This document shows, one piece after another, positions 1 to 64,000 of a stretch of 64,000 bases of DNA. The first letter of the stretch is position 1, and each line of letters begins with the position of its first letter. Below the pieces are notes generated by a model. The model worked only from the letters and a program-made list of their open reading frames with translations. It was not told the DNA's origin and made no database searches. Source of the stretch: Syntrophaceae bacterium. Lineage in GTDB: Bacteria; Desulfobacterota; Syntrophia; Syntrophales; UBA5619. The position numbers and the translations under genes are program-made. The stretch lies in the NCBI GenBank assembly GCA_003141195.1, contig PLLC01000107.1, positions 16,174 through 80,173 of the forward strand, read 5' to 3'.

Positions 1-390
1 GATCGCCGTCGCGATCACCGCCTTCGTCGCCCCCCAGATGATCTCGCCCATGATGATCTCCTCCACAGTGAGCGGCGTTGCCATCATCGCGTCGAAGGTC
101 TTCTGGTAGTACATGCGGACGAACGAGCCGTAGGTGTTCTCAAAGAAGGAGCTGTTCATCACGGTGATGGCGATGAGCGCCGGGGCGATGAACCGGACGT
201 AGGAGATCTCCTCCCCCCCGTAGCGGATGTTTCCCACGAGCGCGCCCAGACCGACGCCGAAGGCGAGCAGGTAGAAGAGGGGCTCCAGGAGCGGCGGGAT
301 GAAACTGATCTTCCAGCTTTGCCGGTACACGGTCAGATTCCTCTGCCAGACCCGGAAAAAGCGGCGGGAGAGCGGCGGATAGAGTTTCAT
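1..390 (-). CDS. ABC-2 type transporter permease, partial (C-terminus runs off the window start)
   Basis: Own translation of the minus strand from ATG 390-388 gives MKLYPPLSRRFFRVWQRNLTVYRQSWKISFIPPLLEPLFYLLAFGVGLG..., a hydrophobic NodJ/ABC-2-like N-terminus. ATGA overlap with the stop of the upstream ATPase gene (389-387). Confidence 0.75.
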   Translation of the reverse strand, partial: MKLYPPLSRRFFRVWQRNLTVYRQSWKISFIPPLLEPLFYLLAFGVGLGALVGNIRYGGEEISYVRFIAPALIAITVMNSSFFENTYGSFVRMYYQKTFDAMMATPLTVEEIIMGEIIWGATKAVIATAI

Positions 391-1298
391 TCCCTGAGCT
401 CCCTTCCCGTCAGCCGCAGAAACACATCTTCCAGCGTCGCCATCCGCATGACGCACCCCCCGTCACAGAAGCGCCCGTCGATCTCCCGGTAGAGGACGGT
501 TCCGTCTTCCACATCAACGATCAGCCGGTGACCGAGGTTCTCGAAAACCACCCCCCGCTCGCGGAGGAATGCTGGCAGGCCTTCCGCCGGGTCCGCGACC
601 TCGAGGACATGGCGGCCGACATGAAGGCGGACCAGTTCGGCCGGCTTCCCCTCGACCAAAAGGCGTCCCTGGTCCATGATGATCAGCCGGTCGCAGAGGC
701 GGGCGGCCTCGTCCATGTAGTGGGTTGTCAGCAGAATGGAAAGCCCGTCCGCCCTGAGCTCCTCCAGACGCTCCCAGACCTGGTGGCGCGACTGGGGGTC
801 GAGGCCGGTCGTCGGCTCGTCGAGGATGAGGAGCTCCGGCCGGTTTAGAAGCGCGCGGGCCATGACGAGACGCCGGATCATCCCGCCGGAGAGGTCCAGC
901 GCCCGGGCGTTTTCCCGGTGGTCGAGGGCCATGAAGCGCAGGAGCTCCCGGGAGCGCCGCGTCGCCTCGGCCGCGGGGATGTTGAAGTAGCGGGCGAAGA
1001 CCTCGAGGTTCTGGAGGACGGTGAGATCCGGATCGATGTTGTTCTCCTGCTGGCAGACGCCGATCCGGGACTTCACCGCACGCGCCTGCCGGATGATGTC
1101 GAGGCCGAAGACCCTGAGCGTCCCCCCGCTGGGCGGGGAAAAGGCGTAGACCATCCGGATCGTGGAGGTCTTCCCCGCCCCGTTGGGGCCGAGGATCCCG
1201 AAGCACTCCCCGGCGTTGACCGAAAAGGAGAGGTCATCAACGGCGACGAGTTCCCCGAAGGTCTTGCGGAGGTGTTTGGCCTCGATGACCGCGTTCAA
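387..1298 (-). CDS. ABC transporter ATP-binding protein (ABC-2 exporter type, DrrA/NodI-like)
   Basis: 303-aa ORF with Walker A GPNGAGKT, signature LSGGM and Walker B LLILDEPT. The TTG start at 1298 overlaps the stop of the larA-like gene (TTGA). Confidence 0.9.
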   Translation of the reverse strand: MNAVIEAKHLRKTFGELVAVDDLSFSVNAGECFGILGPNGAGKTSTIRMVYAFSPPSGGTLRVFGLDIIRQARAVKSRIGVCQQENNIDPDLTVLQNLEVFARYFNIPAAEATRRSRELLRFMALDHRENARALDLSGGMIRRLVMARALLNRPELLILDEPTTGLDPQSRHQVWERLEELRADGLSILLTTHYMDEAARLCDRLIIMDQGRLLVEGKPAELVRLHVGRHVLEVADPAEGLPAFLRERGVVFENLGHRLIVDVEDGTVLYREIDGRFCDGGCVMRMATLEDVFLRLTGRELRE

Positions 1299-2734
1299 CG
1301 AGCAGCCGCCTTTCCTGGCGCGAGATACGGGATCGTGTAGGGTCCCTCCCGGATGAAGGCGACCGCGGGCTCGATCCCCCGCTTGCGGTAATCGGCCACG
1401 CCGAAACGGAGCGCATTTTCAACCATTTCGCGGACCGCCTGGACGGGGTCGCGCCACCCCTCCTCCAGGAGGTCGAGGCCGCATTGTCCCGGGATCCGGC
1501 AGTAATCCTCCCGCGGTATCGTGTGCGTGCAGTAGAAAAACCTCTCCTCGTCGATCTTCCGGAAGACCTTTGCCCACATCTCCGGCTCCCACTGGTCCTT
1601 CGTGAAGCGCCAGCCGGGCGCCTCGATCATTTTCAGATAGCGGTCCGCCCCCTGGATCTTGAGCATGTGGAGGAGGCTTTTATATTCCGGCCCGCCGATC
1701 GGCTCCTCGTCTCGGTTGTCGGTGGCGATGATCATGATCCCCCCTTTCCGGATCGCCGGGAGGGCGTTGTGGGCGGCCTTCACCGCCTGGTAGTGGTTCC
1801 GGCCGACATAGCTGCCGTGGGTGAGGATGATGTCGTACTCCCTCTCCACCGGGACGGAGACATAGTCCCGGATGAGGTCGCTCGCCGCCTTGTGAGCCGC
1901 CTCGAGATCCCCGGCGAAGACGCCGGTCAGATGCATGTCCCGGTCGAGTGTTGCGTTCACGATGAAATCGACGCCCACGGTCCGGGCGATCGCCAGGGAC
2001 TCCTCGTGACAGGGGTTCCCTTGAAGGATCAGGTTTTGCGCAAAGGGGGATTCGAGGAAGGCGGGGCTGTGGAACTTTTCGATGGTTCTTTTGTCGACGA
2101 GGCCCGGGCAGATCGCCTTCCGCCCACCGGAGAGCCCCGCCATGAAATGGCTCTCCACGAGGCCCGTGGCGATCCGGAGATCGGCGCGGAAGAAGGCGCT
2201 GTTCACGAAGACGTCGCCGCCGGTCGCGCTTTTCCCGATGAAGGTGAGAGAGGCCTCGTCCTCGCAGTCATGGTCGATGACCGGGTAATCCCGGAGGATC
2301 TCTTCGCCGAACATTTCGACCCGTTCGGCGGCGGTGCTTGGCCGGTGCATGCCGTTGCCGATGACGATTCGGATGTTTTTCCGGAAAATCCCCTCCGCCT
2401 CCAGGCGGTTCAGGAGCGGCCGGAGGAGTCCGTTTTCCCCGCGGTAGGGGACGGGGCGGGTGATGTCGGAGACGGTCACCGCCGCGGTGAGCGCCGCGGT
2501 CGGTTTTCCCTTGCCCCGGATGATCTCCGTAAGCGGCGGACACTCGATCGGATGCGACAGGGCCTCTTCATAGGCGGCCCGCTGGTCAGAGATGACCGCG
2601 ATCTCCTTCATGCCGATGATCGCGCAGTCCGGGGGGACGCGGACCTTCAGGATCTCCGCCCCGTATTCGACGGGAATCTCTTTCCAGTCCGTGGTATCGG
2701 TTTCCTGGCACGTGTTCTCGATATCGGGTCGCAT
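1295..2734 (-). CDS. LarA-like nickel-pincer-cofactor-dependent racemase/epimerase family protein (DUF2088)
   Basis: 479-aa ORF. The GNGMHRP and SHFMAGLSGGRK motifs resemble the LarA catalytic His and cofactor-Lys region. ATG at 2734. Confidence 0.7.
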   Translation of the reverse strand: MRPDIENTCQETDTTDWKEIPVEYGAEILKVRVPPDCAIIGMKEIAVISDQRAAYEEALSHPIECPPLTEIIRGKGKPTAALTAAVTVSDITRPVPYRGENGLLRPLLNRLEAEGIFRKNIRIVIGNGMHRPSTAAERVEMFGEEILRDYPVIDHDCEDEASLTFIGKSATGGDVFVNSAFFRADLRIATGLVESHFMAGLSGGRKAICPGLVDKRTIEKFHSPAFLESPFAQNLILQGNPCHEESLAIARTVGVDFIVNATLDRDMHLTGVFAGDLEAAHKAASDLIRDYVSVPVEREYDIILTHGSYVGRNHYQAVKAAHNALPAIRKGGIMIIATDNRDEEPIGGPEYKSLLHMLKIQGADRYLKMIEAPGWRFTKDQWEPEMWAKVFRKIDEERFFYCTHTIPREDYCRIPGQCGLDLLEEGWRDPVQAVREMVENALRFGVADYRKRGIEPAVAFIREGPYTIPYLAPGKAAAR

Positions 2735-2940
2735 GGCAGCCTCCGGATGGATGTGTTGTTTTGCCCGGGGAGAGACGCCCCGAATCTACCCGTAAGGAGA
2801 GACCCTGTCAAGGCCGAAGTGACACCGGGGCCGCCCGCGGCGAATGACAGATTGCATTTTGCGGACCATTGCGGTATGGACGCGAAGGGCGGGAGATGCT
2901 CTTCCATGGATCCATACCAACCACACATGATGAGGCGGCT

Positions 2941-4548
2941 ATGAAAGTGAAATTTATGGGTGCAGCAAGGACGGTGACCGGCTCCTGTTACATCCTGGAG
3001 GCGGCCGGCCGGCGGTTTGCGATCGACTGCGGAATGCATCAGGGGAACGCGGAGATCGAAAAGCGCAACTGGGATGTCGACATCTATGATCCCCACGGGA
3101 TCGAGTTCATGCTGATGACGCACGCCCATATGGACCATTCCGGGCTCCTCCCGCGTCTCGTCCAGAAGGGGTTCCGCGGCAAGGTCTATATGACACCGCC
3201 GACCTCGGATCTCCTCAAGATTATGCTCCTCGACAGCGCCCACATCCAGGAGATGGAGGCGCAGTGGAAGAACCGCAAACGTCTCCGCCTCGGAGATGCG
3301 GACATCTCCCCGCTCTACACCGAAAAGGACGCCACGGCCGCCTTTCCTCTCTTTTCCGCCGTCACCTACGGCGAGGCCCTCTCGCCGTCCCCCGGACTGA
3401 CCGTGACCTTTCGGGACGCGGGCCACATCCTCGGCGCGGCGATGGTAGAGCTTGCCGTCCTGGAGGGTGGGGCGCAAAGCCGCGTCGTCTTCTCCGGCGA
3501 CATCGGCCGGCCGACCCAGCTCCTCATCCGAGACCCGACGGCGATCGAAGAGGCGGATTTTCTCTTCATGGAGTCGACCTACGGGAACCGGGACCACAAG
3601 GACGAGGCGGACAGCCTGAACGAACTCGCTGAGGCGATCGCCTACAGCCATGCCCGGGGAGAAAAGGTGATCATCCCCGCCTTCGCCGTGGGGCGGACGC
3701 AGGAGATGATCTACTCCCTCCACCTGCTGGCAAAGGATGGCCGCCTGCCCGCGGATATGCCCGTCTTCGTGGACAGCCCGCTCGCCATCCAGGCGACGGA
3801 GATCTTCCGCAAATCCCGGGAGTACATGGATGGGGAGACGAAGGCTCTCCTTGCGAAGGGCGAAGACCCTTTGAGCCTCCCCGGACTCCGCTACACACTG
3901 ACGACGCAGGAGTCGATGGAGATCAATGCCGTCCGGGGACCGGCCGTCGTGATCTCCGCGAGCGGGATGGCCAATGCGGGCCGGATCAAACACCACCTCC
4001 GCCACAACCTCTGGCGCGAGGGGGCGAGCGTTGTCTTTGTCGGCTTCCAGGCGCAGGGGACGACGGGCCGGAAGATTGTGGATGGCGCGAAGAAGGTGCG
4101 CATCTTCAACGAAGAGGTCGCCGTCCGGGCGAAGGTCTTTACAATCAACGGCTTCTCCGCCCACGCAGGGCAGAGCCAGCTTTTGGACTGGCTCGGCCGA
4201 TTCAAAACGAAGGGGATGCGTCTTTTCCTGATCCACGGCGAATACACCGCCCAGCAGGAGCTGGCCGGACTCATCAAAACCCGCTTCGGGATCGATGCCG
4301 CGATTCCCGACTATCTTGAAGAAATCACACTGAAGCCGGGGCCGGAGCTTGCGCGCGTGGCGTATCCCGATAAGGCGGCGCCGCGGATCGACTGGGGTTT
4401 CCTCATCGCGGATATGGAAACGAGGCTTGCCCAGCTCCGCGAACGCCGGGGACGGGCGGAGGGGAAGGCCTGGGTGGAGCAGACCGAGCTCCGCGACCGC
4501 CTGCTGGAGGTGAACCGGAGCCTGGCCGGGATCATCTCCGACATCTAA
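2941..4548 (+). CDS. beta-CASP family metallo-beta-lactamase-fold ribonuclease
   Basis: Track ORF 2869-4548, with the start moved to ATG 2941 (MKVKFMGAARTVTGSC). HAHMDHSG motif, with a beta-CASP and RNA-specificity-type C-terminal half. Confidence 0.8.
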   Translation: MKVKFMGAARTVTGSCYILEAAGRRFAIDCGMHQGNAEIEKRNWDVDIYDPHGIEFMLMTHAHMDHSGLLPRLVQKGFRGKVYMTPPTSDLLKIMLLDSAHIQEMEAQWKNRKRLRLGDADISPLYTEKDATAAFPLFSAVTYGEALSPSPGLTVTFRDAGHILGAAMVELAVLEGGAQSRVVFSGDIGRPTQLLIRDPTAIEEADFLFMESTYGNRDHKDEADSLNELAEAIAYSHARGEKVIIPAFAVGRTQEMIYSLHLLAKDGRLPADMPVFVDSPLAIQATEIFRKSREYMDGETKALLAKGEDPLSLPGLRYTLTTQESMEINAVRGPAVVISASGMANAGRIKHHLRHNLWREGASVVFVGFQAQGTTGRKIVDGAKKVRIFNEEVAVRAKVFTINGFSAHAGQSQLLDWLGRFKTKGMRLFLIHGEYTAQQELAGLIKTRFGIDAAIPDYLEEITLKPGPELARVAYPDKAAPRIDWGFLIADMETRLAQLRERRGRAEGKAWVEQTELRDRLLEVNRSLAGIISDI

Positions 4549-4672
4549 CAGGCTGTTGAAAAAAGTCCATCTGCTGCGTTTCCCTCATCCTTCGCCGTTC
4601 AACGTACCAGAAAGTACGCCTCACGGCTCAGGATTTCGGGAGCCTTGCATCTGGGCATTTTTGAACAGTCTG
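4549..4672. repeat. ~124-bp imperfect palindromic (REP/MITE-like) element between convergent genes
   Basis: The arms CAGGCTGTTGAAAAAAGTCCATCTGC... and ...GCATCTGGGCATTTTTGAACAGTCTGC are imperfect reverse complements centred near 4609 (GTACcagaaaGTAC). Contains the TACGCCTCACGG motif seen elsewhere in the window. Confidence 0.6.
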
Positions 4673-4695
4673 CTTGGCCGGATTTTGAAAAGCCG

Positions 4696-5562
4696 TCAAG
4701 ACTTTGCGATATCGCGGTGGGCAATATTCACAAAATAACCCTTGTCCGTAAAGTGTTCACCCAGGTGGTTGGCCATGACAACAGAGCGGTGATGGCCGCC
4801 GGTGCAGCCGAGGGCGATGTTGAAACGGGACTTTCCCTCTTTTTCGTAGAGAGGGATGAGAAAAGCCATCAGATCAAATAATTTCTCCACAAAGATCCGG
4901 CCGCCTTCCGATTCCAGGACGTAATCGCGGACCCGGAAGTCATGGCCGTTGCAGCCGCGCAACTCCTCCACGAAATGGGGGTTGGGCAGGAAGCGGACGT
5001 CCAGAACCATGTCGGCATCCGCCGGCAGCCCATAGCGATAGCCGAAAGAGGTCACATGGATCACCAGGCTCCTGCCCGAAGCCGAGCCGAGGAAATATCG
5101 CTGAACGACATCCTTGAGCTGATGGACATTGCAGGAGGTGGTGTCGATCACTTTGTCGGCCATCTGTTTCAACGGGGCGAGTTTTCCCCTCTCCAGGCGG
5201 ATGCCGTCCATGGGTGAACCGCGCGGGGCGAGGGGGTGAGACCTCCTCGTCTCGCTGAAACGGTGCAGGATCGCCTCGTCGGCGGCATCGAAAAACAGGA
5301 TCTCGATCCGATAGCCTTTTCCCTTGATCCGGGTGAAGATCCGCGGGTACTTTTCCAGTAACCCCCGCTCCCGGAGATCCATGACCATTGCAACCTGCGC
5401 GATCTCCTTGGCCGGGTCGGACTGGATCTCCAGAAACTTCGGCAGGAGAACCACCGGCAGATTGTCGACGCAGAAAAAACCGATGTCCTCCAGCGCCCGC
5501 AGGGCGGTGCTCTTGCCGGAACCGGATAGCCCCGTGATGATCACCACACGCAACTGCTTCAT
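4696..5562 (-). CDS. rapZ: RNase adapter protein RapZ (P-loop NTPase YhbJ family)
   Basis: Track ORF 4696-5631, with the start moved to ATG 5562 ([19 protein letters not shown]). Sits in the conserved position after ptsN. Confidence 0.9.
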
Positions 5563-5624
5563 CCTGATCCTCTCTTTGGCTGGATCTACACGCCATTGCC
5601 TCATGAGGAGCCCCCCGACTCCAA

Positions 5625-6086
5625 TCAGCACTCGTCGTCTTTTTCGGCGATGATCCGAAAAAGATCCTCATGCATCTTCGCTTCCAGAAGATTTTTCCGG
5701 AAAGCCGGATCCTTCAGCATCCGGGAAATCTTCGCCAGGGCCTTGAGATGCTGTCCCGCTGAATTCTCGGGCGCTATCAGCAGAAAAAACAGATGCACCG
5801 GATTTCCGTCCATCGCCTCGAACGCGATCCCCTCCCGGCTCCTGCCGAAGGAGACCACCATCTCATCAAGTCCCGGGATTTTACCGTGGGGGATGGCGAT
5901 CCCGTCCCCGATGCCGGTGCTCCCCAACCTCTCCCGCTCCAGGAGGACGTGGAGCATCGCCTCGGGATCGAATTTGGTCCTTCCCTTCGCGAACACGCCC
6001 GCCAATTCCGCAAGGGCGTCGCGTTTGTTCCGGGCCTTCAACTCCTCAAGGACGAACTCCCTCTTGAGCATCTCCGTAATTTTCAT
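5625..6086 (-). CDS. ptsN: PTS IIA-like nitrogen regulatory protein PtsN (EIIA-Ntr)
   Basis: [12 protein letters not shown]...[12 protein letters not shown] is the EIIA type-2 His motif. The start could instead be 6107. Confidence 0.88.
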
Positions 6087-6103
6087 GCCTGTATCCTCAA
6101 ACC

Positions 6104-6640
6104 TCAACGGCTGATTTCCAGCAACGCAAATTTTCCATCCTCGCGCCGATAGATGACGTTGACATTTTCGGTCGAAGAATCGCGATAGATCACAAACCGG
6201 TTCTTCGTGGTTTCCATTTCCAGGACCGCGTCATCAATCGACATCGGTTTCAATACCATTTTGCGCGTCTCCACCACCTTGGCATCGGGCGAGTCCTCAC
6301 CCTCTTCGGCCGGGGATTCTCCTTCGAATTCTCCGCTTCGGGAAGGATTGGTTTTGAAACCGCGGACCTTTTCCCTTCGTTTCTTGAGCTGCCGTTCGAT
6401 CTTTTCGATGGCGTTGTCGATGGCCATGTGCATATCCTTTTCTTCTTCCCTGCCGTTGATGTTTAACCCGTTGGCCATCAAATTGATTTCCGCCGTATTG
6501 CGGAATTTCTCGACCGAGAGGATGACCCGGGCATCCACCGGATTATCGATATATTTCTCCAGTTTCTTCAGTCTCTCTTCCACATATTCCCTCTGCCAGT
6601 CCTCCCCCTCCGCATTCCTGAATGTCACGGAAATCTTCAT
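6104..6640 (-). CDS. hpf: ribosome hibernation promoting factor (long HPF)
   Basis: Start moved to MKISVTFRNAEG... (ATG 6640). Sigma-54 modulation/HPF fold sequence with a C-terminal dimerisation extension. Lies downstream of rpoN. Confidence 0.88.
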   Translation of the reverse strand: MKISVTFRNAEGEDWQREYVEERLKKLEKYIDNPVDARVILSVEKFRNTAEINLMANGLNINGREEEKDMHMAIDNAIEKIERQLKKRREKVRGFKTNPSRSGEFEGESPAEEGEDSPDAKVVETRKMVLKPMSIDDAVLEMETTKNRFVIYRDSSTENVNVIYRREDGKFALLEISR

Positions 6641-6754
6641 GATCGGTTCCTCCCTTTTTTGTTTCGCTCGCCCGACGATGGTGAACTGGGGCGGCATACC
6701 GGAACTGCAAAGTCGTGGACCATACGGATATCCCTCCATCCTGTCAACATTTTT

Positions 6755-8218
6755 TTAAAAATATTTTTTCCGCCTCGATGACGGCAGAACTCTCATCATA
6801 TCGCGGTATTTCGCGATCGTCCGCCTCGCTATGTCTATCCCCGAAGCCCCAAGACGCTTGACGATTTCCTGATCGCTGAAGGGTTTGCGGGGATCTTCCT
6901 CGCCGATGATCTTCCGGATATCCTCCTGCACGCTCTTGGAGGAGACGTTATCGCAGCCGGTTTTGCGGATGCCGCTGCCGAAAAAGTATTTCAGCTCGAA
7001 GAGGCCCCGCGGCGTATGCATATATTTGTTCGTCACCACCCGGCTGATCGTGGATTCATGCATCTCCACATCATCGGCGATATCCCGTAGGATCAGAGGT
7101 TTGAGAGATCCGATCCCGCGGTCGAAAAATTCCTTCTGAAACCGAACGATGCTCTCGGAAACCCGGTAGATCGTCTTCTGCCGTTGCTGAATGCTCTTGA
7201 TGAGCCAGGTCGCCGACTGGACCCGCTCCTTGATGTACTTCTTCCCATTTTCCTGCTTCTCGCGCCCGGTTATCCCGCCCATGATCTCGCGGTAAAAATT
7301 GCTGATCCGGAGTCTGGGAAGACCGTCGTCGTTGAGGACGATCTTGTAAACCTCGCCGCTCTTGAAGACATAGACGTCGGGGACAATTGCCTGGATGCGT
7401 TCCTCGTTGTAGACGCTTCCCGGCCGGGGGTCCATATGGCTGATGATCAGCACAGCGGCCAGAACATCCTCGATGGAGGCCTTTAATTTCCGGGCGATAT
7501 GGGCATAATTCTTGATTTCCAGGTCCCTGAGATGATCGAGGATGATCCGTTCTACCAGAGAACGAGCACTCCCTGTCATCTTCGCCTGGATGAGCAGGCA
7601 CTCGCGCAGATCTCGGGCGGCAATCCCGACGGGATCGAATTCCTGAACCTTTTCCAACACCTTTTCGACAAAGTCGGACGCCACTTTCTCCTGGACGGCA
7701 ATTTCATCCGGCGTGGCGACCAGATAGCCGTTATGATCCAGGTTGCCGATGATCTGTTCGCCGATACGCCGTTCATCCTCGCTGAACCGGGAAAGAAGGA
7801 GCTGCCACATCAAATGGTCCGTAAGCGAAGATTTTGCCACGAGTAGATTATCCCACGAAGGGGCGGTCCCCTCCTTCCGGTCATAGGTGGCCCCCATCGG
7901 ACCATAATCTTCCAGATAGTTGTCCCAGTCGAACTCTTCCCGGCCATCCCCCTCGCCCGTCAGCTCCTCAGTCCGTTGGACGGTCTGGGGCTCTTCCCGA
8001 TCCTCTTCCGCGGTCTCTGCGGGTTCGATTTTCTTTTCGGCCTCAGGATCCTCATCCGATGTGATCTCCTCTAAAAGCGGATTCTCTTCCATCTCCTGAT
8101 TGACCATATCGACCAGATCGAGCCTCGACATCTGCAGGAGCTTGATGGCCTGCTGGAGCTGCGGCGTCATGATCAACTGCTGGGTCAGTTTCAGATTCTG
8201 TCTGAGTTCAAATGCCAT
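6755..8218 (-). CDS. rpoN: RNA polymerase sigma-54 factor
   Basis: 487 aa. N-terminal MAFELRQNLKLTQQLIMTPQLQQAIKLLQ, acidic region II, and a C-terminal RpoN box ARRTIAKYR. Confidence 0.95.
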   Translation of the reverse strand: MAFELRQNLKLTQQLIMTPQLQQAIKLLQMSRLDLVDMVNQEMEENPLLEEITSDEDPEAEKKIEPAETAEEDREEPQTVQRTEELTGEGDGREEFDWDNYLEDYGPMGATYDRKEGTAPSWDNLLVAKSSLTDHLMWQLLLSRFSEDERRIGEQIIGNLDHNGYLVATPDEIAVQEKVASDFVEKVLEKVQEFDPVGIAARDLRECLLIQAKMTGSARSLVERIILDHLRDLEIKNYAHIARKLKASIEDVLAAVLIISHMDPRPGSVYNEERIQAIVPDVYVFKSGEVYKIVLNDDGLPRLRISNFYREIMGGITGREKQENGKKYIKERVQSATWLIKSIQQRQKTIYRVSESIVRFQKEFFDRGIGSLKPLILRDIADDVEMHESTISRVVTNKYMHTPRGLFELKYFFGSGIRKTGCDNVSSKSVQEDIRKIIGEEDPRKPFSDQEIVKRLGASGIDIARRTIAKYRDMMRVLPSSRRKKYF

Positions 8219-8238
8219 GTTCCGGTTGTCTTCTCTTC

Positions 8239-8961
8239 TTAGAATTTAAAATCATCGCCGAAATAGATCTTTCTCGCAATCTCGGAGCCGGCGATTTCTT
8301 CCGGCGTTCCCTCCACGAGAATCGTTCCCTCGTTGATGATGTAGGCGCGATCACAGACGGAAAGGGTCTCCCGGACATTGTGATCGGAGAGGATGACTCC
8401 GATCCCCTTCGTCCGGAGCCTGGCGATGATCCTTCCGATATCCGCCACCGCCAGTGGATCAATCCCCGCGAAGGGTTCATCGAGAAGGATGTATTTCGGC
8501 GAGGTGACGAGCGCCCGCGTGATCTCCACCCGCCTTCTCTCGCCTCCGGATAACGAATAGGCCCTGTTGTCCGCGAGTTGCGTCAGATCCAGTTCCGCAA
8601 GGAGCAGGTGCAGACGCTCCTCCCTCTCTTCCGGGGTGATGGGAAGCGTCTCGAGGATCGCCAGGATGTTCTCCCGCACCGTCAGCTTCCGGAAAACGGA
8701 TGGCTCCTGCGGAAGGTAATTCAGCCCTTTTCGCGCCCGCATATACATCGGACACCGACTCAGATCCTCACCGTCGAGGAAAATCGCCCCCCCATCCGGC
8801 TGGATCAGCCCGACGATCATGTAGAAGGTGGTCGTCTTTCCGGCGCCGTTGGGCCCCAGGAGGCCGACCACCTCTCCGGAATTGATCTCCAGATGAATCC
8901 GGTCGACCACCCTTTTACCACTGTAGATCTTGATCAGATCCGTCGCAGTCAATTTTCCCAT
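8239..8961 (-). CDS. lptB: LPS export ABC transporter ATP-binding protein LptB
   Basis: 240 aa with GPNGAGKTT, LSGGERRRVEI and ILLDEPFAGIDP. Sits between lptA and rpoN. Confidence 0.93.
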   Translation of the reverse strand: MGKLTATDLIKIYSGKRVVDRIHLEINSGEVVGLLGPNGAGKTTTFYMIVGLIQPDGGAIFLDGEDLSRCPMYMRARKGLNYLPQEPSVFRKLTVRENILAILETLPITPEEREERLHLLLAELDLTQLADNRAYSLSGGERRRVEITRALVTSPKYILLDEPFAGIDPLAVADIGRIIARLRTKGIGVILSDHNVRETLSVCDRAYIINEGTILVEGTPEEIAGSEIARKIYFGDDFKF

Positions 8962-9001
8962 GAATACATTCCGTAATATCCGACGGAGGGGGAAGAGGAG
9001 G

Positions 9002-9562
9002 TCACTTTTTTTTCTCCTCGTTCTCTTTCGGATAGATTGTGGCCGTCACACGCCGGTTCTCCAAGCTCTCCACCACTCCCCGGTTCTCGTCCAAGAATAC
9101 AACGATCCGGTCACCCCGGATGGTATTGGCGCCTTCGCGCAGAACCGCGCTGCCTGTCATTGTGATCTTCTGGATATCCTGTTCGAAGATGGCATCTTCT
9201 CCGGTCACGACCCGTTCGCCCTCGGTAATCGTCACGTGCCCCTTCGCCTCCACCCTTTCCAGATCCCCTGTCCCTTCGACCCCCACGGTCGGCCGTCCGT
9301 CCGTCTTTCTGTTTTCCTTGTAGTAGAGCGTCAGACGATCCGCCCGGATCGTCCGCACACCTTGCGTGGCCACGGCATTCCCGGAAAAGACGACCATCCG
9401 TTTTTCGTTGTACGCATCCAGACGGTCGGAAACGATCTGAATCGGCTGATTCTTCTCGACCCGGGGTTTTTGCTTCGTTTCGGCCAGCGCGCCCCCCGGC
9501 GGATACAGGACCGCAATCAAAACGCCCAGGGTGACGATGATCCGCAGAAACCTTTCCAACAT
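9002..9562 (-). CDS. lptA: LPS transport periplasmic protein LptA (OstA-like)
   Basis: 186 aa with a signal peptide and an OstA-like beta-jellyroll-type sequence. Conserved position. Confidence 0.8.
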   Translation of the reverse strand: MLERFLRIIVTLGVLIAVLYPPGGALAETKQKPRVEKNQPIQIVSDRLDAYNEKRMVVFSGNAVATQGVRTIRADRLTLYYKENRKTDGRPTVGVEGTGDLERVEAKGHVTITEGERVVTGEDAIFEQDIQKITMTGSAVLREGANTIRGDRIVVFLDENRGVVESLENRRVTATIYPKENEEKKK

Positions 9563-9575
9563 CCTATTTCCCCTC

Positions 9576-10130
9576 TCATTTTCCGGCGGTGTTCGCCCGA
9601 ACCTGCGACAGGAGCGTGACCTTTTTTTCGTCCAGGGTCAAGATCATTCCCACACCACTGATCCGGACACTCCCGTTTTCCATAACCACGGGCCGGTCCG
9701 TTTCGATCCGCTTTCCTGCATTCCGGTACAGAAGGCGGTCCGTCGAAATACGGTCGCCATTTTCCGAAACGATACCGACATTCCCCTCGATTTCCATATC
9801 GCGGGACTGGGTATTGAGCTGCCCCCGGTCGCCGTTCATCACGAAGACCCGACCGTCTTTCATCACCAGTCGGACCTTCACCTTCTCGAAGAGCGCCAGG
9901 TTTTCCTTCTTCCGATACCGGGCCGTATCCGCCGTGATCTCCCAGTTCATGCCGGAATCCCCGACTTCGGTATAATGCACATTTTGGACCTGCAGATCGA
10001 CCCGATCCGACATGATCTTGAGCAGCGCCTTCTCCGGCGCCCTTCGGAGGCCGATCGCGAGGATCGCCGTCACGGACAGGATCACCGTTAGGATTGCGAC
10101 GATGAGCACCGTTTTTCTTTTTGTCTTCAT
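9576..10130 (-). CDS. lptC: LPS export system protein LptC
   Basis: Start moved to MKTKRKTVLIVAILTVILSV (ATG 10130). Single N-terminal TM helix. Position between kdsC and lptA. Confidence 0.75.
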   Translation of the reverse strand: MKTKRKTVLIVAILTVILSVTAILAIGLRRAPEKALLKIMSDRVDLQVQNVHYTEVGDSGMNWEITADTARYRKKENLALFEKVKVRLVMKDGRVFVMNGDRGQLNTQSRDMEIEGNVGIVSENGDRISTDRLLYRNAGKRIETDRPVVMENGSVRISGVGMILTLDEKKVTLLSQVRANTAGK

Positions 10131-10273
10131 CCGTTCTCCCGGGTTTGCCACTGACCATTCGGAGGTTTTCCGCACCGCACCTGTCGGAAATTTTATACCA
10201 CCCGGGCCTGCGGATGTAAAGGTGAAACGTCGCCTCCAGGTTCTGGGGGACAGATTTAAATCTGTCCCCCATT

Positions 10274-10852
10274 TCACGCAAATTCATACCGCGCGACCAC
10301 ATCCGCCCACCGGTTCTGCGCCTTCAGAATCACCTCGCACACCTCCCGAACGGCCCCCCGTCCTCCCCCGTGTTGCGTCACATAATCGGCGATCTGTCTA
10401 ACTTCCGGGACCGCGTCGGCCACAGCGACGGAAAACCCCGCCCGCCTGAGGAGAGGGATGTCGACCACGTCATCGCCGACACAGGCCGTCTCTTCCGGGA
10501 TCATATCCCGCCGCTTCAGGATTTCGGCAAAGGCCTCCGCCTTGTTCCAGATCCCCTGATGAACCTCGGTGATCCCCAGATCGGCGGCGCGGTGTTCGAC
10601 CACCCGGGATCGTCTTCCCGTCAGCAGCACCACATCGATTCCGAATCTCATGAGAATTTTCAGGCCGTGACCGTCCTTCACATCAAACTCTTTGCTCTCC
10701 AGCCCTGCATCGTCCATGACAATCCGTCCGTCGGTCAGAACCCCATCCACGTCGAGGATCAGGAGTTTCACCCTCCGGATTTTCTTCAGGAGTCGTTCTT
10801 CGGTTCCCTCTTTCACAATCGTCCCTCGTTTCAATCGGTTGCACACCATCAT
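10274..10852 (-). CDS. kdsC: 3-deoxy-D-manno-octulosonate 8-phosphate phosphatase KdsC (HAD)
   Basis: LLILDVDGVLTDG HAD motif I and GDDVVD motif IV. Start taken at ATG 10852, overlapping the kdsA stop (ATGA). The longer track ORF N-terminus was rejected. Confidence 0.85.
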   Translation of the reverse strand: MMVCNRLKRGTIVKEGTEERLLKKIRRVKLLILDVDGVLTDGRIVMDDAGLESKEFDVKDGHGLKILMRFGIDVVLLTGRRSRVVEHRAADLGITEVHQGIWNKAEAFAEILKRRDMIPEETACVGDDVVDIPLLRRAGFSVAVADAVPEVRQIADYVTQHGGGRGAVREVCEVILKAQNRWADVVARYEFA

Positions 10853-11682
10853 CCCTGATGTCCGCGCACAGCGGCATCGATCTTCATCAGGGTCGTCAAC
10901 AGTTCCGGCAGGCTGTCCAGTCTTAGGGAATTTGGCCCGTCGCACAACGCACGGTCCGGGTCGGGATGAACCTCGAAAAACAGGCCGTCGATTCCGGCCG
11001 CCACCGCCGCCCGGGCAAGACAGGGAACCATGCCACGGTCGCCGCCCGATGCCCTGCCGGCCCCTCCGGGAAGTTGTACGCTGTGCGTGGCATCAAAGAT
11101 GACCGGATATCCCGTTCCCCGCAGAATCGGGAAGGAACGGAAATCCACGACGAGATTGTTGTAACCGAAACTGACCCCCCGCTCGGTCAGCATGATGTTA
11201 TCATTTCCCGCCGCCGCGGACTTCTCCACAATATGGACGGCATCCCACGGGGCAAGGAATTGCCCCTTCTTGATGTTCACCGCCCTCGCCCGGCGGGCGA
11301 TCTCGACAACGAAGTCGGTCTGACGGCAGAGAAAGGCCGGGACCTGCAGGACATCGAGGATTGCGGCCGCCGGTGCGATCTCCTCAAAACGATGGACATC
11401 GGAAAGAACGGGAATGGCGAATTCCTCCCGGATCCTTTTCAGGATCTCCAGTCCCCGGACCAGACCCGGCCCGCGGTAGGCATCCCGGGAGGTCCGGTTC
11501 GCCTTGTCGTAGGAGGCCTTGAAGATAAACGGAATCCCGAGCTCCCCCGTCAGCGCCTTCAGGTCGCGGGCGATCTTCGCCGTCATTTCTTCGTCCTCGA
11601 TCACACACGGGCCGGCGATAAGCACCAGGGGGGCGCCGCCGCCGATCTCCATACCACCGACGCTGATCTTCTTCATCCGCAC
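10849..11682 (-). CDS. kdsA: 2-dehydro-3-deoxyphosphooctonate aldolase (KDO8P synthase)
   Basis: 277 aa. LIAGPCVIE...FKASYDKANRTS...QVPAFLCRQTD...FDATHSVQ are typical KdsA blocks. Confidence 0.93.
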   Translation of the reverse strand: MRMKKISVGGMEIGGGAPLVLIAGPCVIEDEEMTAKIARDLKALTGELGIPFIFKASYDKANRTSRDAYRGPGLVRGLEILKRIREEFAIPVLSDVHRFEEIAPAAAILDVLQVPAFLCRQTDFVVEIARRARAVNIKKGQFLAPWDAVHIVEKSAAAGNDNIMLTERGVSFGYNNLVVDFRSFPILRGTGYPVIFDATHSVQLPGGAGRASGGDRGMVPCLARAAVAAGIDGLFFEVHPDPDRALCDGPNSLRLDSLPELLTTLMKIDAAVRGHQG

Positions 11683-11698
11683 ATTCCTCCGGTATTCC

Positions 11699-13702
11699 TT
11701 ATGGTTTCTGCTGCATGATCCGGATCTTCATCTGCGGGATCCGCCGCGCCGCCCTCGTCGAATCGGGATTCAGTTCATAAGCCGTCGTGTAGGCCCTGAG
11801 CGCCTCCTGAAAAAGACCTTTCTTCTCATAGGCGGCCCCAAGATTCGCATAGACCTCGTCGTCCTCGGAATCCAGCTTCAGCGACATTCGGTAGTATTCG
11901 ATCTGACGGTCCAGGTCCCCCTTGAGGCCGTATGCGTAAGCGACGCTCGCATAGCCGGCGGCCTTCTTCGGGTTCTGATCGATCAGCATCTTATAGATCC
12001 GGATGGCCTTTTCGTACTGTTTTTCTTTCATATAGGCGTCGGCCAGGGTGTTCAAGACCCCGGTCGTGGGGTTCGCCGCCGCAAGCTTCTCATACATCGC
12101 GATCGATTCTTTCGTCTTGCCTGTCTGACCATAGGACAGGGCCAGATTCTGCCGAATCTGGGGGTCCTTTGCCCCATATCGGATGGCCTTTTCATAGTTC
12201 TCCGCGGACTGGGCCGGTTTCTTCAGTTCCGCATAGGCAAAACCGAGACGGGTATGGATCGCCGCTTTCCGGGGGCTCATCTTCACCGCCTTCTCATAGA
12301 GGCGTACAGCCTCGCTGAAACGCTTCGCCTTGAAATGGAGGGCGGCCAGTCTCTCCAGCGCGTCCGGATCGTTGGGTTTCAATTCCAGGACCTTCTGATA
12401 TTCCCGAACCGCGTCCTGTTCCCGTTTTGTCTTTTCATAGGCGGCCGCCAGATTGAATCGGACAACCGGATCCTCCGGGTTCAGTGCGATGGCCTTTCCG
12501 TAATTCTCGATCTCCTCCCTGGCCTGTCCCTTGCCGCCATAGGCCAAGCCGAGATTGGCATAGACGGCGGCATTCTTCGGCTGCCGTTTCAAGACCTCCC
12601 GATGCCACCGGATCGCCTCGTCGAAATTTCCCATCTTCAAAAAAACGCTCGCGAGGGCGGCCGCCACATGATCGGCCTTCGGCACCTTCTCCAGGACCAG
12701 GAGGTACTGCTCAGCGGCCTGGGCGAGATGACTCGACTTTTCATAGGCCTCTCCCAACTTGAAGATGGCCACGGGGTTGTCGGGCCGGATCTTCAGGGAG
12801 GCCTGGTAAGAGGCGATGGCCTTCTTCCAATCCCCCATCTGGCCCCAGGCCAGGGCCATGTCCGCCAGCGCGGCATCATCCCGCGGGTTGGCTTTAACGA
12901 TCCGCGCGGTGATCCGGATCACCTCCTCGTACTGTCCGCTCTTCAGATAACACTTAGCCAGTTCCGCCAGGATGGCCGGATCGTCCGGTTTCAGGACCAG
13001 GATTTCCTGATACTGCGCAATCGCTTCTCCCGTCATGCCGGCATGGAGATAGATGGAAGCGAGCATGCGGCGCACGCTCGTATCTTCCCGGTTCATGGCG
13101 ATCGCCCGTTTAAGGTATTCGATCTGGACCTTCTGATTCCCCGAACTCCGGGCATAACGCAGCCAGTCCTGGGGGGTGATCTGTATCCGGATGGGAATGG
13201 CCGCAATCAAATCGCCCCGATAGGTAATCCGCAGGGAAAAATCGCCCGGTTTGTTTTCGCCGAAGCCATTCCGGCCGGTCAGGACCGCCTTGTCCACCAG
13301 ATCGATACCCTTGAGGAGCTTTCGGAAATCATCCTTACCCCCGACCCCTTCGATATCTGCGGCAACCCCGCCGCCGAAGAGAACATCCGTCGAAATCTCC
13401 TTGATCACAAATTCATCCCGGTAGGAGACCTCAAAGATATCCCGGGAGGTCAGGCGGTAATCCCTCCCGTTCTTCTCCAGAATGAGCGCATAGAAATGGG
13501 GTTTCTGGTCGAGGATGATGAAGGAAAAGGTATTCCGAATTCTTGCCCATCCTTCCGGGATTACTTGAATATTTTCCGGATAGAGGAATGCGGCCAGACC
13601 GCATGCGGTCAGGATCACGAGGATCAGAACAACGATCTGGAGCTTCGTCGATTTTCGCCCCTTCCTTGCAGGTCTCGATGCTTTACCCGACTGATATTCC
13701 AT
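11699..13702 (-). CDS. membrane-anchored tetratricopeptide (TPR) repeat protein
   Basis: 667 aa. N-terminal TM helix (LQIVVLILVILTACGLAAFLY) followed by more than ten 34-aa TPR units (A..YEKA..L.P....A...LG.AY). Confidence 0.8.
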   Translation of the reverse strand: MEYQSGKASRPARKGRKSTKLQIVVLILVILTACGLAAFLYPENIQVIPEGWARIRNTFSFIILDQKPHFYALILEKNGRDYRLTSRDIFEVSYRDEFVIKEISTDVLFGGGVAADIEGVGGKDDFRKLLKGIDLVDKAVLTGRNGFGENKPGDFSLRITYRGDLIAAIPIRIQITPQDWLRYARSSGNQKVQIEYLKRAIAMNREDTSVRRMLASIYLHAGMTGEAIAQYQEILVLKPDDPAILAELAKCYLKSGQYEEVIRITARIVKANPRDDAALADMALAWGQMGDWKKAIASYQASLKIRPDNPVAIFKLGEAYEKSSHLAQAAEQYLLVLEKVPKADHVAAALASVFLKMGNFDEAIRWHREVLKRQPKNAAVYANLGLAYGGKGQAREEIENYGKAIALNPEDPVVRFNLAAAYEKTKREQDAVREYQKVLELKPNDPDALERLAALHFKAKRFSEAVRLYEKAVKMSPRKAAIHTRLGFAYAELKKPAQSAENYEKAIRYGAKDPQIRQNLALSYGQTGKTKESIAMYEKLAAANPTTGVLNTLADAYMKEKQYEKAIRIYKMLIDQNPKKAAGYASVAYAYGLKGDLDRQIEYYRMSLKLDSEDDEVYANLGAAYEKKGLFQEALRAYTTAYELNPDSTRAARRIPQMKIRIMQQKP

Positions 13703-13753
13703 AGACTCTGACCTCTCGACCGCCCTTGATCATCCAATTTAACGAAGATGTCT

Positions 13754-14641
13754 TCACCCCCGGGGATGATACTTCCGGTGGATCTCCTTCAGGCGTTCCC
13801 GCGTCACATGCGTATAGATCTGTGTCGTGGAGATGTCGGCATGACCCAGCATGATCTGCACGGAACGCAGATCGGCCCCCCCCTCCAGCAGGTGCGAGGC
13901 GAAGGAATGCCGGAAGGTGTGCGGATGAACCCTCTTGCCCAGACCTGCCTTCGCTGCATACTTTTTCACAATCTTCCAGAATCCCTGCCGGGTCATTCCT
14001 TTTCCCGAATGGTTCAGAAACAGGTGATCATTCTCCGCTCCTTTGAGAAGAAGAGGCCTCGCCCCGTCCAGATAACGTTTGACCCGATCATACGCCGTGC
14101 GTCCCACGGGGACAATCCTCTCCTTCTCTCCCTTTCCCATGGCGACCAGATACCCCACCTGCCAGTTGATGCTGTTTACGGTCAGCCCGATCAGCTCCGA
14201 TACCCGGATCCCGGTCGCATACAAGAGTTCGAGCATGGAGGCATCCCGGAGGTCCGCCGGCGTCGCCGCGCCGGGTTGCGCCAGCAGAAGGTTCATCTCT
14301 TCCCGGCTCAGTACGTCGGGAAGTCGCATCCAGACCCTGGCCAGTTCGATATGGGCCACAGGGGTATGTTCCACCTTCTTCTCCCGAAGGAGATATTTAT
14401 AAAACCCCCGGATGGCCGCCAGGGCGCGATTCACCGAATTGGCCGCCAGCCCTTCTCCCTGCAGCGACGCCAGAAAAGAAATTACCTCCTCCGTCCCGAC
14501 CCCGCCGATCCCGCGGGTTCCCCCTTCGCCGACAAACCCTGCATACCGGCTCAGATCCCGGCTGTATCCGTCGATTGTGTTGCGGGAGGCCCCCTTTTCG
14601 ACCGTTAGGTAGTTGAGATACTCATCGATCAGATGATGCAT
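13754..14641 (-). CDS. xerD: site-specific tyrosine recombinase XerD
   Basis: 295 aa. TGIRVSEL, HTFRHSFASHLL, LGHADISTTQIYTH, and the XerD-like MTRQGFWKIVKKYA block. Confidence 0.88.
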   Translation of the reverse strand: MHHLIDEYLNYLTVEKGASRNTIDGYSRDLSRYAGFVGEGGTRGIGGVGTEEVISFLASLQGEGLAANSVNRALAAIRGFYKYLLREKKVEHTPVAHIELARVWMRLPDVLSREEMNLLLAQPGAATPADLRDASMLELLYATGIRVSELIGLTVNSINWQVGYLVAMGKGEKERIVPVGRTAYDRVKRYLDGARPLLLKGAENDHLFLNHSGKGMTRQGFWKIVKKYAAKAGLGKRVHPHTFRHSFASHLLEGGADLRSVQIMLGHADISTTQIYTHVTRERLKEIHRKYHPRG

Positions 14642-14793
14642 GCTTTTTTTTAACGTAAATGACGCGGAGAAGCAAAGACTTTTTGACGGACGCGTCTCCG
14701 CCGCACGGCAAGGACAAAGGGCATGGATATAATCAATTGAGATTTCAACGGTTTCGGAAAGATCCTTGCGTAAAAATGTATGGTCACCCCTTT

Positions 14794-14822
14794 TTGATTT
14801 GACACCCCTTTTTGATTATGAT
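14794..14822 (+). promoter_or_regulatory. candidate sigma-70 promoter of the FDH/regulatory operon
   Basis: TTGATT (14794-14799), 17-nt spacer, TATGAT (14817-14822). Embedded in a tandem 15-mer CACCCCTTTTTGATT at 14785-14799 and 14803-14817. Confidence 0.45.
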
Positions 14823-14984
14823 AGTGCTCGCCGATCATTTCATTGGAATGATTTCCTTTTTCTCATGATCGCCGTTTCTGGGTTGTTCCTTTTTTTGTCA
14901 GGGAACACCGGCAGAGTAGCCGGATGATGCGCATCCCTTGCCATGATTTCGCGGGGAGGGACTGCAGCGGGAAGGAAGTGAATC

Positions 14985-15359
14985 TTGCTCCTTCGTGAGG
15001 TACAGAAAATCCTGGATGCCGAGGTACTGGTCGGGGCGGAAAAGCTCGATATGGAGGTCCATACCGCTTTCGGCGCCGACCTCATGAGCGATGTGCTGGC
15101 CTTCGCCGATTCCGGATGCCTTCTGCTGACGGGGTTGACCAATCCTCAGGTCATCCGCACAGCCGATGTGTTGGACATCGCGGCCATCATTATTGTTCGG
15201 GGGAAAAAACCCTCTCCGGAAACCCTCCGCGCCGCGGCAGACAAAAAAATCCCTGTTCTTTCGACAAAGTATATCCTTTTTGAATCAGCGGGTCGTCTGT
15301 ATGAAAAAGGGATTGTCGGTTCCGCACAGAAGGTGGATGGGCGCCGTGTCCGCTTGTGA
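14985..15359 (+). CDS. DRTGG domain protein (paralogue 1)
   Basis: 124 aa with a TTG start after GGAAGGAAG. DLMSDVLAF...LLLTGLTNPQVIRTA...IIIVRGKKP...IPVLSTKY pattern. Confidence 0.75.
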   Translation: MLLREVQKILDAEVLVGAEKLDMEVHTAFGADLMSDVLAFADSGCLLLTGLTNPQVIRTADVLDIAAIIIVRGKKPSPETLRAAADKKIPVLSTKYILFESAGRLYEKGIVGSAQKVDGRRVRL

Positions 15360-15798
15360 AAAATGGCTGTACGAGAACAGCTTCCCCGTCGATGGGGGCA
15401 ATTTTGACGATGCGGGCCGGGTTTCCGGAAGGATCAAGACGATCCTCAAAGAGATGGGGATCGAGAATGATGTGGTTCGGATGGCGGCCGTCATCACCTA
15501 TGAATCGGAGATCAACATTGTTTCCTATGCCCGACATGGGATGATCCGTCTCCATGTGCTGCCCGAATATGTTGAGATCGAAGTCGTAGACGAGGGGCCG
15601 GGGATTTCCGATATCCGTCTGGCCATGCAGCAGGGTTGGTCCACTGCCACCGACAAGATCCGGGAGATGGGTTTCGGCGCCGGCATGGGATTGAACAACA
15701 TCCGCAACTTCTCGGATATCTTTCACATCTCATCCGACGTGGGCAGCGGAACCCGCCTGAAGATGATCATCCATATCCAACAGGAACAGAATCGTTAA
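15337..15798 (+). CDS. GHKL/HATPase_c ATP-binding protein (anti-sigma-factor-type Ser kinase-like, no HisKA domain)
   Basis: Track ORF 15166-15798. Plausible starts are 15301, 15337 and 15346, all overlapping the preceding gene. N-box YESEINIV, G1 DEGPGISD, G2 GFGAGMGLNN. Confidence 0.75.
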   Translation: MGAVSACEKWLYENSFPVDGGNFDDAGRVSGRIKTILKEMGIENDVVRMAAVITYESEINIVSYARHGMIRLHVLPEYVEIEVVDEGPGISDIRLAMQQGWSTATDKIREMGFGAGMGLNNIRNFSDIFHISSDVGSGTRLKMIIHIQQEQNR

Positions 15799-15814
15799 CG
15801 CTGGAGAGAGGGTT

Positions 15815-16159
15815 ATGAATCTCGAGACCATCGTACAGGCATTGCAACTCCGTGTGAAATCAGGCAGAGACAGGTTGGGGGGCGAGGTCCGGGGGGGATA
15901 TGTCGGCGACCTCCTGAGCGATGTCATGGCCAACAGCCGGGAGGGGGATCTCTGGATCACCCGCCAGATCCATCAGAACATCGTCGCGGTCGCCAGCCTC
16001 AAGGATCTCGCCGGAATCATCCTGGTCCTGGGCGCCGAACCCGCCGCGGACACGCTGGAGAAGGCCATCCGGGAAAACATCCCGCTTTTCATGGCAGATC
16101 TGCCGGCCTTCGAAATGGCGGGCAGAATCTATCAGATGATCTGCCCGCGAAAGGCATAA
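15815..16159 (+). CDS. DRTGG domain protein (paralogue 2)
   Basis: 114 aa. DLLSDVMAN...LWITRQIHQNIVAVA...IILVLGAEP...IPLFMADL, parallel to paralogue 1. Confidence 0.75.
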   Translation: MNLETIVQALQLRVKSGRDRLGGEVRGGYVGDLLSDVMANSREGDLWITRQIHQNIVAVASLKDLAGIILVLGAEPAADTLEKAIRENIPLFMADLPAFEMAGRIYQMICPRKA

Positions 16160-16193
16160 CCATCGCAGCGAGGAAAGGGGAATCCTCCGGAAG

Positions 16194-16934
16194 ATGATCA
16201 GGGCTTTTCGTTGCGATCTCCACATGCACACCTGTCTTTCACCCTGTGCCGGCCTGGATATGTACCCGAGCGCCTTGGTCGGACGGGCCGTTGCTGAGAA
16301 ACTGGATGTGATCGCCATCTGTGATCACAACGCATCGGAAAATGTCCCCCATGTGATCCGGGCGGCACGGGGGCACGCACTGGTCGTCCTCCCCGGCATG
16401 GAGATCACAAGCCGGGAAGAGGTCCATCTGCTCGCGCTCTTTGACCGGATGGATTTTCTGCAGCGGCTCCAGGATATCGTTTATTCCCATCTGCCCGGAA
16501 TAAACGATGAGAGTCGCTTCGGTTGCCAGGCGATCGTGAATGAGTTGGACGAGGTCGAGGGGTTTAATAATAGACTGCTAATCGGGGCGACGGAAGTGGC
16601 CCTGGCGGATCTGGTCCGGCATGTTCATGACCTGGGAGGCATTGCCATCGCTTCTCATATTGACCGGGAGAGCTTCAGTGTGATAAGCCAGCTCGGTTTT
16701 GTCGATCCGGAGATCCCTTTCGACGCCCTGGAAATCTCCGGAAGAACAGGACTGGCGCGCGCGCGCAGGAAGTACCCGGAGCTTGCAAATTACCCCTTTT
16801 TGGCATCGTCGGATGCCCATCGGATCGAAGAGATCGGAAAGGGGTTCACGGAGTTCTTCCTGGAGGAACCGTCGGTTCACGAACTGAAGATGGCCTTTTC
16901 CGGACAAGCGGGCCGCCGCATAGCGGGTTTCTGA
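16194..16934 (+). CDS. PHP domain metal-dependent phosphoesterase
   Basis: 246 aa. CDLHMHTCLSPC...IAICDHN...SSDAH are the His/Asp metal-ligand motifs of the PHP fold. Confidence 0.8.
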   Translation: MIRAFRCDLHMHTCLSPCAGLDMYPSALVGRAVAEKLDVIAICDHNASENVPHVIRAARGHALVVLPGMEITSREEVHLLALFDRMDFLQRLQDIVYSHLPGINDESRFGCQAIVNELDEVEGFNNRLLIGATEVALADLVRHVHDLGGIAIASHIDRESFSVISQLGFVDPEIPFDALEISGRTGLARARRKYPELANYPFLASSDAHRIEEIGKGFTEFFLEEPSVHELKMAFSGQAGRRIAGF

Positions 16935-17500
16935 TGCTGGAGCTGGCGCTGCATATTCTGGATATTGCCGAAAACTCGGTCAGAGCCGGGGCAAAGACGG
17001 TCTTCATCGACATTACCGAGGACCGGATGAAAGATCGCCTGTCGATCGGGATCCGGGATGACGGTGTGGGGATGGATGATGCAACCCTGAAAAAGGCCAT
17101 GGATCCCTTCTATACCTCCAAAAAGGTGCGGAGGGTCGGCCTTGGACTTCCCTTGCTCAAGGAGGCGGCCATAAGGGCCGGCGGAAGTTTTACGATCGAT
17201 TCGCACGAAGGGGCTGGAACCCGCGTATCCGTAGGATTCCAGCTCAGCCACATCGACCGCCAGCCGCTGGGCGATCTGACGGGCGCATTCATGGCCCTGA
17301 TCGCAGGCAATGCAGGCGTCGATTTCGTCTGCCGGCATGAATGCGAAGGACATGTCTTTACGCTCGACACACGGGAGATCCGAAGCGAAATCGGTGATAT
17401 ACCTTTGAATCATGTGGAGGTCTTGAAATTTATCCGGCAACATATTATGGAAGGTCTAAGCGGGATAGGAACAGAGGCAAAAAGCGCTCATCATTATTGA
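16934..17500 (+). CDS. GHKL/HATPase_c ATP-binding protein (second copy)
   Basis: 188 aa. The ATG overlaps the PHP stop (TGATG). N-box ENSVRAGA, G1 DDGVGMD, G2 GLGLPLL. Confidence 0.8.
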   Translation: MLELALHILDIAENSVRAGAKTVFIDITEDRMKDRLSIGIRDDGVGMDDATLKKAMDPFYTSKKVRRVGLGLPLLKEAAIRAGGSFTIDSHEGAGTRVSVGFQLSHIDRQPLGDLTGAFMALIAGNAGVDFVCRHECEGHVFTLDTREIRSEIGDIPLNHVEVLKFIRQHIMEGLSGIGTEAKSAHHY

Positions 17501-17515
17501 AGGAGGATACGGTGC

Positions 17516-18010
17516 ATGAATGCGGAAAACAGTGAGCTGTTGAATGAATTTACTGCAGAACAGGTTGTAAAACTGGACGCGATCATCGCCAAACACCGGG
17601 AAAAACCGGGAGGATTGATTCCCGTCCTCGAGGAGGCGCAAGTGGCCCTTGAATATCTGCCGATTTCCGTCCAGAAGAAGATCGCCAAAGATTTGAAACT
17701 CCCGTTCAGCCGGGTTTACGGCGTGGTCACCTTCTATTCCTTCTTCACGATGACCCCCCGCGGCCGGCATACCGTTCGCGTCTGCCTCGGGACGGCCTGT
17801 TATGTGCGCGGCGGCAAGGCGATTGCGGAAGCCCTTTCGAAGGAAGTCGGCGTGGAAGAAGGAGAGACGACGCCGGACCGGAAATTCACCTATGAAACGG
17901 TCCGCTGCCTCGGCGCCTGCGGTCTGGGGCCGGTGTTGATCGTCGATGAGGATGTCCACGGCCGGATGAAACCATCCAAGATTAAAGGCGTGCTCAGCCA
18001 ATACAATTAA
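17516..18010 (+). CDS. NuoE/HydC/HndA-like [2Fe-2S] subunit
   Basis: 164 aa with an AGGAGG RBS. VRVCLGTACYVRG...VRCLGACGLGP cluster motif. Confidence 0.9.
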   Translation: MNAENSELLNEFTAEQVVKLDAIIAKHREKPGGLIPVLEEAQVALEYLPISVQKKIAKDLKLPFSRVYGVVTFYSFFTMTPRGRHTVRVCLGTACYVRGGKAIAEALSKEVGVEEGETTPDRKFTYETVRCLGACGLGPVLIVDEDVHGRMKPSKIKGVLSQYN

Positions 18011-18021
18011 TAGTGAGGTAG

Positions 18022-18411
18022 ATGACGATGGCCAAGCTGAAGATCGAAGATTTGAAGAAGATCAAGGAAAAGGTTCACGCCGAGACCGCCCTCCGGGAGG
18101 GATTCAACCGCGTGAAGGTTACCGTCCACATGGGAACCTGTGGGATCGCCTCCGGGGCAAAGCAGGTCATGGATGAGCTGCTGCGCGATATCGAGGAAGC
18201 GGGTTCGACCGACGTCATGGTCACCACCTCCGGCTGCATGGGACTCTGCAGCCGCGAACCGCTGGTAACGGTGGAGATCCTCGGTCAGGAACCGATCAAA
18301 TACGAATATGTCGATACGAACAAGATGAGACAGATCTTCAAAAGACATGTTCTGCAGGGGGAGATCCAGACGCCGTTCGTGCTGGCGAGGGGCGCGGAAA
18401 TTCTAAAATAG
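18022..18411 (+). CDS. small thioredoxin-like [2Fe-2S] ferredoxin (HndB-like)
   Basis: 129 aa. HMGTCGIASGA...TSGCMGLCSREP. Confidence 0.75.
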   Translation: MTMAKLKIEDLKKIKEKVHAETALREGFNRVKVTVHMGTCGIASGAKQVMDELLRDIEEAGSTDVMVTTSGCMGLCSREPLVTVEILGQEPIKYEYVDTNKMRQIFKRHVLQGEIQTPFVLARGAEILK

Positions 18412-18493
18412 AACCGGAAATTCAATGGGTTCGGATTCGCTGTTCCGGAACCGGCCGAAATGATATCAACATGTGAAGGAGGATAAAATCCAC

Positions 18494-21400
18494 ATGAAAG
18501 TTTTTCGCTCGCATCTGTTGCTCTGTGGAGGAACGGGTTGTCATGCTTCCGGAAGCCTCGAGGTGAAGAAGGTGTTGATCGCCGAACTGGATAAACAGGG
18601 ACTGTCCAACGAAATCAAGCTTGTGGAGACCGGGTGCAACGGATTCTGCGCCATGGGTCCCGTCATGGTCGTCTATCCCGAAGGGATCCTCTATGTGATG
18701 ATCAAACCTGAGGATATTCCAGAGCTGGTGGAAGAGCACCTGGTCAAGGGTCGGGTCCTACAGCGGCTTCTCTACAGGGAACCCGTCACGGAAGGGATCA
18801 TTCCCACGATGCAGGAGATCCCCTTCTTCGCCCTGCAGGATCTGCGGGTGCTCCGGAACCGGGGTCTCATCGATCCGGAAAAGATCGAGGAATTCATCGC
18901 AAGGGACGGTTATGCCGGCATGGCCCAGGCGCTGACCGAAATGACGCCGGATCAGATCATCAAGGAGGTCCTCGATTCGGGGCTTCGTGGCCGGGGTGGC
19001 GCCGGGTTCCCGACCGGTATGAAATGGAAGTTCGCCGCCGCCTCGCAGGGCGACGTTAAATACGTCCTGTGCAACGCCGACGAAGGCGACCCGGGCGCCT
19101 TTATGGACCGCAGCGTCCTGGAGGCGGACCCGCACGCCGTTCTGGAAGGCATGGTCATCGCCGCCAGGGCGATCGGCGCCCATCAGGGTTACATCTACTG
19201 CCGCGCCGAGTATCCGCTGGCCATCCACCGTCTCAACGTCGCCATCGGCCAGGCCAAGGAATACGGCCTCCTGGGAAAGGACATCCTTGGGACCGGCCTT
19301 GACTTTGATCTGGAGATCTACCAGGGCGCGGGCGCCTTCGTCTGCGGCGAGGAAACGGCCCTGATGACCTCGATTGAGGGCAAACGCGGCATGCCGAGAC
19401 CGCGCCCTCCCTTCCCCGCCGTCGCCGGTCTCTGGCAGAAGCCGAGCATCCTGAACAACGTGGAAACCCTCGCCAACATCGGGCAGATCATCCTCCGCGG
19501 CGGCGCCTGGTACGCCAGCGTCGGCACCGAAAAGAGCAAGGGGACGAAGGTCTTCGCGCTCACCGGAGACGTCAACAACGTCGGCCTCGTGGAGGTCCCG
19601 ATGGGAACCACGCTGGGGACCATCGTTTATGACATCGGCGGCGGGATCCCCGGCGGGAAGAAGTACAAGGCAGCCCAGTTGGGCGGTCCCTCCGGCGGCT
19701 GCATTCCTGTCCAGCACCTGAACGCATCGATCGATTACGAGACCATCGTCCAGTTGGGCGCCATCATGGGATCGGGCGGCCTCATCGTCATGAACGAAGA
19801 CAAGTGCGCCGTCGATATGGCCCGTTTCTTCATGGACTTCTGTCAGGACGAGTCCTGCGGCAAGTGCACCCCCTGCCGGGAGGGGACGAAGCGGATGCTG
19901 GAGATCCTGACGAACATCACCGAAGGAAAAGGCAAGGAAGGCGACATTGAGCTCCTCGAGGAAATGGCGGCCATCATCAAGGACGCCTCCCTCTGCGGCC
20001 TCGGCCAGACGGCCCCGAACCCGGTGCTGAGCACCATCCGCTACTTCCACAAGGAGTACGAGGACCACATCCGGAACCACCGCTGCGCGGCGGCCGTCTG
20101 CTCGGCGCTGTTCAAGTCGCCCTGCCAGCACACCTGCCCCGTCGGGATGGACATTCCCTCCTACATCGCCCTGATCCGGGCCGGCCGCCTGGAGGACGCC
20201 TACAAGGTGATGCTCCGGACAAACCCCTTCCCCTCGGTCTGCGGGCGCGTCTGCGACCACAAATGCCAATCCAAGTGCCGCCGCGGGAAGATGGACGAGC
20301 CCATCGCCATCAAGTTCCTGAAGCGGTTCATCTCCGACAACGCCCCGCGGCCGAAGATCGAGGCGGTCCCCGTCACGCGCAAGGAGAAGATCGCCATTGT
20401 CGGCGCCGGTCCTGCCGGGTTGACGGCAGCCAGGGATCTGGCCATCCGCGGTTACAAGGTGACAGTTTTCGAAGAACTGTCCGAAGCGGGCGGAATGCTC
20501 CGCTGGGCGATTCCCTCCTACCGTCTGCCACGTGACATCATCGCCAAGGAGATCGACGACATCCGCGCCCTCGGCGTGGAGATTCGTTGTAACACCCGCG
20601 TCGGGGGGGACGTTCCCTTTGCGAAGATCGATCAGGATTTCGATACCGTCTATCTCGCCCCCGGCGCCCACAAGAGCCAGAAGATGGGCGTCCCTGGCGA
20701 AGAGCTCAAGGGTGTTTACGGCGGCGTCGAGTTCCTCCGGGATTTCAACACCCATGAAACGGCCTGGACCAAGGGCAAAAAGAGCCTGGGCGCCAAAGTA
20801 GCGGTCATCGGCGGCGGCAATTCCGCCATCGACGCGGCCCGTTGCGCGGTCCGCCTCGGCGCCGAGGTGACCATTCTTTACCGTCGTGAACGCAAAGACA
20901 TGCCCGCAGCCACTGACGAGATCATCGCGGCCCTCGAGGAAGGGATCAAGATCGAATTCCTCGTCGCGCCGATCAAGATCGTCGAGAAAAAGGGCAAGGT
21001 GACCGGGATCGCCTGCCAGCGGATGAAGTTAGGCGAGTTCGACCGCAGCGGCCGGAAGAAGCCGATTCCCATCGAAGGGTCCGAGTACACCCTGGGGGTG
21101 GATTCCGTCATCGCCGCCATTGGCCAGGTCCCCGACCTGTCGTTCGTCCCGAAGGAAAGCGGCGTTTCGGTCAACAAGCGGAATTGTTTCGATCTCGCCA
21201 AGGAAAGCGGATCCCGGACGACGAATCCGAAATTCTATGCGGGCGGCGACGCCCTGACGGGTCCGGATACGGTGATCGGCGCCATTGCCGCAGGACACCA
21301 GGCGGCAAAGGATATCGACGGCGCCATCCGGGCTCAGAATTGCGAGGCCGTTTACGAAGAGCCGGCGGGGGAGAAGATCGTCATTCCGTTTGTTCTCGAC

Positions 21401-21550
21401 GAGGAAAACCCCGAAACCCCGCAGACGAAGATGCCGGAACTGCACGGCGCGGACAGGAAGCAGAGCTTCATCGAGGTGGAACTCGGTTTCACGATGGAAG
21501 AGGCCGTCCAGGAGGCGACGCGTTGCCTGAGGTGCGACGTGGAAGTGTAG
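18494..21550 (+). CDS. NuoF/HndC-like flavoprotein fused to a GltD/NfnB-like NAD(P)H-FAD oxidoreductase domain
   Basis: Start moved to ATG 18494 after AAGGAGG. Domains in order:
- N-terminal 2Fe-2S thioredoxin-like domain (CGGTGCH...CNGFCAMGP).
- NuoF core (GLRGRGGAGFPTGMKW, CGKCTPCREG).
- GltD-type Fe-S region (CQHTCP...VCGRVCDHKC).
- FAD site IAIVGAGPAGLTAA.
- NAD(P)H site VAVIGGGNSAIDAAR. Confidence 0.85.
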   Translation: MKVFRSHLLLCGGTGCHASGSLEVKKVLIAELDKQGLSNEIKLVETGCNGFCAMGPVMVVYPEGILYVMIKPEDIPELVEEHLVKGRVLQRLLYREPVTEGIIPTMQEIPFFALQDLRVLRNRGLIDPEKIEEFIARDGYAGMAQALTEMTPDQIIKEVLDSGLRGRGGAGFPTGMKWKFAAASQGDVKYVLCNADEGDPGAFMDRSVLEADPHAVLEGMVIAARAIGAHQGYIYCRAEYPLAIHRLNVAIGQAKEYGLLGKDILGTGLDFDLEIYQGAGAFVCGEETALMTSIEGKRGMPRPRPPFPAVAGLWQKPSILNNVETLANIGQIILRGGAWYASVGTEKSKGTKVFALTGDVNNVGLVEVPMGTTLGTIVYDIGGGIPGGKKYKAAQLGGPSGGCIPVQHLNASIDYETIVQLGAIMGSGGLIVMNEDKCAVDMARFFMDFCQDESCGKCTPCREGTKRMLEILTNITEGKGKEGDIELLEEMAAIIKDASLCGLGQTAPNPVLSTIRYFHKEYEDHIRNHRCAAAVCSALFKSPCQHTCPVGMDIPSYIALIRAGRLEDAYKVMLRTNPFPSVCGRVCDHKCQSKCRRGKMDEPIAIKFLKRFISDNAPRPKIEAVPVTRKEKIAIVGAGPAGLTAARDLAIRGYKVTVFEELSEAGGMLRWAIPSYRLPRDIIAKEIDDIRALGVEIRCNTRVGGDVPFAKIDQDFDTVYLAPGAHKSQKMGVPGEELKGVYGGVEFLRDFNTHETAWTKGKKSLGAKVAVIGGGNSAIDAARCAVRLGAEVTILYRRERKDMPAATDEIIAALEEGIKIEFLVAPIKIVEKKGKVTGIACQRMKLGEFDRSGRKKPIPIEGSEYTLGVDSVIAAIGQVPDLSFVPKESGVSVNKRNCFDLAKESGSRTTNPKFYAGGDALTGPDTVIGAIAAGHQAAKDIDGAIRAQNCEAVYEEPAGEKIVIPFVLDEENPETPQTKMPELHGADRKQSFIEVELGFTMEEAVQEATRCLRCDVEV

Positions 21551-21615
21551 CATTGCGATTGGATTGAAGTTTAATCTTATGAAGATATCGCCTCGCTTCG
21601 GGGCGGAAGGAGCGT

Positions 21616-24318
21616 ATGATGGAAAAGAAGATTCCCCTGAACATGGACGGAAGGGACGTTGAGGCGGTTGCCGGACAGACGATTCTGGAGGTTGCCCGCG
21701 AGCAGGGCATTTACATCCCGACGCTCTGCCACTATTCCAAAACGACAAACGTCGGCGCCTGCCGCGTTTGCGTCGTTGAAGTCGAAAAGGCGAGATCCCT
21801 CGTCGCCTCATGCTGCATGCCGGTCAGTCCCGGCATGGTCATCAAAACGGACACCGCGAAGGTCCGCGCCTCGCAGAGATTGATCGTCGAGTTGCTCTGG
21901 GCCTCCGGGGATCACAACTGCCTGACCTGCGAACAGAACGGCGCCTGCGAACTGCAGAACCTGGTCTACTGGCTCGGGATCGAAAAGCCCCGTTTCAACG
22001 TCGCCCCCCCCGGCTACGAGACCGAAAAAACCAACACGATGATCCAGCGGGATCTCAACAAATGCATCCTCTGCGGACGCTGCATCCGTGCCTGCAACGA
22101 GATCCAGGTCAACGAGGTTCTCGATTTCTCGGGTCGCGGCTCCCGCGCCAAGGTCGGTCCGGCCTTCGGCGCCGACTATATCGATTCCGACTGTTACTTC
22201 TGCGGCGAGTGCGTCGATGCCTGCCCGGTCGGGGCGCTCACCTTCAAACAGGCGCGCTTTGCCGGCCGTCCCTGGGAGTTGAAAAAGATCCGGACAACCT
22301 GCCCCTACTGCGGCGTCGGCTGCCAGATGGACCTCAACGTTTACAATGACCGGATCGTCAAGGTCACCGGCAACCGCGCGTATGAGCAGCCCAACGGCGG
22401 CAGCCTCTGCGTCAAGGGACGGTTTGGACTCGATTTCGTCGGCCATCCCGACCGTCTGAAGACCCCCCTGATCCGGAAGGAAAAGGGCGGGGAGCTGGCG
22501 GCGGCCACCTGGGAGGAGGCCTACGGTTTCATCGCGGATAAACTGAGCGGCATCAAGAAAAATAACGGGCCCGAGAGCATTGCCGGGTTTTCCTCGGCCC
22601 GCAGCACCAATGAGGAAAACTACCTTTTCCAGAAGTTCATGCGCGCGGGCATCGGCACCAACCATATCGATCACTGCGCCCGTCTCTGACACTCCGTGAC
22701 GGTGGCCGGTCTGGCCGCCGCATTCGGAAGCGGTGCGATGACGAACTCCATCGAGGAGATCGAATTCACCGATGTCATCCTGGCGATGGGAACCAATACG
22801 ACGGAAAACCACCCCGTACTATCGTCCCGGATCAAGCGGGCCGTCCGCCAGCGTGGCGCCAAACTGATCGTGATCGACCCCCGGGAGATTGATCTCGTCA
22901 AGTATGCGACGCTCTGGCTCCGGCAGAAACCGGGAACGGACGTCGCCGTTCTGAACGGAATGATGAACATCATCATCACCGAGGGGATCTATGCGAAGGA
23001 ATACGTGGAGAACCGGACGGAGGGCTTCGAGGCCCTGAAGAAGACCGTCGCCGCCTACACGCCCAAACACGTCGAGAAGATTTCGGGCGTACCCGCGGAA
23101 GACCTGAAGGCGGCCGCGCGCCTCTACGCGAAGGCAAACAAGGCCTCCATCCTTTACGCGATGGGGATGACACAGCACATCACCGGGACGGACAACGTCA
23201 AGTCCTGTGCCAACATCTCCATGCTCTGCGGGAAAATCGGCATCGAGGGCGGCGGCGTCAACCCGCTCCGGGGGCAGAACAACGTCCAGGGCGCCTGCGA
23301 TATGGGGGCGCTGCCGACTGTCTTTCCTGCATACCAGCCGGTGGCCAATGACGAAACGCGGGCCAAATTCGAGAAGGCCTGGGGTGCGGCGCTCCCGGCC
23401 AAACCGGGGAAAACGATCGTCGAGATCATGGATGGCGCCCATAAGGGAGAGATCAAGGCCCTCTATATCATGGGCGAAAACCCGATGATCTCCGATCCCG
23501 ACCTCACCCACGTGGAGGCGTCGCTGAAACACCTGGACCTCCTCATCGTTCAGGATATCTTCCTGACGGAGACGGCGAGGCTTGCCGACGTGGTCCTCCC
23601 CTCCGCCTGCTTTGCGGAAAAGGACGGCACCTTCACCAACACGGAACGAAGGGTCCAGCGCGTCCGGAAAGCCGTTCCGGCACCCGGTCAGGCGAAGGCG
23701 GACTGGGAGATCATCGCGGGCATCTCCGCGAAGATGGGCTATCCCATGAACTACGCCTCGGCAGCAGAGATTATGGCGGAAATCAATGCCGTCGCCCCGA
23801 GCTATGCGGGGATCACCTATGAGCGTCTTGAGAAGGAGGGAATCCAGTGGCCCTGCCCCAACACGGGCCATCCGGGAACCCGTTTCCTCCACAAGGACCG
23901 GTTCAGCCGGGGACGCGGACTCTTCCATGCCATCGAGTATATACCGCCGGCGGAACAGACCGATGATGAATATCCGATCATCCTGTCCACGGGGCGGGTC
24001 CTCTACCATTACCATACCGGCACGATGACGCGGCTCTCCCAAGGATCCATGGAACGCTGTCCCGAATCCCTGGTTGAGATCAATCCCCGTGACGCGGAGA
24101 AGCTCGGCATCGAGGACGGACAGACCGTCAAGGTCACCTCACGACGCGGGACGCTGCAGGCCAAGGCGAAGATAACCACCCGTTCCGACCGGGGGACGAT
24201 TTTCATGAATTTCCACTTCCACGAGGCGGCGGTGAACTTCCTGACCAACCCGGCGCTCGATCCCATCGGAAAGATTCCGGAGTACAAGGTCTGTGCCGTC
24301 CGGGTGGAGGCGGCCTGA
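21616..24318 (+). CDS. fdhA: selenocysteine-containing formate dehydrogenase catalytic subunit with NuoG-like N-terminal Fe-S domains (in-frame TGA at 22687 read as Sec)
   Basis: Track ORFs 21616-22689 and 22696-24318 are in the same frame. The junction reads [29 protein letters not shown], the canonical FDH active-site Sec/Cys context. N-terminus carries 2Fe-2S, a His-ligated 4Fe-4S, 2x4Fe-4S, then CPYCGVGC and molybdopterin domains. Confidence 0.9.
22687..22722 (+). promoter_or_regulatory. Sec-UGA plus candidate bacterial SECIS hairpin
   Basis: TGA at 22687-22689. Hairpin GGTGGCC (22701-22707), loop GGTCT, GGCCGCC (22713-22719): 7 bp including one G-U, starting 11 nt after the UGA. The loop sequence resembles the fdhF SECIS apical GGUCU. 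Confidence 0.7.
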
Positions 24319-24398
24319 AGAAAGCATTTGGATCGTTTGCGTTCCCCGGCGGCGCCGGGGTTAGATTGAAAATCATCGGAAACAAGGGAGGACACAAG

Positions 24399-25634
24399 AT
24401 GTCAGAGGAACGACTGGAAAGCAAGCGCTGGGGGATCGCCATAGCCGCCGTTGTCATGCAGTTGAGCCTGGGAACGGTCTATGCGTGGTCCGTATTCAAG
24501 AAGCCTCTCATGACGGCGCACGGCTGGGGGGAAACAGAGACGCAGGTCACCTTCATGATCTGCATCGGCATGATCGGGATTGCCGCCGCCTTCGGCGGCG
24601 CGCTGGTGGACAAGAAGGGGCCCCGTTTCGTGGCGACCCTGGGAGGTATCCTCTTTGGGGTCGGCACCCTTTTGGCGGGTCTGGCCGACCAGCTCGGAAA
24701 CATCTATTTGCTCTATCTGGGCTTCGGCTTGATCGCCGGTCTGGGGAACGGTTTCGGCTATGTGACGCCAATCGCGACGCTGATCCGTTGGTTTCCGGAC
24801 AAGCGGGGTCTGGTGACGGGTCTGGCCGTCATGGGATTCGGCTTCGGCGCCTTCTTCATGGGAAAGATCGCCCCGGGGATGGTCAACGGCATGGGCGTCG
24901 CCACCACCTTCTACATCCTGGGGATCATTTTCCTGATCCTGGTCACGGCCGCCGCGCAGTTCTACAAGAACCCCCCCAAGGGCTGGCTTCCCGCAGGCTT
25001 CACGCCGTCCAAGACGGCGGCATCCGCCGCCCAGTCCTTCACCTTCGACGAAGCCAAGAAGACCCCCCAGTGGTGGATGCTGTGGGCCATGCTCTGCCTG
25101 AACATCTCCGCGGGTCTGGGTCTGCTCTCGCAGCTCTCCCCGATGGCCCAGGATATCATCGGCAAGACCCAGGGGCTCACCGATCCTAAGGCGCTGGCGC
25201 TGGCCGGTGGCACGATCCTGGCCATCGCCTCCATCTTCAACGGCCTGGGGCGTCTCTTCTGGGCCTGGCTGTCCGACGCGATCGGCCGGAAGAATATCTT
25301 CATGATCATGTTCATCACGCAGGCCATTCTCTATATTCTTTTGCCGCAGATCAGCAGCCAGTTTCTGTTCACCGTGATTGCCTGCTACCTTCTGGCCTGC
25401 TACGGCGGGGGATTCGCGACGATGCCTGCCTTCGTAGCCGACTCCTTCGGACCGGCCTATATCGGCAGGGTGTATGGGATCATGCTGACCGCCTGGTCGG
25501 TTGCCGGGGTCATCGGCCCGCTGGTATTCGCCCAGCTCAAGGGGATCGCCCTCTACGTGGCGGCGGGGCTTCTGATTGTGGGGTTCCTCATCGCCCTTGG
25601 CTACAAGCGTCCGGAGCCGAAGAAGGCTGCGTAA
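24399..25634 (+). CDS. MFS transporter, oxalate/formate antiporter (OFA) family; probable formate transporter
   Basis: Start moved to ATG 24399 after AAGGGAGG. MSEERLESKRWGIAIAAVVMQLSLGTVYAWSVF is a typical OFA N-terminus, with about 12 predicted TM helices. Confidence 0.8.
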   Translation: MSEERLESKRWGIAIAAVVMQLSLGTVYAWSVFKKPLMTAHGWGETETQVTFMICIGMIGIAAAFGGALVDKKGPRFVATLGGILFGVGTLLAGLADQLGNIYLLYLGFGLIAGLGNGFGYVTPIATLIRWFPDKRGLVTGLAVMGFGFGAFFMGKIAPGMVNGMGVATTFYILGIIFLILVTAAAQFYKNPPKGWLPAGFTPSKTAASAAQSFTFDEAKKTPQWWMLWAMLCLNISAGLGLLSQLSPMAQDIIGKTQGLTDPKALALAGGTILAIASIFNGLGRLFWAWLSDAIGRKNIFMIMFITQAILYILLPQISSQFLFTVIACYLLACYGGGFATMPAFVADSFGPAYIGRVYGIMLTAWSVAGVIGPLVFAQLKGIALYVAAGLLIVGFLIALGYKRPEPKKAA

Positions 25635-25726
25635 CCGCCTGCCTCGGAGAGGTAGCGCTCCGCGGTTCAATGGACCCCGTCCCCCGATGATTGCGATACT
25701 TCGCCGGGGTCATGGGTTGTAACAGC

Positions 25727-25760
25727 GGCGCCCGCCGGTTCTTCCGGCGGGCGCCTTTTT
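25727..25760 (+). terminator. rho-independent terminator ending the FDH operon
   Basis: GGCGCCCGCCGG-ttctt-CCGGCGGGCGCC (12-bp perfect stem) followed by TTTTTAT. Confidence 0.85.
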
Positions 25761-25805
25761 ATATTCACGCTGCCGTGGCCCTGTGCGCCGGGCAGGAATT
25801 GTACC

Positions 25806-27239
25806 TTATTCAGGAGGATGTTGCGCTCCTGCGGGGGTGGGAAGAACCAGTTTCCGGTCGATATAAAGGGGATCCGGGCGCTTGAGGTGATTGAGTTCCA
25901 TGAGGACACGGATTGTCGTTCCGTGTCTTGCGGCGATCGCACCGAGCGTATCGCCCCTTTTCACCCGGTAGGTCGTTCCGGACTTCGAAGCGGGGTCGCG
26001 CTTCCCGGCGACGGTCCCCTTTACCATCCCCTTCTCTTCCCCGACGGAATGATCCCGTGACTTTGGTTCTTCATCCTTTCCGGCGGAAACGGTTACGGCT
26101 GCCGCCGAGAGGGGCGGCAGGAATTCGACGACGGAGCGGGCCACCCCCTCCGCGATCCGCGTCTGAAAGCGGTCGCTCCGCAAAAGCTTTTCCTCTTTTT
26201 CATTGGAGATATAGGCGGTTTCGACCAGAATGGACGGAACCTCCGGGAGCTTGAGCACACGGAAAGGCGCCTCCTGAACGGTCGCGAATTTAAGACGGTT
26301 CGTCGCACCCAGCTCTCTGAGGAGCACACCGCCGAAGGTTCTGGACTGGTTTATGGTATGGGTCTGGAACATGTCGAGGATGATCGGACCGGAGACATCG
26401 CTTCCCTCCCCGTTGGGGACCCCGCCGACGACGTCGGCCAGGTTTTCATTCCTGGCGAGAATCTTCGCCGCCTCGTTGCTCGCCGCCCCGGTAGAGAGAC
26501 TGTAGACCGAACTGCCGGCGGCCTCCCGGTTTCTGGCCGCATCCGCGTGGATGCTCACGAACAGATCCGCCCCGTATTCTCTCGCAATCATGAGCCTTTT
26601 CTTGAAAGATACATAATAGTCGTCATCCCGGGTCAGAAAGGCGCGGTAACCTTCCTTGCCATTCAGCATATCCCGCAGCTTTTTTGCGATCGCCAGCACG
26701 ACATTCTTTTCAAAGGTCCCCTTTTTCCCGACCGCCCCCGGGGCATCGCCCCCGTGACCGGGATCGATCACGACGACCCTGGCCTTGTGCGTAACCTTGA
26801 TCCGTTCCCGGGCCTCGCTCTCCTGTTTTGCGGCATCCGGCAGGACGAGATCCACGACGATCCGGTACGGCTTGTCCTGAAACATTTTTAACTTAAAAAC
26901 CGTAGTCTGGACCGGACCGGGGAGAGACAGTTCCACGCGGACCCCGGAACGTGGACGGGTGGAAAGGGCAACCCCCTCCAGCCCCGGCTTTTTCAGGATC
27001 GTAATGCGGGGAAGATGGGAAGGCAGCGCGGTCTCTTCCAGATCGACGGCAATCATCCTCTCCTCCTTTTCGACGGTGAACGAGACATCCTCGCTCGTGT
27101 CGATCACGACCCGGGTATGGTCCGGGGCCACCCAGTGGCGGATGTTCAGGATCTGGTTCAAGGCCAGGGCGCAGGACGGCCAGCCGGATCCAAAGATCCA
27201 GATGACCAGAATCACGAAGAGCTTTCCTGCACGGGACAT
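25806..27239 (-). CDS. N-acetylmuramoyl-L-alanine amidase (AmiC-type: AMIN domain, Amidase_3, C-terminal LysM)
   Basis: 477 aa with a signal peptide. VVVIDPGHGG...FVSIHADA, and a LysM domain YRVKRGDTLGAIAARHGTTIRVLMELN. Confidence 0.88.
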   Translation of the reverse strand: MSRAGKLFVILVIWIFGSGWPSCALALNQILNIRHWVAPDHTRVVIDTSEDVSFTVEKEERMIAVDLEETALPSHLPRITILKKPGLEGVALSTRPRSGVRVELSLPGPVQTTVFKLKMFQDKPYRIVVDLVLPDAAKQESEARERIKVTHKARVVVIDPGHGGDAPGAVGKKGTFEKNVVLAIAKKLRDMLNGKEGYRAFLTRDDDYYVSFKKRLMIAREYGADLFVSIHADAARNREAAGSSVYSLSTGAASNEAAKILARNENLADVVGGVPNGEGSDVSGPIILDMFQTHTINQSRTFGGVLLRELGATNRLKFATVQEAPFRVLKLPEVPSILVETAYISNEKEEKLLRSDRFQTRIAEGVARSVVEFLPPLSAAAVTVSAGKDEEPKSRDHSVGEEKGMVKGTVAGKRDPASKSGTTYRVKRGDTLGAIAARHGTTIRVLMELNHLKRPDPLYIDRKLVLPTPAGAQHPPE

Positions 27240-27456
27240 ATCCGCATCCTGAAATATTTTGGGAATATGTATCAGCTCCGGCGGACAAATTCAACCCCGA
27301 TTGCGAAAAGAGATTGACATGGCGCACCGTTGATGGCATGGATACCGCCGCCGCGGGATCCGGTGAGTGGCCGCGTGGAAAAAGGATTGAATATTCGCCT
27401 GGCCCGTAGTATGGTTCACCGCCGTCAAGCGTTTGCGCCGGTGAGCGTCTTTCAGG

Positions 27457-27533
27457 GGGCGATTAGCTCAGTTGGATAGAGCGCTGGTCTCCGGAACCAG
27501 AGGCCGTGGGTTCAAGTCCCACATCGCCTACCA
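27457..27533 (+). tRNA. tRNA-Arg (anticodon CCG)
   Basis: Hand-folded cloverleaf: acceptor GGGCGAT/ATCGCCT, D arm GCTC/GAGC, anticodon stem CTGGT/ACCAG with loop CTCCGGA, T arm GTGGG-TTCAAGT-CCCAC, encoded CCA. Confidence 0.93.
27485..27533 (+). repeat. attL: 49-bp direct repeat (3' part of tRNA-Arg)
   Basis: Base-for-base identical to 38759-38807. Confidence 0.9.
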
Positions 27534-27541
27534 AGTAAATC

Positions 27542-27579
27542 AGGGGCTTAACGAATTACAGTTAGCCCCTCTTTTTTTG
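27542..27579 (+). terminator. rho-independent terminator just after tRNA-Arg (supplied by island DNA)
   Basis: AGGGGCTTAAC-gaattaca-GTTAGCCCCT followed by CTTTTTTTG. Confidence 0.7.
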
Positions 27580-27581
27580 TC

Positions 27582-27601
27582 TGCTACCCTATAGCTACCC
27601 T
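27582..27601 (+). repeat. 20-nt arm repeat TGCTACCCTATAGCTACCCT (copy 1; internal tandem GCTACCCT x2)
   Basis: Identical to 38603-38622, in the same orientation. Lies 49 bp inside attL. Confidence 0.8.
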
Positions 27602-27910
27602 TTTTATTTTTTACCCTCAATCACATGCTCATTATTTAGAATGTTAGAAGATGAAATATTATGTATGGATAGGGCCAGGGGGAGGCTCCCCACTGGATTG
27701 ATGGGTTCCCTTCTCCTGTCATTGACAAGTAGCTCGGTGCACACGGCGGGTAAAAATCGGAAACACAGCTATAGTGCACCGTTGCGAAAAAGTGTCCTGA
27801 CCAATATTTGACCTTACAAACACTGTCAAATTAAGTCTCCGTCTCTTTTAACGAGTTCACCTACCAACACTCAGCCCAAGGTGGCAATGGAAGATGAACA
27901 TTACTGAAGG

Positions 27911-27950
27911 AAACAAACGAAAAGGCAGAGCCATTTGACCAGCCCTGCCT
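27911..27950 (-). terminator. rho-independent terminator of the HAF/PEP-CTERM gene
   Basis: Minus strand: AGGCAGGGC-tggtcaaatg-GCTCTGCCT (9 bp, one G-U) followed by TTTTCGTTTGTTT. Confidence 0.65.
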
Positions 27951-27976
27951 TTCGATTTAGTTCTACACCCGGTTTA

Positions 27977-28885
27977 CTAACTCAGCCTTCTCCTGACTCC
28001 TGCAAGGCCCATAAGCCCGAGGCCAAGAAGCAGCATGGTGGTTGGTTCGGCAACATCAAAATAACTGCCCACAACCGCACCGGCATCGTTGATGCCGCGA
28101 GCGGTAGTATAACGAATATTAGTGCCGGGGTAAATAATTTTGTTATACGTATCTCCGCTCATCAGGAAGCCGAAAGTATTGGCACCAGAGCCACTACCAC
28201 CCACAACCATTCCCGCATCATTGATGTCATAGGCGTAAGTATTATGTTCGCCTGGGTAATCGAATGAGGTATACGTATCTCCGGTTTTCAGGAAGCCATG
28301 CGTATAGTGGCCATCATAATAATAACCCACAACAGTACCGGTATCGTTGATGCCATAGGCGAGAGTCCAAACTGCGCCTGGGTAATCGAATGAGGTATAC
28401 GTATCTCCGTTTTTGAGGAAGCCATGCTCGAAACCAGACTTCCCATAAGAACCCACAACGGTACCGACATCGTTGATGCCAAGGGCGGAAGTATTGTGGT
28501 CGCCTGGGTAATCAAATGAGGTCAACGTATCTCCGGTTTTCAGGAAGCCATACCCTATGCCCGAATCACTATAACTGCCCACAATAGTACCGGCATCATT
28601 GATGTCATAGGCTGTGCCAAAACTGCCGGGAAGATCAAGTGATGTATACGTATCTCCGGTTTTCAGGAAGCCATTACAGTTGCTGTAACTGGATTCACAG
28701 TAATAACCCACAACGTTACCGGCATCGTTGATGCCAAAGGCGAGAGTATAAATAGCGCCGGGGTTATTAAGTGAGGTATACGTGTCTCCGCTCTTCAGGA
28801 AACCGTAAAACTCATCAGCATGTGCCGTGGAAAAAAATAGAAACAAAAATATTATGCAACAAATACTTTTTGATAGCGTTTTCAC
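27977..28885 (-). CDS. secreted HAF-family extracellular repeat protein with C-terminal PEP-CTERM sorting signal
   Basis: Start moved to GTG 28885 after GGGGGAGG (MKTLSKSICCIIFLFLFFSTAHA signal peptide). Six ~42-aa repeats (GFLK.GDTYTS.DYPG....A.GINDAG.VVG.Y). C-terminus VAEPTTMLLLGLGLMGLAGVRRRLS. Confidence 0.85.
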   Translation of the reverse strand: MKTLSKSICCIIFLFLFFSTAHADEFYGFLKSGDTYTSLNNPGAIYTLAFGINDAGNVVGYYCESSYSNCNGFLKTGDTYTSLDLPGSFGTAYDINDAGTIVGSYSDSGIGYGFLKTGDTLTSFDYPGDHNTSALGINDVGTVVGSYGKSGFEHGFLKNGDTYTSFDYPGAVWTLAYGINDTGTVVGYYYDGHYTHGFLKTGDTYTSFDYPGEHNTYAYDINDAGMVVGGSGSGANTFGFLMSGDTYNKIIYPGTNIRYTTARGINDAGAVVGSYFDVAEPTTMLLLGLGLMGLAGVRRRLS

Positions 28886-28940
28886 GGATTCCTCCCCCCA
28901 ATTAAATAACAAGATAAAGACCTAATGACTTGTAAAGCCA

Positions 28941-28985
28941 CACAAAAAAATAATAAGCCCCCTTTCATTTAACCCAACAGGGGGC
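28941..28985 (-). terminator. intrinsic-terminator-like hairpin ~55 nt upstream of the HAF gene start (transcript end or leader attenuator)
   Basis: Minus strand: GCCCCCT-gttgggttaaatgaa-AGGGGGC followed by TTATTATTTTTTTGTG. Confidence 0.55.
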
Positions 28986-29927
28986 ATATTTATGGTACTT
29001 TCCGGAAGAGACTCTTCATTGATAACTCCGTATGATGAAGGAACAAATCAACAAAGTCTTGAAAAGAAATACACTAATATCTAAGCACAAAATATGCCAA
29101 ACTATTTATAAATATTTATTATGCTTCGATGTTCCCTGATATATAACGATATAAGCATGTAAAAAATCATTTCTGCTTAATGGAATGAACCCTCTAATGC
29201 CCAAGTGCCATCATTAATCGTAAAGGTATCCGACACAAATGGTGGCCTATAATCATATAATAGCTACAAGCTGCTGTAATTATTGTATTGAACAATTATC
29301 AAAGTTGTAAGTATATCCGACACTATAGAATGTACAAGGCGAGCGTTACCAATCATAATCTTGTAAGTTCCAGCATGGCTGGCATGTGTGGATTTCAGGA
29401 AGTACGCATCAACCGGGTGAACCATAATATGTATGGACAGGGCCGGGGGGAGAAGCCCATTGTATGGATACCTTATTTGGGCATTCATCAGTCCTGCGGT
29501 ACGCACGAAGGCTAAAAAAGGTAACCATGAACTGTACCGTTTACGCTAAAGTAATCGAGACACCACGGAAATGCCTTTGATACGGCGGTAAGGAATCCAT
29601 TACCGCGTAACCCGCAAGGGGGGGGGAATTTTCACCTGAAGTTGATCTCAAATAGGGAGCACTGTAAAGGCAGTTAGGATTCCTCGCCCAAAGATGATGA
29701 ATAATTTAGATTCATCCGGGTCTTGCGTACTTCTCTCTCGTTCACCTGCTAACAAATGATTTTTAGAAGTCTGGATGTTAATGATTATGGAAAGAAAGGG
29801 GGAATATGAATAGTTTCAAAATTCACCCTTTCCCCGTAAATGATCACACACTGCATCCTTCAGAAACACCCGTCCCAGAAATACTGCCATCTGATTTCTA
29901 ATTACCATAAAAGTGCATTTAGGCGGA

Positions 29928-32522
29928 TCAATTAGTTCCGCCAAGCCCAGGCAGCCCATCGAGCATCATGCCGTCTGAGCTACCATTGAGCTGAAAACCG
30001 ACAACATTCCTGTCCGATGAATAGGCAATGTAGGTGGCGCCGCTGATATCCTGCTGCGGGAAGATCGCCTCCGCGAGATTGACCACTTTGGCATGGCCAC
30101 CGACAGGGAGCACCTGGGTGGCCACCGCAGTTCCATTATCATTATAGGCGGTCAGGGTAACGGACGCCGCGCTGTCTTCCGTGTTGACAAAAGCAATACC
30201 GGTCCAGCCGTTCTTCTCGATCTTGGCAAAGACGCCCGTCTTCGCGCCGGTCCCGCCGCTTCCTGCATAGGCCGCAAGCTGGTTGCCGTCGGTAGTGCCG
30301 AAAAGCTCAAAACCGCTGAGGGGCGTCGTGGAGTCTATCTTGAACCACGCCGTTTGAGCGGGGAGGCCGAGTTGCGAAACCGCGCCAATATATTTTCCCT
30401 TCCCCGCTATGGGAAGGGTTGAGGGGGAGAGGGGGGTTCCTGTGGCACTATAGGGCGTGATGGTTATCGTGCACGCCAACTCCGATGGGTTATAAGCCAC
30501 AATACCGGTCCACCAGATATCATCACTGGCCACGTGGGGGTAGTATATGGTCGAGGCGGTGTTGTCTGTAAGGAGGATTCCGTCCAGGTGGTTGTTGCCT
30601 CCGTTATTGCCAAACAGCTCCAGTCCAATGATGCCGCTTGCATTGGTGATCACCGCGGATTGAATGCCCGGCTGAGGTTGGTTATTGAAGAACTCCTGTG
30701 CGATGTCGAAAGCTCTGTGTTGATTCGCATTGAGTGTATAGGGCACGCTGTGGCCATTATTAAAGGTAATGGTCAGTACTTTTGTTGCCGAGGTTGTGTT
30801 CACCAGGCTTACCCCGGTCCACCAGTCAGTGCTTGAGGCTATGTGTGAGATATATATATCCGAGGTGTTCACCTCTTTGACCGCGGGGATTGCCGCCCTA
30901 TAGTACCCTTCTCTGTAAAACTTCGTGTAGCCCTGGACCGTAGCAGAGTCTGTGTCAAACGTTATGTAGCCTATGTTTGTGTGGTTGGAAAACTCATCTG
31001 CAACAGTGATCTGTCTGCGGCCGTGGGCAGAGAGTGTAACAGTCTTGGTCTCTACTAGCTGACCTTCATCACTAAAACTCCTCAGGGCGCCGTTAATTGT
31101 TTGATCGGGGCTGGTATTTATGATGGCTATCTCCGTTTGCCAAGGTAAGCTCGTGGCAATGTGGGGGAAGTAGAGAGCCGTTCCCGCTGTAGCAAAGGTC
31201 GCCGTGACGGTCTTGTCGCCTTCCATTGTTACCTGGCAGGTTGTCGATGTTCCCGAGCAGACTCCGCCAGACCAGATGGCGAAGATGGAGCCAGGGTCCG
31301 GGGTGGCGGTGAGGTTGATGGAAGCACCTTTGATGAAATAATTTGAACAGGTCGCGCCACAGGCAATCCCGGCGGGAGAACTGGATACTGTCCCGGAGCC
31401 GCCGCCGGATTTCAAAATGACCAAATTACCGAATAACCCAGACTGTCCCGACCGCACACAGCGCATTTCGTAGCTACCCGTCCTGGGCTCATATCCGACG
31501 TTGCCGGAGCCGAAGTACACGAGCCACACGAAGTCCATACTGCCAGTGTATGTAGTAGACGACCAATAATTGTATGGCACGGTGTTTGAGGCCAGGAGCG
31601 GATCGATAGCTGGGTTGTAGCGGGAATAATCCACCAGCGATTGCAATTCGTTGCGGTTGGGCAGCCGCCAGTCTGAATATCCGGCAAAAGAAAGATTCTC
31701 ACAGTAAGAAAGCGCGTTTTGCCATTTGTATGTTCCCGGGGGCGTAGCCTTCTGCCACATCAAACCCGACCCGGTGTCTGTTACCGTACCGTCCCCATTG
31801 TCCACCAGGGCGGCAGAGGCAACATTGTCGGCACGAACGGCGCGTGCGCAATAGCCACTCGCCATATAGTAGATGCCGACGTAGCCGCGCCCGAAGTCGA
31901 CGGGCCACGCGCGGCCCAAAAGGCCGGCGTAGGCAGTAGACGACCAACAGGACCACGTGGCATTCGGAAACCAGGCGGTATCGCTGGCCGGATTGTTGAT
32001 ACCGCTGTTGACCAGGGAGGAGAGTTCCTTGATCGTCGGCATCCGCCAGTCGCTGAAGCCGCCGAACTGGGCGTCGTTGATGGCCTTAATGAAGGCTTCC
32101 GTGTCCGTGGCGGCATTACCCGTTCCCGTTCCGCAGGTCCCCTGGTAGCCGCCTTGCGCCGTGGAATTCTTGTCACACCAGGTATATGTGTTGCCCTTAT
32201 CATGTATCCCGCCGTCATCGGTCTTCATCTCCCAGATGAGCCCCGTCACGTTGTCTCGGGTCATGAGCCAGCCGCTTTCCTGCGTGGCGGAATCGGATAG
32301 GGCAACGGCGTTTTGCCCTAACTTGGTGTAAGAACGGTTCGGGCCCTGATACTGAGCGTCCTGACCGTAAAAGGGCTGCCCAGGCGCTGGGCATGAAATC
32401 TCAACGAAGTCGTTATAGCACTTTGTCTGTCCTGTATCGGGAAACGGCCAGGCAAAGACCTCAGGCACGCACAACAGGACCAAAACCGAAATCCATGCCC
32501 ACATCTTCCAGCGAATCTTCAT
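29928..32522 (-). CDS. large secreted multidomain protein (2x DUF1566/Lcl-C-terminal-like, InlB-B-repeat-like module, four ~100-aa unnamed repeats)
   Basis: Start moved to MKIRWKMWAWISVLVLLCVPEVFA (ATG 32522).
- DUF1566-like blocks: GLIWEMK...FSDWRMPTIKELSSLV and GLMWQKA...YSDWRLPNRNELQSLV.
- B-repeat-like module: GGGSGTVSSSPAGIACGATC...VTATFA.
- Repeated Y.PH(I/V)A(S/T)..(D)WWTG motifs. Confidence 0.8.
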   Translation of the reverse strand: MKIRWKMWAWISVLVLLCVPEVFAWPFPDTGQTKCYNDFVEISCPAPGQPFYGQDAQYQGPNRSYTKLGQNAVALSDSATQESGWLMTRDNVTGLIWEMKTDDGGIHDKGNTYTWCDKNSTAQGGYQGTCGTGTGNAATDTEAFIKAINDAQFGGFSDWRMPTIKELSSLVNSGINNPASDTAWFPNATWSCWSSTAYAGLLGRAWPVDFGRGYVGIYYMASGYCARAVRADNVASAALVDNGDGTVTDTGSGLMWQKATPPGTYKWQNALSYCENLSFAGYSDWRLPNRNELQSLVDYSRYNPAIDPLLASNTVPYNYWSSTTYTGSMDFVWLVYFGSGNVGYEPRTGSYEMRCVRSGQSGLFGNLVILKSGGGSGTVSSSPAGIACGATCSNYFIKGASINLTATPDPGSIFAIWSGGVCSGTSTTCQVTMEGDKTVTATFATAGTALYFPHIATSLPWQTEIAIINTSPDQTINGALRSFSDEGQLVETKTVTLSAHGRRQITVADEFSNHTNIGYITFDTDSATVQGYTKFYREGYYRAAIPAVKEVNTSDIYISHIASSTDWWTGVSLVNTTSATKVLTITFNNGHSVPYTLNANQHRAFDIAQEFFNNQPQPGIQSAVITNASGIIGLELFGNNGGNNHLDGILLTDNTASTIYYPHVASDDIWWTGIVAYNPSELACTITITPYSATGTPLSPSTLPIAGKGKYIGAVSQLGLPAQTAWFKIDSTTPLSGFELFGTTDGNQLAAYAGSGGTGAKTGVFAKIEKNGWTGIAFVNTEDSAASVTLTAYNDNGTAVATQVLPVGGHAKVVNLAEAIFPQQDISGATYIAYSSDRNVVGFQLNGSSDGMMLDGLPGLGGTN

Positions 32523-32730
32523 TTCCCCCCTCCCAGCTATTTCAGAATCCAATCCCCATGATGTTGCTATCACCGGTCATGCCTTATTGATTGAATAATG
32601 GGATTTTATCTGGACCCGTCTAAAATTCTATCCAGTCTCCTCCTTCTCAACACACAAAACCCCACACTTTTTAAGAAACGGGGTCTTTATATTCGTTACC
32701 ATCTTTTCACTTCATTTTTAGAGAAATAAA

Positions 32731-33057
32731 TTACTTCCAGTTTCCAGACAATTGCCACCACGTAAGCACATCATTTGTAAAAGTGAGCCGGGCAGAAGGT
32801 CTTTGTACAGGAAGCGTCATGGCCACATTACCAACCGGCATAATTACCGTACCTCCTTCTCCATAAATCCATGTGCATACTCGTGTCTTTCCTGCTTCTG
32901 CGCATTGAGAAGGGGGGCCAAATCTTTGAAGTGCCTCCTCGTAAGACATTTCATTCATACGTGAATTTAACATATCTTGTGTCTCATGCGTTGTTGCACA
33001 TCCATTGAGGCATAAAAAAATTGCAACAAAAAGATAAAATATTGACTTTTTCATCAT
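32731..33057 (-). CDS. small lipoprotein (BamE/SmpA-like size class), function unknown
   Basis: Start moved to MMKKSIFYLFVAIFLCLNGC (lipobox LNGC). 108 aa. Confidence 0.6.
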   Translation of the reverse strand: MMKKSIFYLFVAIFLCLNGCATTHETQDMLNSRMNEMSYEEALQRFGPPSQCAEAGKTRVCTWIYGEGGTVIMPVGNVAMTLPVQRPSARLTFTNDVLTWWQLSGNWK

Positions 33058-33091
33058 CCACTCCTTCAAAACGCAAAACCCCGCACGGAAT

Positions 33092-33367
33092 TCACCGGCA
33101 AACATTTTGCCATCGTCCATTGACCTGCATATACTGGCACCGTGAAGTACCAATTGGCGGAACATTTATTGACGGCAGTGGCTTCAATTCCACTGACGGC
33201 AATGCCGGTATAGGCGGAACATTTATTGACGGCAGGTCATAGGTATTGTCGCAAATGTCTACGTACCGGCAATTGTATCCACCGTCGTCGCATACGTAAG
33301 AACTCCGGCAAACTCCAAAAGCATTTGTAGCAAACAACACAATAACCAAAATAATTAAACTTTTCAT
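33092..33367 (-). CDS. small secreted cysteine-rich protein with internal LPSINVPPI repeat
   Basis: Start moved to MKSLIILVIVLFATNAFG. The mature part has 8 Cys. A 23-nt DNA repeat at 33156-33178 and 33213-33235 encodes the duplicated LPSINVPPI. Confidence 0.55.
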   Translation of the reverse strand: MKSLIILVIVLFATNAFGVCRSSYVCDDGGYNCRYVDICDNTYDLPSINVPPIPALPSVELKPLPSINVPPIGTSRCQYMQVNGRWQNVCR

Positions 33368-33399
33368 CTCTCTATCTCCTTTTCTATTGCTGTTTTTAA

Positions 33400-33687
33400 T
33401 TACCGGCTCTTTAGACATTTAAACAATTGCCGTTCGATTTCCTTCTGAAATTCGTTTAAAAATACAGGGTCTGTCCGTATCTTTGCCAGGGCGCTTTCTG
33501 TAGCCTGCATAAGCCGATCTTCTTCCCTCTGGATCTTTTCAAGCATATCAGCCCGTCTTGCGATCCTGGATATAGTAGGCTGAGAGGTATGAAGTAATTC
33601 GGCAATCTTTCTTTGCGACGTGCCCACAGCCAGCGCATGGGCAAGTATCATTTTTATATGCGGTAAGTTGATTTTGGACTTATTCAT
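33400..33687 (-). CDS. small helix-turn-helix DNA-binding protein
   Basis: 95 aa. GTSQRKIAELLHTSQPTISRIARR is a classic HTH. Confidence 0.65.
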   Translation of the reverse strand: MNKSKINLPHIKMILAHALAVGTSQRKIAELLHTSQPTISRIARRADMLEKIQREEDRLMQATESALAKIRTDPVFLNEFQKEIERQLFKCLKSR

Positions 33688-33794
33688 CGTTTAATTTCCT
33701 CTTTTTGAATCAAAAGTCAATCGAAATGAATAGGAAATTATAATAATTGACTGTTCAGGCGTCACGCACACAGAGACTTTTATCCGGTACGGCA

Positions 33795-34193
33795 TCAATT
33801 CAAGCACGCCTTCAGCATCCGAAGATCGCTTTGAAGGGTTCCCATCCTCGCCCGTGGTCCTTTGGGGCCGGTCTGAATCTCCCGCCGAAAGGATGAAAAG
33901 AATTTCACCGGATCAATGATATGCAGGTGCGGTTCCAGATAGAACGGTGTTTCCGGTGGCTCTAATTTCATGAACCAGTCCATAAGGACTTGAACCTCCG
34001 GGGGCCATACGGCCTTCACATTTGCCCCAGGTTCAACGATCGCCCGGTGGGTGGGTGCTGCTAACCCATTGCTAACCTCAGCCACAGGGGGGGATTGTGC
34101 GGATATTGCTGGTAATTCCCCTATAAAGCCTTTTTTGACTTTTTCTCTCTCTCCTGTGGTAGCCATCGCCTTATATTTTTCAAGTAAATTCAT
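33795..34193 (-). CDS. hypothetical protein (island-encoded)
   Basis: Track ORF 33795-34244, with the start moved to MNLLEKYKAMA (34193) after GGAGAA. I recognise no motif. Confidence 0.45.
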   Translation of the reverse strand: MNLLEKYKAMATTGEREKVKKGFIGELPAISAQSPPVAEVSNGLAAPTHRAIVEPGANVKAVWPPEVQVLMDWFMKLEPPETPFYLEPHLHIIDPVKFFSSFRREIQTGPKGPRARMGTLQSDLRMLKACLN

Positions 34194-34213
34194 TTTCAAT
34201 TCTCCTGAAAAGT

Positions 34214-34229
34214 GTCCGCATAATCCGCA
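34214..34229. promoter_or_regulatory. operator-like motif, inverted copy (GTCCGCATAATCCGCA)
   Basis: Near reverse complement of TGCGGATATTGCGGAC at 34264-34279, 34 bp away. Lies upstream of ORF 33795-34193. Confidence 0.5.
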
Positions 34230-34263
34230 AAACCCCTTTGGCAATCTTCCTGCCGGGGGATTC

Positions 34264-34284
34264 TGCGGATATTGCGGACGGTTT
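34264..34284. promoter_or_regulatory. operator-like 21-mer TGCGGATATTGCGGACGGTTT (copy 1)
   Basis: Identical to 38509-38529, which lies upstream of the integrase start. A partial third copy TGCGGATATTGC is at 34098-34109. Confidence 0.55.
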
Positions 34285-34285
34285 C

Positions 34286-36700
34286 TTATACATTTGAGAG
34301 AACTTTCGGGTTCACTTCATACCCCTGTGACTCGGGCCGCCCCGTTCTTCTCCCATAATCAACCTTGCCCACTTCCCGGATATATCCTCGCTCGATCAAG
34401 ATCATTATGCCGGGCTGAATTTTATCCATAGACGCGCAGCTTGTGTGAGAGAACAAATCGCGCCCCTTGAAGCTCTCCGGCCTGTGTCGCTTGACGTAGG
34501 AGAGAATTTTCCGGGCCACGGCGAGATGAGCATCCTCTTTCATAATCCCGAAAGCTGCTTTGGCGTGTTCGGTAAAGTACCCGCCCAGATAGCAGGCTTT
34601 TGATAGCGATTCGCCGGAGATAGGCTTTCCGATCCCTTCGGGGCCATGCTCCGCGAAATGCAGGAGTCCAGAGATACGGGCCACGGCTCCGGGTAACTTG
34701 CTACCCCAATCAACAAGGTGCTCAAGCTCACCTCCAGGACGCAGGAGGGATTCAACATCGGCATAAAAGCCGTTCCAGATCGTTTGAGCATCGAGGGCCA
34801 GCCTCAATTCGTGCCGCCCGGCGACTTCCATTAGGGCCACAATCAATCTGTGGTAGGCATCCTTGACGTTCACAGGAACAGGGGAAGTTTGTAAGATGCG
34901 GTATCCTGCCTTTGACTGACACCAAGCATATAAGAACCGGGCCGACAGTCCCCGCCCCCGAAATTCTGAATTGCGTCCGATTTCTTCAAGCACATCGGGT
35001 TGAACCGCCAACCCCAGGGTGAGGGCCGGGTGGAGCATGGACTGTGATCCCCGCCCTATCCTGCCACTGCTCCATGCGTCGCCGGTGTGAGCTTTCAGAA
35101 TTAGGTCAATGTTCGTGTTGCCCTTACTGTTATAAAGCCCCCCAATGATCTTGAAAAACCCGCCTTCCGCCGAAAGTATCGCCGCCCGTTCGTCATTGTC
35201 GGCCATTGTCTCCCCGAGCTTTTCCAGTGTGATATTGTCCACAAGATATTCCGGGACCGGGGGGACTGGATTCTCCTCAATCGTTTTCAGGAGGTCGGAG
35301 CAGTTCCGGAGAAGCGTATCGCGTTCCACTGGATCATCCGTATCCGCTGCCTTTTTTTCCAGTCTATCACGACGCTTTTCCAATACCCGCTTGCGGTTTT
35401 CCGCCTCACGGATAATGGGGATCATGGCATTCTGACGGGCTTTCTGGTGAGCATAGAGGGGGGCCGCAATCTGGCCTACAGTTTCGGATTTTCGATTCCC
35501 AGAACCCAGTACGGAGAGGAAATAGTGGTTCCCCTGCTCTGTGTGGGAATCAAGAACAATTCTCAACCGTGCGCCGATTGCCGTCGATAAAGCCGCTAAC
35601 ATCATACAGCCGGGGAGTCCCGGATCGACCTGACAGCTTACCGCAACTGCCGCAACCATTTGACCACAGGGGCCGGGGATCGCCTCGACCGGGAAGAAGG
35701 GGAGGAGGCTGTAGTCATTGAACGGAACAGGCTCCGGCCAATCATCGGGGGAAGGCTTCTCTTTCGTCTCTGCCCCCTCCTGTGACTGACGCTCCTCCCC
35801 GAAGTGCGCCTTGCATCCCTCGACAGCCTTCTGGATTGTCGCCTCGCCATAGGTGCATGGCCCATGTCGGACATCCCATTTTTTGCGGTATAAACCGGAC
35901 TCCCGGAAAGCTGCATCTATTGCCGCAGGATCGCCGTCCAGCCAGAAGGCAAGGTGCGAACACAGGCTGAGGTCCCCCTCACTCTGTGAAGGATAGGCCG
36001 AGTAATCGCCTTTCCACAAACGCTCGATCTCTGCACCATTAACGCTTTGGAAGGCTTTTTCCAGCAGCGGGTTCCGCCGGCCACCCGTAGATGTATTCGT
36101 CCGGACCGTCCTCTCCTGCTCGGAGGGCTTCTCCGTGGCTCCGAATACCGCCTTGTAAAAAGCATCAACCTCCATCTGCCGGGGTTCGATTGTTCGGGGG
36201 AATCCGTCCAGAACGTGGCCTGTCACGGTCACATATCGGCCAGACTGATAAACCTCAATCGGCCCTTTCCGCTTACCGTCCACGGGCAACTTGCTTTTGA
36301 GAAATACCCTGATCCCCTTACCTGAGGGGCTCACTTCCGTGTAAGAATTCAAGCTCCTGATATGGTCGGCAACAACCGGCAAAACCATGTTCAAGCCAGC
36401 GGATATTTCTGGATCAATCTCATCAAAGGCTGGGCATCTGCAATTATCAACATCCAAACCGACAATCCCTCCCTCCTGTGTTAAAACAAAACCGATTCCG
36501 TCATAACGTGGCGCCGCCTCTGCCACCGTAGAGAAGGGGCTCCATGTTAAAGGATTATTCGACTCTGCCAGCTTCCCGTTAGGCTGATAGGGGGGCTTTG
36601 TCGGCTTGCCCCCTTCCTTCCGGGGAACGGATTTCCAATTAACCCACTGACGGTATTGCTTAAGTTCATCCGGGATATTCTCGAAGATAGGGCTTAGCAT
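34286..36700 (-). CDS. replication protein: bifunctional primase-polymerase (PrimPol) N-domain + PriCT-2-like + DUF3987 (helicase-like)
   Basis: Start moved to MLSPIFENIPDELKQYRQWVNW (ATG 36700, 4 nt after the xis stop). GIGFVL...GLDVDNC...SPSGKGIRVF, then LCSHLAFWLDGDPAAIDAAFRESGLYRKKWD, and a long DUF3987-like C-terminal half. Confidence 0.8.
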   Translation of the reverse strand: MLSPIFENIPDELKQYRQWVNWKSVPRKEGGKPTKPPYQPNGKLAESNNPLTWSPFSTVAEAAPRYDGIGFVLTQEGGIVGLDVDNCRCPAFDEIDPEISAGLNMVLPVVADHIRSLNSYTEVSPSGKGIRVFLKSKLPVDGKRKGPIEVYQSGRYVTVTGHVLDGFPRTIEPRQMEVDAFYKAVFGATEKPSEQERTVRTNTSTGGRRNPLLEKAFQSVNGAEIERLWKGDYSAYPSQSEGDLSLCSHLAFWLDGDPAAIDAAFRESGLYRKKWDVRHGPCTYGEATIQKAVEGCKAHFGEERQSQEGAETKEKPSPDDWPEPVPFNDYSLLPFFPVEAIPGPCGQMVAAVAVSCQVDPGLPGCMMLAALSTAIGARLRIVLDSHTEQGNHYFLSVLGSGNRKSETVGQIAAPLYAHQKARQNAMIPIIREAENRKRVLEKRRDRLEKKAADTDDPVERDTLLRNCSDLLKTIEENPVPPVPEYLVDNITLEKLGETMADNDERAAILSAEGGFFKIIGGLYNSKGNTNIDLILKAHTGDAWSSGRIGRGSQSMLHPALTLGLAVQPDVLEEIGRNSEFRGRGLSARFLYAWCQSKAGYRILQTSPVPVNVKDAYHRLIVALMEVAGRHELRLALDAQTIWNGFYADVESLLRPGGELEHLVDWGSKLPGAVARISGLLHFAEHGPEGIGKPISGESLSKACYLGGYFTEHAKAAFGIMKEDAHLAVARKILSYVKRHRPESFKGRDLFSHTSCASMDKIQPGIMILIERGYIREVGKVDYGRRTGRPESQGYEVNPKVLSNV

Positions 36701-36704
36701 CGGC

Positions 36705-36923
36705 TCACCCCCTCTCCGGCAGGGAATCACGGGTGAGGACAGGGTGGGACCCCAACCAAGCTTCCAAATCTTCTTGCCGGTAGAGAACCTTCCCTCCAAC
36801 CTTGAAGTAGCGGCAGCCTTCCTTCCTGCACCTTTGATTTGCAAGATTTCCGATCGATAGGCAGGGGTAAAATTCTTTTATTTGTCTAATTGATAAATAA
36901 GTGGTGAAATTTTGATTGTTCAT
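36705..36923 (-). CDS. excisionase/AlpA-family HTH DNA-binding protein
   Basis: 72 aa. YLSIRQIKEFYP.LSIGNLANQRCRKEGCRYFKVGGKVLYRQEDLEAWL fits the excisionase-type HTH. Confidence 0.75.
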   Translation of the reverse strand: MNNQNFTTYLSIRQIKEFYPCLSIGNLANQRCRKEGCRYFKVGGKVLYRQEDLEAWLGSHPVLTRDSLPERG

Positions 36924-37325
36924 CGTAAACCTCCTAAATATTTTAGTTATTTAGGCTGTTCACGACCGTGGTGGGCTCGGGACAAGCAAAAGCACACATG
37001 AGTGTGTGCATTTTCCTCGCCTCAAGTTATCGGCTCTACTGTGATGAGTGGGTGGGGTTTTTAGATCGCTACGGCGGGTCACTATGGTGACTTTACGGCC
37101 GAGCGCATAAAAAAACAACAACTCGCTCTTTCCGAGCGCCCCGAGGGATCGGGATAGCTGCCCCGCGGCTCACTTAGGCCGCGAGAAGCCTCACGGGGAA
37201 TCCCCCCATGATAGTCTTAATATAGTAATTTTCTTTCAGTTTGTCAAGAAAAGAATCACAAACTTTCTTCTATATTAATAGTAACAAGAAATTCTTGTTT
37301 TTGTTAAGAAAACCGTCATCAACAA

Positions 37326-38483
37326 TCACACTTGATAGTCGGCAATCATGCTGACCACGTTCCTCTCCTGTGATTGATTAAAGCCGGTTTCCATCAGCTT
37401 GACGGCCTTCCGCTTCACGTCAGGGCTCAGGTGCGAATATCTCTGAACCATCGCCATTTGCCTATGGCCTGACAGTTCTGCAATCACATGGAGGGGAGTC
37501 CCCTGCATCGCCAGCCAGGAGCAGAATGTGTGTCTCGTGGTATGAAAAACAACCTTTTGCCGGTTGTCGCTGATCCCCTTATTGAATTCCAGAGCGTCAA
37601 CCGTCCGGTCGAAACTGTGGCTTACCTCTCGGATAGGCTCCCCCTTGCTATTCGTGAATACCAGATCGCCGGGGGTTTCTGGTTTCCTCTGCATAAGGAT
37701 TTCTTTCACAGGGGTGGTCATAAAGGCTTTCCGTGGGTACTTGTTTTTTGTGTCATCGACGTTGATAAGCTCTTGGTCGAAGTCCAGGTCATGGCCTCTC
37801 AGAGAGAATATCTCGGACGCCCTCATGCCTGTATGGAGGCCGATCATAGTTATGTCATGCCACAGAGGGGACCTATCCTTTAGACGTTCAAGCAATAGCC
37901 CCGCTTCCTCTGTGGTCAACCATCGTTCACGCTGGTTCTGTGGGACTGGCAATTTAACAAATTTGATAGGATTCGGGCCACTGTATAAATCCCAAGCGAC
38001 AGCCTTGTTAAAAATGGAACGGAACAGCACCAGGATGTGTTTTACACTTTGAGGTGAAAGTTCCTTGCTGGAGATGGCTGCTTTTAATCGCTCCAAGTCA
38101 AATGCGCTAATTTCATTCATTCGTTTCCCGGAAAAAAATTCTTTCATATGCTTATCATAGCGGAAGCGTTCCAAACTCCCGCCTCTTGTAAGGTTCGTCT
38201 CAGCCCACAAGAAATACTTATCCGCCACATCTGTGAAGAGAGGGGCCTTGACTTTATCTTTCGGTAGTTCCTCGCCGAACCGTATCTGCTTCATTCTCTG
38301 GGCGCGAATATCGGCAGCCAGCTTTGCACTATATCCTTCAGACAGCCAGCCTATCTTTTCCCATATCTTCCGCCCATCCTTCTTGTATGCAATGTCATAA
38401 CACAGGTTGGGCTTCCCCTTGAATATCTCCTCTGTGGACTCCCGCTGATAGACTCCCTTATGGATTCGGCTTCGTTTGCTCAT
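37326..38483 (-). CDS. tyrosine-type phage integrase
   Basis: 385 aa. HTGMRASE (Arg), HTTRHTFCSWLAMQG (H-x-x-R), LGHRQMAMVQRYSHL (Tyr). Confidence 0.92.
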   Translation of the reverse strand: MSKRSRIHKGVYQRESTEEIFKGKPNLCYDIAYKKDGRKIWEKIGWLSEGYSAKLAADIRAQRMKQIRFGEELPKDKVKAPLFTDVADKYFLWAETNLTRGGSLERFRYDKHMKEFFSGKRMNEISAFDLERLKAAISSKELSPQSVKHILVLFRSIFNKAVAWDLYSGPNPIKFVKLPVPQNQRERWLTTEEAGLLLERLKDRSPLWHDITMIGLHTGMRASEIFSLRGHDLDFDQELINVDDTKNKYPRKAFMTTPVKEILMQRKPETPGDLVFTNSKGEPIREVSHSFDRTVDALEFNKGISDNRQKVVFHTTRHTFCSWLAMQGTPLHVIAELSGHRQMAMVQRYSHLSPDVKRKAVKLMETGFNQSQERNVVSMIADYQV

Positions 38484-38508
38484 GGTCTCCCCCTTCCTGA
38501 AATAGTTT

Positions 38509-38529
38509 TGCGGATATTGCGGACGGTTT
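38509..38529. promoter_or_regulatory. operator-like 21-mer TGCGGATATTGCGGACGGTTT (copy 2), 26-46 nt upstream of the integrase ATG
   Basis: Identical to 34264-34284. Confidence 0.55.
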
Positions 38530-38602
38530 TCCGGTATATTGGAAAATTATTTATGGCCTTTCCCTGACCTCTGTGATAATAAAAATATTCAATAGACTCC
38601 CG

Positions 38603-38622
38603 TGCTACCCTATAGCTACCCT
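38603..38622 (+). repeat. 20-nt arm repeat TGCTACCCTATAGCTACCCT (copy 2)
   Basis: Identical to 27582-27601. Lies 137 bp inside attR. Confidence 0.8.
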
Positions 38623-38637
38623 CTTGGGTTAAAACGG

Positions 38638-38743
38638 GTGATTTTCAGTGAAAAGAACCAAAAAGGATTGCTACCAAAAACAGGCACAAACACCATATAT
38701 TATATGATTAGTTATGTCAAGTGATTTTTAGTGAAAAAGGCCA
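38638..38743 (+). repeat. pair of 23-nt direct repeats in the integrase-proximal arm
   Basis: GTGATTTTCAGTGAAAAGAACCA (38638-38660) and GTGATTTTTAGTGAAAAAGGCCA (38721-38743). Confidence 0.65.
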
Positions 38744-38758
38744 GAAGATGATATTCAA

Positions 38759-38807
38759 TGGTCTCCGGAACCAGAGGCCGTGGGTTCAAGTCCCACATCG
38801 CCTACCA
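38759..38807 (+). repeat. attR: 49-bp direct repeat (displaced 3' fragment of tRNA-Arg)
   Basis: Identical to 27485-27533. No 5' half of a tRNA precedes it. Confidence 0.9.
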
Positions 38808-38927
38808 TGCGGACAAAAGTCTTGATTTTCATGGAGACTTGTTATAAAAATCAAACTCATTTCAAAGAGGGACTCTCCTTGCCCGGACCTGGAGTCCGGG
38901 CTATAGAGCCGAAAGGAGGAAACAGCA

Positions 38928-39407
38928 TTGAGGAGATACGAAACCATACTGATCGCGCATGTCGATCTTTCCGAGGATGAACAGAGCAGCCTCATCGCCC
39001 GCTACGGCGCGATCGTAACGGGCCAGAAGGGCATCCTGGTCAAGGTCGAACGGTGGGGAAAGCGGAGGCTGGCCTACATGATCAAGAAGCAGGCCAGGGG
39101 ATTCTATATCCTGATCGACTATGCAGGCGAAAGTGCAGCAGTCAATGAACTGGAAAGAAATCTCAAGATCAATGACAAGATTCTGAAGTTCATGACCGTT
39201 CTCAAGGATGACGCGGTCGACCCCGCCGCCCTGGAGAAGGAGATCGCGGAAGCTGCGCAGAAGACGGAAAAGAAGGAGGAGGTCAAGGTGACTGCCCCTG
39301 AAACTCCTCCGGCTGCCGCTCCGGTTGAAAGTCCCGAACCGGAGGCAGCGGAGATTCAACAGCCGGCGCCGGAAGAAACGACGACAGATGTGAAGGGGGA
39401 TCATTGA
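38928..39407 (+). CDS. rpsF: 30S ribosomal protein S6 (with acidic/Pro-rich C-terminal extension)
   Basis: TTG start after [27 protein letters not shown]...[11 protein letters not shown]. Confidence 0.92.
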
Positions 39408-39409
39408 TC

Positions 39410-39685
39410 ATGGCGACGACACCTGCACCCAGGGGCCCCAGCAAGGGGGCCAGACCACAGAAAAAGTTCTTTCACCGGAGGAAATTCTGCCGTTTCTGTA
39501 CGGACTCGAACCTGAGGATTGAATACAAGGAAACGCAGACGCTCCGGGATTTCACAACGGAGAGAGGCAAAATCATGCCTCGCCGGATCACGGGAAACTG
39601 TGCAAAACATCAGCGGGAATTGACCGTGGCCATCAAGAGGGCGCGGACAATCGCCCTGCTGCCCTTTGTCGTGTCTGAAGGATAA
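39410..39685 (+). CDS. rpsR: 30S ribosomal protein S18
   Basis: ATG 39410. [13 protein letters not shown]...[21 protein letters not shown]. Confidence 0.93.
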
Positions 39686-39954
39686 GCAAAGGTGAGGCAG
39701 CCGTGGCGATGAGTTTTTGAACCGCGGCTGCCCCGTCTTCACCGGAAGGGAAACCGGTTGTACTGTTTTCTCTTCCGAATCATCACTCCAGGATCCATAT
39801 ACTCCCCGCTCCGCAAGGATATTCTCTGAATGGTTCGGCGGTTACACTGAGCGGAGGACTGGAAAATATCGGCGGTGCGTCCCCTTTCAGATGGCATTTC
39901 ACATGTCGGGTTTGGAACTTGGAAAGAGAAAAGGGTCCTTTATTTCATAACGGC

Positions 39955-40887
39955 ATGGTTTGGGCCGGCGCGATCCTTACGCTCACCTTTCTCTTCGTGG
40001 CCCTGATTCCTTTTGTCGGTCCGGTCGTCGTCATCCTCACGCCGTTGCCGGTACTCTACTACTGCACCCGTCTGGGCAGGTTGCGGGGACTGATGGTCCT
40101 GGCCGTTTCGTACCTGGCGGCATTCGGGATCCTCAGTCTTTCAGGGCAACGCGCGAACCTGCCCGTTCTGTTCATGATCGGTTTTGCCGGCGTGCTGCTC
40201 TTCGAGGTCCTGAAACGACATCGTTCCGTAGAAAAGACGTTTCTGCTGGCCTCGGCGGCGTTGTTCTGCTGCGGCGCAGGCTTTGTTCTTTATCATTCCT
40301 TCCTGGCCGGCATCGCGCCATGGCAGACGGTGGAATTCTATGTGGCGGGGATCGTCCGGGAAAATATCAAATTATATGCCCAGTTGAATATCTCGGAGGA
40401 GCAGGTCCGGCTGATCCGGGAGAGCGCCCCGCAGATCACCCATCTTTTCACAGCGATCTTTCCCGCCCTGGCCCTGTCGGGCGCCGTTTTCACGGTCTGG
40501 GTAAATCTGCTTGCCGGACGCCTGCTCTTTCGGATCCATGGCGTCGCCTTTCCCGATTTCGGCGATCTGGCCGCCTGGAAGGCCCCGGAAAGGCTCGTCT
40601 GGATCCTGATCGCCGCCGGGGGGATGGTGTTTGTCCCCATGGAAGGGGTCACCATCGTCGGGATGAACCTCCTGATTATCTGCGGTCTGATCTACCTGTT
40701 CCAGGGCCTGGCCATCGCCGCCTTCTTCTTCCGGCAGAAGCGGGTCCCCATGATTTTCCGATGGCTGTTTTATGGCCTGCTCCTGATCCAGCAGTATATG
40801 CTCATTATTGTGATCGCCTTCGGTCTTTTCGACATGTGGGTCGATTTCCGGAAACGGATCGGGGGAATTGGGAATGTCCCCGCATAA
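39955..40887 (+). CDS. DUF2232 (YybS-like) polytopic membrane protein
   Basis: Multi-TM ORF in the conserved slot between rpsR and rplI. The start is uncertain (TTG 39919 or ATG 39955). Confidence 0.7.
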   Translation: MVWAGAILTLTFLFVALIPFVGPVVVILTPLPVLYYCTRLGRLRGLMVLAVSYLAAFGILSLSGQRANLPVLFMIGFAGVLLFEVLKRHRSVEKTFLLASAALFCCGAGFVLYHSFLAGIAPWQTVEFYVAGIVRENIKLYAQLNISEEQVRLIRESAPQITHLFTAIFPALALSGAVFTVWVNLLAGRLLFRIHGVAFPDFGDLAAWKAPERLVWILIAAGGMVFVPMEGVTIVGMNLLIICGLIYLFQGLAIAAFFFRQKRVPMIFRWLFYGLLLIQQYMLIIVIAFGLFDMWVDFRKRIGGIGNVPA

Positions 40888-40937
40888 TCAATCCGGATGA
40901 CGGCAGCCGTTGCCGGCATCCCTCAAGGAGGAACAAC

Positions 40938-41384
40938 ATGAAGGTCATTTTAAGGCAGAATGTGGAGTCTCTCGGCAAGGCGGGAGATCTGGTCAAGGTT
41001 GCAGATGGTTATGCCCGGAATTTCCTGGTTCCCAAAGGGCTCGCCGCAGAAGCGAACAGCCGGAATCTCAAGGTCTTTGAACACGAAAAGCAACAAATCC
41101 TGCAGCAGGCGGAGAAGATTCAGAAACAGGCCGAGGAAACGGCCGTTAGATTGAGTGCGGTGACCTGCACGATTGCCCGCCGCGTCGGCGAGCAGGAGAA
41201 ACTCTTCGGCTCCGTGGGCGCGAAGGACATCGAAGAGGCGCTGGTCGCCCAGGGGATCGAGATCGACAAGAAGAGCGTCCTGCTGGATGAGCCGATCAAG
41301 GCGCTCGGCGAATTTCCCGTCCGGATCAAACTCAGCGCCGGCGTGACCGGCGAGATCAAGGTCGTTGTCGTGGCCGAATCCTGA
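40938..41384 (+). CDS. rplI: 50S ribosomal protein L9
   Basis: MKVILRQNVESLGKAGDLVKVADGYARNFLVPKGLA after AAGGAGG. This is the true gene inside the 474-aa track ORF 39960-41384. Confidence 0.93.
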   Translation: MKVILRQNVESLGKAGDLVKVADGYARNFLVPKGLAAEANSRNLKVFEHEKQQILQQAEKIQKQAEETAVRLSAVTCTIARRVGEQEKLFGSVGAKDIEEALVAQGIEIDKKSVLLDEPIKALGEFPVRIKLSAGVTGEIKVVVVAES

Positions 41385-41417
41385 TCGTAACAACCGGTAT
41401 TCCGCGAGGACTTCTCC

Positions 41418-42773
41418 ATGAAAGACATCGACGCCTCTCTGCACAAGGTGCCTCCCCAGAACCTCGAAGCGGAACAGTCCGTTCTGGGAGGCATCCTGCT
41501 GGACAATCTGGCCCTGAACACGGTTCTGGAGGTGTTGGATCAGTCCGATTTCTACAGCGATGCCCACCGGAGGATCTTTGCCGCCATCCTCGAACTTTCC
41601 AACCGCAACGAGCCGTGCGATCTGATCACCCTGAGCAACATCCTCAAGGATCAGAAACGAATGGAACAGGTGGGGGGAACGGCCTATCTCTCCTCGCTGG
41701 TGGACAACGTCGCCTCGGCGGCCAACATCGCCTATTACGCCAAGATCATCAAGGAAAAGAGCATCCTGCGCCGGCTCATCGGTACAGCGACCGAGATCCT
41801 GAACAAGAGCTACGACGCAAGCATGGATGTCGATCATCTCCTCGATGAGGCGGAACATGCCATCTTCGAGATCTCTGAAAACAAGATTCGCCCTTCTTTC
41901 TTCCCGATCCGGGACATCATCAAGGACAGCTTCAAAACGATCGAGCGGCTCTACGCCAGAAAAGAGCTGATCACGGGGGTGGCGACCGGTTTCGACAAGC
42001 TGGACGACCTGACCTCGGGCCTCCAGAAATCCGAGCTGATCATCATCGCCGGCCGGCCGAGCATGGGCAAAACCGCCTTTGCGCTGAACATCGCCCAGTA
42101 TGCCGCCCTGGAGATGGGCGTTCCTGTCGCCATCTTCTCCCTCGAAATGGCCAGGGAACAGCTCGCGACGCGCATGCTCGCGTCGGAGGCCCGCGTGGAC
42201 TCCCAGCGCCTCCGCAAAGGGTTTCTCGGGGAGACCGACTGGCCGAAACTGACCACCGCCGCAGGTCGTCTCTCGGACGCCCCGATCTACATCGACGACA
42301 CGCCGGCGATCACCGTCATCGAGATGAAGGCCAAATCCCGGCGCCTCAAGGCGGAGGCGGGGCTGGGGCTCATCGTCCTCGACTATCTGCAGCTCATGAG
42401 GGGGAGCGCCTACAAGGATTCGCGGGAGCAGGAGATCTCGGAAATCAGCCGTTCCCTCAAGGCCCTCGCGAAGGAACTCACCTTGCCGGTGATCGCCCTG
42501 TCGCAGTTGAACCGCAAGGTGGAGGACCGAACCAACCGCCGGCCGCAGATGGCGGATCTTCGGGAATCCGGGGCGATCGAACAGGACGCGGACGTGATCG
42601 CCTTCATCTATCGGGACGAGGTGTACAACCGGTCGGAAGACAACCCGGAAAAGGGGATCGCTGAAATCATCATCGGCAAGCAGAGAAACGGGCCGACGGG
42701 CATCGTCAAGCTGGCCTTTCAGGAAAAATACACCCGTTTCGAGAACCTGACCCGCGTCGACGAAGGGAATTAA
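41418..42773 (+). CDS. dnaB: replicative DNA helicase DnaB
   Basis: 451 aa. PPQNLEAEQSVLGGILLDN, GRPSMGKTAFALNIA, LSQLNR. Confidence 0.95.
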   Translation: MKDIDASLHKVPPQNLEAEQSVLGGILLDNLALNTVLEVLDQSDFYSDAHRRIFAAILELSNRNEPCDLITLSNILKDQKRMEQVGGTAYLSSLVDNVASAANIAYYAKIIKEKSILRRLIGTATEILNKSYDASMDVDHLLDEAEHAIFEISENKIRPSFFPIRDIIKDSFKTIERLYARKELITGVATGFDKLDDLTSGLQKSELIIIAGRPSMGKTAFALNIAQYAALEMGVPVAIFSLEMAREQLATRMLASEARVDSQRLRKGFLGETDWPKLTTAAGRLSDAPIYIDDTPAITVIEMKAKSRRLKAEAGLGLIVLDYLQLMRGSAYKDSREQEISEISRSLKALAKELTLPVIALSQLNRKVEDRTNRRPQMADLRESGAIEQDADVIAFIYRDEVYNRSEDNPEKGIAEIIIGKQRNGPTGIVKLAFQEKYTRFENLTRVDEGN

Positions 42774-42865
42774 GGTTCATCCGGTTTAAGTGTACTATTC
42801 TAAACTCTTTCTTCCTGCTCCACAACGAGGCAGAATCAGGAAAATCGGACTCATATCCTCAGCCC

Positions 42866-43525
42866 ATGGATTTGCAGAGCTCAACAAAGTTGATCCGAGC
42901 CGTGTTGTTTGATTTCGACGGCACGCTTACCGAACCCGGTTCCCTGGACTTCGGCGCCATCCGGGACGCCGTTGGCTGCCCCAAGGGTCGCCCGGTTCTT
43001 GAATTCATCAACAGCATAGCGTCGCAGGCGGAGCGAGCCGAGGCGTTTAAAATCCTCGATGCATTTGAAGCCGAGGCCGCGCGGCAATCGCGCCCCAATG
43101 CGGGGGCGGAAGAAGTGCTTGAGTTCCTGCGCGCGCGGGGCATGAAGGTCGGAATCATCAGCCGCAACAGCCTTGCTTCGATCCGGATCGCCCTCGATAA
43201 CTTCGGGCGAATCCAGTTGTTGGACTTCGCAATCATCCTCTCTCGCGACGACCCTTTCAACCCCAAGCCGAGCCCCGAAGGAATCCTGGCAGCAGTTAGA
43301 ATCCTGGGGGTTCCCGTAGCGCAAGTCCTGGTCGTCGGCGATTTTGTCTTTGATGTCGAGGCGGGACACAAGGCGGGGGCGCTCACCGCCTTTCTGACCA
43401 ACCGGGGTTCCTCGCATCCTTGCGCTTATCCATCGGATTTCACCTTGGAGCACCTGGGTGAGTTGAAGGAGATCGTAATCCTCTATGCGCCTCTGCCGGC
43501 CATATCGTCCTGCACTGGGTATTAA
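42866..43525 (+). CDS. HAD-superfamily hydrolase (phosphoglycolate phosphatase-like)
   Basis: VLFDFDGTLT motif I, ISRNS, VGDFVFDVEAG. Confidence 0.75.
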   Translation: MDLQSSTKLIRAVLFDFDGTLTEPGSLDFGAIRDAVGCPKGRPVLEFINSIASQAERAEAFKILDAFEAEAARQSRPNAGAEEVLEFLRARGMKVGIISRNSLASIRIALDNFGRIQLLDFAIILSRDDPFNPKPSPEGILAAVRILGVPVAQVLVVGDFVFDVEAGHKAGALTAFLTNRGSSHPCAYPSDFTLEHLGELKEIVILYAPLPAISSCTGY

Positions 43526-43555
43526 TGCCGCCGGTTCACTGAATTAGATGAATTG

Positions 43556-44272
43556 TTAGTCGTCGCCGAACTCTGCGGATTTTGGTGATCCTTCCAGGAG
43601 GAGATCCAGTGGGCTTTTCGGGGCTTTGGACATATCCCGCAGCACATGCGTGTAGATCATCGTCGTTTCAACATTCTTGTGGCCGAGCAACTCCTGCACT
43701 TCCCGGATATTGACGCCGTTCATGAGCAAATGCGTCGCGAAACTGTGGCGTAGCGTATGCACGGACGCGTGTTTGGGAATGCCGGCCTTCCTGATTGCCT
43801 TTTTTATTACCTCCTGTATAGCGGAGTCGCTGATGTGATGCCGGGCATATTCAAAAAATCGCTCAATCCACTGAAGATAGGTTCTTTCCGTGCTGTACGA
43901 ATAATGCTTCAGGCGAATCAGACGTTTCGTTTCTTGAATTATTTCGGACATGCTATCAGAAGCCACAGCTTTTACCGACCGGGCATCTGTCTTGTTAAGA
44001 TAGTGAAAATAATAGAGCCTGATGGAATCATTTGCCTGTCTGTGTTGCCAATCCAGAACATGATTTTCCGATTTCATGGAATCCAAAAAGCCTAAAACCG
44101 CAGCCTCCGGATATTCCAAAGCTGAAAATTCATTTCTTCTTGCATAATCGAGAAACCGGCTGACCCAATGGGCGTAGAAAAGCACATTCTTAGCCGGGGC
44201 CAGATTCTTTTCCAGAAGGTACTTTTGGAACGCTGGCAACTTATCATTGAGCGTCGTTTCCATTTTTCCCAT
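43556..44272 (-). pseudogene. integron-integrase-like tyrosine recombinase with an in-frame internal deletion of most of the catalytic domain
   Basis: 238 aa. The N-terminal SAM-like region ([28 protein letters not shown]) joins directly to the C-terminal end ([37 protein letters not shown]...[16 protein letters not shown]). The segment that should carry the first catalytic Arg and Lys is absent. Lower GC than the flanks. Confidence 0.6.
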
Positions 44273-44467
44273 ATTTTACCCACTTGGTTTTTGGTCTTTA
44301 TTATCACAAAATACCCAATGGTGGAAACTCATTTATGCTTGATTTCATGATCCAATATTTTCTTTTTATTTTTTTGGAAATGGAGTAGGATTACACGAAA
44401 GTCTGGGAAAAACCAGTTGGATATATTAATTGTTCGATAGACAAGACAACACACGGAATGACTGACC

Positions 44468-44962
44468 ATGGATGCATACAGCAAGATCGAGAAACTGATA
44501 GCGGACAAGTACGGGAAAGGCACAACGACGAGAAAGGCCGTCGGCGACTTCATGCTTGCCGAGAATCATGCCGTAAACGTCAAGAGCAACAACGTCACCA
44601 AACAGAATTACTCTCCCAACATGATCTCAATCCAGAAGATGCATAAGTGGGTCTTCGAGGAACGTAATGACCTCAGCTTCATCTTCGTTGATTACAAGGA
44701 ACAAGGCGATGACCTGAAAATACTGAGCGAGTCCGATCCGATTCCGATCGAGCACATCAGCTGGGACTGTTTGTCAATCGAAGCTCAGGGCTATGGGGTG
44801 ATTCAGAAGGTTGGCCCTTTGAAGACCATTCCATATCAGACGAAGCGGGACTTCTACAAAGGATTCCTTACGGCATACGCGAAATACAGGCAGAAAGAAC
44901 ACAAGAAGCATGAACGGTTTTCCAAACGATTCATCACGAATCTCAACAGCATCGATTGGTAA
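44468..44962 (+). CDS. hypothetical 164-aa protein directly upstream of the methyltransferase (candidate small type II restriction endonuclease or other partner)
   Basis: Intact ORF ending 21 nt before the MTase ATG at 44984 (15 nt before the alternative TTG at 44978). There is only a weak D...NVK/E..K pattern and no family I can name. Confidence 0.4.
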   Translation: MDAYSKIEKLIADKYGKGTTTRKAVGDFMLAENHAVNVKSNNVTKQNYSPNMISIQKMHKWVFEERNDLSFIFVDYKEQGDDLKILSESDPIPIEHISWDCLSIEAQGYGVIQKVGPLKTIPYQTKRDFYKGFLTAYAKYRQKEHKKHERFSKRFITNLNSIDW

Positions 44963-44983
44963 GCATGCAGGATTTGTTTGCCC

Positions 44984-46543
44984 ATGAGCCCTAAGAAGGA
45001 ATTCGGAGACTTCCAGACTCCTCTGTCGCTGGCGCGACGTGTCGTGGCGTTGGTTGAGCAAGACGAGAACCACATTGGCACAATCGTTGAACCAACGTGC
45101 GGAGTTGGCGCCTTTCTGCAGGCGGCTGCCGAACTTTGGGGCACGTCACCCAACTACTGGGGGTTTGACGTGAACGCCGACTACGTCAAGACGGCAAGTG
45201 CTGCCCTTGCGCGGATCGGATTGCCCTCAGTCACTGTTCAGCAACGTGACTTCTACACTACCAACTGGCGGAAATTCCTTTGTGAGCAATCTGAACCTCT
45301 GCTTGTCATTGGCAATCCGCCATGGATTACGAATGCTGGAATGGGGGTCATCGGCGGTGGGAACCTCCCCGAGAAGTCCAACTTTCAGGGGCATAGGGGC
45401 TTCGCCGCCAAAACGGGGAAAGCCAACTTCGACATTTCAGAATGGATGCTGATCAGGCTGCTGGAAGCGCTTCAGGGAACGCAGGCTGTGATCGCCATGC
45501 TTTGCAAGACGGCAACGGCGCGCAAAGTCCTTCGTCACGCATGGCTCAACGGGCTCGACACTGGGCCATCTTCACTTCACCTGATCGACGCATCTGCCGA
45601 ATTCGGTGTTTCTGTTGATGCGTGTCTGTTCTACACGCATACCGGAACTGGAGGAACCGAATCCACAGCGACGGTCTACCGCACGCTCTCCTTTGATGAA
45701 CCTTTGCAGACCTTCGGTCTATTCGCTGGCGAGCTAGTGTCCGACATAGATGCCTACCGTGCGTTGCGTGATCTGGATGGTCTGGAATATCGAAGGTGGC
45801 GATCCGGCGTGAAGCATGATGCGGCGGAGGTGATGGAGTTCACGCATGACAATGGCTCGTACATCAACGGACTCGGGGAGCGATGCGAACTGGAAGACGA
45901 TTACATCTTCCCCTTGCTCAAGTCCTCCGATTTGGCGAACGGCAGACTGCGGCCCACACGATTCGTGCTACTAACACAGCGTCGGGTTACTGACCCGACT
46001 GCCGAGATTGAGAAGACCGCTCCCAGGACATGGCAGTACCTCCTCGACCACGCTAAGCAGTTGGACAAGAGAGGCAGTTCGATCTACGAAAAGCGCGCTC
46101 GATTCTCCGTCTTCGGCGTGGGTAACTACTCGTTCTCACCTGCGAAGGTTGCTATCTCGGGGCTATACAAGAATCTTCAGTTCCAAGCGGTAGGGAGCGC
46201 TGGCGGCAAATCAATCATGGTCGACGACACATGCTACTTCATTCCTTGCGACTCCAAGTCAGAAGCCGAATTCTTTGCGACGCTTCTTAACACGGAAACG
46301 GCCCAACGATTCATATCAGCTCTTGTCTTCAAAGACGCAAAGAGGCCCGTCACTATCGATGTCCTCAAGCGAATTGACCTCAAGAAGCTCGCGGAGCACG
46401 CGGGTCAGGAATCGTCTGCCGTCGAATACCTTTCCTCACCATCGCTTGAGTCTAGTCATCAACGCCTCTTGGTCTTTGAGAAGAAAGAAGAATATCGAAC
46501 CAAGAAATCCACCGTACCCCGTCAGGCGCACGGACGCGCCTGA
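44984..46543 (+). CDS. gamma-class N6-adenine DNA methyltransferase (Eco57I/TaqI-like fold) with a large C-terminal target-recognition region
   Basis: FQTP, motif I VEPTCGVGAF, motif IV VIGNPPW, in gamma order. The start is ATG 44984 (or TTG 44978). Confidence 0.85.
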   Translation: MSPKKEFGDFQTPLSLARRVVALVEQDENHIGTIVEPTCGVGAFLQAAAELWGTSPNYWGFDVNADYVKTASAALARIGLPSVTVQQRDFYTTNWRKFLCEQSEPLLVIGNPPWITNAGMGVIGGGNLPEKSNFQGHRGFAAKTGKANFDISEWMLIRLLEALQGTQAVIAMLCKTATARKVLRHAWLNGLDTGPSSLHLIDASAEFGVSVDACLFYTHTGTGGTESTATVYRTLSFDEPLQTFGLFAGELVSDIDAYRALRDLDGLEYRRWRSGVKHDAAEVMEFTHDNGSYINGLGERCELEDDYIFPLLKSSDLANGRLRPTRFVLLTQRRVTDPTAEIEKTAPRTWQYLLDHAKQLDKRGSSIYEKRARFSVFGVGNYSFSPAKVAISGLYKNLQFQAVGSAGGKSIMVDDTCYFIPCDSKSEAEFFATLLNTETAQRFISALVFKDAKRPVTIDVLKRIDLKKLAEHAGQESSAVEYLSSPSLESSHQRLLVFEKKEEYRTKKSTVPRQAHGRA

Positions 46544-46555
46544 CGGGTCCGGTGA

Positions 46556-47068
46556 TTTCAGTCGTTATGTGTCAACTACATCTTTGGCGGGTTCATCGTC
46601 TTTTTTGCCGTCCTGATGCCGATCCTGAGCGCCCTCCGCTCCCTGGTCCGGTCGCGGGGACAGGCGACCCGGATCACGGCCACGCCGGTCTTCCTCCGCA
46701 TCGAGGAAAAGACGGGCGGCAAGGCGTCGGTCGTGGAAATCCCCGCGGATGAGTTAGATGATTTGGAGTTTTCCGACCGGCGCCCGGTGCTTTCGGAGAT
46801 CGACATTCCGGGAATGAAAAAGCTCCAGGATTTCGGCGACACCGGCACGCCCCGCCTGCCCAACGGCCGGCCCGTACCGAAAATCCTCCTATCTCTCATG
46901 CGGATGGTCCCGTCGCAGGGGATCACCGCCCGGCGGGGATTAGGCCTCGAGCAGCTTGGTTTCCGTCCCCAGATATGGGATGGCGAGGGCCAGTTTCCGG
47001 AGGGCCTGTTTTTCGATCTGCCTGGCCCGTTCCCGGGTAATGTGATAGCGGTCGCCGATCGCCTGTAG
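46556..47068 (+). pseudogene. 5'-truncated high-GC ORF remnant (TM helix FGGFIVFFAVLMPILSAL + unknown domain) abutting the insertion
   Basis: The open frame begins right after the stop at 46553. There is no start codon before ATG 46616, which falls inside the TM helix. The 3' part overlaps rpoH antisense, so the end is unreliable. Confidence 0.25.
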
Positions 47069-47800
47069 GGTTAGGGGGATATCCGCCATCACGCGGTTCT
47101 GGATGATGAAAGTCTCCTTTTCATTGAGTCCGGTAAGCGCCCCCGCGATGTTGTGCTGGACGAGCTCCATCTCCTCCTTCCGGATCAGCGCCGCTTCCTG
47201 GTTCTCCCCGTCATAGGTCAGATAGTCCATGTGCGTGGACTCCCCGTCCTCGCCCACGCTGGCATCGAGGGAGAGGTCGCGGCTGCTCATCCTCATCTCC
47301 ATCTCCGCGATCTCCTCCGGCCGGACCCCAAGGATCTCGGCGATCTCCGCAAATTCCGGCCGCTTCTCGGAGAGGCCCTCTAACTTTTTTCTGGCCTGGC
47401 TGAGCTTGAAGAAGAGCTTGCGCTGGGCCTGGGTCGTGCCGATCTTGACCAGACTCCAGGATTTGATGATGTAATTCTGGATATAGGCCCTGATCCACCA
47501 GACGGCATAGGAGATGAGCCGATATCCCTTGTAGGGATCAAATTTCTTTACAGCATGCATGAGGCCGATGTTGCCCTCCTGGACCAGATCGGCGAGCTTG
47601 AGTCCGTAATTCCTGTATTCGTGAGCGATCTTCACCACGAAACGCAGATTCGAGACGACGAGTTTCTCCGCGGCCTCCATATCGTTGTACTTCTTCAGCC
47701 TCACGGCAAGACGAAACTCTTCATCCGCCGTCAGGATCGAAAAGCGGTTGATCTCCGCCATATAGAGATCGAGTGTCCCTGTAACCGCCGGAACTTCCAA
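46940..47800 (-). CDS. rpoH: RNA polymerase sigma-32 (heat-shock) factor RpoH
   Basis: RpoH box QAQRKLFFKLSQARK plus regions 2-4. Start proposed at TTG 47800 (GGGAGGA 7 nt upstream). The track start 47824 lies ~4 nt from the predicted TSS. Confidence 0.9.
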   Translation of the reverse strand: MEVPAVTGTLDLYMAEINRFSILTADEEFRLAVRLKKYNDMEAAEKLVVSNLRFVVKIAHEYRNYGLKLADLVQEGNIGLMHAVKKFDPYKGYRLISYAVWWIRAYIQNYIIKSWSLVKIGTTQAQRKLFFKLSQARKKLEGLSEKRPEFAEIAEILGVRPEEIAEMEMRMSSRDLSLDASVGEDGESTHMDYLTYDGENQEAALIRKEEMELVQHNIAGALTGLNEKETFIIQNRVMADIPLTLQAIGDRYHITRERARQIEKQALRKLALAIPYLGTETKLLEA

Positions 47801-47834
47801 ATTCTTTCCTCCCGGTATGTCCAAACTTTTTTAT

Positions 47835-47863
47835 TTTATACAGGGATGTTTCCGGGCAGTCAA
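47835..47863 (-). promoter_or_regulatory. candidate sigma-70 promoter of rpoH
   Basis: Minus strand: TTGACT (47863-47858), 17 nt spacer, TATAAA (47840-47835). Confidence 0.55.
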
Positions 47864-47911
47864 CCCCTTTCGCTCCGCCCCTTTTCCCGGCGGGGCGACG
47901 CCGTACCGTTC

Positions 47912-47938
47912 TTGACATCCCATCCCGCGGTGTATAAT
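47912..47938 (+). promoter_or_regulatory. candidate promoter of clpB
   Basis: CTTGACA (47911-47917), 15 nt spacer, TATAAT (47933-47938). The short spacer and CTTGA..CCCAT content also loosely resemble a sigma-32 -35 region. Confidence 0.4.
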
Positions 47939-47982
47939 TTACAGCCGGAATGACGGCTGCCTAAAACAGGAGGAAACTCGCG

Positions 47983-50568
47983 ATGAGATTCGATAAATTC
48001 ACATTGAAGGTCCAGGAGGCGCTTCAGGAGGCGCAGGGTCTGGCCGGCCAGTACGGCCACCAGGCGCTCGATGTGGAGCATCTCCTCGTCTCTTTTCTGA
48101 AACAGCAGGATGGCATTGTCTCCGATATCCTCCGAAAACTCGGGGCCGATCCCCGGCGGATCGAAGGCGAGGTCCGTAAAGCTCTGGAGAAACTGCCGAA
48201 GATCGAGGGCGCAACCGGCGGCCAGACCTACATGACCCCGAGACTGAACCGTGTCCTTGACGCCGCCTTGAGCGAAGCGGCTCGTCTCACGGATGAGTAT
48301 GTCAGCGCGGAACATGTCCTTGTCGCGATGGCCGATGAAAAGGCAGGACCGCTCGCGAAGATCCTCGCTGCGAATGACATCACGAAGGATGCGATCTTCA
48401 AAGTACTCGTGGAGATCCGCGGAAATCAGCGCATCACCGATCCCAATCCGGAGGAGAAGTACCAGGCGCTCAAGCGTTACGCACGCGATTTTAACGAGCT
48501 GGCCCGGAGCGGTTCCTTCGACCCCGTGATCGGCCGGGACGAAGAGATCCGGAGGATCATGCAGGTCCTCTCCCGCCGGACGAAGAACAACCCCGTCCTG
48601 ATCGGGGAACCGGGCGTGGGCAAGACGGCAATCGTCGAGGGACTGGCACAGCGGATCGTGAATGGGGACGTGCCGGAGAACCTCCGTAACAAAAGGGTCA
48701 TCGGCCTCGATATCGGCGCCCTTGTCGCCGGGGCGAAGTACCGCGGCGAGTTCGAGGAGCGGCTGAAGGCTGTCCTGAAGGAGGTCACCGCCGCCCAGGG
48801 GGAGATCATCCTCTTCATTGATGAGATCCATACGGTGGTGGGCGCCGGGGCGGCGGAGGGATCCGTCGACGCCTCGAACATGCTCAAGCCGGCCCTGGCG
48901 AGGGGCGAACTGCGCTGCGTCGGCGCGACCACTCTGAACGAATACCGGAAGCACATCGAAAAAGACCCGGCGCTCGAGAGGCGGTTCCAGCCGATCCTGG
49001 TCAAGGAGCCGTCGGTGGAGGATACGATTGCCATCCTCCGGGGACTGAAGGAACGCTACGAGGTTCATCACGGCGTCCGGATCAAGGACGCGGCCATCAT
49101 CGCCGCCGCGACCCTTTCCAGCCGTTACATCAACGACCGGTTTCTCCCGGACAAGGCCGTCGACCTGATCGACGAGGCGGCCTCGCACCTCCGGATCGAA
49201 CTGGACAGCATGCCCGCAGAGATCGACGCCCTGGAACGGCGCGTCATCCAACTCGAGATTGAACGACAGTCTCTCAAGAACGAAACGGACCGGACCCCCG
49301 TGGAACGGCGGGAGAAGATCGAAAAGGAACTGGTGGAACTCCGGGAGACGATGGACGGGATGAGACTCCATTGGACCCGTGAAAAAGAGGCCATCAAGGG
49401 AATCCAGGCGATCAAGGGAAAGATCGAGGCCTTCCGAATCGAGGAGCAGGGCGCCCAGCGCAGCGGCGACCTCGCCCGCGCGGCCGAGATCCGTTACGGG
49501 AAGCTCGTCGAATTGAACCGGGAGTTAGAGGTGGAAAACGGGAAACTGGCGGAGGCGCAGAAGGACAAGCAGATGCTGAAGGAGGAGGTCGATGCGGAAG
49601 ACGTGGCCGAGGTCGTGGCCAACTGGACGGGTATCCCCGTCTCCCGCATGATGGAGAGCGACGTCCAGAAGCTCATCCGGATGGAGGAACGCCTCCGGCA
49701 GCGGGTCATCGGGCAGGAAGAAGGGATCGCGGCGGTCTCCAGCGCCCTGCGCAGGGCCCGTTCCGGCCTCCAGGACCCGAACAGGCCGATCGGATCCTTC
49801 ATCTTTCTGGGACCCACCGGCGTCGGAAAAACAGAACTCGCCAAGGCGCTCGCCGAATTCATGTTCGACAACGAACAGGCGCTAATCCGAATCGACATGT
49901 CAGAATTCATGGAGAAGCATTCCGTGGCCCGCCTGATCGGCGCCCCGCCGGGGTATGTGGGGTATGACGAAGGCGGCCACCTGACCGAGGCCGTACGGCG
50001 TCGGCCCTATTCGGTACTCCTGTTCGACGAGATCGAAAAGGCGCACCCGGACGTCTTCAACATCCTTCTGCAGATCCTCGACGACGGGCGGTTGACGGAC
50101 GGTCACGGGCGTACGGTGGATTTCAAAAACACGATCGCGATCATGACCTCCAACGTCGGCGGTCAGTGGATCCAGGATTCAACCCTTGTAGAGGAGGAAA
50201 AAAAGGAACGAACCATGGAGGCGCTCCGGGAGACCTTCAAACCGGAATTCCTGAACCGAATCGACGATATCATCATTTTCCGCTCGCTTACGATGGCGGA
50301 TATCGAGCGGATCATCGATATCCAGTTCGGTCTCATCCGGAAACGGCTGCAGGAAAGGAAACTGTCCCTGGAATTGACAGAAGGCGCCAAACATTATATA
50401 GCTGAAGAAGGTTACAGCCCGGTGTACGGGGCCCGACCGCTCAAACGGACGATTCAGAAGCGGATCCTGGACCCTCTGGCCCTGAAGCTCCTTGAAGGGA
50501 CTTTCGTCGAAGGCGACCGGATCGTGATCGACGAGGAGGACGGCCTGGTGGTCTTTCGCAAAGAATGA
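47983..50568 (+). CDS. clpB: ATP-dependent chaperone ClpB
   Basis: 861 aa. Two AAA+ modules ([18 protein letters not shown]) and a long middle coiled coil. Confidence 0.96.
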
Positions 50569-50585
50569 ACAATGAAAGCCGGCCT

Positions 50586-50780
50586 CGTAAAAAAGTAATT
50601 TTCTCCCTCCCCTTTGCCCTAAAGGGCATACCCTGCAGGGCACAAGCAAGCAAGGGAAGGGCCGGTGTGGGGATAGGTGAAAAAATCTGTAATAATTACA
50701 TAAACCCCACACCCTACCCTATGAGGACACGAGACCCTAACCCTCCCCCCGAGGGGGAGGGAAATTTTGGACTTTTTACG
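50586..50780. repeat. ~195-bp MITE-like element with ~27-bp imperfect terminal inverted repeats and nested palindromes
   Basis: Left end CGTAAAAAAGTAATTTTCTCCCTCCCC (50586-50612) against right end GGGGAGGGAAATTTTGGACTTTTTACG (50754-50780). Internal GGTGTGGGG/CCCCACACC and CCCTCCCCCCGAGGGGGAGGG hairpins. Confidence 0.6.
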
Positions 50781-50827
50781 ACTTCATCAATCATCGATCC
50801 CAACCTAATCGTTTAAGGAGGAAACGG

Positions 50828-51676
50828 ATGAACACGATCAAGACCGGACTTTTACTGGGCGCCCTGACGGGCCTTCTCATGCTGATCGGCGGCTGGTTCG
50901 GCGGTCAGCATGGCGTAGTCATCGCCTTTTTCTTTGCCGTCGTCATGAATTTCGGAAGCTACTGGTTTTCCGACAAGATCGTCCTCCGCATGGTTCACGC
51001 CCAGGCGGTTTCGGAGGGCGAGGCGCCGGAGCTCTACGCCATGGTCAAGAATCTCGCGCTCAGGGCCTCGATGCCGATGCCGCGGGTCTATATCATCCCT
51101 GAAGACAGCCCGAACGCCTTCGCCACGGGACGGGACGAACATCACGCCGTGGTCGCCGTTACGGAGGGCATCCTCCGGATCCTCGGCCGGGATGAACTGG
51201 AGGGGGTCATCGCCCACGAACTGACCCACATCCGGAACCGCGACATTCTGATCGGCTCCATCGCCGCGACGCTGGCCGGGGCGATCGTCATGCTGGCCCA
51301 CATGGCGCAGTGGGCGGCGATGTTCGGCGGCGCCGGCAGCAATGACGACGAGGGGGGAAACAACATCGTCGGCCTGATCCTCATGGCCGTCCTCGCCCCG
51401 ATCGCCGCCACGCTGATCCAGATGGCCATTTCCCGCTCACGGGAATACCTTGCGGATGCGGGCGGGGCGAAAATTTCGGGGAAACCTTACGGTCTGGCGG
51501 GCGCCCTCGAAAAGCTCTCCCGGGCCTCCCAGGCAATTCCCATGAACGCAAATCCCTCGACGGCCCACATGTTCATCGTGAACCCTCTTACCGGACGCTC
51601 GCTGATGAATCTGTTCAGCACTCATCCGCCGATCGAGGAGAGGATCGCGCGCCTGCGAAGCATGAGACCGGTGTAA
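50828..51676 (+). CDS. htpX: zinc metalloprotease HtpX
   Basis: 282 aa. [10 protein letters not shown], four TM segments, C-terminal [10 protein letters not shown]. Confidence 0.93.
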
Positions 51677-51950
51677 ACGATCAGGACATACCCTCGTGGA
51701 TGTTCCCCTTTTTGTCAAGGAGGACGTCCTTTATCGGTGCGCTCCCGGGGAGGACGTTCTCGTAATAAGTCTCAATAACCGTTGTTATGAAACGGCTTCG
51801 AAAAAAGCTCCAGAGGCAAGGCGCGCGACTCCCAAAGGAGTGAGACGTGCTTTGGAGTACGCCGCAACGACGAAAAAGCAAGCGCAACGAAGCAGGAGCC
51901 TGACCCTGCGAAAGCAGGGGGACTTTTTACGCAGCCGACAAGGAGGTTTC

Positions 51951-52391
51951 ATGGAAGAAGAAAAGAAGGATACGAATAAGGGTTTTGTGATCAAGGACCG
52001 GCGTCACTTCGACGAATCCGGCGCCGCCCGCAGGGAGGAAGAGGTAACGGCGGAAGAGAAGAAACCGGAGGAAATTCCCGACGAGGGGCTCAAGACCTCT
52101 CCCGCGGAAAATGATTCTCCCGAAACAGAGGACGCCCCCCTTCCCGAAATCAATTTCGCGGGTTTCATCTTCTCGCTCAGCACAACGGCCATGTACCACT
52201 TCGGGGATTTCCCCGATCCAGTCACGAAGGAGGCAAGCCGCAACCTCGCCGCCGCCAAGCAGACGATCGACATCCTGAGCATCCTGAAGACGAAAACGGA
52301 GGGCAACCTCGATGAGAACGAAAAGCAACTGTTAGACGGCGTCCTCTATGAATTGAGAATGCGTTTTGTCAAGGAAATGACCCATCCATGA
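51951..52391 (+). CDS. DUF1844 domain protein
   Basis: Start moved to ATG 51951 after AAGGAGG (MEEEKKDTNKGFVIKDRR). Acidic linker, then INFAGFIFSLSTTAMYHFG...LLDGVLYELRMRF. Confidence 0.7.
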   Translation: MEEEKKDTNKGFVIKDRRHFDESGAARREEEVTAEEKKPEEIPDEGLKTSPAENDSPETEDAPLPEINFAGFIFSLSTTAMYHFGDFPDPVTKEASRNLAAAKQTIDILSILKTKTEGNLDENEKQLLDGVLYELRMRFVKEMTHP

Positions 52392-53224
52392 TCACGAAGG
52401 CGTCGCCGGCCAAGGTCAACCTCTATCTGCGGGTCCTCCGGAAGCGGGAAGACGGCTACCATGACATCCTCTCCCTCATGCAGAGGATCAGCCTCTGCGA
52501 CGAGATGATCTTCGCGCCGACCGGCGGCGGAATTGCGGTCCGTTGCCCCGGCACGACCCTGCCGGAAGATGAGGGAAACATTGTTTACCGGGCGGCGGCG
52601 GCCTTCTTTTCCCGGATCGGGACATCGCCGGGAATCGAAATCACTCTCTGGAAGCGGATCCCGATCGCCGCGGGGCTGGGTGGCGGCAGTTCCAACGCCG
52701 CGACGACCCTCATGACCCTGAACGAAATGTATGGATCGCCCATGACCCGGGAGGAACTGATGAAAATCGGGACGGGGCTCGGGGCGGATGTCCCCTTTTT
52801 CATATTCGGGAAGACGGCCTGGGCCTCCGGGATCGGGGATCGCTTCCCGGAAACCCCCATCCTTCCACCCTTCTGGTTCGTCCTGATCCATCCGGGCTTT
52901 GAAATCTCCACAAAATTGGTTTATCAGGGGCTCAATTTGGGATTGACAAAGCAGGGAATAAATTATAGCATCCCACGATTTTCCACAAAGGAAGATGTGA
53001 TCGGCGGCCTTACGAACGATCTGGAGAAGGTAACGGTGAAGCTTCACCCCATTCTGGATGAGATCAAAGCCCTTCTTCTCGCGAGCGGCGCCCGCGGCGC
53101 CCTGATGTCGGGCAGCGGACCGACCGTTTTCGGCATCTTCACGGATAGAGAGTCCGCTGGCATAGCGGAGAAAAATCTTGGGCAAGGAACCCGGTGGCGG
53201 GTATTCGGGGCGCAATCTCTGTAG
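52388..53224 (+). CDS. ispE: 4-diphosphocytidyl-2-C-methyl-D-erythritol kinase
   Basis: AKVNLYLRVL..REDGYH, PIAAGLGGGSSNAA, GSGPTVFG. Confidence 0.92.
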   Translation: MITKASPAKVNLYLRVLRKREDGYHDILSLMQRISLCDEMIFAPTGGGIAVRCPGTTLPEDEGNIVYRAAAAFFSRIGTSPGIEITLWKRIPIAAGLGGGSSNAATTLMTLNEMYGSPMTREELMKIGTGLGADVPFFIFGKTAWASGIGDRFPETPILPPFWFVLIHPGFEISTKLVYQGLNLGLTKQGINYSIPRFSTKEDVIGGLTNDLEKVTVKLHPILDEIKALLLASGARGALMSGSGPTVFGIFTDRESAGIAEKNLGQGTRWRVFGAQSL

Positions 53225-53293
53225 GGAAAACCTGCCCTGGTCTGCGCCTCCAGGCGCGGGTGCCAGGATTCGGTCTGCCGTCCGGATCGAAAC

Positions 53294-53368
53294 TGGGGCG
53301 TCGTCAAGCGGTAAGACACAGGAATTTGGATCCTGCATTCGGAGGTTCGAATCCTCCCGCCCCAGCCA
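53294..53368 (+). tRNA. tRNA-Gln (anticodon UUG)
   Basis: Hand-folded: acceptor TGGGGCG/CGCCCCA, anticodon stem CAGGA/TCCTG with loop ATTTGGA, T arm GGAGG-TTCGAAT-CCTCC, encoded CCA. Collinear with E. coli tRNA-Gln. Confidence 0.93.
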
Positions 53369-53391
53369 ATTGATGAGTTGAGGGATGTAAA

Positions 53392-54336
53392 ATGCTCGAA
53401 AGAATCAGGGTATTTACCGGAAATGCGAATGTGGCCCTCGCCCAGAAAATCTCGGAGAACCTGGGCGTATCGCTCGGGAAAGCCCATGTCACAGCCTTCA
53501 GCGACGGCGAAACCCGCGTCGAAATCAACGAAAATGTGCGTGGAATGGATGTCTTCATCATTCAACCCACCTGCCCGCCGGTCAACATCACGCTGATGGA
53601 ACTCCTGATCATGATCGACGCCGTCCGCCGGGCCTCCGCGGACCGGATTACGGCCGTCATTCCCTATTACGGCTATGGGCGGCAGGACCGGAAAGTGGCG
53701 CCCCGGGCGCCGATCACCGCCAAACTGGTCGCCGATCTGATCACCCGGGCGGGGGCAAACCGGGTCCTGGCGATGGATCTTCATGCCGGTCAGATCCAGG
53801 GTTTCTTCAACATTCCGGTGGACAATCTCTTCGCTACCCCGGTACTGCTGGATCATATCAAGAAGAACTATCAGGGCGATAACATCGTGATCGTTTCGCC
53901 GGATACTGGGGGTGTGGAAAGGGCGCGCGCCTTCGGTAAAAGACTCGGGGCGAGCCTGGCCATCATCGACAAGCGCCGGGAGGGACCGAACGAGGCCCAG
54001 GTCATGAACATCATCGGACATGTCCAGGGAAAGCGGATCATTCTTCTAGACGACATGATCGATACGGCCGGAACGGTCGTCCAGGCGGCGAAGGCGCTTA
54101 AGGAGGAAGGGGCAATCGAGGTTTCTGTCTGCTGCACCCACCCTGTCCTGTCCGGATCAGCCATCGAGAAAATTGAACAATCGGACCTGAAAGAGGTTAT
54201 CGTGACGGACACCGTTCCCCTGCATGAGAAGGCGAAGGCCTGCAGCCGCATCAAGGTCCTCTCCGTCTCAGGCCTCCTCAGCGAAGCTGTCCGAAGGATT
54301 TATTACAACGACTCAGTGAGTTCATTATTTATTTAG
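53392..54336 (+). CDS. prs: ribose-phosphate pyrophosphokinase
   Basis: 314 aa. [21 protein letters not shown]. Confidence 0.95.
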
Positions 54337-54347
54337 GAGGAATCCCC

Positions 54348-55016
54348 ATGGAGGCGACTGAATTAAAGGCCTTTACCCGCAAGGAAACCGGCAAGGGTCC
54401 GGCGAGGCGTTTCAGGAAGGAAGGATCGATTCCGGCCGTGTTTTACGGCCGCGGCGAGGAGGCCATTCACCTTTCGGTCAATGCGACTGAACTGCGAAAG
54501 GTTGTCAGGGCGAAAAAGGAAAATATCTTCATCAAGCTTCTGATCGAAGGAGAGAAACACCTGGAAAAGCTTTCCCTGATCAAGGAGCTCCAGATCGAAC
54601 CGGTCAGCAGGCGGTTTTATCATGTTGATTTTTACGAAATCCGCATGGATCACAAGCTGACGCTGGACATTCCCCTCCGTTTCGCCGGCATTCCCATCGG
54701 CGTGCAGAACGGCGGAGAACTCCAGCATCTGAAACGGGACCTGAAGGTCTCCTGTCTTCCTTCGGTTCTGCCCGATTTCATCGAGATCGACGTCACCGGT
54801 CTGGAAATCGGCGACTCGGTCAAGGTGCAGGACATCCGGGTGCCGGAAGGCATTACGGTCCTCGACCCGGGCGATGTGGGCGTGGCCATGGTGGCCGTGG
54901 TGAAGGTTTCCGTACCGCAGCCTGAGGTGGAGGCGGCGGCGGAAGGGGAAGCCCCGGCGGAAGGGGAGCCTGCGGCCGAGGGAGAAACCTCTCCTAAGGA
55001 GGACGCGAAAGGCTGA
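54348..55016 (+). CDS. rplY: 50S ribosomal protein L25 / general stress protein Ctc
   Basis: 222 aa. [20 protein letters not shown] and a C-terminal E/A/P-rich tail. Confidence 0.9.
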
Positions 55017-55083
55017 CGACACCGCTGATCGTTCCTGTGCAGAGGGATCGAGGAACACTGCACACGCAGCTTCGGGGGGTGGT

Positions 55084-55674
55084 GTGAAGTTAATCGCAGG
55101 ACTGGGAAATCCGGGGATCCGATATCGGATGAGCCGACACAACGCCGGTTCCCTGGTCTTGGACCAGTTGGCGCTGCAACAGAGCATATCCATCGAGCAG
55201 AACCTATTTGATGCTCATATCGGAAAGGGAAAGATAGCCGGCAGTCATGTTCTGCTCGTCCAGCCGCAGACATTCATGAATCTGAGCGGCATCGCGATCC
55301 GGAAACTGGCGGACTATTTCCGAATAGACCTTGAGGATGTTATCGTCGTGCATGATGACCTGGACCTGCCCTTTCAGACGATCCGGCTGAAGGCGGGCGG
55401 AGGTCACGGAGGTCATAAGGGACTGATCTCCATCATGGATCATCTTGGCGGACAGGACTTCATCAGAGTCAGGTTCGGCATCGGAAGACCGGCCCGCAAG
55501 ACCATGGTCGAGGGGTATGTCCTGGAACCCTTCTCTAAAGAAGAGATGGATTATCTCCCACAACTGACCACAAAGGCAGCGGAGGCCGTGACGGACATCC
55601 TGACCTCCGGGATCCAAGCAGCTATGGAAAAACATCATGGAGAAGAAAAGACTAACTTAATCAAGGAGGGTTGA
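55084..55674 (+). CDS. pth: peptidyl-tRNA hydrolase
   Basis: GTG start. [26 protein letters not shown]. Confidence 0.93.
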
Positions 55675-55677
55675 AAC

Positions 55678-58119
<2,442 letters not shown>

Positions 58120-58143
58120 TACGGGTTTGTAAACCTACGTAAA

Positions 58144-58175
58144 AAGGCGCCCTTTCTTAGGGCGCCTTTTTTATT
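58144..58175 (+). terminator. rho-independent terminator after hppA
   Basis: AAGGCGCCC-tttctta-GGGCGCCTT followed by TTTTATT. Confidence 0.85.
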
Positions 58176-58325
58176 CTCCGCGCGTTTCTTCCTGGGTACG
58201 GTATGGTGAATACGACCGGTAAGGTCGTTGATGGATAAAAAAACCGTGATTTTTATATCCGTGATCACCACGAGGGCGCCGACAATTCGTTGCGCAAAAG
58301 CTGCTTCTTTACGAACGGGAAAGGC

Positions 58326-58940
58326 CTACCGTGACGCCGCAAGATAGCCCCGGGCAAGGGCCTTGTTCACATGAACGACCCCGTGATTGATCTCCTTCAT
58401 GGGATATTCCGCGGTGATTTCGGGAAGGGCATCGGCCTCGGCCTGCGTCTTCACCACCGATCCGGCCGGGACATACCGGTGATCGGCCACCCGGACCCCC
58501 ATCAGGAGCGCGCCGGGTTCGACGATACAATGCCTCCCCACGGCGGACTTGAAAACCAGGCTCTTCATCCCGACAAAAGTGTCATCGAGGACAACGGCCG
58601 GCCCGTGGATCTGGACCTGGTGGGCCAGGGAAACCCGGTTTCCGACATAGACGGCGTACCTTTGACCATTGACCTCGCAGAGGTTCTTCACCACGGGCTT
58701 GCCGTTCATCTCCGTCTCCAGGGCGTGGATGACCACGCCGTCCTGGACGTTCGAGTCGTCGCCGACAAAGAGCGGTTGTCCCTCATCCCCGCGGATGGAG
58801 GCCGTCGGCGAAACCATGATATTTTTCCCCAGATGCACATTCCCGATGACCGACGCCAGGGGGTGCACATAGGTTCTAGGATCGATTTCCGGTTCCGAAA
58901 CCTTTGCCGAAAAATCCGCCGCCACATTCTTTCCGATCAT
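58326..58940 (-). CDS. gamma-class carbonic anhydrase, Cam-type (left-handed beta-helix)
   Basis: 204 aa. Collinear by eye with Methanosarcina Cam blocks: MVSP.ASIRGDEG.P.FVGD.SNVQDGVV.HALET, VSLAHQ.Q.HGPA.V.DDTF.GM, AEADALPE. Confidence 0.8.
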   Translation of the reverse strand: MIGKNVAADFSAKVSEPEIDPRTYVHPLASVIGNVHLGKNIMVSPTASIRGDEGQPLFVGDDSNVQDGVVIHALETEMNGKPVVKNLCEVNGQRYAVYVGNRVSLAHQVQIHGPAVVLDDTFVGMKSLVFKSAVGRHCIVEPGALLMGVRVADHRYVPAGSVVKTQAEADALPEITAEYPMKEINHGVVHVNKALARGYLAASR

Positions 58941-58996
58941 GGATCAACCTCCCTGTTTCCATATCCGCGCGGACGGCGGGATGTTTCATCTTCAAA

Positions 58997-59623
58997 TCAG
59001 ACGTCCGGCAAGCGTTGCGTTCGCCCGCGCCCGCGCAGCTCCTCCCAAACCTGACTGACCGCGCGGCTTGTCTCTTCGACGGACCCCTCATTGCGGATCA
59101 CGATGTCGGCCTGGGGGATCTTCTCTCCGATCGGCATCTGCGCGGCAACCCTTCTTTCCGCTTCTTTCCGGGTGAACCCGTTGCGCGCCATCAGCCTGCG
59201 GATCTGCCCCTCCGGGGGGAGGTAAACGAGCAAGACCACATCCACCATCGTCTTCAGGCCGGCCTCGATGAGGAGCGGGACGTCGGAAAGGACGATGGCA
59301 TCTGCCCTTGTCTTTTCGATTTCCCCGAGCTGCCTGCGCCACTCGGCAAAGACCGCCGGGTGGACAAGACGGTTGAGGATATCCCGTTTCTCCCGATCCG
59401 CGAAGACGATTGCACCCAATTTACGGCGGTCGATCTGCCGATCCGGAAGGAGGATCCCTTCTCCGAAATGGCTGACAATCCCCCGCCACACCGGCCCCTC
59501 CGGCTCTTCGACTGCATGAGCAAGGTCGTCGAAGTCGATGAGGATGGCCCCTTTCTCCACCAGCATCCGGGCGATGGTCGATTTACCGCAGGCAATCCCG
59601 CCTGTCAAGCCCACATTCAGCAT
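58997..59623 (-). CDS. coaE: dephospho-CoA kinase
   Basis: MLNVGLTGGIACGKST P-loop. 208 aa. Confidence 0.9.
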   Translation of the reverse strand: MLNVGLTGGIACGKSTIARMLVEKGAILIDFDDLAHAVEEPEGPVWRGIVSHFGEGILLPDRQIDRRKLGAIVFADREKRDILNRLVHPAVFAEWRRQLGEIEKTRADAIVLSDVPLLIEAGLKTMVDVVLLVYLPPEGQIRRLMARNGFTRKEAERRVAAQMPIGEKIPQADIVIRNEGSVEETSRAVSQVWEELRGRGRTQRLPDV

Positions 59624-59649
59624 CTTTTCCCTCGGACAAAGGGGTGGTT

Positions 59650-59668
59650 TTTACGCCTCACGCCTCAC
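59650..59668. repeat. 19-nt repeat TTTACGCCTCACGCCTCAC (copy 1), containing the coaX stop codon
   Basis: Identical to 61276-61294. The minus strand reads GTGAGGC GTGAGGC GTAAA (tandem heptamer). Confidence 0.85.
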
Positions 59669-60437
59669 ATTTTTTAAGGTTCCGCATGAAGATGATGCGC
59701 AGCCCCTCGATGGTCAACATCTCGTCGACCACGTCGATATGCTTCGCCACCCCGGAAATGAGCTTTGCAAGTCCCCCGGTCGCCACCACGAGCGGTTTGG
59801 AATCGCTTTCCGCCTTCATCCGCTCGACGATCCCATCGACAAGCCCCGCATAGCCGTACATTATGCCCGCCTGCATGCCGCTCACCGTATCCTTGGTGAT
59901 GATCAAGCGGGGCTTGCAGAGTTCTACCCGGGGGAGCTTGGAAGCCCTCTCGAAGAGGGCCTCGCTGGAGATCATGATCCCCGGGGCAATGCAGCCGCCC
60001 ATGTACTCCCCCTTGGGTGAGATGTAATCAAAGGTTGTCGCGGTGCCGAAATCGACAATGATCAGGGCGCGCCTGTACTTCTCATAGGCGGCAACGGCAT
60101 TGACGATCCGGTCCGCCCCCACCTCCTTGGGGTTGTCGTAGAAGATGGGCATGCCCGTCTTCACACCGGGTCCGACGATGAGTGGCTGGATGCCGAAATA
60201 CTTCTGGCAGAGAGGTTCGAGGATGTTGAGCATCGGCGGCACGACGCAGGAGATGATGATGCTCTTGATGGCCTTGGAACTGATCCGGCTGTTCTTGTAG
60301 AGGTTGAGGATGAGCATCCCGTACTCGTCGACGGTATGATCGATGACCGTCCGGATCCGCCAGTCGTGGACCAGCTCCTCCCCGTCGTAAAGACCAAGGA
60401 CCGTATTCGTGTTTCCCACATCGATGACCAGAAGCAT
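59658..60437 (-). CDS. coaX: type III pantothenate kinase
   Basis: [27 protein letters not shown]. 259 aa. Confidence 0.93.
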
Positions 60438-60440
60438 GCT

Positions 60441-61238
60441 TCACTCCTTCATGATCGTGGCGTCGCCCGCCGTGATCCGCCGGACGTCTCCCTGCCCGTC
60501 GGCGAGAAGAAGCGCCCCGTCCCGGTCGATGCCCTCCACCACCCCTTCCTGCACCTCACCCCGGAAGAGAACCCGGACGCGCTTCCCCGCCATATCCGAC
60601 CGGGCGAGCCATTCCTCCCTTACCGGCGCAAATCCCGCATGCAGGAAGGTCTCATACCACCGTTCCAGCCGCTCACAGAGCAAAAAAGCCATATCCTCCC
60701 GGGAATGCTCCCGACCCGTCTCCTCCCAAAGCGATGTGGCGGTGTCCCGATGCCCCGGATTGAAATTCTCCCTCTTGATGTTCACGTTCAGGCCGATCCC
60801 GATGATCACCGCGCGCGATCCCCCGGCCGTTGCCATTTCCGTCAGGATACCGCAGACCTTCCTGCCCCGGATCTGGACATCATTCGGCCATTTGATCCCC
60901 ACTCCCGCAGGACAGATCGAAGCAATCGCCTCCGCGACCGCCACCCCCGTTAGAAGGGTGATCCGTGAGGCCTCCGGTGGAGCGACCGCAGGGCGAAGAA
61001 TGACGGAAAGGTAGAGGTTGCAACCGGGCGGCGACTGCCAGGCCCTGTTCAGACGTCCCATTCCGGCGGTCTGACGGTCGGCGAGGACCACCGTTCCCTC
61101 GGGCGCTCCCTCGCGCGCAAGCCCCATGGCGAAGCGGTTTGTCGAATCGACCGTCTCCCGATAGTGGAGCAGCCAGCCCATCTTTCTCCCGGTCAGTCTC
61201 GACTGGAGGGCCTTTGCGTCGAATTGCATTCTTTCCAT
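60441..61238 (-). CDS. birA: biotin--[acetyl-CoA-carboxylase] ligase (no N-terminal HTH)
   Basis: 265 aa. QTAGMGRLNRAWQSPPG, IKWPNDV. Confidence 0.9.
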   Translation of the reverse strand: MERMQFDAKALQSRLTGRKMGWLLHYRETVDSTNRFAMGLAREGAPEGTVVLADRQTAGMGRLNRAWQSPPGCNLYLSVILRPAVAPPEASRITLLTGVAVAEAIASICPAGVGIKWPNDVQIRGRKVCGILTEMATAGGSRAVIIGIGLNVNIKRENFNPGHRDTATSLWEETGREHSREDMAFLLCERLERWYETFLHAGFAPVREEWLARSDMAGKRVRVLFRGEVQEGVVEGIDRDGALLLADGQGDVRRITAGDATIMKE

Positions 61239-61275
61239 GATTCATCAGGCATGAGGAGATCGGAATGGGGATGCC

Positions 61276-61294
61276 TTTACGCCTCACGCCTCAC
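61276..61294. repeat. 19-nt repeat TTTACGCCTCACGCCTCAC (copy 2), containing the nadC stop codon
   Basis: Identical to 59650-59668. Confidence 0.85.
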
Positions 61295-62138
61295 TTTTTT
61301 CCACCTGGACCACATTGAGGGAGATATCCGCCGCCGCCGCGGAATGGGTCAGGGCGCCCACCGAAATGAGGTCCACACCCGTTGCGGCCACCTCCCGGAC
61401 CCGTTCCAGCGTCATGTTCCCCGAGGCCTCGAGCGGGATCCTCCCCGCGACCCTTTTCACCGCGGCGACCATCTCCGGAAGGCCTATGTTGTCCAGGAGG
61501 ACAGAGTCTGCACCGGCGGCCAGGGCCTCCTCCAGTTCCGCCGGATTCTTTACTTCCACCTCGATCTTCAGGGTGTGGGGAACCCGCTCGCGGACCCGCC
61601 GCACGGCCGGTCCGATCCCGCCCGCCGCCGTGATGTGGTTGTCCTTGATCAGCACCCCGTCATAGAGGGCGAAACGGTGGTTGCACCCGCCGCCCGCGCG
61701 GACGGCGTACTTGTCGAGGATCCGGAGGCCGGGCGCGGTCTTCCGGGTATCGAGGATTTTTGCATGCATTCCCGCGATTTTATCGACATATCGCCGGGTG
61801 AGGGTGGCAATCCCGCACATCCGCTGCAGGAGGTTCAGGGCGACCCGCTCCGCGGTCAGGATGGAGGCGAGGTTGCCGGAGATCTCTGCAAGAATCTCCC
61901 CCTTTACCGCCTTCTCCCCGTCCCGTTTCCGGGGCATAAAGGTCAGGGTGGTGTCCAGTGCTTGGAACACCTCTCCGAAGACCGCGATCCCGGCCACAAC
62001 CAGCTCCGCCTTGGCCGTCGCCCGGGCGAGGCCCGTCTCATCCCCCCGGAGCGCCGCCCCGGTCGTAACGTCCCCCGCCCCGATATCCTCAGCGAGGGCC
62101 GTGCCGATCAATTCCGTCAACACTTGACGCGACCACAT
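61284..62138 (-). CDS. nadC: nicotinate-nucleotide pyrophosphorylase (carboxylating)
   Basis: Start moved to MWSRQVLTELIGTALAEDIGAGDVTT (ATG 62138). RKTAPGLR, LDNIG. Confidence 0.9.
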   Translation of the reverse strand: MWSRQVLTELIGTALAEDIGAGDVTTGAALRGDETGLARATAKAELVVAGIAVFGEVFQALDTTLTFMPRKRDGEKAVKGEILAEISGNLASILTAERVALNLLQRMCGIATLTRRYVDKIAGMHAKILDTRKTAPGLRILDKYAVRAGGGCNHRFALYDGVLIKDNHITAAGGIGPAVRRVRERVPHTLKIEVEVKNPAELEEALAAGADSVLLDNIGLPEMVAAVKRVAGRIPLEASGNMTLERVREVAATGVDLISVGALTHSAAAADISLNVVQVEKSEA

Positions 62139-62196
62139 GGTCTTTCCTCCCTTATCCTCCCTCCCTTTCAAGGGGAGGGCTGGGGTGGTGATGGGT

Positions 62197-64000
62197 TTAG
62201 CCGGAACTGCCGGCCTCAAGAGATGCGATTCTCTTCAGGGCCGCACTTAGGGCGATCTTCTTCTCCCCGAGCCCCCGGGCCTTCTCCTGCTCTTTCTTCA
62301 CGACCGCCTCCGCCGCCTTCGCCAGAAACTCCGGGTTGGCCAGTTTCTTTAAAACGACGGCCAGATCCTTTTCCACCTTCGCGATCTCCTTCCCGAGACG
62401 GCCCTTCTCTCCCCCGATGTCGACCACCCCCGCGAGAAAGACGTAGACATGCACGGGACCCGCCACCGCCGTGGCGGCCCCCTTCGGTTCAGTCATCAGA
62501 CCGGTGATGTCCAGCCTCTCCAGATTGGCCAGATTCGTGATGTAGACCCGTCCCTTCTCCAGCGTAGCCCTCAGATCTTCGGAGGACGCCGTAAGGGTCA
62601 CCTTCAGTTTCAGCGACGGCGCCACGTTCATCTCCCCGCGGATGTTCCGGATGCGGGTGATCACCTCCATGATCTGCGCCATCTCCCTCTCCGCCTCGGA
62701 ATCCAGGAAGGCATCGTCCGCCGCGGGGAATTTGCTGACCATGATGGAGGTCCCGTCCGCGACCAGGGTCTGCCAAATCTCCTCGGTCAGGAAAGGCATG
62801 AAGGGGTGGAGCAGCTTGAGTGATGTCGTAAGGACCTCCAGAAGGGTCTTCTGGGCGGCCCGCCTCCCCGCCGGATTTTCCCCGCCGTAGAGGACCGGTT
62901 TGGTCAGTTCCAGGTACCAGTCGCAGAACTCATGCCAGACGAACTGGTAGACGGCCGCCGCGGCGTCGTTGAAACGGTATTCGTCCAGCCCCTGGACCAC
63001 CTCTGCGATGGTGCGGTTCAGCCTCGCCCGGATCCAGCGGTCTGCGATCGATGCATCCTCCTTGCGGACGGGAACCGCCGCATCGTAATCCTCCAGATTC
63101 ATCATGGAGAATCGCGTCGCATTCCAGATCTTGTTCACGAAAAACTTGTTCCCCTCGATCCGCTCCTCCGACATCCGGACGTCCCGCCCCTGGGCGGTGA
63201 AGGCGGCCAGCGTAAACCGGAAGGCGTCCGTCCCGAATTTGTCCATCATCTCCAGGGGATCAATGCTGTTCCCCTTCGATTTGCTCATCTTCTCGCCGTT
63301 CTCGTCCCGGACAAGGGCGTGGAGGTAGACGTCCCGGAAGGGGACCTCCTTCATCACGTAGAGCCCCATCATCATCATCCGGGCGACCCAGAAGAAGAGG
63401 ATGTCGAAACCGGTCACCAGCAGCGACGTGGGATAGAAGGTCTTCAGGGCTTCCGTGTTCTCGGGCCACCCCAGCGTCGAGAAGGGCCAGAGACCCGAGC
63501 TGAACCAGGTATCGAGGACATCCTCCTCCTGACGCAGCTTCGCGCTGCTGCAGTCGGGACAGCAGTCGGGATCCTGTGCGGCGACGATCACCTTCCCGCA
63601 CCCCTCGCAGGTCCAGACGGGGATCCGGTGGCCCCACCAGATCTGCCGCGAGATGCACCAGTCGCGGATGTTGTTCATCCACTCGAAATAGGTGGCCCCC
63701 CAGGTCGACGGAACGATGCGGGTCTTTCCCTTAACCACCGCGGAGATCGCCTCTTTGGCGAGGGGGGCGATCCGGACGAACCACTGCCGGGAAACGGCGG
63801 GTTCGATGTCGGTCTTGCAGCGGTAGCACTGGCCGATATTGTGCGTATACGGCTCGGTGCCCACGAGATATCCACCTGCCTCCAGGTCACGGACAACGTT
63901 CTTCCGGCACTCGTAGCGGTCCTGACCCCGATAGGCCCCGCCATTTTCGTTGATCACGGCGTTCTCATCCATAATCCGGAGGATCGGAAGCCCATGCCGG
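62197..64000 (-). CDS. valS: valine--tRNA ligase, partial (N-terminus beyond window end)
   Basis: KMSKSKGN, CISRQIWWGHRIP, and a C-terminal coiled coil. The frame stays open upstream of the track Met at 63972 (...RHGLPILRIMDEN). Confidence 0.93.
   Translation of the reverse strand, partial: RHGLPILRIMDENAVINENGGAYRGQDRYECRKNVVRDLEAGGYLVGTEPYTHNIGQCYRCKTDIEPAVSRQWFVRIAPLAKEAISAVVKGKTRIVPSTWGATYFEWMNNIRDWCISRQIWWGHRIPVWTCEGCGKVIVAAQDPDCCPDCSSAKLRQEEDVLDTWFSSGLWPFSTLGWPENTEALKTFYPTSLLVTGFDILFFWVARMMMMGLYVMKEVPFRDVYLHALVRDENGEKMSKSKGNSIDPLEMMDKFGTDAFRFTLAAFTAQGRDVRMSEERIEGNKFFVNKIWNATRFSMMNLEDYDAAVPVRKEDASIADRWIRARLNRTIAEVVQGLDEYRFNDAAAAVYQFVWHEFCDWYLELTKPVLYGGENPAGRRAAQKTLLEVLTTSLKLLHPFMPFLTEEIWQTLVADGTSIMVSKFPAADDAFLDSEAEREMAQIMEVITRIRNIRGEMNVAPSLKLKVTLTASSEDLRATLEKGRVYITNLANLERLDITGLMTEPKGAATAVAGPVHVYVFLAGVVDIGGEKGRLGKEIAKVEKDLAVVLKKLANPEFLAKAAEAVVKKEQEKARGLGEKKIALSAALKRIASLEAGSSG

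Follow-up and report, generated by a model that had tools for sequence, protein, structure and literature searches.

A HydB-GltD fusion subunit encoded with a selenocysteine formate dehydrogenase in an uncultured syntrophic bacterium

In canonical Bfu enzymes of the HydABC/Hnd type, the mobile [2Fe-2S] domain of HydC picks up the low-potential electron at the [B1-FMN-C1] site and delivers it to a ferredoxin-like domain, B3/B4, which is attached through a Zn hinge and goes on to reduce ferredoxin. Specifically, in the solved enzymes C1 moves to 10-18 Å from B3/B4, the site of ferredoxin reduction, and it is this ferredoxin-reducing domain that defines BfuB. The B2 hinge itself is a Zn or a [2Fe-2S] site in the solved structures, and both its role as a hinge and the conservation of its histidine in virtually all Bfu B subunits have been described (PMC12018979).

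An Hnd-like operon with a selenocysteine formate dehydrogenase

The window analysed here (the whole 64,000-nucleotide stretch of DNA, to which all coordinates refer) comes from an uncultured syntrophic bacterium and contains, at 17516-24318 on the plus strand, four consecutive genes that code for a NuoE/HydC-like subunit, an HndB-like protein, a NuoF/HydB::GltD fusion and a selenocysteine-containing FdhA. An earlier sequence-only reading had reported these genes and their Hnd/HydABC-like order, and all four were found there in that order. They belong to an operon of 11 genes (~10.7 kb, 14985-25634), whose other members include five conserved accessory genes and the gene of an MFS monocarboxylate transporter. 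Upstream of its first gene is a candidate sigma-70-like promoter (14794..14822, plus strand; a consensus match only, at 9 of 12 positions), and the operon ends at a strong intrinsic terminator (25727..25755, plus strand) with a 12-bp stem, all GC, followed by TTTTTATATT.

The catalytic subunit, equivalent to BfuA, is FdhA (21616..24318, plus strand), which has Pfam domains Fer2_4, the NuoG His-cluster domain, 2x[4Fe-4S], Molybdop_Fe4S4, Molybdopterin and Molydop_binding. These correspond to sites for a 2Fe-2S cluster, a His-ligated 4Fe-4S cluster, two further 4Fe-4S clusters and Mo/W-bisPGD. The protein exceeds the TIGR01591 Fdh-alpha cutoff (701.9 bits versus 666) and matches PDB entries 7vw6_A (5e-236) and 6tg9_A (1e-229). 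An in-frame TGA (22687..22689, plus strand) in the context CARL-U-HS is present in all 18 orthologues, and 13 nt after it begins a SECIS-like hairpin (22700..22720, plus strand; 8-bp stem, GGUCU loop) whose consensus structure is held in 10 sequences with compensatory changes at two pairs. The domains, the TIGR01591 score and the conserved TGA agree with the previous assignment of this subunit as a selenocysteine FDH with NuoG-like Fe-S domains. The transporter gene (24366..25634, plus strand) codes for a member of the SfMCT/oxalate-formate antiporter family (NF049980, 421.9 bits with a cutoff of 320; TIGR00890, E 6e-65) and adjoins FdhA in three other loci as well (L001, L002 and L004); formate may be its substrate.

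Among the remaining subunits, the HydC/BfuC (NuoE-like) protein (17516..18010, plus strand; 164 aa) contains the C1 [2Fe-2S] site and matches PF01257, the thioredoxin-like 2Fe-2S family of NuoE, HoxE and HydC-like proteins, with E 3e-50. Its closest PDB matches, 7t2r_C (2.5e-50) and 7q4v_C (1.5e-45), are both HydC subunits from bifurcating hydrogenases. The small HndB-like thioredoxin-fold protein (18022..18411, plus strand; 129 aa) is present in 74 of 80 related loci. It weakly matches 2Fe-2S ferredoxin models (NCBIfam fdxn_Clost, E 3e-9, below cutoff), has only three cysteines at the usual four positions, and in a PDB search is similar to the Trx-like domain at the N-terminus of StnB/NfnB.

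A GltD module in the place of the B3/B4 domain

The fusion gene (18494..21550, plus strand) codes for 1018 aa from its ATG, with an alternative GTG start possible at 18473. Its Pfam domains run from 2Fe-2S_thioredx (residues 5-81), Complex1_51K (160-329, E 2e-47) and SLBB (353-402) to NADH_4Fe-4S (441-525, E 4e-37), Fer4_20 (531-617, E 6e-26) and Pyr_redox_2 (632-934, E 3e-29), and the motifs that had been quoted for it (CGKCTPCREG, CQHTCP...VCGRVCDHKC, GAGPAGLTAA and VIGGGNSAIDAAR) are all present. An assembly or frameshift artefact is ruled out by 69 full-length orthologues with 54-88% identity from separate species-level genomes; the exact protein sequence is found on 16 public contigs.

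The N-terminal half is organized as a B subunit. The Trx-like [2Fe-2S] domain with the B5 site (residues 5-81; 18506..18736, plus strand; PF01257) has ligands C11, C16, C48 and C52, retained in 67-69 of the 69 orthologues. It is followed by the FMN/NAD(H) core and SLBB domain (residues 160-402; 18971..19699, plus strand; PF01512, E 2e-47) and by the NuoF-type [4Fe-4S] domain with cluster B1 (residues 441-525; 19814..20068, plus strand; PF10589, E 4e-37), whose ligands C455, C458, C461 and C501 are kept in 68-69 of 69. Three signatures of the bifurcating type, namely A202..M204 in CNADEGDPGAFMDR, F282 in GAGAFVCGEE and GGPSG at 397-401, are invariant in 68-69 of the 69 orthologues, in agreement with the published residue criteria for bifurcating-type B subunits (PMC7311640). 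The best PDB relatives of residues 1-542 are HydB, StnB and NfnB from enzymes with experimentally shown bifurcation (E 1e-240 to 1e-182), whereas matches to the non-bifurcating FdsB and Nqo1 are weaker (E 1e-111 to 1e-125). The B2 hinge motif EYEDHIRNHRCAAAVC (residues 521-536; 20054..20101, plus strand) aligns residue for residue with HydB, StnB and NfnB, and its H525, C531 and C536 together with C438 are conserved, the His and Cys being kept in 69 of 69 orthologues. Because of the PDB ranking, the three signatures and the hinge histidine, the N-terminal half is assigned to the bifurcating type; HydC shows a like ranking of PDB matches. This favors the earlier view that the complex is something other than a simple NAD-dependent FDH.

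Alignment of the fusion to every HydB ends at about residue 541, and the ferredoxin-like C-terminal B3/B4 domain is absent from the fusion when aligned to HydB, StnB and NfnB. The first cluster cysteine of GltD lies eight residues past the hinge; in the nearest non-fused relative (P0127, 597 aa, 61% identity), 2xCX2CX2CX3CP starts 14 residues past it. The alignments thus place GltD as a replacement of the B3/B4 domain rather than as an addition. The sequence-only reading was correct that a GltD module follows the NuoF-like core but missed this replacement.

The GltD module (residues 541-1018; 20114..21547, plus strand; Fer4_20, Pyr_redox_2 and PDB matches) has ligands for two [4Fe-4S] clusters (C544, C548, C1011 and C1014; C583, C587, C591 and C595), an FAD site (GAGPAG, 637-642) and an NADPH site (GGGNSAIDAA, 773-782; YRR, 796-798). 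Of the 69 orthologues, 67-69 keep each of the eight cluster cysteines and the motif ligands for FAD and NADPH; both GxGxxG/A motifs, YRR and the IPxYRLP arginine are likewise conserved. By these residues the module is complete and under selection, and the FAD/NAD(P)H-binding residues on which the proposal of two dinucleotide sites in one polypeptide depended, FMN/NAD(H) and FAD/NADP(H), are intact. The motifs suggest NAD(H) at the FMN and NADP(H) at the FAD. The module was previously called NfnB-like; its topology is instead that of the circularly permuted StnC/NfnA form, as seen by the N-terminus of NfnB (residues 5-43) aligning to the C-terminus of the fusion. Its PDB matches are 9bov_A (residues 101-567, 6e-110), 8oh5_C (residues 101-566, 2e-94) and 4ylf_B (2e-104).

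In StnC/NfnA the homologous, identically permuted module is a plain NADPH input to the A-chain with a non-bifurcating FAD, and by analogy GltD in the fusion might just as well provide no more than an additional point of entry. The complex would then be a non-coupled, dual-input NAD(P)H-dependent FDH, comparable to StnC or to the NADP-dependent FdhAB of Moorella, in which NADPH at the GltD arm and NADH at the FMN site enter or exit independently, either nucleotide alone sustains formate/CO2 turnover and bifurcation plays no part. Relatives of ~650 aa comprise only the NuoF 4Fe-4S domain plus GltD and carry the JGI name 'formate dehydrogenase beta subunit', M. thermoacetica FdhB is described with 4Fe-4S, ferredoxin-binding and NADP-binding domains, and non-bifurcating NADH-dependent hydrogenases and FDHs are known from syntrophs. 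However, the NuoF half has every bifurcating-type signature plus the hinge and is much nearer to bifurcating HydB than to FdsB, GltD sits on the hinge that normally bears the gated ferredoxin-reducing domain rather than on the A subunit, and a simple dehydrogenase would have no need to retain HydC, HndB and the N-terminal 2Fe-2S domain. We consider a dual-input enzyme unlikely, though a serious contender.

The C-terminal half is also about as similar to the bifurcating NfnSL large subunits (4ylf_B; 5jca_L, 2e-92) as it is to StnC/NfnA. Ferredoxin could, by analogy with NfnSL, bind the GltD clusters; docked on the distal [4Fe-4S], it would make an Nfn/Stn-like enzyme with four substrates, in which the formate-dependent reduction of NAD+ and ferredoxin is joined to an NADH-dependent Fd:NADP+ transhydrogenase activity, the 'transhydrogenase-coupled' option raised previously. 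The two [4Fe-4S] clusters of NfnSL form its ferredoxin branch, and the fusion retains the Arg residue through which Nfn contacts flavin N5. Yet this Arg is also kept in the non-bifurcating StnC, the topology of GltD is Stn-type permuted, and Pfam annotation revealed neither an NfnS/PyrK-like partner, which would be the high-potential one, nor a ferredoxin gene in the operon, nor any ferredoxin gene within or adjoining the cassette in the window. Such an enzyme merits somewhat less credence still.

A conserved cassette with exchangeable partners

The genes upstream of FdhA form a cassette of conserved order, DRTGG-HATPase-DRTGG-PHP-HATPase-HydC-HndB-fusion. All five accessory genes are on the plus strand: a DRTGG-domain protein (14985..15359; PF07085, E 3e-11; in 58 of 80 loci), a histidine-kinase-like HATPase_c protein (15166..15798; PF02518, E 7e-8; 53 of 80) whose start codon is uncertain and probably near 15301, a second DRTGG protein (15815..16159; PF07085, E 2e-4; 62 of 80), a PHP-domain protein (16194..16934; PF02811 and PF13263; 64 of 80) and a second HATPase_c protein (16934..17500; PF02518, E 4e-16; 68 of 80).

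Across cassette loci in 80 species genomes, the adjacent catalytic subunit is an [FeFe] HydA in 32, a Sec-FdhA in 20 and a NiFe-type subunit in two; 12 loci stop at contig edges, and 14 have no adjacent catalytic subunit, its gene possibly being elsewhere in these genomes. In one monophyletic cassette clade, no catalytic subunit is encoded within 6 kb. At the present locus FdhA is the partner, but the fusion is not FDH-specific and [FeFe] hydrogenase is its commoner partner. The H2 and formate couples have nearly equal potentials. Partner independence of the cassette would be expected if FMN and FAD communicate within the HydC/fusion module.

The five conserved, sensor-like accessory genes, and the occurrence of GltD-like modules in enzymes of many acceptors (e.g., SudA, SfrB and Nso), could also be accommodated if the GltD arm served another acceptor, such as polysulfide, oxygen or another small oxidant (SudA/Nso-type), or sensed the NADPH pool, on an otherwise truncated, ferredoxin-independent NADH-FDH. 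We regard this as very improbable given the strict conservation of the NADPH-binding motifs and of every cluster ligand. Moreover, across the 80 genomes the cassette is paired only with subunits that convert H2 or formate, or with none, and Pfam annotation of the operon shows no sulfur- or oxygen-related genes.

Proposed electron routes and energetics

Our tentative preference, which falls a little short of an even chance, is for a confurcating module of the Bfu/Hnd type in which the low-potential arm would lead to NADP(H) instead of, or besides, ferredoxin, and which here would drive CO2/formate conversion. The complex would be a soluble formate dehydrogenase/CO2 reductase built on a bifurcation core of the HydABC/Hnd type. 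In the electron path that we infer, the electrons that FdhA exchanges with CO2/formate would travel along its chain of NuoG-like clusters to B1 and the FMN of the fusion, the NAD(H) site. Since GltD with its two [4Fe-4S] clusters, FAD and NADPH site occupies the place of B3/B4, we propose a fixed connection of the low-potential branch to NADP(H), which would couple the two nucleotide sites. Ferredoxin may not be needed, or the GltD clusters may still offer it a docking site. In the presumed syntrophic direction, NADH at the FMN and NADPH at the FAD would act together in reducing CO2, and the formate produced could leave the cell through the co-transcribed MFS carrier; in the sister genomes both would together reduce H+ to H2. 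In the reverse direction, formate oxidation would reduce NAD+ and NADP+ at the same time.

Our thermodynamic calculation used an E0' of -430 mV for CO2/formate and in-vivo potentials of about -380 mV for NADPH and -280 mV for NADH. The mean of NADH and NADPH is about -330 mV, at which formate would reach a level roughly 50-fold above that with NADH alone. The NADH potential is as given in PMC9304861. Note that, as a low-potential partner, NADPH is far weaker than ferredoxin; energy would therefore be wasted during formate oxidation if a gated bifurcation site delivered electrons to NADP+.

We found no published description of the HydB::GltD design in the literature, and it is widespread and apparently undescribed. 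If the proposed coupling is true, this design may allow formate or hydrogen to be produced from NADH and NADPH.

The operon and its selenocysteine formate dehydrogenase

The sequence-only reading described an Hnd-type unit in which genes for a NuoE-like protein, a small 2Fe-2S protein, a NuoF-like protein and a catalytic subunit with NuoG-like Fe-S domains follow each other. Four tightly spaced genes in this order are indeed located on the forward strand at 17516-24318, and since every motif quoted from them is present in the sequence, that observation is confirmed. The extent of the unit had however been drawn too narrowly, as five genes precede the four and an MFS transporter gene follows them. 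The first core gene (17516-18010, forward strand) codes for a 164 aa NuoE/HoxE/HydC-like protein with a thioredoxin-like 2Fe-2S domain (PF01257, E 3e-50). The second (18022-18411, forward strand) codes for a 129 aa thioredoxin-fold protein that resembles the StnB/NfnB N-terminal domain and is called HndB-like by its position. This protein matches 2Fe-2S ferredoxin models weakly; it has only three cysteines (C40, C72 and C76), with a His at the first-Cys position of the usual CX4C...CX3C 2Fe-2S motif. The third gene (18494-21550, forward strand, starting with ATG) codes for a 1018 aa protein, here called the fusion, which contains in order a thioredoxin-like 2Fe-2S domain, a Nuo51 FMN domain, an SLBB domain, a NuoF 4Fe-4S domain, a Fer4_20 domain and a two-Rossmann pyridine-nucleotide oxidoreductase domain. 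Its residues 128-526 match NuoF (NCBIfam, E 2e-149) and residues 495-1014 match GltD-like PRK12771 (E 1e-144). An assembly chimera or a frameshift as the origin of the fusion is ruled out by 69 full-length orthologues and by an exact match on 16 contigs.

The five upstream genes (14985-17500, forward strand) code in order for DRTGG, HATPase_c, DRTGG, PHP and HATPase_c proteins. Such DRTGG/HATPase/PHP genes are typical of hyd operons. Downstream, the MFS transporter gene (24366-25634, forward strand) codes for a member of the oxalate/formate antiporter (sub)family that also passes the NCBI model for the monocarboxylate 'L-lactate MFS transporter SfMCT' (421.9 bits, cutoff 320). Formate export by this transporter is a guess. 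Similar genes also adjoin the catalytic subunit gene in three related loci (L001, L002 and L004). The operon is bracketed by a promoter-like site at 14794-14822 on the forward strand, which is a consensus match only, and by a terminator with a 12-bp GC stem at 25727-25755 on the same strand.

The catalytic subunit FdhA (21616-24318, forward strand) has an N-terminus with Fer2_4 and NADH-G_4Fe-4S_3 domains followed by a dicluster domain (Pfam), and displays the features of a selenocysteine formate dehydrogenase alpha subunit, namely Mo/W-bisPGD domains, an N-terminal 4Fe-4S domain, and Sec followed by His. The part of the protein behind Sec, when searched alone, passes TIGR01591 (701.9 bits, cutoff 666). 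The in-frame TGA at 22687 lies within CARL-U-HS and is present in all 18 of the 18 orthologous FdhA genes recovered. Beginning 13 nt 3' of this TGA is an 8-bp hairpin with a GGUCU loop, which is kept in 10 aligned sequences and has two base pairs changed on both sides. This hairpin was found by folding and alignment, since an Rfam scan gave no match to a SECIS family, and its single-sequence fold z-score of -1.7 is weak when taken alone. Together these features indicate that FdhA is a genuine selenoprotein.

Elsewhere in the window there is an 11.3-kb genomic island (27457-38807) integrated into tRNA-Arg(CCG), with a perfect 49-bp direct repeat over the tRNA 3' end (27485-27533 and 38759-38807). 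It contains a tyrosine integrase gene (37326-38483, reverse strand), an ORF of 852 aa (34286-36844, reverse strand) that has no NCBIfam match, an ORF of 311 aa (27977-28912) with 126-nt tandem repeats and an ORF of 881 aa (29928-32573), and its GC content falls to 43-50% in parts. Housekeeping neighbors include DnaB (41418-42773, forward strand), ClpB (47983-50568, forward strand) and ValS (62197-63972, reverse strand), all identified with NCBIfam, as well as ORFs that by eye look like RpoN (6755-8218, reverse strand) and an LptB-like ABC ATPase (8239-8961, reverse strand). These neighbors are consistent with a chromosomal location of the window.

The two halves of the fusion

Residues 1-542 of the fusion match HydB, StnB and NfnB chains of experimentally bifurcating enzymes in the PDB with E-values from 1e-240 to 1e-182, as compared to 1e-125 to 1e-111 for non-bifurcating formate dehydrogenase beta subunits and Nqo1/NuoF; the E-values of FdsB chains trail those of HydB chains by ~115-130 orders of magnitude. 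This half contains the Nuo51 FMN domain (IPR011538; PF01512, E 2e-47, residues 160-329) with an RGRGGAGFPTG motif that is invariant in the 69 orthologues. It also contains an SLBB domain (IPR019554; PF10531, E 6e-5, under the gathering score) with GGPSG at 397-401 kept in 69/69 orthologues, and the NuoF-type [4Fe-4S] site B1 (IPR019575; PF10589, E 4e-37) with conserved ligands C455, C458, C461 and C501. Bifurcating and NADH-only beta subunits have been proposed to differ in three residue signatures (PMC7311640). The fusion is of the bifurcating type in all three, with A and M in CNADEGDPGAFMDR, F in GAGAFVCGEE, and GGPSG, each of which is conserved. The conserved hinge B2, EYEDHIRNHRCAAAVC (EYExHIRxxxCxAxxC), also matches HydB/StnB/NfnB residue for residue. 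In solved enzymes of the Bfu family (HydABC/Hnd-type flavin-based bifurcating enzymes) this hinge binds Zn or a 2Fe-2S cluster and carries a ferredoxin-like domain (PMC12018979).

It is this ferredoxin-like domain that the fusion lacks. Pfam finds no Fer4-type match on the fusion that would correspond to the 2x[4Fe-4S] domain B3/B4 (IPR017896), and alignments to all HydB chains end at residue ~541, where the Fer4_20/GltD module sits instead. The nearest non-fused relative, P0127 (61% identity), has two CX2CX2CX3CP motifs starting 14 residues past the hinge. This motif is absent from the fusion, which has FKSPCQHTCP, the start of the GltD cluster domain, 8 residues past the hinge. The N-terminal half thus reads as a BfuB of the bifurcating type from which the ferredoxin arm has been lost. 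The same gene cluster encodes both of its partners, a BfuC (IPR002023) and a BfuA with 2Fe-2S and 4Fe-4S domains. Because the published definition of the Bfu family partly rests on IPR017896, the fusion misses one defining feature, and we infer that it was probably not counted in the published Bfu census.

The closest solved relatives of the HydC and HydB cores are HydABC/BfuABC complexes, for which we compared the FeFe-HydABC of T. maritima, A. woodii and T. kivui and the NiFe-HydABCSL of A. mobile. Shared with these are the N-terminal 2Fe-2S domain, FMN, B1, the His/Cys hinge and the bifurcating-type signature residues, as well as an A subunit with 2Fe-2S, a His-ligated cluster and 2x4Fe-4S. 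The complex in the window differs from them in having a GltD module in place of B3/B4, and a Sec-FDH as its catalytic subunit. It resembles FdsABG of R. capsulatus and C. necator in that these have the alpha subunits closest to FdhA together with a NuoE/NuoF-type diaphorase. However, beta subunits of the FdsABG type have no extra Fe-S domains, and their signatures (T/S..K/S/A, Y, no GGPSG) are opposite to those of the fusion at all three positions, so the complex is not an FdsABG-type NAD-dependent formate dehydrogenase, as had been proposed when a simple enzyme of that kind was set aside. Identity with FdhB-2 or FdhB-4 of S. aciditrophicus was also rejected, as both belong to the non-bifurcating type and have no C-terminal domain.

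The C-terminal half had been proposed to hold an FAD site and a second dinucleotide site, and this is borne out by an FAD GxGxxG, a second GxGxxA and a YRR motif, all present and conserved. We take the YRR motif to bind the 2'-phosphate of NADPH. Eight cluster cysteines and the IPxYRLP arginine are likewise present in this half. Over their whole length, residues 541-1015 align with residues 101-566 of StnC and 101-567 of 9bov_A, including the C-terminal CxxC, and they align nearly as well with NfnSL large subunits. Residues 5-43 of T. maritima NfnB, which end in RCLQC, align with the very end of the fusion, which closes with RCLRCD, and the rest of NfnB matches in order. This split alignment indicates that the GltD module has undergone a circular permutation with respect to NfnB/GltD, in exactly the way seen for StnC, with the first-cluster CxxC located behind the Rossmann domains and with FAD and NADPH sites. 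The C-terminal half is therefore a complete GltD module of the Stn/NfnA kind. An Arg that contacts flavin N5 was dropped as a marker of bifurcation, since it is conserved in both bifurcating and non-bifurcating GltD proteins. All listed ligands of both halves are conserved in 67-69 of the 69 full-length orthologues (54-88% identity), and cysteines that are not ligands vary freely among them. This pattern points to selection on both halves of the fusion.

Distribution and exchange of catalytic subunits

A scan of one genome per species recovered at least 553 stretches that encode relatives, of which the best 80 loci were analyzed. These 80 are mostly from Syntrophales, Smithella and Syntrophaceae MAGs, with loci from Zymogenaceae, Desulfatiglandales, Syntrophorhabdus and Thermoleophilia at 54-69% identity. 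The core order is kept in 72-74 of the 80, and synteny of the five accessory genes with HydC, HndB and the fusion holds nearly everywhere. The accessory set accompanies HydC-HndB-fusion in 53-68 of the 80 loci regardless of the catalytic subunit; regulation or maturation are possible roles.

What changes among these loci is the gene 3' of the fusion. An [FeFe] hydrogenase HydA is encoded there in 32/80 loci (Pfam-verified in L013, where HydF follows), a Sec-FdhA in 20/80, and a BfuA-like protein with NiFe small and large subunits in 2/80 (L017 by Pfam, L040 by similarity only). There is no catalytic gene within 6 kb in 14/80, and the contig ends in the remaining 12/80. The HydA count includes L059, where HydA and a divergent FdhA (49% identity) stand in tandem behind the fusion (9414-13366). 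In L017 the BfuA-like pterin-fold protein and the NiFe small and large subunits (9449-13237) have the NiFe-HydABCSL layout. On a neighbor-joining tree the partners are interleaved, with basal lineages having HydA, and close relatives can differ in partner, as with HydA in L055 versus FdhA in L002-L004. Since the partners are interchangeable and interleaved, the window contains the formate dehydrogenase version of a generic nucleotide module, and not an invention specific to formate dehydrogenase.

Partner-less loci form one clade on the same tree. This monophyletic group (L036, L037, L038, L039, L041, L042, L044 and L047; Syntrophales and Deltaproteobacteria MAGs) has the whole cassette with no HydA, FdhA or NuoG-like gene within 6 kb, the L042 contig ending soon past the fusion. 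In this group the cassette may work alone, for example as a transhydrogenase.

Several additional arrangements were observed. Some Syntrophus-like MAGs have a peptidase M29 gene between the fusion and FdhA (L002, 9066-10178; L008, 13134-14240), and in L008 a squalene-hopene cyclase gene and a thiolase-like gene are also inserted, so that FdhA lies 5.8 kb downstream. Two stand-alone 'GltD' hits of ~520 aa (P0153 and P0170) were rejected as cases of gene fission because they begin mid-domain, one with an MCIRDRS adapter artefact, which identifies them as contig-edge fragments. Seven clusters of full-length NuoF-GltD proteins with 36-46% identity (P0123, P0126, P0136, P0140, P0151, P0163 and P0193) were rejected as members of the same family, as their FMN motif, GGPSG and/or B1 cysteines are degenerate. 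Some of these have an extra C-terminal ferredoxin-like extension past CLRCD, and they probably constitute a different, uncharacterised family.

Proposed coupling of NAD(H) and NADP(H)

The mid-potential substrate of solved Bfu enzymes delivers its electrons to B1 and FMN, the latter being the site where NAD(H) reacts. The 2Fe-2S domain of their C subunit then moves away from FMN and comes as close as 10-18 A to B3/B4, the clusters that reduce ferredoxin (PMC12018979). With a GltD module hung from the hinge of the fusion, two [4Fe-4S] clusters would instead lead to FAD and the NADPH site. Read most simply, NADP(H) would be the end point of the gated low-potential branch, and the complex would connect CO2/formate with both NAD(H) and NADP(H) at once. 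This coupled NADH/NADPH model is the reading that we favor, at a confidence somewhat short of even. Our calculation, which uses standard potentials and usual in-vivo estimates, suggests that NADH alone (~-280 mV) would produce only micromolar formate, and that NADH plus NADPH (mean ~-330 mV) would produce roughly 50-fold more. An internal path from FMN to FAD would agree with the existence of the partner-less clade. In addition, domain searches of the operon (14985-25634) found neither a ferredoxin gene nor an NfnS gene, which is consistent with wiring to NADP(H).

Stn/NfnABC (Nfn-Bfu) complexes, represented by S. ovata 8oh5, C. saccharolyticus NfnABC and T. sibiricus, are built from the same three blocks (HydC-like, HydB-like and permuted GltD) together with a formate dehydrogenase-like domain. 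In these enzymes GltD is inserted in the A subunit behind 2Fe-2S and the B subunit keeps B3/B4, whereas the fusion has GltD on B. An A subunit of the StnC type, with 2Fe-2S, GltD, NuoG-like and inactive FdhF-like parts, is not what the operon encodes, as FdhA has no GltD insert. The formate dehydrogenase-like domain of StnC is also catalytically dead, unlike the Sec-FDH that passes TIGR01591. The architecture is thus not that of StnC, because GltD is on the other subunit and the formate dehydrogenase domain is predicted to be active. However, the permuted module of StnC is a plain, non-bifurcating NADPH input. A family of ~650-aa proteins (P0212, P0214, P0227, P0230, P0232, P0239 and P0263) also combines a NuoF 4Fe-4S domain with GltD and lacks the FMN domain. 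One of these clusters carries the JGI name 'formate dehydrogenase beta subunit', which recalls the NADP-dependent FdhAB of Moorella thermoacetica. This Moorella enzyme, compared by description, likewise pairs a Sec-FDH with an NADP-binding Fe-S flavoprotein. Taken together, the StnC module and these beta subunits make an uncoupled enzyme, in which NADH and NADPH would be separate inputs, a serious rival, if an unlikely one. The ~650-aa proteins align to fusion residues ~400-1014 and, like the Moorella type, differ from the fusion in having no FMN/NADH domain, no N-terminal 2Fe-2S domain and no HydC partner.

A second rival is an Nfn-like hybrid that still uses ferredoxin, since ferredoxin could dock on the GltD clusters as it does in NfnSL. 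The complex is not NfnSL, because no gene for its small subunit (PyrK-like, with FAD, 2Fe-2S and an NAD site) is located between 14985 and 25634; the topology differs as well. We regard such a hybrid as improbable, and the remaining likelihood falls to other roles.

The coupled NADH/NADPH model can also be set against the other formate and hydrogen enzymes with comparable modules. HndABCD of Desulfovibrio (Solidesulfovibrio) fructosovorans has the same gene order, and its HndA has a C-terminal domain (2auv_A) that the NuoE-like protein matches at E 3e-22. The complex in the window differs from HndABCD in two subunits, since HndC terminates in a ferredoxin-like domain and HndD is a hydrogenase of the [FeFe] type. 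The bifurcating HylABC-FdhF2 of Gottschalkia/Clostridium acidurici, with predicted Desulfotomaculum homologues, also combines a formate dehydrogenase with a HydBC-like NAD(H)/ferredoxin module. However, HylB carries no GltD but two 4Fe-4S domains at its C-terminus, and HylA and FdhA are separate in that system. Overall, the complex is predicted to work like a Bfu/Hnd enzyme with the same parts as Stn/NfnABC, while being a full member of neither. Database names for the fusion are generic ('NuoF', 'FAD-dependent oxidoreductase', and 'HndC' as the automated annotation of one orthologue), and Smithella papers call such enzymes simply confurcating. We found no published description of a HydB::GltD fusion in full-text searches of the library at hand or in the Bfu, Stn, Nfn, Losey, Agne and Smithella papers, which is not proof of absence.

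A broader and more tentative proposal, which we consider possible but doubtful, is that HydC/HndB/HydB::GltD constitutes a ferredoxin-independent bifurcation module in which the low-potential output of the Bfu flavobicluster site passes straight to FAD/NADP(H) via two low-potential [4Fe-4S] clusters in an Nfn-like module. Syntrophales would then confurcate NADH and NADPH to formate or H2, with no need for reduced ferredoxin, and the partner-less cassettes would be stand-alone NADH/NADPH transhydrogenases. If true, it would add a new mode of coupling to flavin-based bifurcation. The exchange of one nucleotide module among FeFe, NiFe and Sec-FDH subunits, even in close genomes, also constitutes a natural experiment on modularity.

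Syntrophic degraders of fatty acids, alkanes and aromatics, such as Smithella and other Syntrophaceae, live at the thermodynamic limit, and it has long been asked by what route they discard the electrons of NADH as H2 or formate. Explanations have usually invoked either ferredoxin-dependent confurcation or simple NADH-dependent enzymes. At least several hundred species-level genomes of such degraders carry the cassette, which the literature labels 'confurcating hydrogenase/FDH' or 'NuoF' even though the ferredoxin arm is missing and an NADPH site is predicted instead. If NADPH replaces ferredoxin as the co-reductant, then redox-balance models of these organisms would change, the repertoire of Bfu-type bifurcation wiring would be wider, and the cassette would provide a natural scaffold for an NAD(P)H-driven CO2 reductase or hydrogenase. 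The main interest is its direct bearing on NADH re-oxidation by syntrophs. A ferredoxin-independent module, if confirmed, would explain how Rnf-poor syntrophs re-oxidize NADH at realistic formate and H2 levels.

Follow-up and report, generated by a model that had tools for sequence, protein, structure and literature searches.

In the 64-kb stretch of DNA analysed here (the window), the 11.2 kb that lie between two copies of the 3' part of a tRNA-Arg(CCG) gene are a genuine, precise insertion, and very probably represent a site-specific, replication-competent and non-self-transmissible integrative element in the 3' half of that gene in an uncultured Syntrophales-like peat-soil bacterium. The kind of island is already known; this is a well-documented, ordinary example of the helper-dependent, PICI/PICMI-like integrative replicative islands. 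Its features are listed in Table 1.

Table 1. Features of the island and its tRNA target (window coordinates)
Feature	Position	Strand	Evidence
tRNA-Arg(CCG), intact	27457..27533	+	ARAGORN; Rfam tRNA 70.3 bits
attL core, 49-nt identity block, anticodon stem to CCA	27485..27533	+	direct-repeat search, 100% identical
Terminator-like hairpin (27542-27570), then CUUUUUUUG	27542..27579	+	RNA fold -15 kcal/mol, z -2.7; sequence
P' arm: tandem 8-mer GCTACCCT-ATA-GCTACCCT, candidate integrase arm-type site	27583..27601	+	
HAF-repeat secreted protein, 302 aa, six 42-aa repeats, PEP-CTERM sorting signal	27977..28885	-	
AT-rich spacer, ~1 kb, GC ~0.38-0.44	28913..29927	.	composition; sequence
Lcl_C adhesin-like secreted protein, 864 aa	29928..32522	-	PF07603 E 2e-62; PF18998 E 1e-10
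107-aa protein, lipoprotein-like signal (…FLCLNGC…)	32731..33054	-	ORF translation
Cys-rich 91-aa protein with signal peptide	33092..33367	-	ORF translation
HTH protein, 95 aa	33400..33687	-	sub-threshold HTH_23/HTH_3; phrog_6831 transcriptional regulator E 1e-4
DUF6965-like protein, 132 aa	33795..34193	-	PF22292 E 7e-4
TGCGGA-N3-TGCGGA repeats, cluster of 3, just downstream of replicase stop	34098..34278	.	
Replicase, 804 aa: NrS-1-type primase-polymerase + helix-bundle domain + DUF3987 helicase	34286..36700	-	
Excisionase-fold winged-helix protein, 72 aa	36705..36923	-	HTH_17 E 1e-3; AF2; PDB fold matches
Promoter-like site and structured leader ahead of xis-rep operon	36924..37247	-	
Tyrosine integrase, 385 aa, tRNA-distal island end	37326..38483	-	PF00589 E 4e-26; phrog_1 E 2e-63
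attP P arm	38509..38738	-	repeat, motif and sequence analysis
attR core, displaced original 3' part of tRNA gene	38759..38807	+	repeat search; sequence

The bases that flank the two identical repeat copies found in the 64-kb window differ on both sides (C versus A on the left, A versus T on the right), so the repeat is exactly 49 nt long. It starts at tRNA position 29, the anticodon stem's second base, and reaches the encoded CCA, and the chance recurrence of an exact 49-mer within 64 kb is effectively impossible. The element measures 11,225 bp plus the 49-bp duplicated core, with a GC content of 0.38-0.58 inside and ~0.6 outside. The 3' 49 nt of the tRNA gene now come from the island side of attL, and the native tRNA-rpsF spacer directly follows attR, with an identical junction in contigs that have the empty site. 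A hairpin borne by the island, followed by U7, lies directly after the tRNA; fold analysis of the native downstream sequence found no terminator-like hairpin. The original prediction of an island with exact 49-bp att repeats in this tRNA gene, which separates the tRNA from the rpsF operon and supplies the terminator behind it, is thus upheld, and the comparison with related genomes that it had proposed for its own refutation went in its favour.

The ancestral arrangement, a tRNA gene adjoining rpsF, is known from these empty sites. One genome (L004, NCBI GCA_003170455.1) has a precise empty attB, without the island and without one copy of the repeat, between flanks that are 100% identical over 7,684 and 5,638 nt, although this is a single short MAG contig and a short-k assembler could in principle mis-join a 49-bp repeat. 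The insert is also absent from four JGI contigs of lineages that are 87-95% identical, in which the tRNA lies directly beside rpsF. At the same site, the island is present in ~25 contigs from at least 15 samples, put together by several assemblers, with 99.2-100% identity.

Among the carriers, which all belong to one lineage with a divergence of at most 0.3%, the island diverges no less than its flanks, both being similarly low; this fits vertical inheritance in one near-clonal lineage and not ongoing spread. Such numbers bring up the rather doubtful alternative that the island was once mobile and is now immobile, domesticated or decaying and kept for its surface-protein cargo. The PrimPol gene is split in two contigs (L012, L020) and the HTH gene truncated in two others (L002/L022), which may reflect decay or assembly error, and the attP (circle) junction was not found in JGI metagenome contigs or in contigs carrying the int or PEP-CTERM gene. 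However, the 49-bp repeats are perfect, the arm sites are intact at both ends, the window and most contigs have undamaged int, xis and rep genes, and the empty site between 100%-identical flanks points to a recent gain or loss.

The genes for the integrase, the 72-aa HTH protein, the replicase, the 95-aa HTH protein and the secreted cargo all lie on the minus strand. In an alignment to XerA (5hxy), the catalytic Arg, HxxR, His and Tyr of the integrase are in place. The 72-aa gene sits 4 nt upstream of the replicase gene, and the AF2 model of its product has a beta-alpha-alpha-beta-beta-alpha fold whose best PDB matches are the excisionase RdfS (8dgl, prob 1.0, 31% identity) and the GIsul2 excisionase (8c3t), which suggests a putative recombination directionality factor. 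The replicase matches PF13148 (E 4e-88), PF22763 (E 8e-24) and the DNA primases of phrog_1829 (E 4e-82), and its DxD motif and Walker-type Lys are invariant in the family alignment. The 132-aa protein is an accessory of the replication module: it has 37 homologues, a disordered N-terminus, a conserved DUF6965-like C-terminal domain, residues 60-132 predicted at pLDDT >87 (AF2), and a fold that matches a DUF6965 phage protein (prob 0.95), and a homologue lies downstream of PrimPol in L032, L034, L036, L198, L199 and L200. The 95-aa HTH protein, which gave no match to terminase small subunits, is a putative regulator to judge from its profile matches.

Among the secreted proteins, the HAF-repeat protein matches PF07589 (E 2e-6), DUF3466 (E 1e-8) and TIGR02913 HAF_rpt (E 1.5e-15), and its gene consists in part of 126-nt repeats and exists in the population as variants of 302, 218 and 201 aa. 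The 864-aa protein has a long C-terminal region besides its two Lcl_C (DUF1566) domains and one InlB B-repeat-like domain, and is weakly similar to the adhesins Lsa25 and FimD. The 107-aa protein has no family match in Pfam or NCBIfam; the Cys-rich ORF is also called as a gene in public contigs.

The Pfam and PHROG matches, the catalytic residues, the excisionase fold and the NrS-1 structures agree with the integrase, xis, rep, HTH regulator and secreted cargo that had been predicted, with some amendments. PrimPol and DUF3987 stand as parts of the replication protein, but its middle domain carries the Pfam name NrS1-1_pol-like_HBD and is not PriCT-2; the AlpA label is based on an HTH_17 match below threshold (E 1e-3) together with the structural match to excisionases; and the cargo, described as AT-rich and secreted, is secreted, but the Lcl_C gene is not AT-rich (GC 0.50-0.59).

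The island also contains candidate DNA sites. The P' arm 19-mer has only two occurrences in 64 kb, one near each island end, and its 8-mer is found in 64 kb only at these four places; a relative (L036) has the same arm geometry with a different 8-mer. From int toward the core, the P arm begins with a TGCGGA repeat (38509-38523), continues with the tandem 8-mer (two copies, 38604-38622), and holds TTTTCACTNAAAATCAC boxes at 38638-38654 and 38721-38738 and an int promoter-like site at 38720-38692, an order of elements that recurs in five related islands whose tRNA targets differ. The motif TGCGGA-N3-TGCGGA has four matches in the window against 0.2 expected, the fourth being the one at 38509, and the cluster of three is a candidate replication origin or operator. 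Ahead of xis-rep, a promoter-like site (TTGACA-17-TATATT, 37247-37219) is followed by a 292-nt leader with two terminator-like hairpins (MFE -117.9 kcal/mol, z -5.3), which is not conserved in L193 or L198. The spacer at 28913-29927 gave no convincing gene, no Rfam match and no phage DNA match.

Under the roles that we infer for arm sites, origin and excisionase, Int would recombine the tRNA gene with an attP that has, as its 49-bp core, a copy of the tRNA sequence from anticodon stem through CCA. Strand exchange would probably occur in the anticodon loop, and integration would regenerate the tRNA and leave its old 3' end behind as attR. The tandem 8-mers at both island ends would act as arm-type sites, the 72-aa protein would direct excision, and the PrimPol-helicase would replicate the excised circle, possibly from the TGCGGA cluster. 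Cell-to-cell transfer would depend on a helper, for which a phage is the most plausible candidate by analogy with the PICI and PICMI satellites, and the HAF-repeat PEP-CTERM, Lcl_C adhesin-like and small secreted proteins would alter the surface of the host cell.

As predicted for capsid, conjugation and relaxase genes, searches of the island with Pfam, PHROGs, NCBIfam and PADLOC found no capsid, terminase, relaxase or secretion (T4SS) genes, so that helper dependence is fairly inferred; nor were lysis or defence genes found in the island. A minimalist, PICMI-like phage satellite, in which a helper phage induces xis-rep and the island excises, replicates and is packaged in helper capsids without capsid-remodelling genes of its own, is possible, though on balance doubtful. 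The integrase, excisionase-like HTH and DUF3987 primase are the mandatory PICMI core, which is sufficient in those satellites, themselves devoid of capsid genes (PMC10803314), three of the five PICI core components are present (PMC10085698), 11 kb is within the satellite size range, and antitermination acting on the terminator-rich leader would be a fitting way to induce the operon. Among distant PrimPol islands with tRNA repeats at their ends, one has TerL (L076) and another a major head protein (L089) as the only such gene, and a relative with the same backbone has defence cargo, often seen in satellites. Yet the island yielded neither TerS nor capsid-morphogenesis, Sid/Psu/Delta or other hijacking genes, its cargo is surface proteins and not defence, there is no known helper phage, and attP and concatemer contigs were not found. 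The island is absent from IMG/VR (the best viral match to the replicase is 32% identical) and has no DNA similarity, cos/pac-like or other, to any phage record; furthermore, the SatelliteFinder authors consider a set of three components insufficiently specific for calling an element (PMC10085698).

An integrative mobilizable element, with no more than an oriT-like site of its own and with relaxase and type IV secretion borrowed from a co-resident conjugative element, is distinctly improbable. Self-transfer genes are absent, the large non-coding structured regions (28913-29927, 36924-37325) could hide an oriT, and many genomic islands are such 'hitchers' (PMC11389934), but relaxase, coupling protein and recognisable oriT are all missing from the island, the replicase is of a phage- or satellite-associated type (NrS-1-like, with PHROG primase families as best matches), and no plasmid has a full-length relative.

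Islands in other Syntrophales have the same backbone and attP layout at other tRNA targets, namely tRNA-Arg(CCT), tRNA-Met/Ile(CAT) and tRNA-Leu(TAA), and other cargo, including defence genes: AAA_13, GmrSD and a Type ISP R-M system in L193, a caspase-like peptidase in L196 and PEP-CTERM paralogues in L036. In other phyla, seven of seven tRNA-bounded islands with int and this PrimPol are small (7-14.6 kb). These relatives bear on the highly improbable reading that the island is what remains of a full prophage after the loss of structural and lysis genes. Temperate phages commonly have the PrimPol N-terminal domain (phi105 and its relatives, for example, at 35-40% identity), but the island has intact att sites at both ends and no fragments of structural genes, and the close relatives, of which the full extent is seen only for L036, also lack structural genes. 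Relatives without structural genes and uniformly small islands favour an architecture specific to small elements over repeated, separate decay.

The integrative replicative island described here resembles several known systems. P4-like satellites and the E. coli CP4-57 cryptic prophage have a tRNA/tmRNA-targeting integrase, an AlpA-type small regulator and a DUF3987-type protein in ~10 kb, and the island shares this combination; YfjI belongs to the DUF3987 family, and 'YfjI family protein' annotations occur among the database matches. Unlike these elements, the island has no Psu-Delta-Sid or epsilon genes and a different replicase domain composition, and its integrase gene sits at the end away from the tRNA, with transcription divergent from that of the core. 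The N-terminal 295 residues of the replicase align with the phage NrS-1 primase-polymerase (PDB 6a9w, 6k9a, 7rr3; E 5e-28), and this alignment takes in the DxD motif and the helix-bundle domain. It differs in that Arg replaces the motif II His ('SGKGIR'), a trait of the subfamily as a whole, in that DUF3987 forms its helicase part, and in being encoded by an island and not a lytic phage.

In the integrase-AgaPP-AgaPH islands of Bacteroidota, an integrase and a tRNA gene likewise mark opposite ends, the cargo is variable, and the replication module consists of an AEP PrimPol and a DUF3987 helicase, the PriCT-DUF3987 protein being a 5'-3' helicase that acts with PrimPol (PMC11724360). Those islands encode PrimPol and helicase as separate proteins of the BT4734-like family and have a long-B Argonaute as conserved cargo; the present island fuses the two, with an NrS-1-like PrimPol, and carries genes for secreted proteins. 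PICI/SaPI elements share the order of integrase, regulator and primase/replicase at one end with accessory genes at the other (PMC10085698), a size of ~10 kb and site-specific integration with direct repeats. Of their five core components, the small terminase and the capsid-morphogenesis component are missing from the island, which would therefore fall in the unaccepted three-component class; its host belongs to a phylum from which PICI are not known. PICMI have an identically ordered core of tyrosine integrase, small excisionase/AlpA-type wHTH and DUF3987-containing primase (PMC10803314); like the island, they are small, lack capsid-remodelling and packaging genes and have a short gene of unknown function after the primase. 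They integrate beside fis, have ~6 genes, occur in Vibrionaceae and have experimentally demonstrated helper phages, whereas the island targets a tRNA gene and, with no known helper, combines an NrS-1-type PrimPol N-terminus with ~5 kb of surface-protein cargo in 11 kb.

The island occupies a tRNA-Arg(CCG) gene, called by ARAGORN, between an amidase gene and rpsF, and our repeat search confirms the exact 49-bp repeat claimed in the original prediction. The repeated block runs from tRNA position 29, the second base of the anticodon stem, through the encoded CCA, and its length is exactly 49 nt because the neighbouring bases of the two copies differ on either side. Since the identity block begins in the anticodon stem, the insertion fits an anticodon-loop crossover class that Williams reportedly distinguished among tRNA-targeting integrases in 2002. 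The core sequence common to attP, attB, attL and attR is TGGTCTCCGGAACCAGAGGCCGTGGGTTCAAGTCCCACATCGCCTACCA; the junction of an excised circle (attP) would read GATGATATTCAA, core, AGTAAATCAGGGG, and that of an empty chromosome (attB) reads GGATAGAGCGC, core, TGCGGACAAAAG. GC content, ~0.6 in the flanks, is 0.38-0.58 within the island. For non-coding RNAs in this region of the window, Rfam gives the tRNA and its partial copy at attR alone; ARAGORN makes no tRNA call at the latter, which is a pseudo-tRNA left over from integration. In support of the proposal that the island provides a terminator after the tRNA, a hairpin (-15 kcal/mol) and U7 from the island lie directly 3' of the gene, and the native sequence at this place, without the island, has no U tract.

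Coordinates of features in the window and of selected genes in related islands (the latter in positions of the contig named)
Feature	Location	Strand	Evidence or remark
tRNA-Arg(CCG)	27457-27533	+	ARAGORN; intact, at one island end
49-nt direct repeat	27485-27533 and 38759-38807		repeat search of the window; 100% identical
302-aa HAF-repeat PEP-CTERM protein (cargo)	27977-28885	-	six 126-nt (42-aa) repeats
95-aa HTH protein, putative regulator	33400-33687	-	
132-aa protein	33795-34193	-	C-terminal domain confidently modelled (AF2)
TGCGGA-N3-TGCGGA cluster	34098-34278		three copies within 180 nt, just 3' of the replicase stop
Replicase, 804 aa	34286-36700	-	start 4 nt downstream of the 72-aa gene
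72-aa protein (xis-like gene)	36705-36923	-	HTH_17, E 1e-3, under the Pfam cut-off
Promoter-like site TTGACA-17-TATATT and 292-nt leader	36924-37247	-	strong sigma70-like; between int and the xis-like gene
Tyrosine integrase	37326-38483	-	PF00589, E 4e-26; phrog_1, E 2e-63
Fourth TGCGGA-N3-TGCGGA copy	38509-38523		5' region of int
attR partial tRNA copy plus 21 island bases	38738-38804		Rfam tRNA, 29.8 against a gathering score of 29 bits
Truncated tyrosine recombinase and methylase-like gene	43556-46543		outside the island
L193 cargo	15973-22403		AAA_13, GmrSD_N, Type ISP restriction-modification
L196 cargo			caspase-like peptidase
L198 cargo			ResIII helicase, ParB_N
L201 cargo			Dam
L036 cargo	14899-17943		four tandem PEP-CTERM paralogues, ~740 bp each
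L076 lone gene	6199-7626		TerL-like
L089 lone gene	14158-15396		major head protein

The reading of this region as an 11.3-kb integrative island is upheld by its gene content and by empty sites, which were obtained when the proposed comparison with related genomes lacking the insert was carried out. An exact look-up of the RpsF protein in public assemblies led to one contig, L004 (NCBI GCA_003170455.1, PMZF01000062.1), where the tRNA directly adjoins the amidase gene on one side and rpsF on the other. L004 is 100% identical to window positions 19850-27533 and 38759-44396, as the window would be with the island and one copy of the repeat taken out. The evidence for this empty site in an identical background is one MAG contig of 13 kb, and assembly with short k-mers might jump a 49-bp repeat; four further empty-site contigs (L028-L031), found by an exact search for the empty junction among JGI metagenome contigs, are independent of it and have flanks 87-95% identical to the window. 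These empty sites rule out a chance repeat or a stretch of conserved core sequence. They also bear out the claim that the island separates the tRNA from rpsF, and because the two adjoin in the empty-site contigs, their adjacency is ancestral and the island was gained by one lineage. From the names that members of the DnaB cluster bear, the host is judged to be a Syntrophaceae/Syntrophales-like bacterium. An assembly chimera is likewise ruled out, by ~25 independent contigs that have the island in this tRNA gene with 99.2-100% identity and differ most in the PEP-CTERM repeat region; they come from several assemblers and no fewer than 15 samples, examples of carrier samples being SRR11568929, the Stordalen-type runs behind ERZ1998xxxx, ERZ2725425x, and JGI 3300037086/7. 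Island and flanks diverge equally little among these carriers, which suggests vertical inheritance in one lineage. Among the species-representative genomes of the genome collection the island was not found, the best replicase match there being 51% identical.

All genes of the island lie on the minus strand, and Pfam, PHROGs and structure matches place between the repeats each of the functions originally predicted: an integrase, an excisionase-type HTH protein, a PrimPol-DUF3987 protein, a putative HTH regulator and secreted cargo. The integrase, whose start codon lies 275 nt from the core, conserves the catalytic Arg, HxxR, His and Tyr residues in an alignment to XerA. The AF2 model of the 72-aa protein has the beta-alpha-alpha-beta-beta-alpha excisionase fold, with the RdfS excisionase (probability 1.0, 31% identity) and the GIsul2 excisionase as best PDB matches, so that the fold is of the excisionase/MerR type. 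Residues 12-295 of the replicase match the solved NrS-1 primase-polymerase (PDB NrS-1 N300, E 5e-28) and are followed by a helix-bundle domain (PF22763, E 8e-24) and DUF3987 (E 4e-88), which is the make-up of NrS-1-type PrimPol-helicases: an AEP PrimPol, a helix-bundle domain and a C-terminal helicase. DUF3987 is known biochemically as a 5'-3' helicase that partners a PrimPol on integrase-bearing tRNA islands (PMC11724360). The sole resemblance of the C-terminal domain of the 132-aa protein is to a DUF6965 phage protein. The idea that the 95-aa HTH protein is a small terminase found no support, as no TerS match was obtained. In some contigs with the same island the PrimPol gene is split (L012 and L020; 274+379 aa and 471+347 aa), and in L002/L022 the 95-aa HTH gene is cut to 30 aa; either real decay in a sub-lineage or assembly error might account for these differences.

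The cargo consists of two small proteins, secreted or lipoprotein-like, together with an adhesin-like protein of 864 aa that has two Lcl_C domains and the HAF-repeat PEP-CTERM protein. Variants of the last of 302, 218 and 201 aa occur in different metagenome contigs (L012, L015 and L017 were compared), and the 302- and 218-aa forms differ by the length of two repeats, which indicates that this surface protein is polymorphic in repeat copy number. The predicted lack of capsid, conjugation and relaxase genes was confirmed in searches of the island proteins against Pfam, PHROGs and NCBIfam, which returned no capsid, terminase, lysis, relaxase or secretion families; PADLOC found no defence system in the island.

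Comparison with relatives gives a map of attP. Of the 19-mer GCTACCCT-ATA-GCTACCCT the 64-kb window contains just two copies, one on the island side of attL at a distance of 49 nt and one on the island side of attR at 136 nt, and its constituent 8-mer is found nowhere else in the window. The closest fully sampled relative, the Syntrophales contig L036 (integrase 34% and PrimPol 49% identical), has its island in tRNA-Arg(CCT), also with a 49-nt repeat, and carries another tandem 8-mer, GTGGGGAC, at the equivalent two positions. In five relatives, where partial copies of tRNA-Arg(CCT), tRNA-Met/Ile(CAT) or tRNA-Leu(TAA) adjoin int, the int-proximal arm has the order core, conserved TTTCAC boxes, TTGACA-type int promoter, element-specific tandem repeat (period 11 nt), int. 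With lambda attP as the model, the tandem repeats are candidate arm-type Int sites and the TTTCAC boxes candidate sites for a conserved partner, which might be Xis or a host factor. Two other features seem peculiar to this element. The motif TGCGGA-N3-TGCGGA, observed in four copies where 0.2 are expected, is a candidate element-specific origin or operator, with no conservation seen in relatives. The 292-nt leader is strongly structured (MFE -117.9 kcal/mol; z -5.3 against shuffles), with two terminator-like hairpins 5' of the xis-like gene; attenuation or a small RNA may explain it, and the structure showed no conservation in two relatives, L193 and L198.

Metagenomic homologues of the replicase number in the hundreds, and their domains are shuffled, the same PrimPol and helix-bundle domain being joined to D5, AAA_25 or DUF3631 helicases, and DUF3987 to Toprim or Prim-Pol N-termini. 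Close relatives of the island keep the order int, zero to three small genes, xis-like gene, PrimPol-DUF3987, small protein, and vary in their cargo. In L193 (replicase 63% identical) defence cargo replaces the surface proteins on the same backbone. Surface-protein cargo recurs in the island family, since L036 carries PEP-CTERM paralogues, two of the four scoring as such at E 8e-4, slightly under the Pfam cut-off. Seven tRNA-bounded islands of 7-14.6 kb, all with an integrase and this PrimPol, come from as many diverse lineages (Syntrophales, Acidobacteriota, Synergistales, Bacillota, Thermoanaerobaculia, Thermoleophilia and Meiothermus). Two distant islands among these seven, L076 (11.4 kb) and L089 (14.6 kb), each bear a single packaging or head gene, and are in this respect reminiscent of capsid-forming satellites. 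Temperate phages also commonly have the PrimPol N-domain, at 35-40% identity. The island ends have no DNA match among 50,697 phage records. A full-length relative of the replicase (33% identical) occurs in just one phage-database record, which is also the best protein match: L112 (MT836114.1), a 12.9-kb "Bacteriophage sp." from human faeces and an unverified gut contig. It encodes an integrase, PrimPol-DUF3987, a CI-like repressor and further genes that are unknown or methylase-like, is without capsid genes, and was probably submitted as a phage although it is such an island.

The perfect repeats, the intact genes, the arm sites preserved whole at both ends and the empty site in an identical background all speak for recent activity of the island. 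Against activity that is still going on, no attP was seen among assembled contigs: an exact search for the 74-nt junction in JGI metagenome contigs gave 0 matches, and contigs with the int or PEP-CTERM gene had attR and attL contexts alone. The island is also absent from IMG/VR, where the best replicase match is 32% identical, and the split PrimPol or shortened HTH gene of some contigs and the equally low divergence of island and flanks point the same way. The element in the window is a well-delimited integrative and replicative island, presumably helper-dependent and probably acquired recently. Elsewhere in the window, a truncated tyrosine recombinase (238 aa, its catalytic domain incomplete at the N-terminus) lies beside a 519-aa N6-methylase-like protein, and the match of L003/L021, one sample's contig, to the window ends at 46540.

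Mobile elements of uncultured syntrophs such as this peat organism are poorly known, and here a cleanly bounded one is available with both occupied and empty sites from natural populations. It shows exosortase-sorted (PEP-CTERM) and adhesin-like surface proteins riding a small integrase/PrimPol island, a backbone that in a relative bears defence genes. Current understanding is unchanged, as int-xis-primase islands in tRNA genes are common.

How the island stands to the named classes can be stated component by component. SatelliteFinder defines PICI by five core components (integrase, regulator, primase-replicase, capsid morphogenesis and small terminase), and its authors accept an element as PICI when it has four or five, regarding three-component elements as uncertain (PMC10085698). 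The island shares the integrase and primase-replicase and lacks the small terminase subunit and a capsid morphogenesis gene; for the regulator (AlpA/MerR/Stl) it offers the 72-aa protein, with its sub-cut-off HTH_17 score and RdfS-like fold. With at most three of five components it is not a PICI by this definition. For PICMI, which a helper phage induces, packages and transfers, int, alpA and a DUF3987/DUF5906 primase suffice, without capsid genes (PMC10803314), and the island has a colocalised core of int, alpA-type gene and DUF3987 primase; PICMI integrate downstream of fis, however, whereas the island lies in a tRNA gene, and the host range differs too. The Psu-Delta-Sid operon, epsilon and alpha primase of P4-like satellites are lacking by PHROG and Pfam, as are, by Pfam, PHROGs and NCBIfam, the relaxase, coupling-protein and T4SS families of ICE and IME; a bare oriT may be present. 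That the island is a phage satellite is possible but, we think, rather unlikely. The island and its relatives share a tRNA-distal int, an excisionase-fold protein, a fused NrS-1-type PrimPol-DUF3987, often DUF6965, and the attP layout; that together they make up a family, not described before, of minimalist phage satellites in anaerobic Syntrophales/Thermodesulfobacteriota, swapping exosortase-dependent surface-protein and defence cargo and induced, in the present case, through antitermination of the two-terminator leader, seems to us quite improbable. As in tRNA-targeting tyrosine-integrase islands, the window has a tRNA with a 3' repeat, a complete recombinase and known empty sites; the island works like helper-dependent islands but belongs to no named family.

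Follow-up and report, generated by a model that had tools for sequence, protein, structure and literature searches.

Two related non-coding blocks in an 11.3-kb tRNA-Arg(CCG) island of an uncultured Syntrophales bacterium: an island end and the probable relic of a second end at a recombination junction

Integrative elements are documented to accrete in tandem at tRNA genes and to decay there (PMC5704250, citing Pavlovic et al., 2004). Among described elements, the PICMI/PICI-like satellites (PMC10803314) resemble the locus reported here, which likewise is small (11 kb), has a tyrosine integrase with an adjacent small HTH gene and a DUF3987 primase, is integrated site-specifically, contains long non-coding stretches and bears its cargo at the opposite end from the integrase. 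The SatelliteFinder model for PICMI (PMC10803314) is composed of an integrase, AlpA (PF05930 or PF12728), a primase with DUF3987/DUF5906 and Fis. The locus is also similar to attP arms of the lambda and P4 type, in that tandem short words are found in both arms about 50-150 nt from the core, vary among islands with different targets and have a conserved module directly beside them. Short direct repeats around a single-gene module are, in addition, a feature held in common with integron attC and dif-module systems.

The locus lies in a window of 64,000 nt (the whole stretch of DNA that was analysed), in which an integrative island of 11.3 kb occupies positions 27534-38807, within the 3' end of a tRNA-Arg(CCG) gene. 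The island is bounded by a direct repeat identical at 49 of 49 nt (27485-27533 and 38759-38807), and in the island-free relatives L040 and L041 the tRNA-Arg gene is directly followed by the sequence found in the window from 38808 onwards. The G+C content is 41-56% inside the island and about 60% in its flanks. The integration site and the main genes of the island are as follows:

27457-27533, + strand: tRNA-Arg(CCG), the integration target (ARAGORN; Rfam, 70.3 bits)
27485-27533, + strand: attL core, the 3' 49 nt of tRNA-Arg(CCG), a perfect repeat of 38759-38807
27977-28885, - strand: HAF-repeat (DUF3466)/PEP-CTERM gene, 302 aa (Pfam)
29928-32522, - strand: Lcl_C (DUF1566)/InlB B-repeat gene, 864 aa (Pfam), the exact product being found on public contigs
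34286-36700, - strand: replication gene of the island, NrS-1-type primase-polymerase HBD and DUF3987 (Pfam)
37326-38483, - strand: tyrosine integrase of the island (Pfam PF00589, E = 3.9e-26)
38759-38807, + strand: attR core, a direct-repeat copy of the 3' 49 nt of tRNA-Arg and the end of the island

Read from the far end, the gene order is integrase, small HTH protein, NrS-1-type primase/DUF3987, small ORFs and four cargo genes. The primase gene has 451 homologues and its DUF3987 domain was matched by PF13148 with an E-value of 3.8e-88. While the integrase and DUF3987 primase of the PICMI model are thus present, a 72-aa ORF scored 19.7 bits against PF12728 (AlpA), which is under the Pfam cut-off of 27, and no match to the Fis regulator (PF02954) was obtained among the island ORFs scanned. 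The island differs from PICMI also in its host, a Syntrophales bacterium rather than Vibrio, and in its cargo of secreted or PEP-CTERM proteins. The HAF/PEP-CTERM gene consists of six 126-nt repeats, and its exact product was found on 18 public contigs. All contigs with the exact HAF or Lcl_C proteins have an identical arrangement, and the ancestral state was therefore not recovered.

A sequence-only reading of the window had placed two paralogous non-coding blocks, A and B, in the 3' flanks of the HAF and Lcl_C genes, with five shared anchors and a stem-loop of conserved size. The elements recognised between the tRNA gene and the Lcl_C gene are:

27542-27578, + strand: terminator-like hairpin AGGGGCT...AGCCCCT with a T-run, supplied by the island just past the tRNA (read from the sequence)
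27583-27601, + strand: GCTACCCT words in tandem, presumably forming the arm-type site for the integrase in the tRNA-side arm
27602-27664, + strand: conserved terminal module M1 (TTTTTATTTTTTACCCTCAATCACATGCTCATTATTT...GATGAAATATTATG), common to L014, L038, L015 and L016
27656-27800, + strand: block A core, comprising anchor 1 (27656-27684), a variable patch (27686-27745) and anchors 2-3
27801-27919, + strand: distal part of block A as first drawn (anchor 4), without supported homology to block B
27920-27953, - strand: intrinsic terminator of the HAF/PEP-CTERM gene, 14-bp stem and T-run
28886-29415: AT-rich region upstream of the HAF gene, ending on the right at 29415, the recombination junction seen on strain comparison
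29417-29609, + strand: block B core, comprising the last ~16 nt of M1 (GGTGAACCATAATATG), anchor 1 (29424-29452), anchors 2-3 and a hairpin
29610-29927: remainder of block B as first drawn (anchors 4-5), the 3' flank of the Lcl_C gene, without supported homology to block A

Anchor 1, noted earlier at 27661 and 29429, was found to be identical at 26 of 29 positions (27656-27684 versus 29424-29452) and forms a pair which is unique in the 64 kb. A match of this kind arose in no shuffle, and its local alignment score was 44, compared with 21 +/- 2.3 for shuffles. Anchors 2 and 3 are likewise homologous, as nhmmer aligns 27656-27792 with 29424-29550 (E = 3e-8 to 6e-8), and the metagenomic sequence L014 matches both block A over 27582-27794 (nhmmer, E = 2e-25) and block B over 29417-29609 (nhmmer, E = 7e-32). 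Homology past anchor 1 is drawn from nhmmer and the L014 bridge and not from strict local alignment, which for that stretch by itself is marginal (22 of 500 shuffles were as good). Anchors 4 and 5 (27800-27976 versus 29560-29927) are at chance level, with 96 of 500 dinucleotide shuffles scoring equally. The similarity is therefore better than that of shuffled sequence for anchors 1-3 and no better for anchors 4-5, and the proposed paralogy stands for the former while the latter, and the block sizes, had to be given up. As judged from the alignments, the homologous blocks measure about 135-190 nt instead of 307 and 479 nt. Anchor 5 in block A is the 3' half of the HAF-gene terminator (27920-27953), and the sole M1-like match in the rest of block B (29733-29800) is weak (E = 0.1). 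The covariance model gave 123 bits for the core of block A and 143 bits for that of block B. By hand counts, block B is about 80% identical to L014 and about 60% identical to block A, and both block B and L014 read GGTGAA where block A reads GATGAA.

Block A is located ~130 nt inside attL. The tRNA-side end of the island is made up of arm-type repeats, M1, the 24-29-nt anchor and about 110 nt, and block A is that region. A twin GCTACCCT pair is present in the other arm (38604-38622), and related islands have different words at the position of these arm words. M1 is near-identical in L014 and in the sister strain L038 and is present also in L015 and L016; by hand count, M1 of L014 is ~95% identical to that of block A, and the distal part ~60%. 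The terminal region of L014 adjoins a tRNA-Leu(CAA) gene, 70 nt after it, and its distal part is B-like. L038 carries an orthologue of the block A core with a replaced patch, and compared with the window its sequence is identical over 27745-27872 and replaced over 27873-27910. With a loop of more than 8 nt, the hairpin at 27542-27578 escaped the scan. In the more distant island L030, the tRNA, hairpin, tandem arm words and T-rich run are arranged in the same way; this arm-word and T-rich layout is all that L030 has in common with the island end, and it carries no block. In total, five homologous ends were found, the contigs of L014, L015 and L038 being short or truncated. The link to secreted-protein genes which had been proposed was misattributed, the true link being to the tRNA-proximal end of an integrated island. 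As block A lies beyond the HAF gene's own terminator, it is outside the 3' UTR of that gene.

When compared with this end, block B is a second copy that retains only the final ~16 nt of M1, all sequence to their left being absent, and the M1 profile matches it only from position 79 onward. L038 possesses the orthologous A end and a HAF-like gene beside the same tRNA/AmiC, and no block B. Its similarity to the window ends exactly at 29415, and the homology between block B and L014 begins at 29417. A 9-nt strain deletion was also observed at 29411-29419, and a contig end at 29414. By this comparison 29415/29416, the left edge of block B, is a recombination junction which is independently seen in the sister strain L038. 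The comparison suggests that an island end has been duplicated and that block B is probably a relic at the junction. The blocks are an ordinary mark of island mosaicism and not a proven structured RNA, and the relic end locates the join to within a base or two.

In the proposed course of events, a resident 'b-type' island (of the L014 type) would have had the Lcl_C gene as its terminal cargo, with block B as the remnant of its end. An 'a-type' end (27534-29415), comprising M1, block A and the HAF/PEP-CTERM gene with its upstream region, and found also in L038, would then have been joined on the tRNA side. Most simply, a second island would have integrated in tandem at the same tRNA, and a deletion would then have taken away the core genes and the integrase that it brought, together with the internal att copy and the greater part of the resident M1. 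Neither an internal att core copy nor a second integrase was detected in the island, which has no third core copy and one integrase only; it is therefore solely the end-relic that points to tandem integration, and the later deletion must be assumed. A single recombination of two islands, homologous at the tRNA/M1 side and illegitimate at 29415, would yield the same product. The arrangement is similar to the accretion of CIME, IME and ICE elements in having two related ends in direct orientation at one tRNA target, block B being homologous to the tRNA-adjacent L014 end, and in that one element would have been reduced to a remnant with cargo gained by joining. However, classical accretions keep an internal att between the partners and here there is no internal core copy; the remnant, moreover, is only a non-coding end of about 190 nt, and we infer the event from comparison. 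An apparent RNA motif would in this way become a dated record of the gain of a cargo gene by a small integrase/primase island in an uncultured Syntrophales bacterium, and the terminal module (arm words, M1 and anchor) could be used for finding the ends of this island family in metagenomes.

The anchor pattern was found neither in GTDB genomes nor in IMG/VR, the patterns of the conserved motifs M1, M3 and M4 had no exact match in IMG/VR, and the phage and plasmid collections gave no blastn match to block A. The block is absent from the related islands to which primase homologues (63-70% identity; L018-L025 and L030-L033) led, and from the IMG/VR loci L034-L037.

The stem-loop had been read as pointing to a structured RNA, either a 3'-UTR element or an sRNA tied to the secreted-protein genes, which we consider improbable. 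The inverted repeats are indeed present in both copies, CGGTGCAC/GTGCACCG in block A (27735-42/27774-81) and CGGTAC/GTACCG in block B (29497-502/29534-39), G-U pairs favour the + strand, and the pairing register is specific, with 81% of cells pairing compared with 15-43% when the partner is slid. However, shuffles also reach 81%, and the observed covariation was equalled by 241-278 of 500 shuffles. Each repeat literally encloses 31 nt, but the loops come out equal only because an 8-bp stem was set against a 6-bp one; the outer arm ends in the homologous alignment span 47 nt in block A and 43 nt in block B, which has a 4-nt gap in the loop. The helix had also been described as preserved despite sequence change; a single compensatory pair between blocks A and B (G-C to A-U) speaks for this, and the helix is broken in two further homologues, the same pair being U-U in L014 and the 5' arm of the L038 orthologue falling within the replaced patch, with two mismatches as a result. 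Folding gave MFE z-scores of -1.5 to +0.9, which are not significant, with the hairpin in the MFE fold of block A only, the four-sequence consensus fold had an energy worse than column-shuffled controls, and no structure common to a-type and b-type copies was found. The Rfam check (Rfam 15) that had been suggested returned only tRNAs above the gathering threshold, and nothing relevant at E <= 10 in 27530-29930. In L016, furthermore, the terminal module has its cargo gene in the opposite orientation. The blocks do appear to be non-coding paralogues as proposed, since the five homologues share no conserved reading frame. A protein of 30-50 aa with its start at the anchor's second ATG (MDRA(R/G)G...), such as a small membrane peptide or type I toxin stabilising the island, is very improbable: in each of the five copies the frame after this ATG stays open for 27-48 codons, A and B differ by net indels of 6 and 3 nt, both divisible by three, and one conserved valine codon shows GTG/GTA/GTT wobble, but the other two frames are open over comparable lengths and no Shine-Dalgarno sequence precedes the ATG. 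In addition, L014 has a +1 frameshift in its G-run, L038 is without that ATG, and across all copies the peptides agree in their first six residues only. Substitutions between block B and L014 are spread 7/7/8 over the codon positions (hand count), and their conservation runs unchanged beyond the stop codon. When the best candidate frame was searched as a profile, 5.8 billion protein clusters gave no match, and 1.84 billion representatives gave only one unrelated repetitive protein and no homologue.

The suggestion that the blocks mark cargo cassettes as a recombination site was partly borne out, in that block B marks a junction of cargo modules, but no sign of a dedicated site-specific cassette site was seen. 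Were the anchor such a site, resembling those of integrons or dif modules, a Campbell-type insertion would have brought in the HAF cassette and left an anchor on each side, a course of events to which we attach very little probability. The anchor copies are direct repeats around a 1768-nt HAF segment, and similarity switches at or near the anchor, namely at the left edge of block B, at the divergence points of L016 and L015, from 100% identity to divergence between the window and L038, and from ~95% (M1) to ~60% (distal) between block A and L014. Homologous recombination alone, however, predicts such switches at the edge of a conserved backbone, L038 has the right junction 29415 but no anchor beyond it, and the inverted-repeat core is absent in four of the five anchor copies. 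The island has one recombinase, the core of which is the tRNA anticodon-stem region and unrelated to the anchor. When compared with integron attC and dif-module systems, there is no integron integrase and no Xer-type site structure, and the sister strain L038 is without the second site. It is also rather unlikely that the conserved terminal region and anchor act as a cis-acting DNA site with no RNA role, with block B still a relic, whether as an extended attP arm (for integrase, excisionase and host bending proteins) or as a replication or packaging site of the excised island. Such a role would agree with the position of the region 50-150 nt from the att core and beside arm-type repeats, with the nucleotide conservation of the anchor in four ends of differing downstream sequence (A, B, L014 and L015), with the lack of an ORF and of an RNA stability signal, and with the occurrence of TGTATGGA twice, 31 nt apart, in block B and L014. 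However, L016 keeps M1 but not the anchor, and the anchor has no dyad symmetry except in block B. The anchor is constant while the arm words vary among islands, which argues that it is not integrase-specific, and in contrast to the integrase-specific arm sites of lambda and P4, the anchor and M1 are common to islands with different arm words. IMG/VR contains no exact match to the anchor, M1, M3 or M4, so that nothing connects them with a phage cos or pac site.

Within the preferred explanation of a duplicated island end, a promoter and small RNA are put forward tentatively. A sigma-70-like site, TTTAGA-16-TATTAT, is present in M1 (27635-27662, + strand); it would face inward, with TATTAT as the -10 element and an expected start within the anchor. 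This site matches the consensus at 9 of 12 positions, which is no commoner than in shuffles, and it was not recovered by the promoter scan in L015 or L016. In L014 (600 nt), the sole promoter-like and sole terminator-like sites are TTTAGA-16-TATTAT and the M4 hairpin with its T-run, both on the + strand, and in this intact b-type end they may bound a non-coding transcription unit of ~175 nt convergent with the terminal cargo gene. In the consensus fold of B and L014, 6 pairs are compensatory, compared with 2.0 +/- 1.2 in column shuffles (2 of 300), on the + strand only, an excess which comes from two sequences and is one of six tests. It is conceivable, if doubtful, that the island end encodes a new small non-coding RNA from an att-arm promoter, ~175 nt long in L014 and up to ~290 nt in block A, and convergent with the cargo. 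Block A retains the promoter, whereas block B has neither the promoter nor a T-run after its hairpin (GCGGTAA-N8-TTACCGC, 29585-29606), so that block B is probably inert. If the inward promoter and small RNA are real, a regulatory RNA gene would be built into the att arm, and the a- and b-types would be alleles of an island-borne regulator, for example of the neighbouring cargo gene; alternatively, the RNA might control read-through into the tRNA or the integrase after excision.

Several minor candidates were considered and set aside. A decayed known gene was rejected as no Pfam-level clue was found, and a 144-aa ORF of L015 merely runs into the anchor and belongs to no family. Patches 27686-27745 and 27873-27910 were tried as co-varying halves of a helix, their complementarity being no better than that of shuffles. 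A likeness of the anchor to a tRNA fragment or T-arm is specific to copy A only. P4-like GTTCACC iterons, noted post hoc, occur 17 times in the window, seven of them near the blocks.

The two similar blocks at 27661-27967 (block A) and 29429-29907 (block B), on the 3' flanks of the HAF/PEP-CTERM and Lcl_C (DUF1566) genes, are best supported as two copies of an island end, one functional and the other a relic, which mark the acquisition of the HAF/PEP-CTERM module by the island. Duplicated island ends are an already known kind of structure; this instance is new. The final 49 nt of the integration target, tRNA-Arg(CCG), were found to be repeated perfectly at 38759-38807, and the region holds the following features:

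27457-27533: tRNA-Arg(CCG), predicted by ARAGORN and Rfam
Between the 49-nt copies, minus strand: tyrosine integrase
Between the 49-nt copies, minus strand: 72-aa weak HTH_17 protein
Between the 49-nt copies, minus strand: NrS-1-type primase-polymerase/DUF3987 protein
Between the 49-nt copies, minus strand: small ORFs
Between the 49-nt copies, minus strand: four cargo genes, the last two for the Lcl_C (DUF1566) and HAF/PEP-CTERM proteins

The G+C content drops from ~60% outside to 41-56% in the region, and in Syntrophales relatives (AmiC 86% identical) the sequence to the right of 38807 directly adjoins the tRNA. On the basis of the repeat, gene content, G+C drop and the relatives' uninterrupted tRNA site, the region is an integrated island of 11.3 kb with exact borders. 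A weak third "tRNA" match from Rfam at 38738-38804 (29.8 bits) was rejected as a gene: it is the 3' half of tRNA-Arg as duplicated at attR.

The repeat formed by the two blocks is real but shorter than first described. Of the five collinear anchors proposed, anchor 1 held firmly, with 26 of 29 bases identical (27656-27684 vs 29424-29452); its degenerate 24-mer has only two sites in the 64 kb and none in shuffles, and the best local alignment of the blocks scores 44, compared with 21 ± 2.3 for dinucleotide shuffles. Anchors 2 and 3 were recovered by nhmmer, which pairs 27656-27792 with 29424-29550 (E ~3e-8 to 6e-8); taken alone, the segment past anchor 1 is marginal in strict local alignment (22/500 shuffles). 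Anchors 4 and 5 were lost, the similarity of the distal part being at chance level (96/500 shuffles). Together with the nhmmer span, this puts the homologous unit at ~135 nt, not 307 and 479 nt, or at up to ~190 nt for block B and its closest relative. Every anchor copy has a G-run of 5-7, the length of which varies among copies (L014 +1), and a run of 8-9 G (29619-29627) lies directly past the block-B hairpin. Of 17 sites for the heptamer GTTCACC (either strand) in the whole window, seven fall in 27075-30867, including 27855 and 29740 (anchor 4) and 29416 (junction).

A metagenome scan for the anchor returned two true relatives (L014 and L015) in addition to chance matches, while a genome scan with a motif just upstream of the anchor returned L016, from a Syntrophaceae MAG. 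A sister strain, L038, was reached via AmiC. M1 is a conserved non-coding terminal module (27602-27664 in the window). The compared ends have the following content:

L014: element begins ~70 nt past tRNA-Leu(CAA); hairpin with T-run, tandem GTCCCGC words (1814-1832), T-rich run, M1, anchor, B-like stretch
L015: M1 and anchor in common with the window, divergent thereafter; tandem TTACCGC words (reverse complement, ~2462-2445)
L016: only M1 in common, divergence directly after ATATTATG; tandem TTACCGC words (917-935)
L030: more distant island in tRNA-Arg(CCT) with matching layout of hairpin, tandem GTCCCGC words (reverse complement, ~14975-14956 and ~14858-14838) and T-rich run

The M1 of L014 is ~95% identical to that of the window (hand count on the alignment), and past the anchor L014 is ~80% identical to block B through the hairpin CGGTAA-N8-TTACCG with its T-run. 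These homologous ends show that block A is the island's terminal region on the tRNA side and is not tied to the gene upstream, contrary to the association with secreted-protein genes made in the sequence-only reading. In the window the tandem pair GCTACCCT-N3-GCTACCCT occurs once per arm (27583-27601 and 38604-38622). The short words in att arms vary by island while the neighbouring M1 stays conserved, and they are presumed to be arm-type integrase sites. The M1 of L016 (905-1150) has no nearby tRNA and is followed, ~150 nt downstream and in the same orientation, by an OmpA-family gene; this M1 may be either the stranded end of an island or an active promoter.

The M1 profile matches block B only from profile position 79, block B keeping just GGTGAACCATAATATG of M1, and block B is nearer to L014 than to block A. 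Its left edge coincides with a junction seen independently in L038, where the tRNA/AmiC flank is the same and both an orthologous block A and a HAF-like PEP-CTERM gene are present. Similarity between L038 and the window ends at 29415, and the 106 nt beyond the junction in L038 had no match among the sequences compared. Exactly on this junction, one strain (L005) has a 9-nt deletion at 29411-29419 (AACCGGGTG, between AACC repeats) and one contig (L006) ends, at 29414. The segment 27534-29415, comprising M1, block A and the HAF gene with its upstream region, thus acts as a single module found beside two different right-hand neighbours, and block B is probably a remnant of the end of the Lcl_C-bearing island.

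The simplest history would be a two-step one: integration of a second, related island at this tRNA, followed by a deletion that took the newcomer's integrase and core genes together with the internal att copy and most of the resident M1. Such accretion and decay of integrative elements is well documented (PMC5704250). One recombination event between two islands would lead to the same arrangement, and the data fit either route. From the chromosome to the end of M1 the window and L038 match at 100%; divergence sets in at the anchor and continues inward, where identical and replaced patches alternate. The replaced patches, of ~60 nt (27686-27745) and ~40 nt (27873-27910) in otherwise identical sister-strain sequence, differ completely and are not mutually complementary. 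This alternation shows frequent recombination at the island edge, which needs no dedicated site.

Each of the three plus-strand frames stays open for 13-50 codons in at least one of the copies, and the one that begins at the second ATG does so in 5 of 5. L014 is frameshifted in the G-run, L038 is without the second ATG, and the peptides from this ATG have only six residues in common. Differences between block B and L014 are distributed by codon position as 7/7/8 (hand count), and their similarity runs on beyond the stop codon. A profile of the best candidate frame had no match in 5.8 billion clusters, and HMMER, run exhaustively over 1.84 billion representatives, gave one unrelated repetitive protein only. 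From the frameshift, lost ATG, even codon positions, similarity past the stop and empty protein searches we conclude that the blocks are non-coding, in agreement with the earlier view that they hold no credible conserved ORF.

A helix preserved despite sequence change had also been proposed. Inverted repeats are indeed present in both blocks, with one G-C to A-U compensated pair between them, but the helix is not kept across homologues: the compensated pair is U-U in L014, and in L038 a replaced patch takes in the entire 5' arm, leaving two pairs mismatched. Across the four sequences the helix pairs in 81% of cells, which shuffles equal, its covariation score is matched by 241/500 shuffles, and the consensus fold is worse than column-shuffled alignments. 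MFE folds differ among three copies (z-scores -1.5 to +0.9). The loop of exactly 31 nt in both blocks arises from comparing an 8-bp with a 6-bp stem; once the two are aligned in register, the helix of A extends over 47 nt and that of B over 43 nt. The proposed Rfam scan of the blocks gave no match, and the proposed covariance model, built from the copies, matched A, B, L014 and L038 and nothing else across the window plus 380 kb of related loci.

It is possible, though less likely than not, that the terminal region encodes a small RNA; the main rival is a role purely at the DNA level, within the att arm. In the 600 nt of L014, the sole sigma-70-like site is TTTAGA-16-TATTAT, whose -10 box forms the left portion of the anchor region, and the sole terminator-like site, on the same strand, is M4, a hairpin with T-run. 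The window carries the same promoter-like site (27635-27662). The two sites may bound a plus-strand unit of ~175 nt in L014, and in block A the unit may extend to a bidirectional terminator (27920-27953). Six compensatory pairs were counted in the consensus fold of B and L014, compared with 2.0 ± 1.2 in shuffles (2/300), an excess confined to the plus strand. The promoter is a weak match and was not recovered in L015 or L016, the terminal region gave no RNA stability signal, and a-type copies (as block A) have no structure in common with b-type copies (as block B and L014).

Further repeats were observed among the island genes. The HAF/PEP-CTERM gene (27977-28885) consists of six tandem repeats of 126 nt (42 aa); it is short by exactly 252 nt, or two repeats, in strain L028, and L038 has a HAF-like version of 241 aa, so repeat number differs among strains. 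A 26-nt direct repeat lies inside a 91-aa cargo ORF (33153-33178 and 33210-33235, 57 nt apart). The 24-nt repeat TT(C/T)TGCGGATATTGCGGACGGTTT was found at 34261-34284 and 38506-38529, with a weaker copy at 34095-34118; one copy directly precedes the integrase start and another separates the primase stop from the 132-aa gene, and the repeat may serve island genes as an operator or a common leader.
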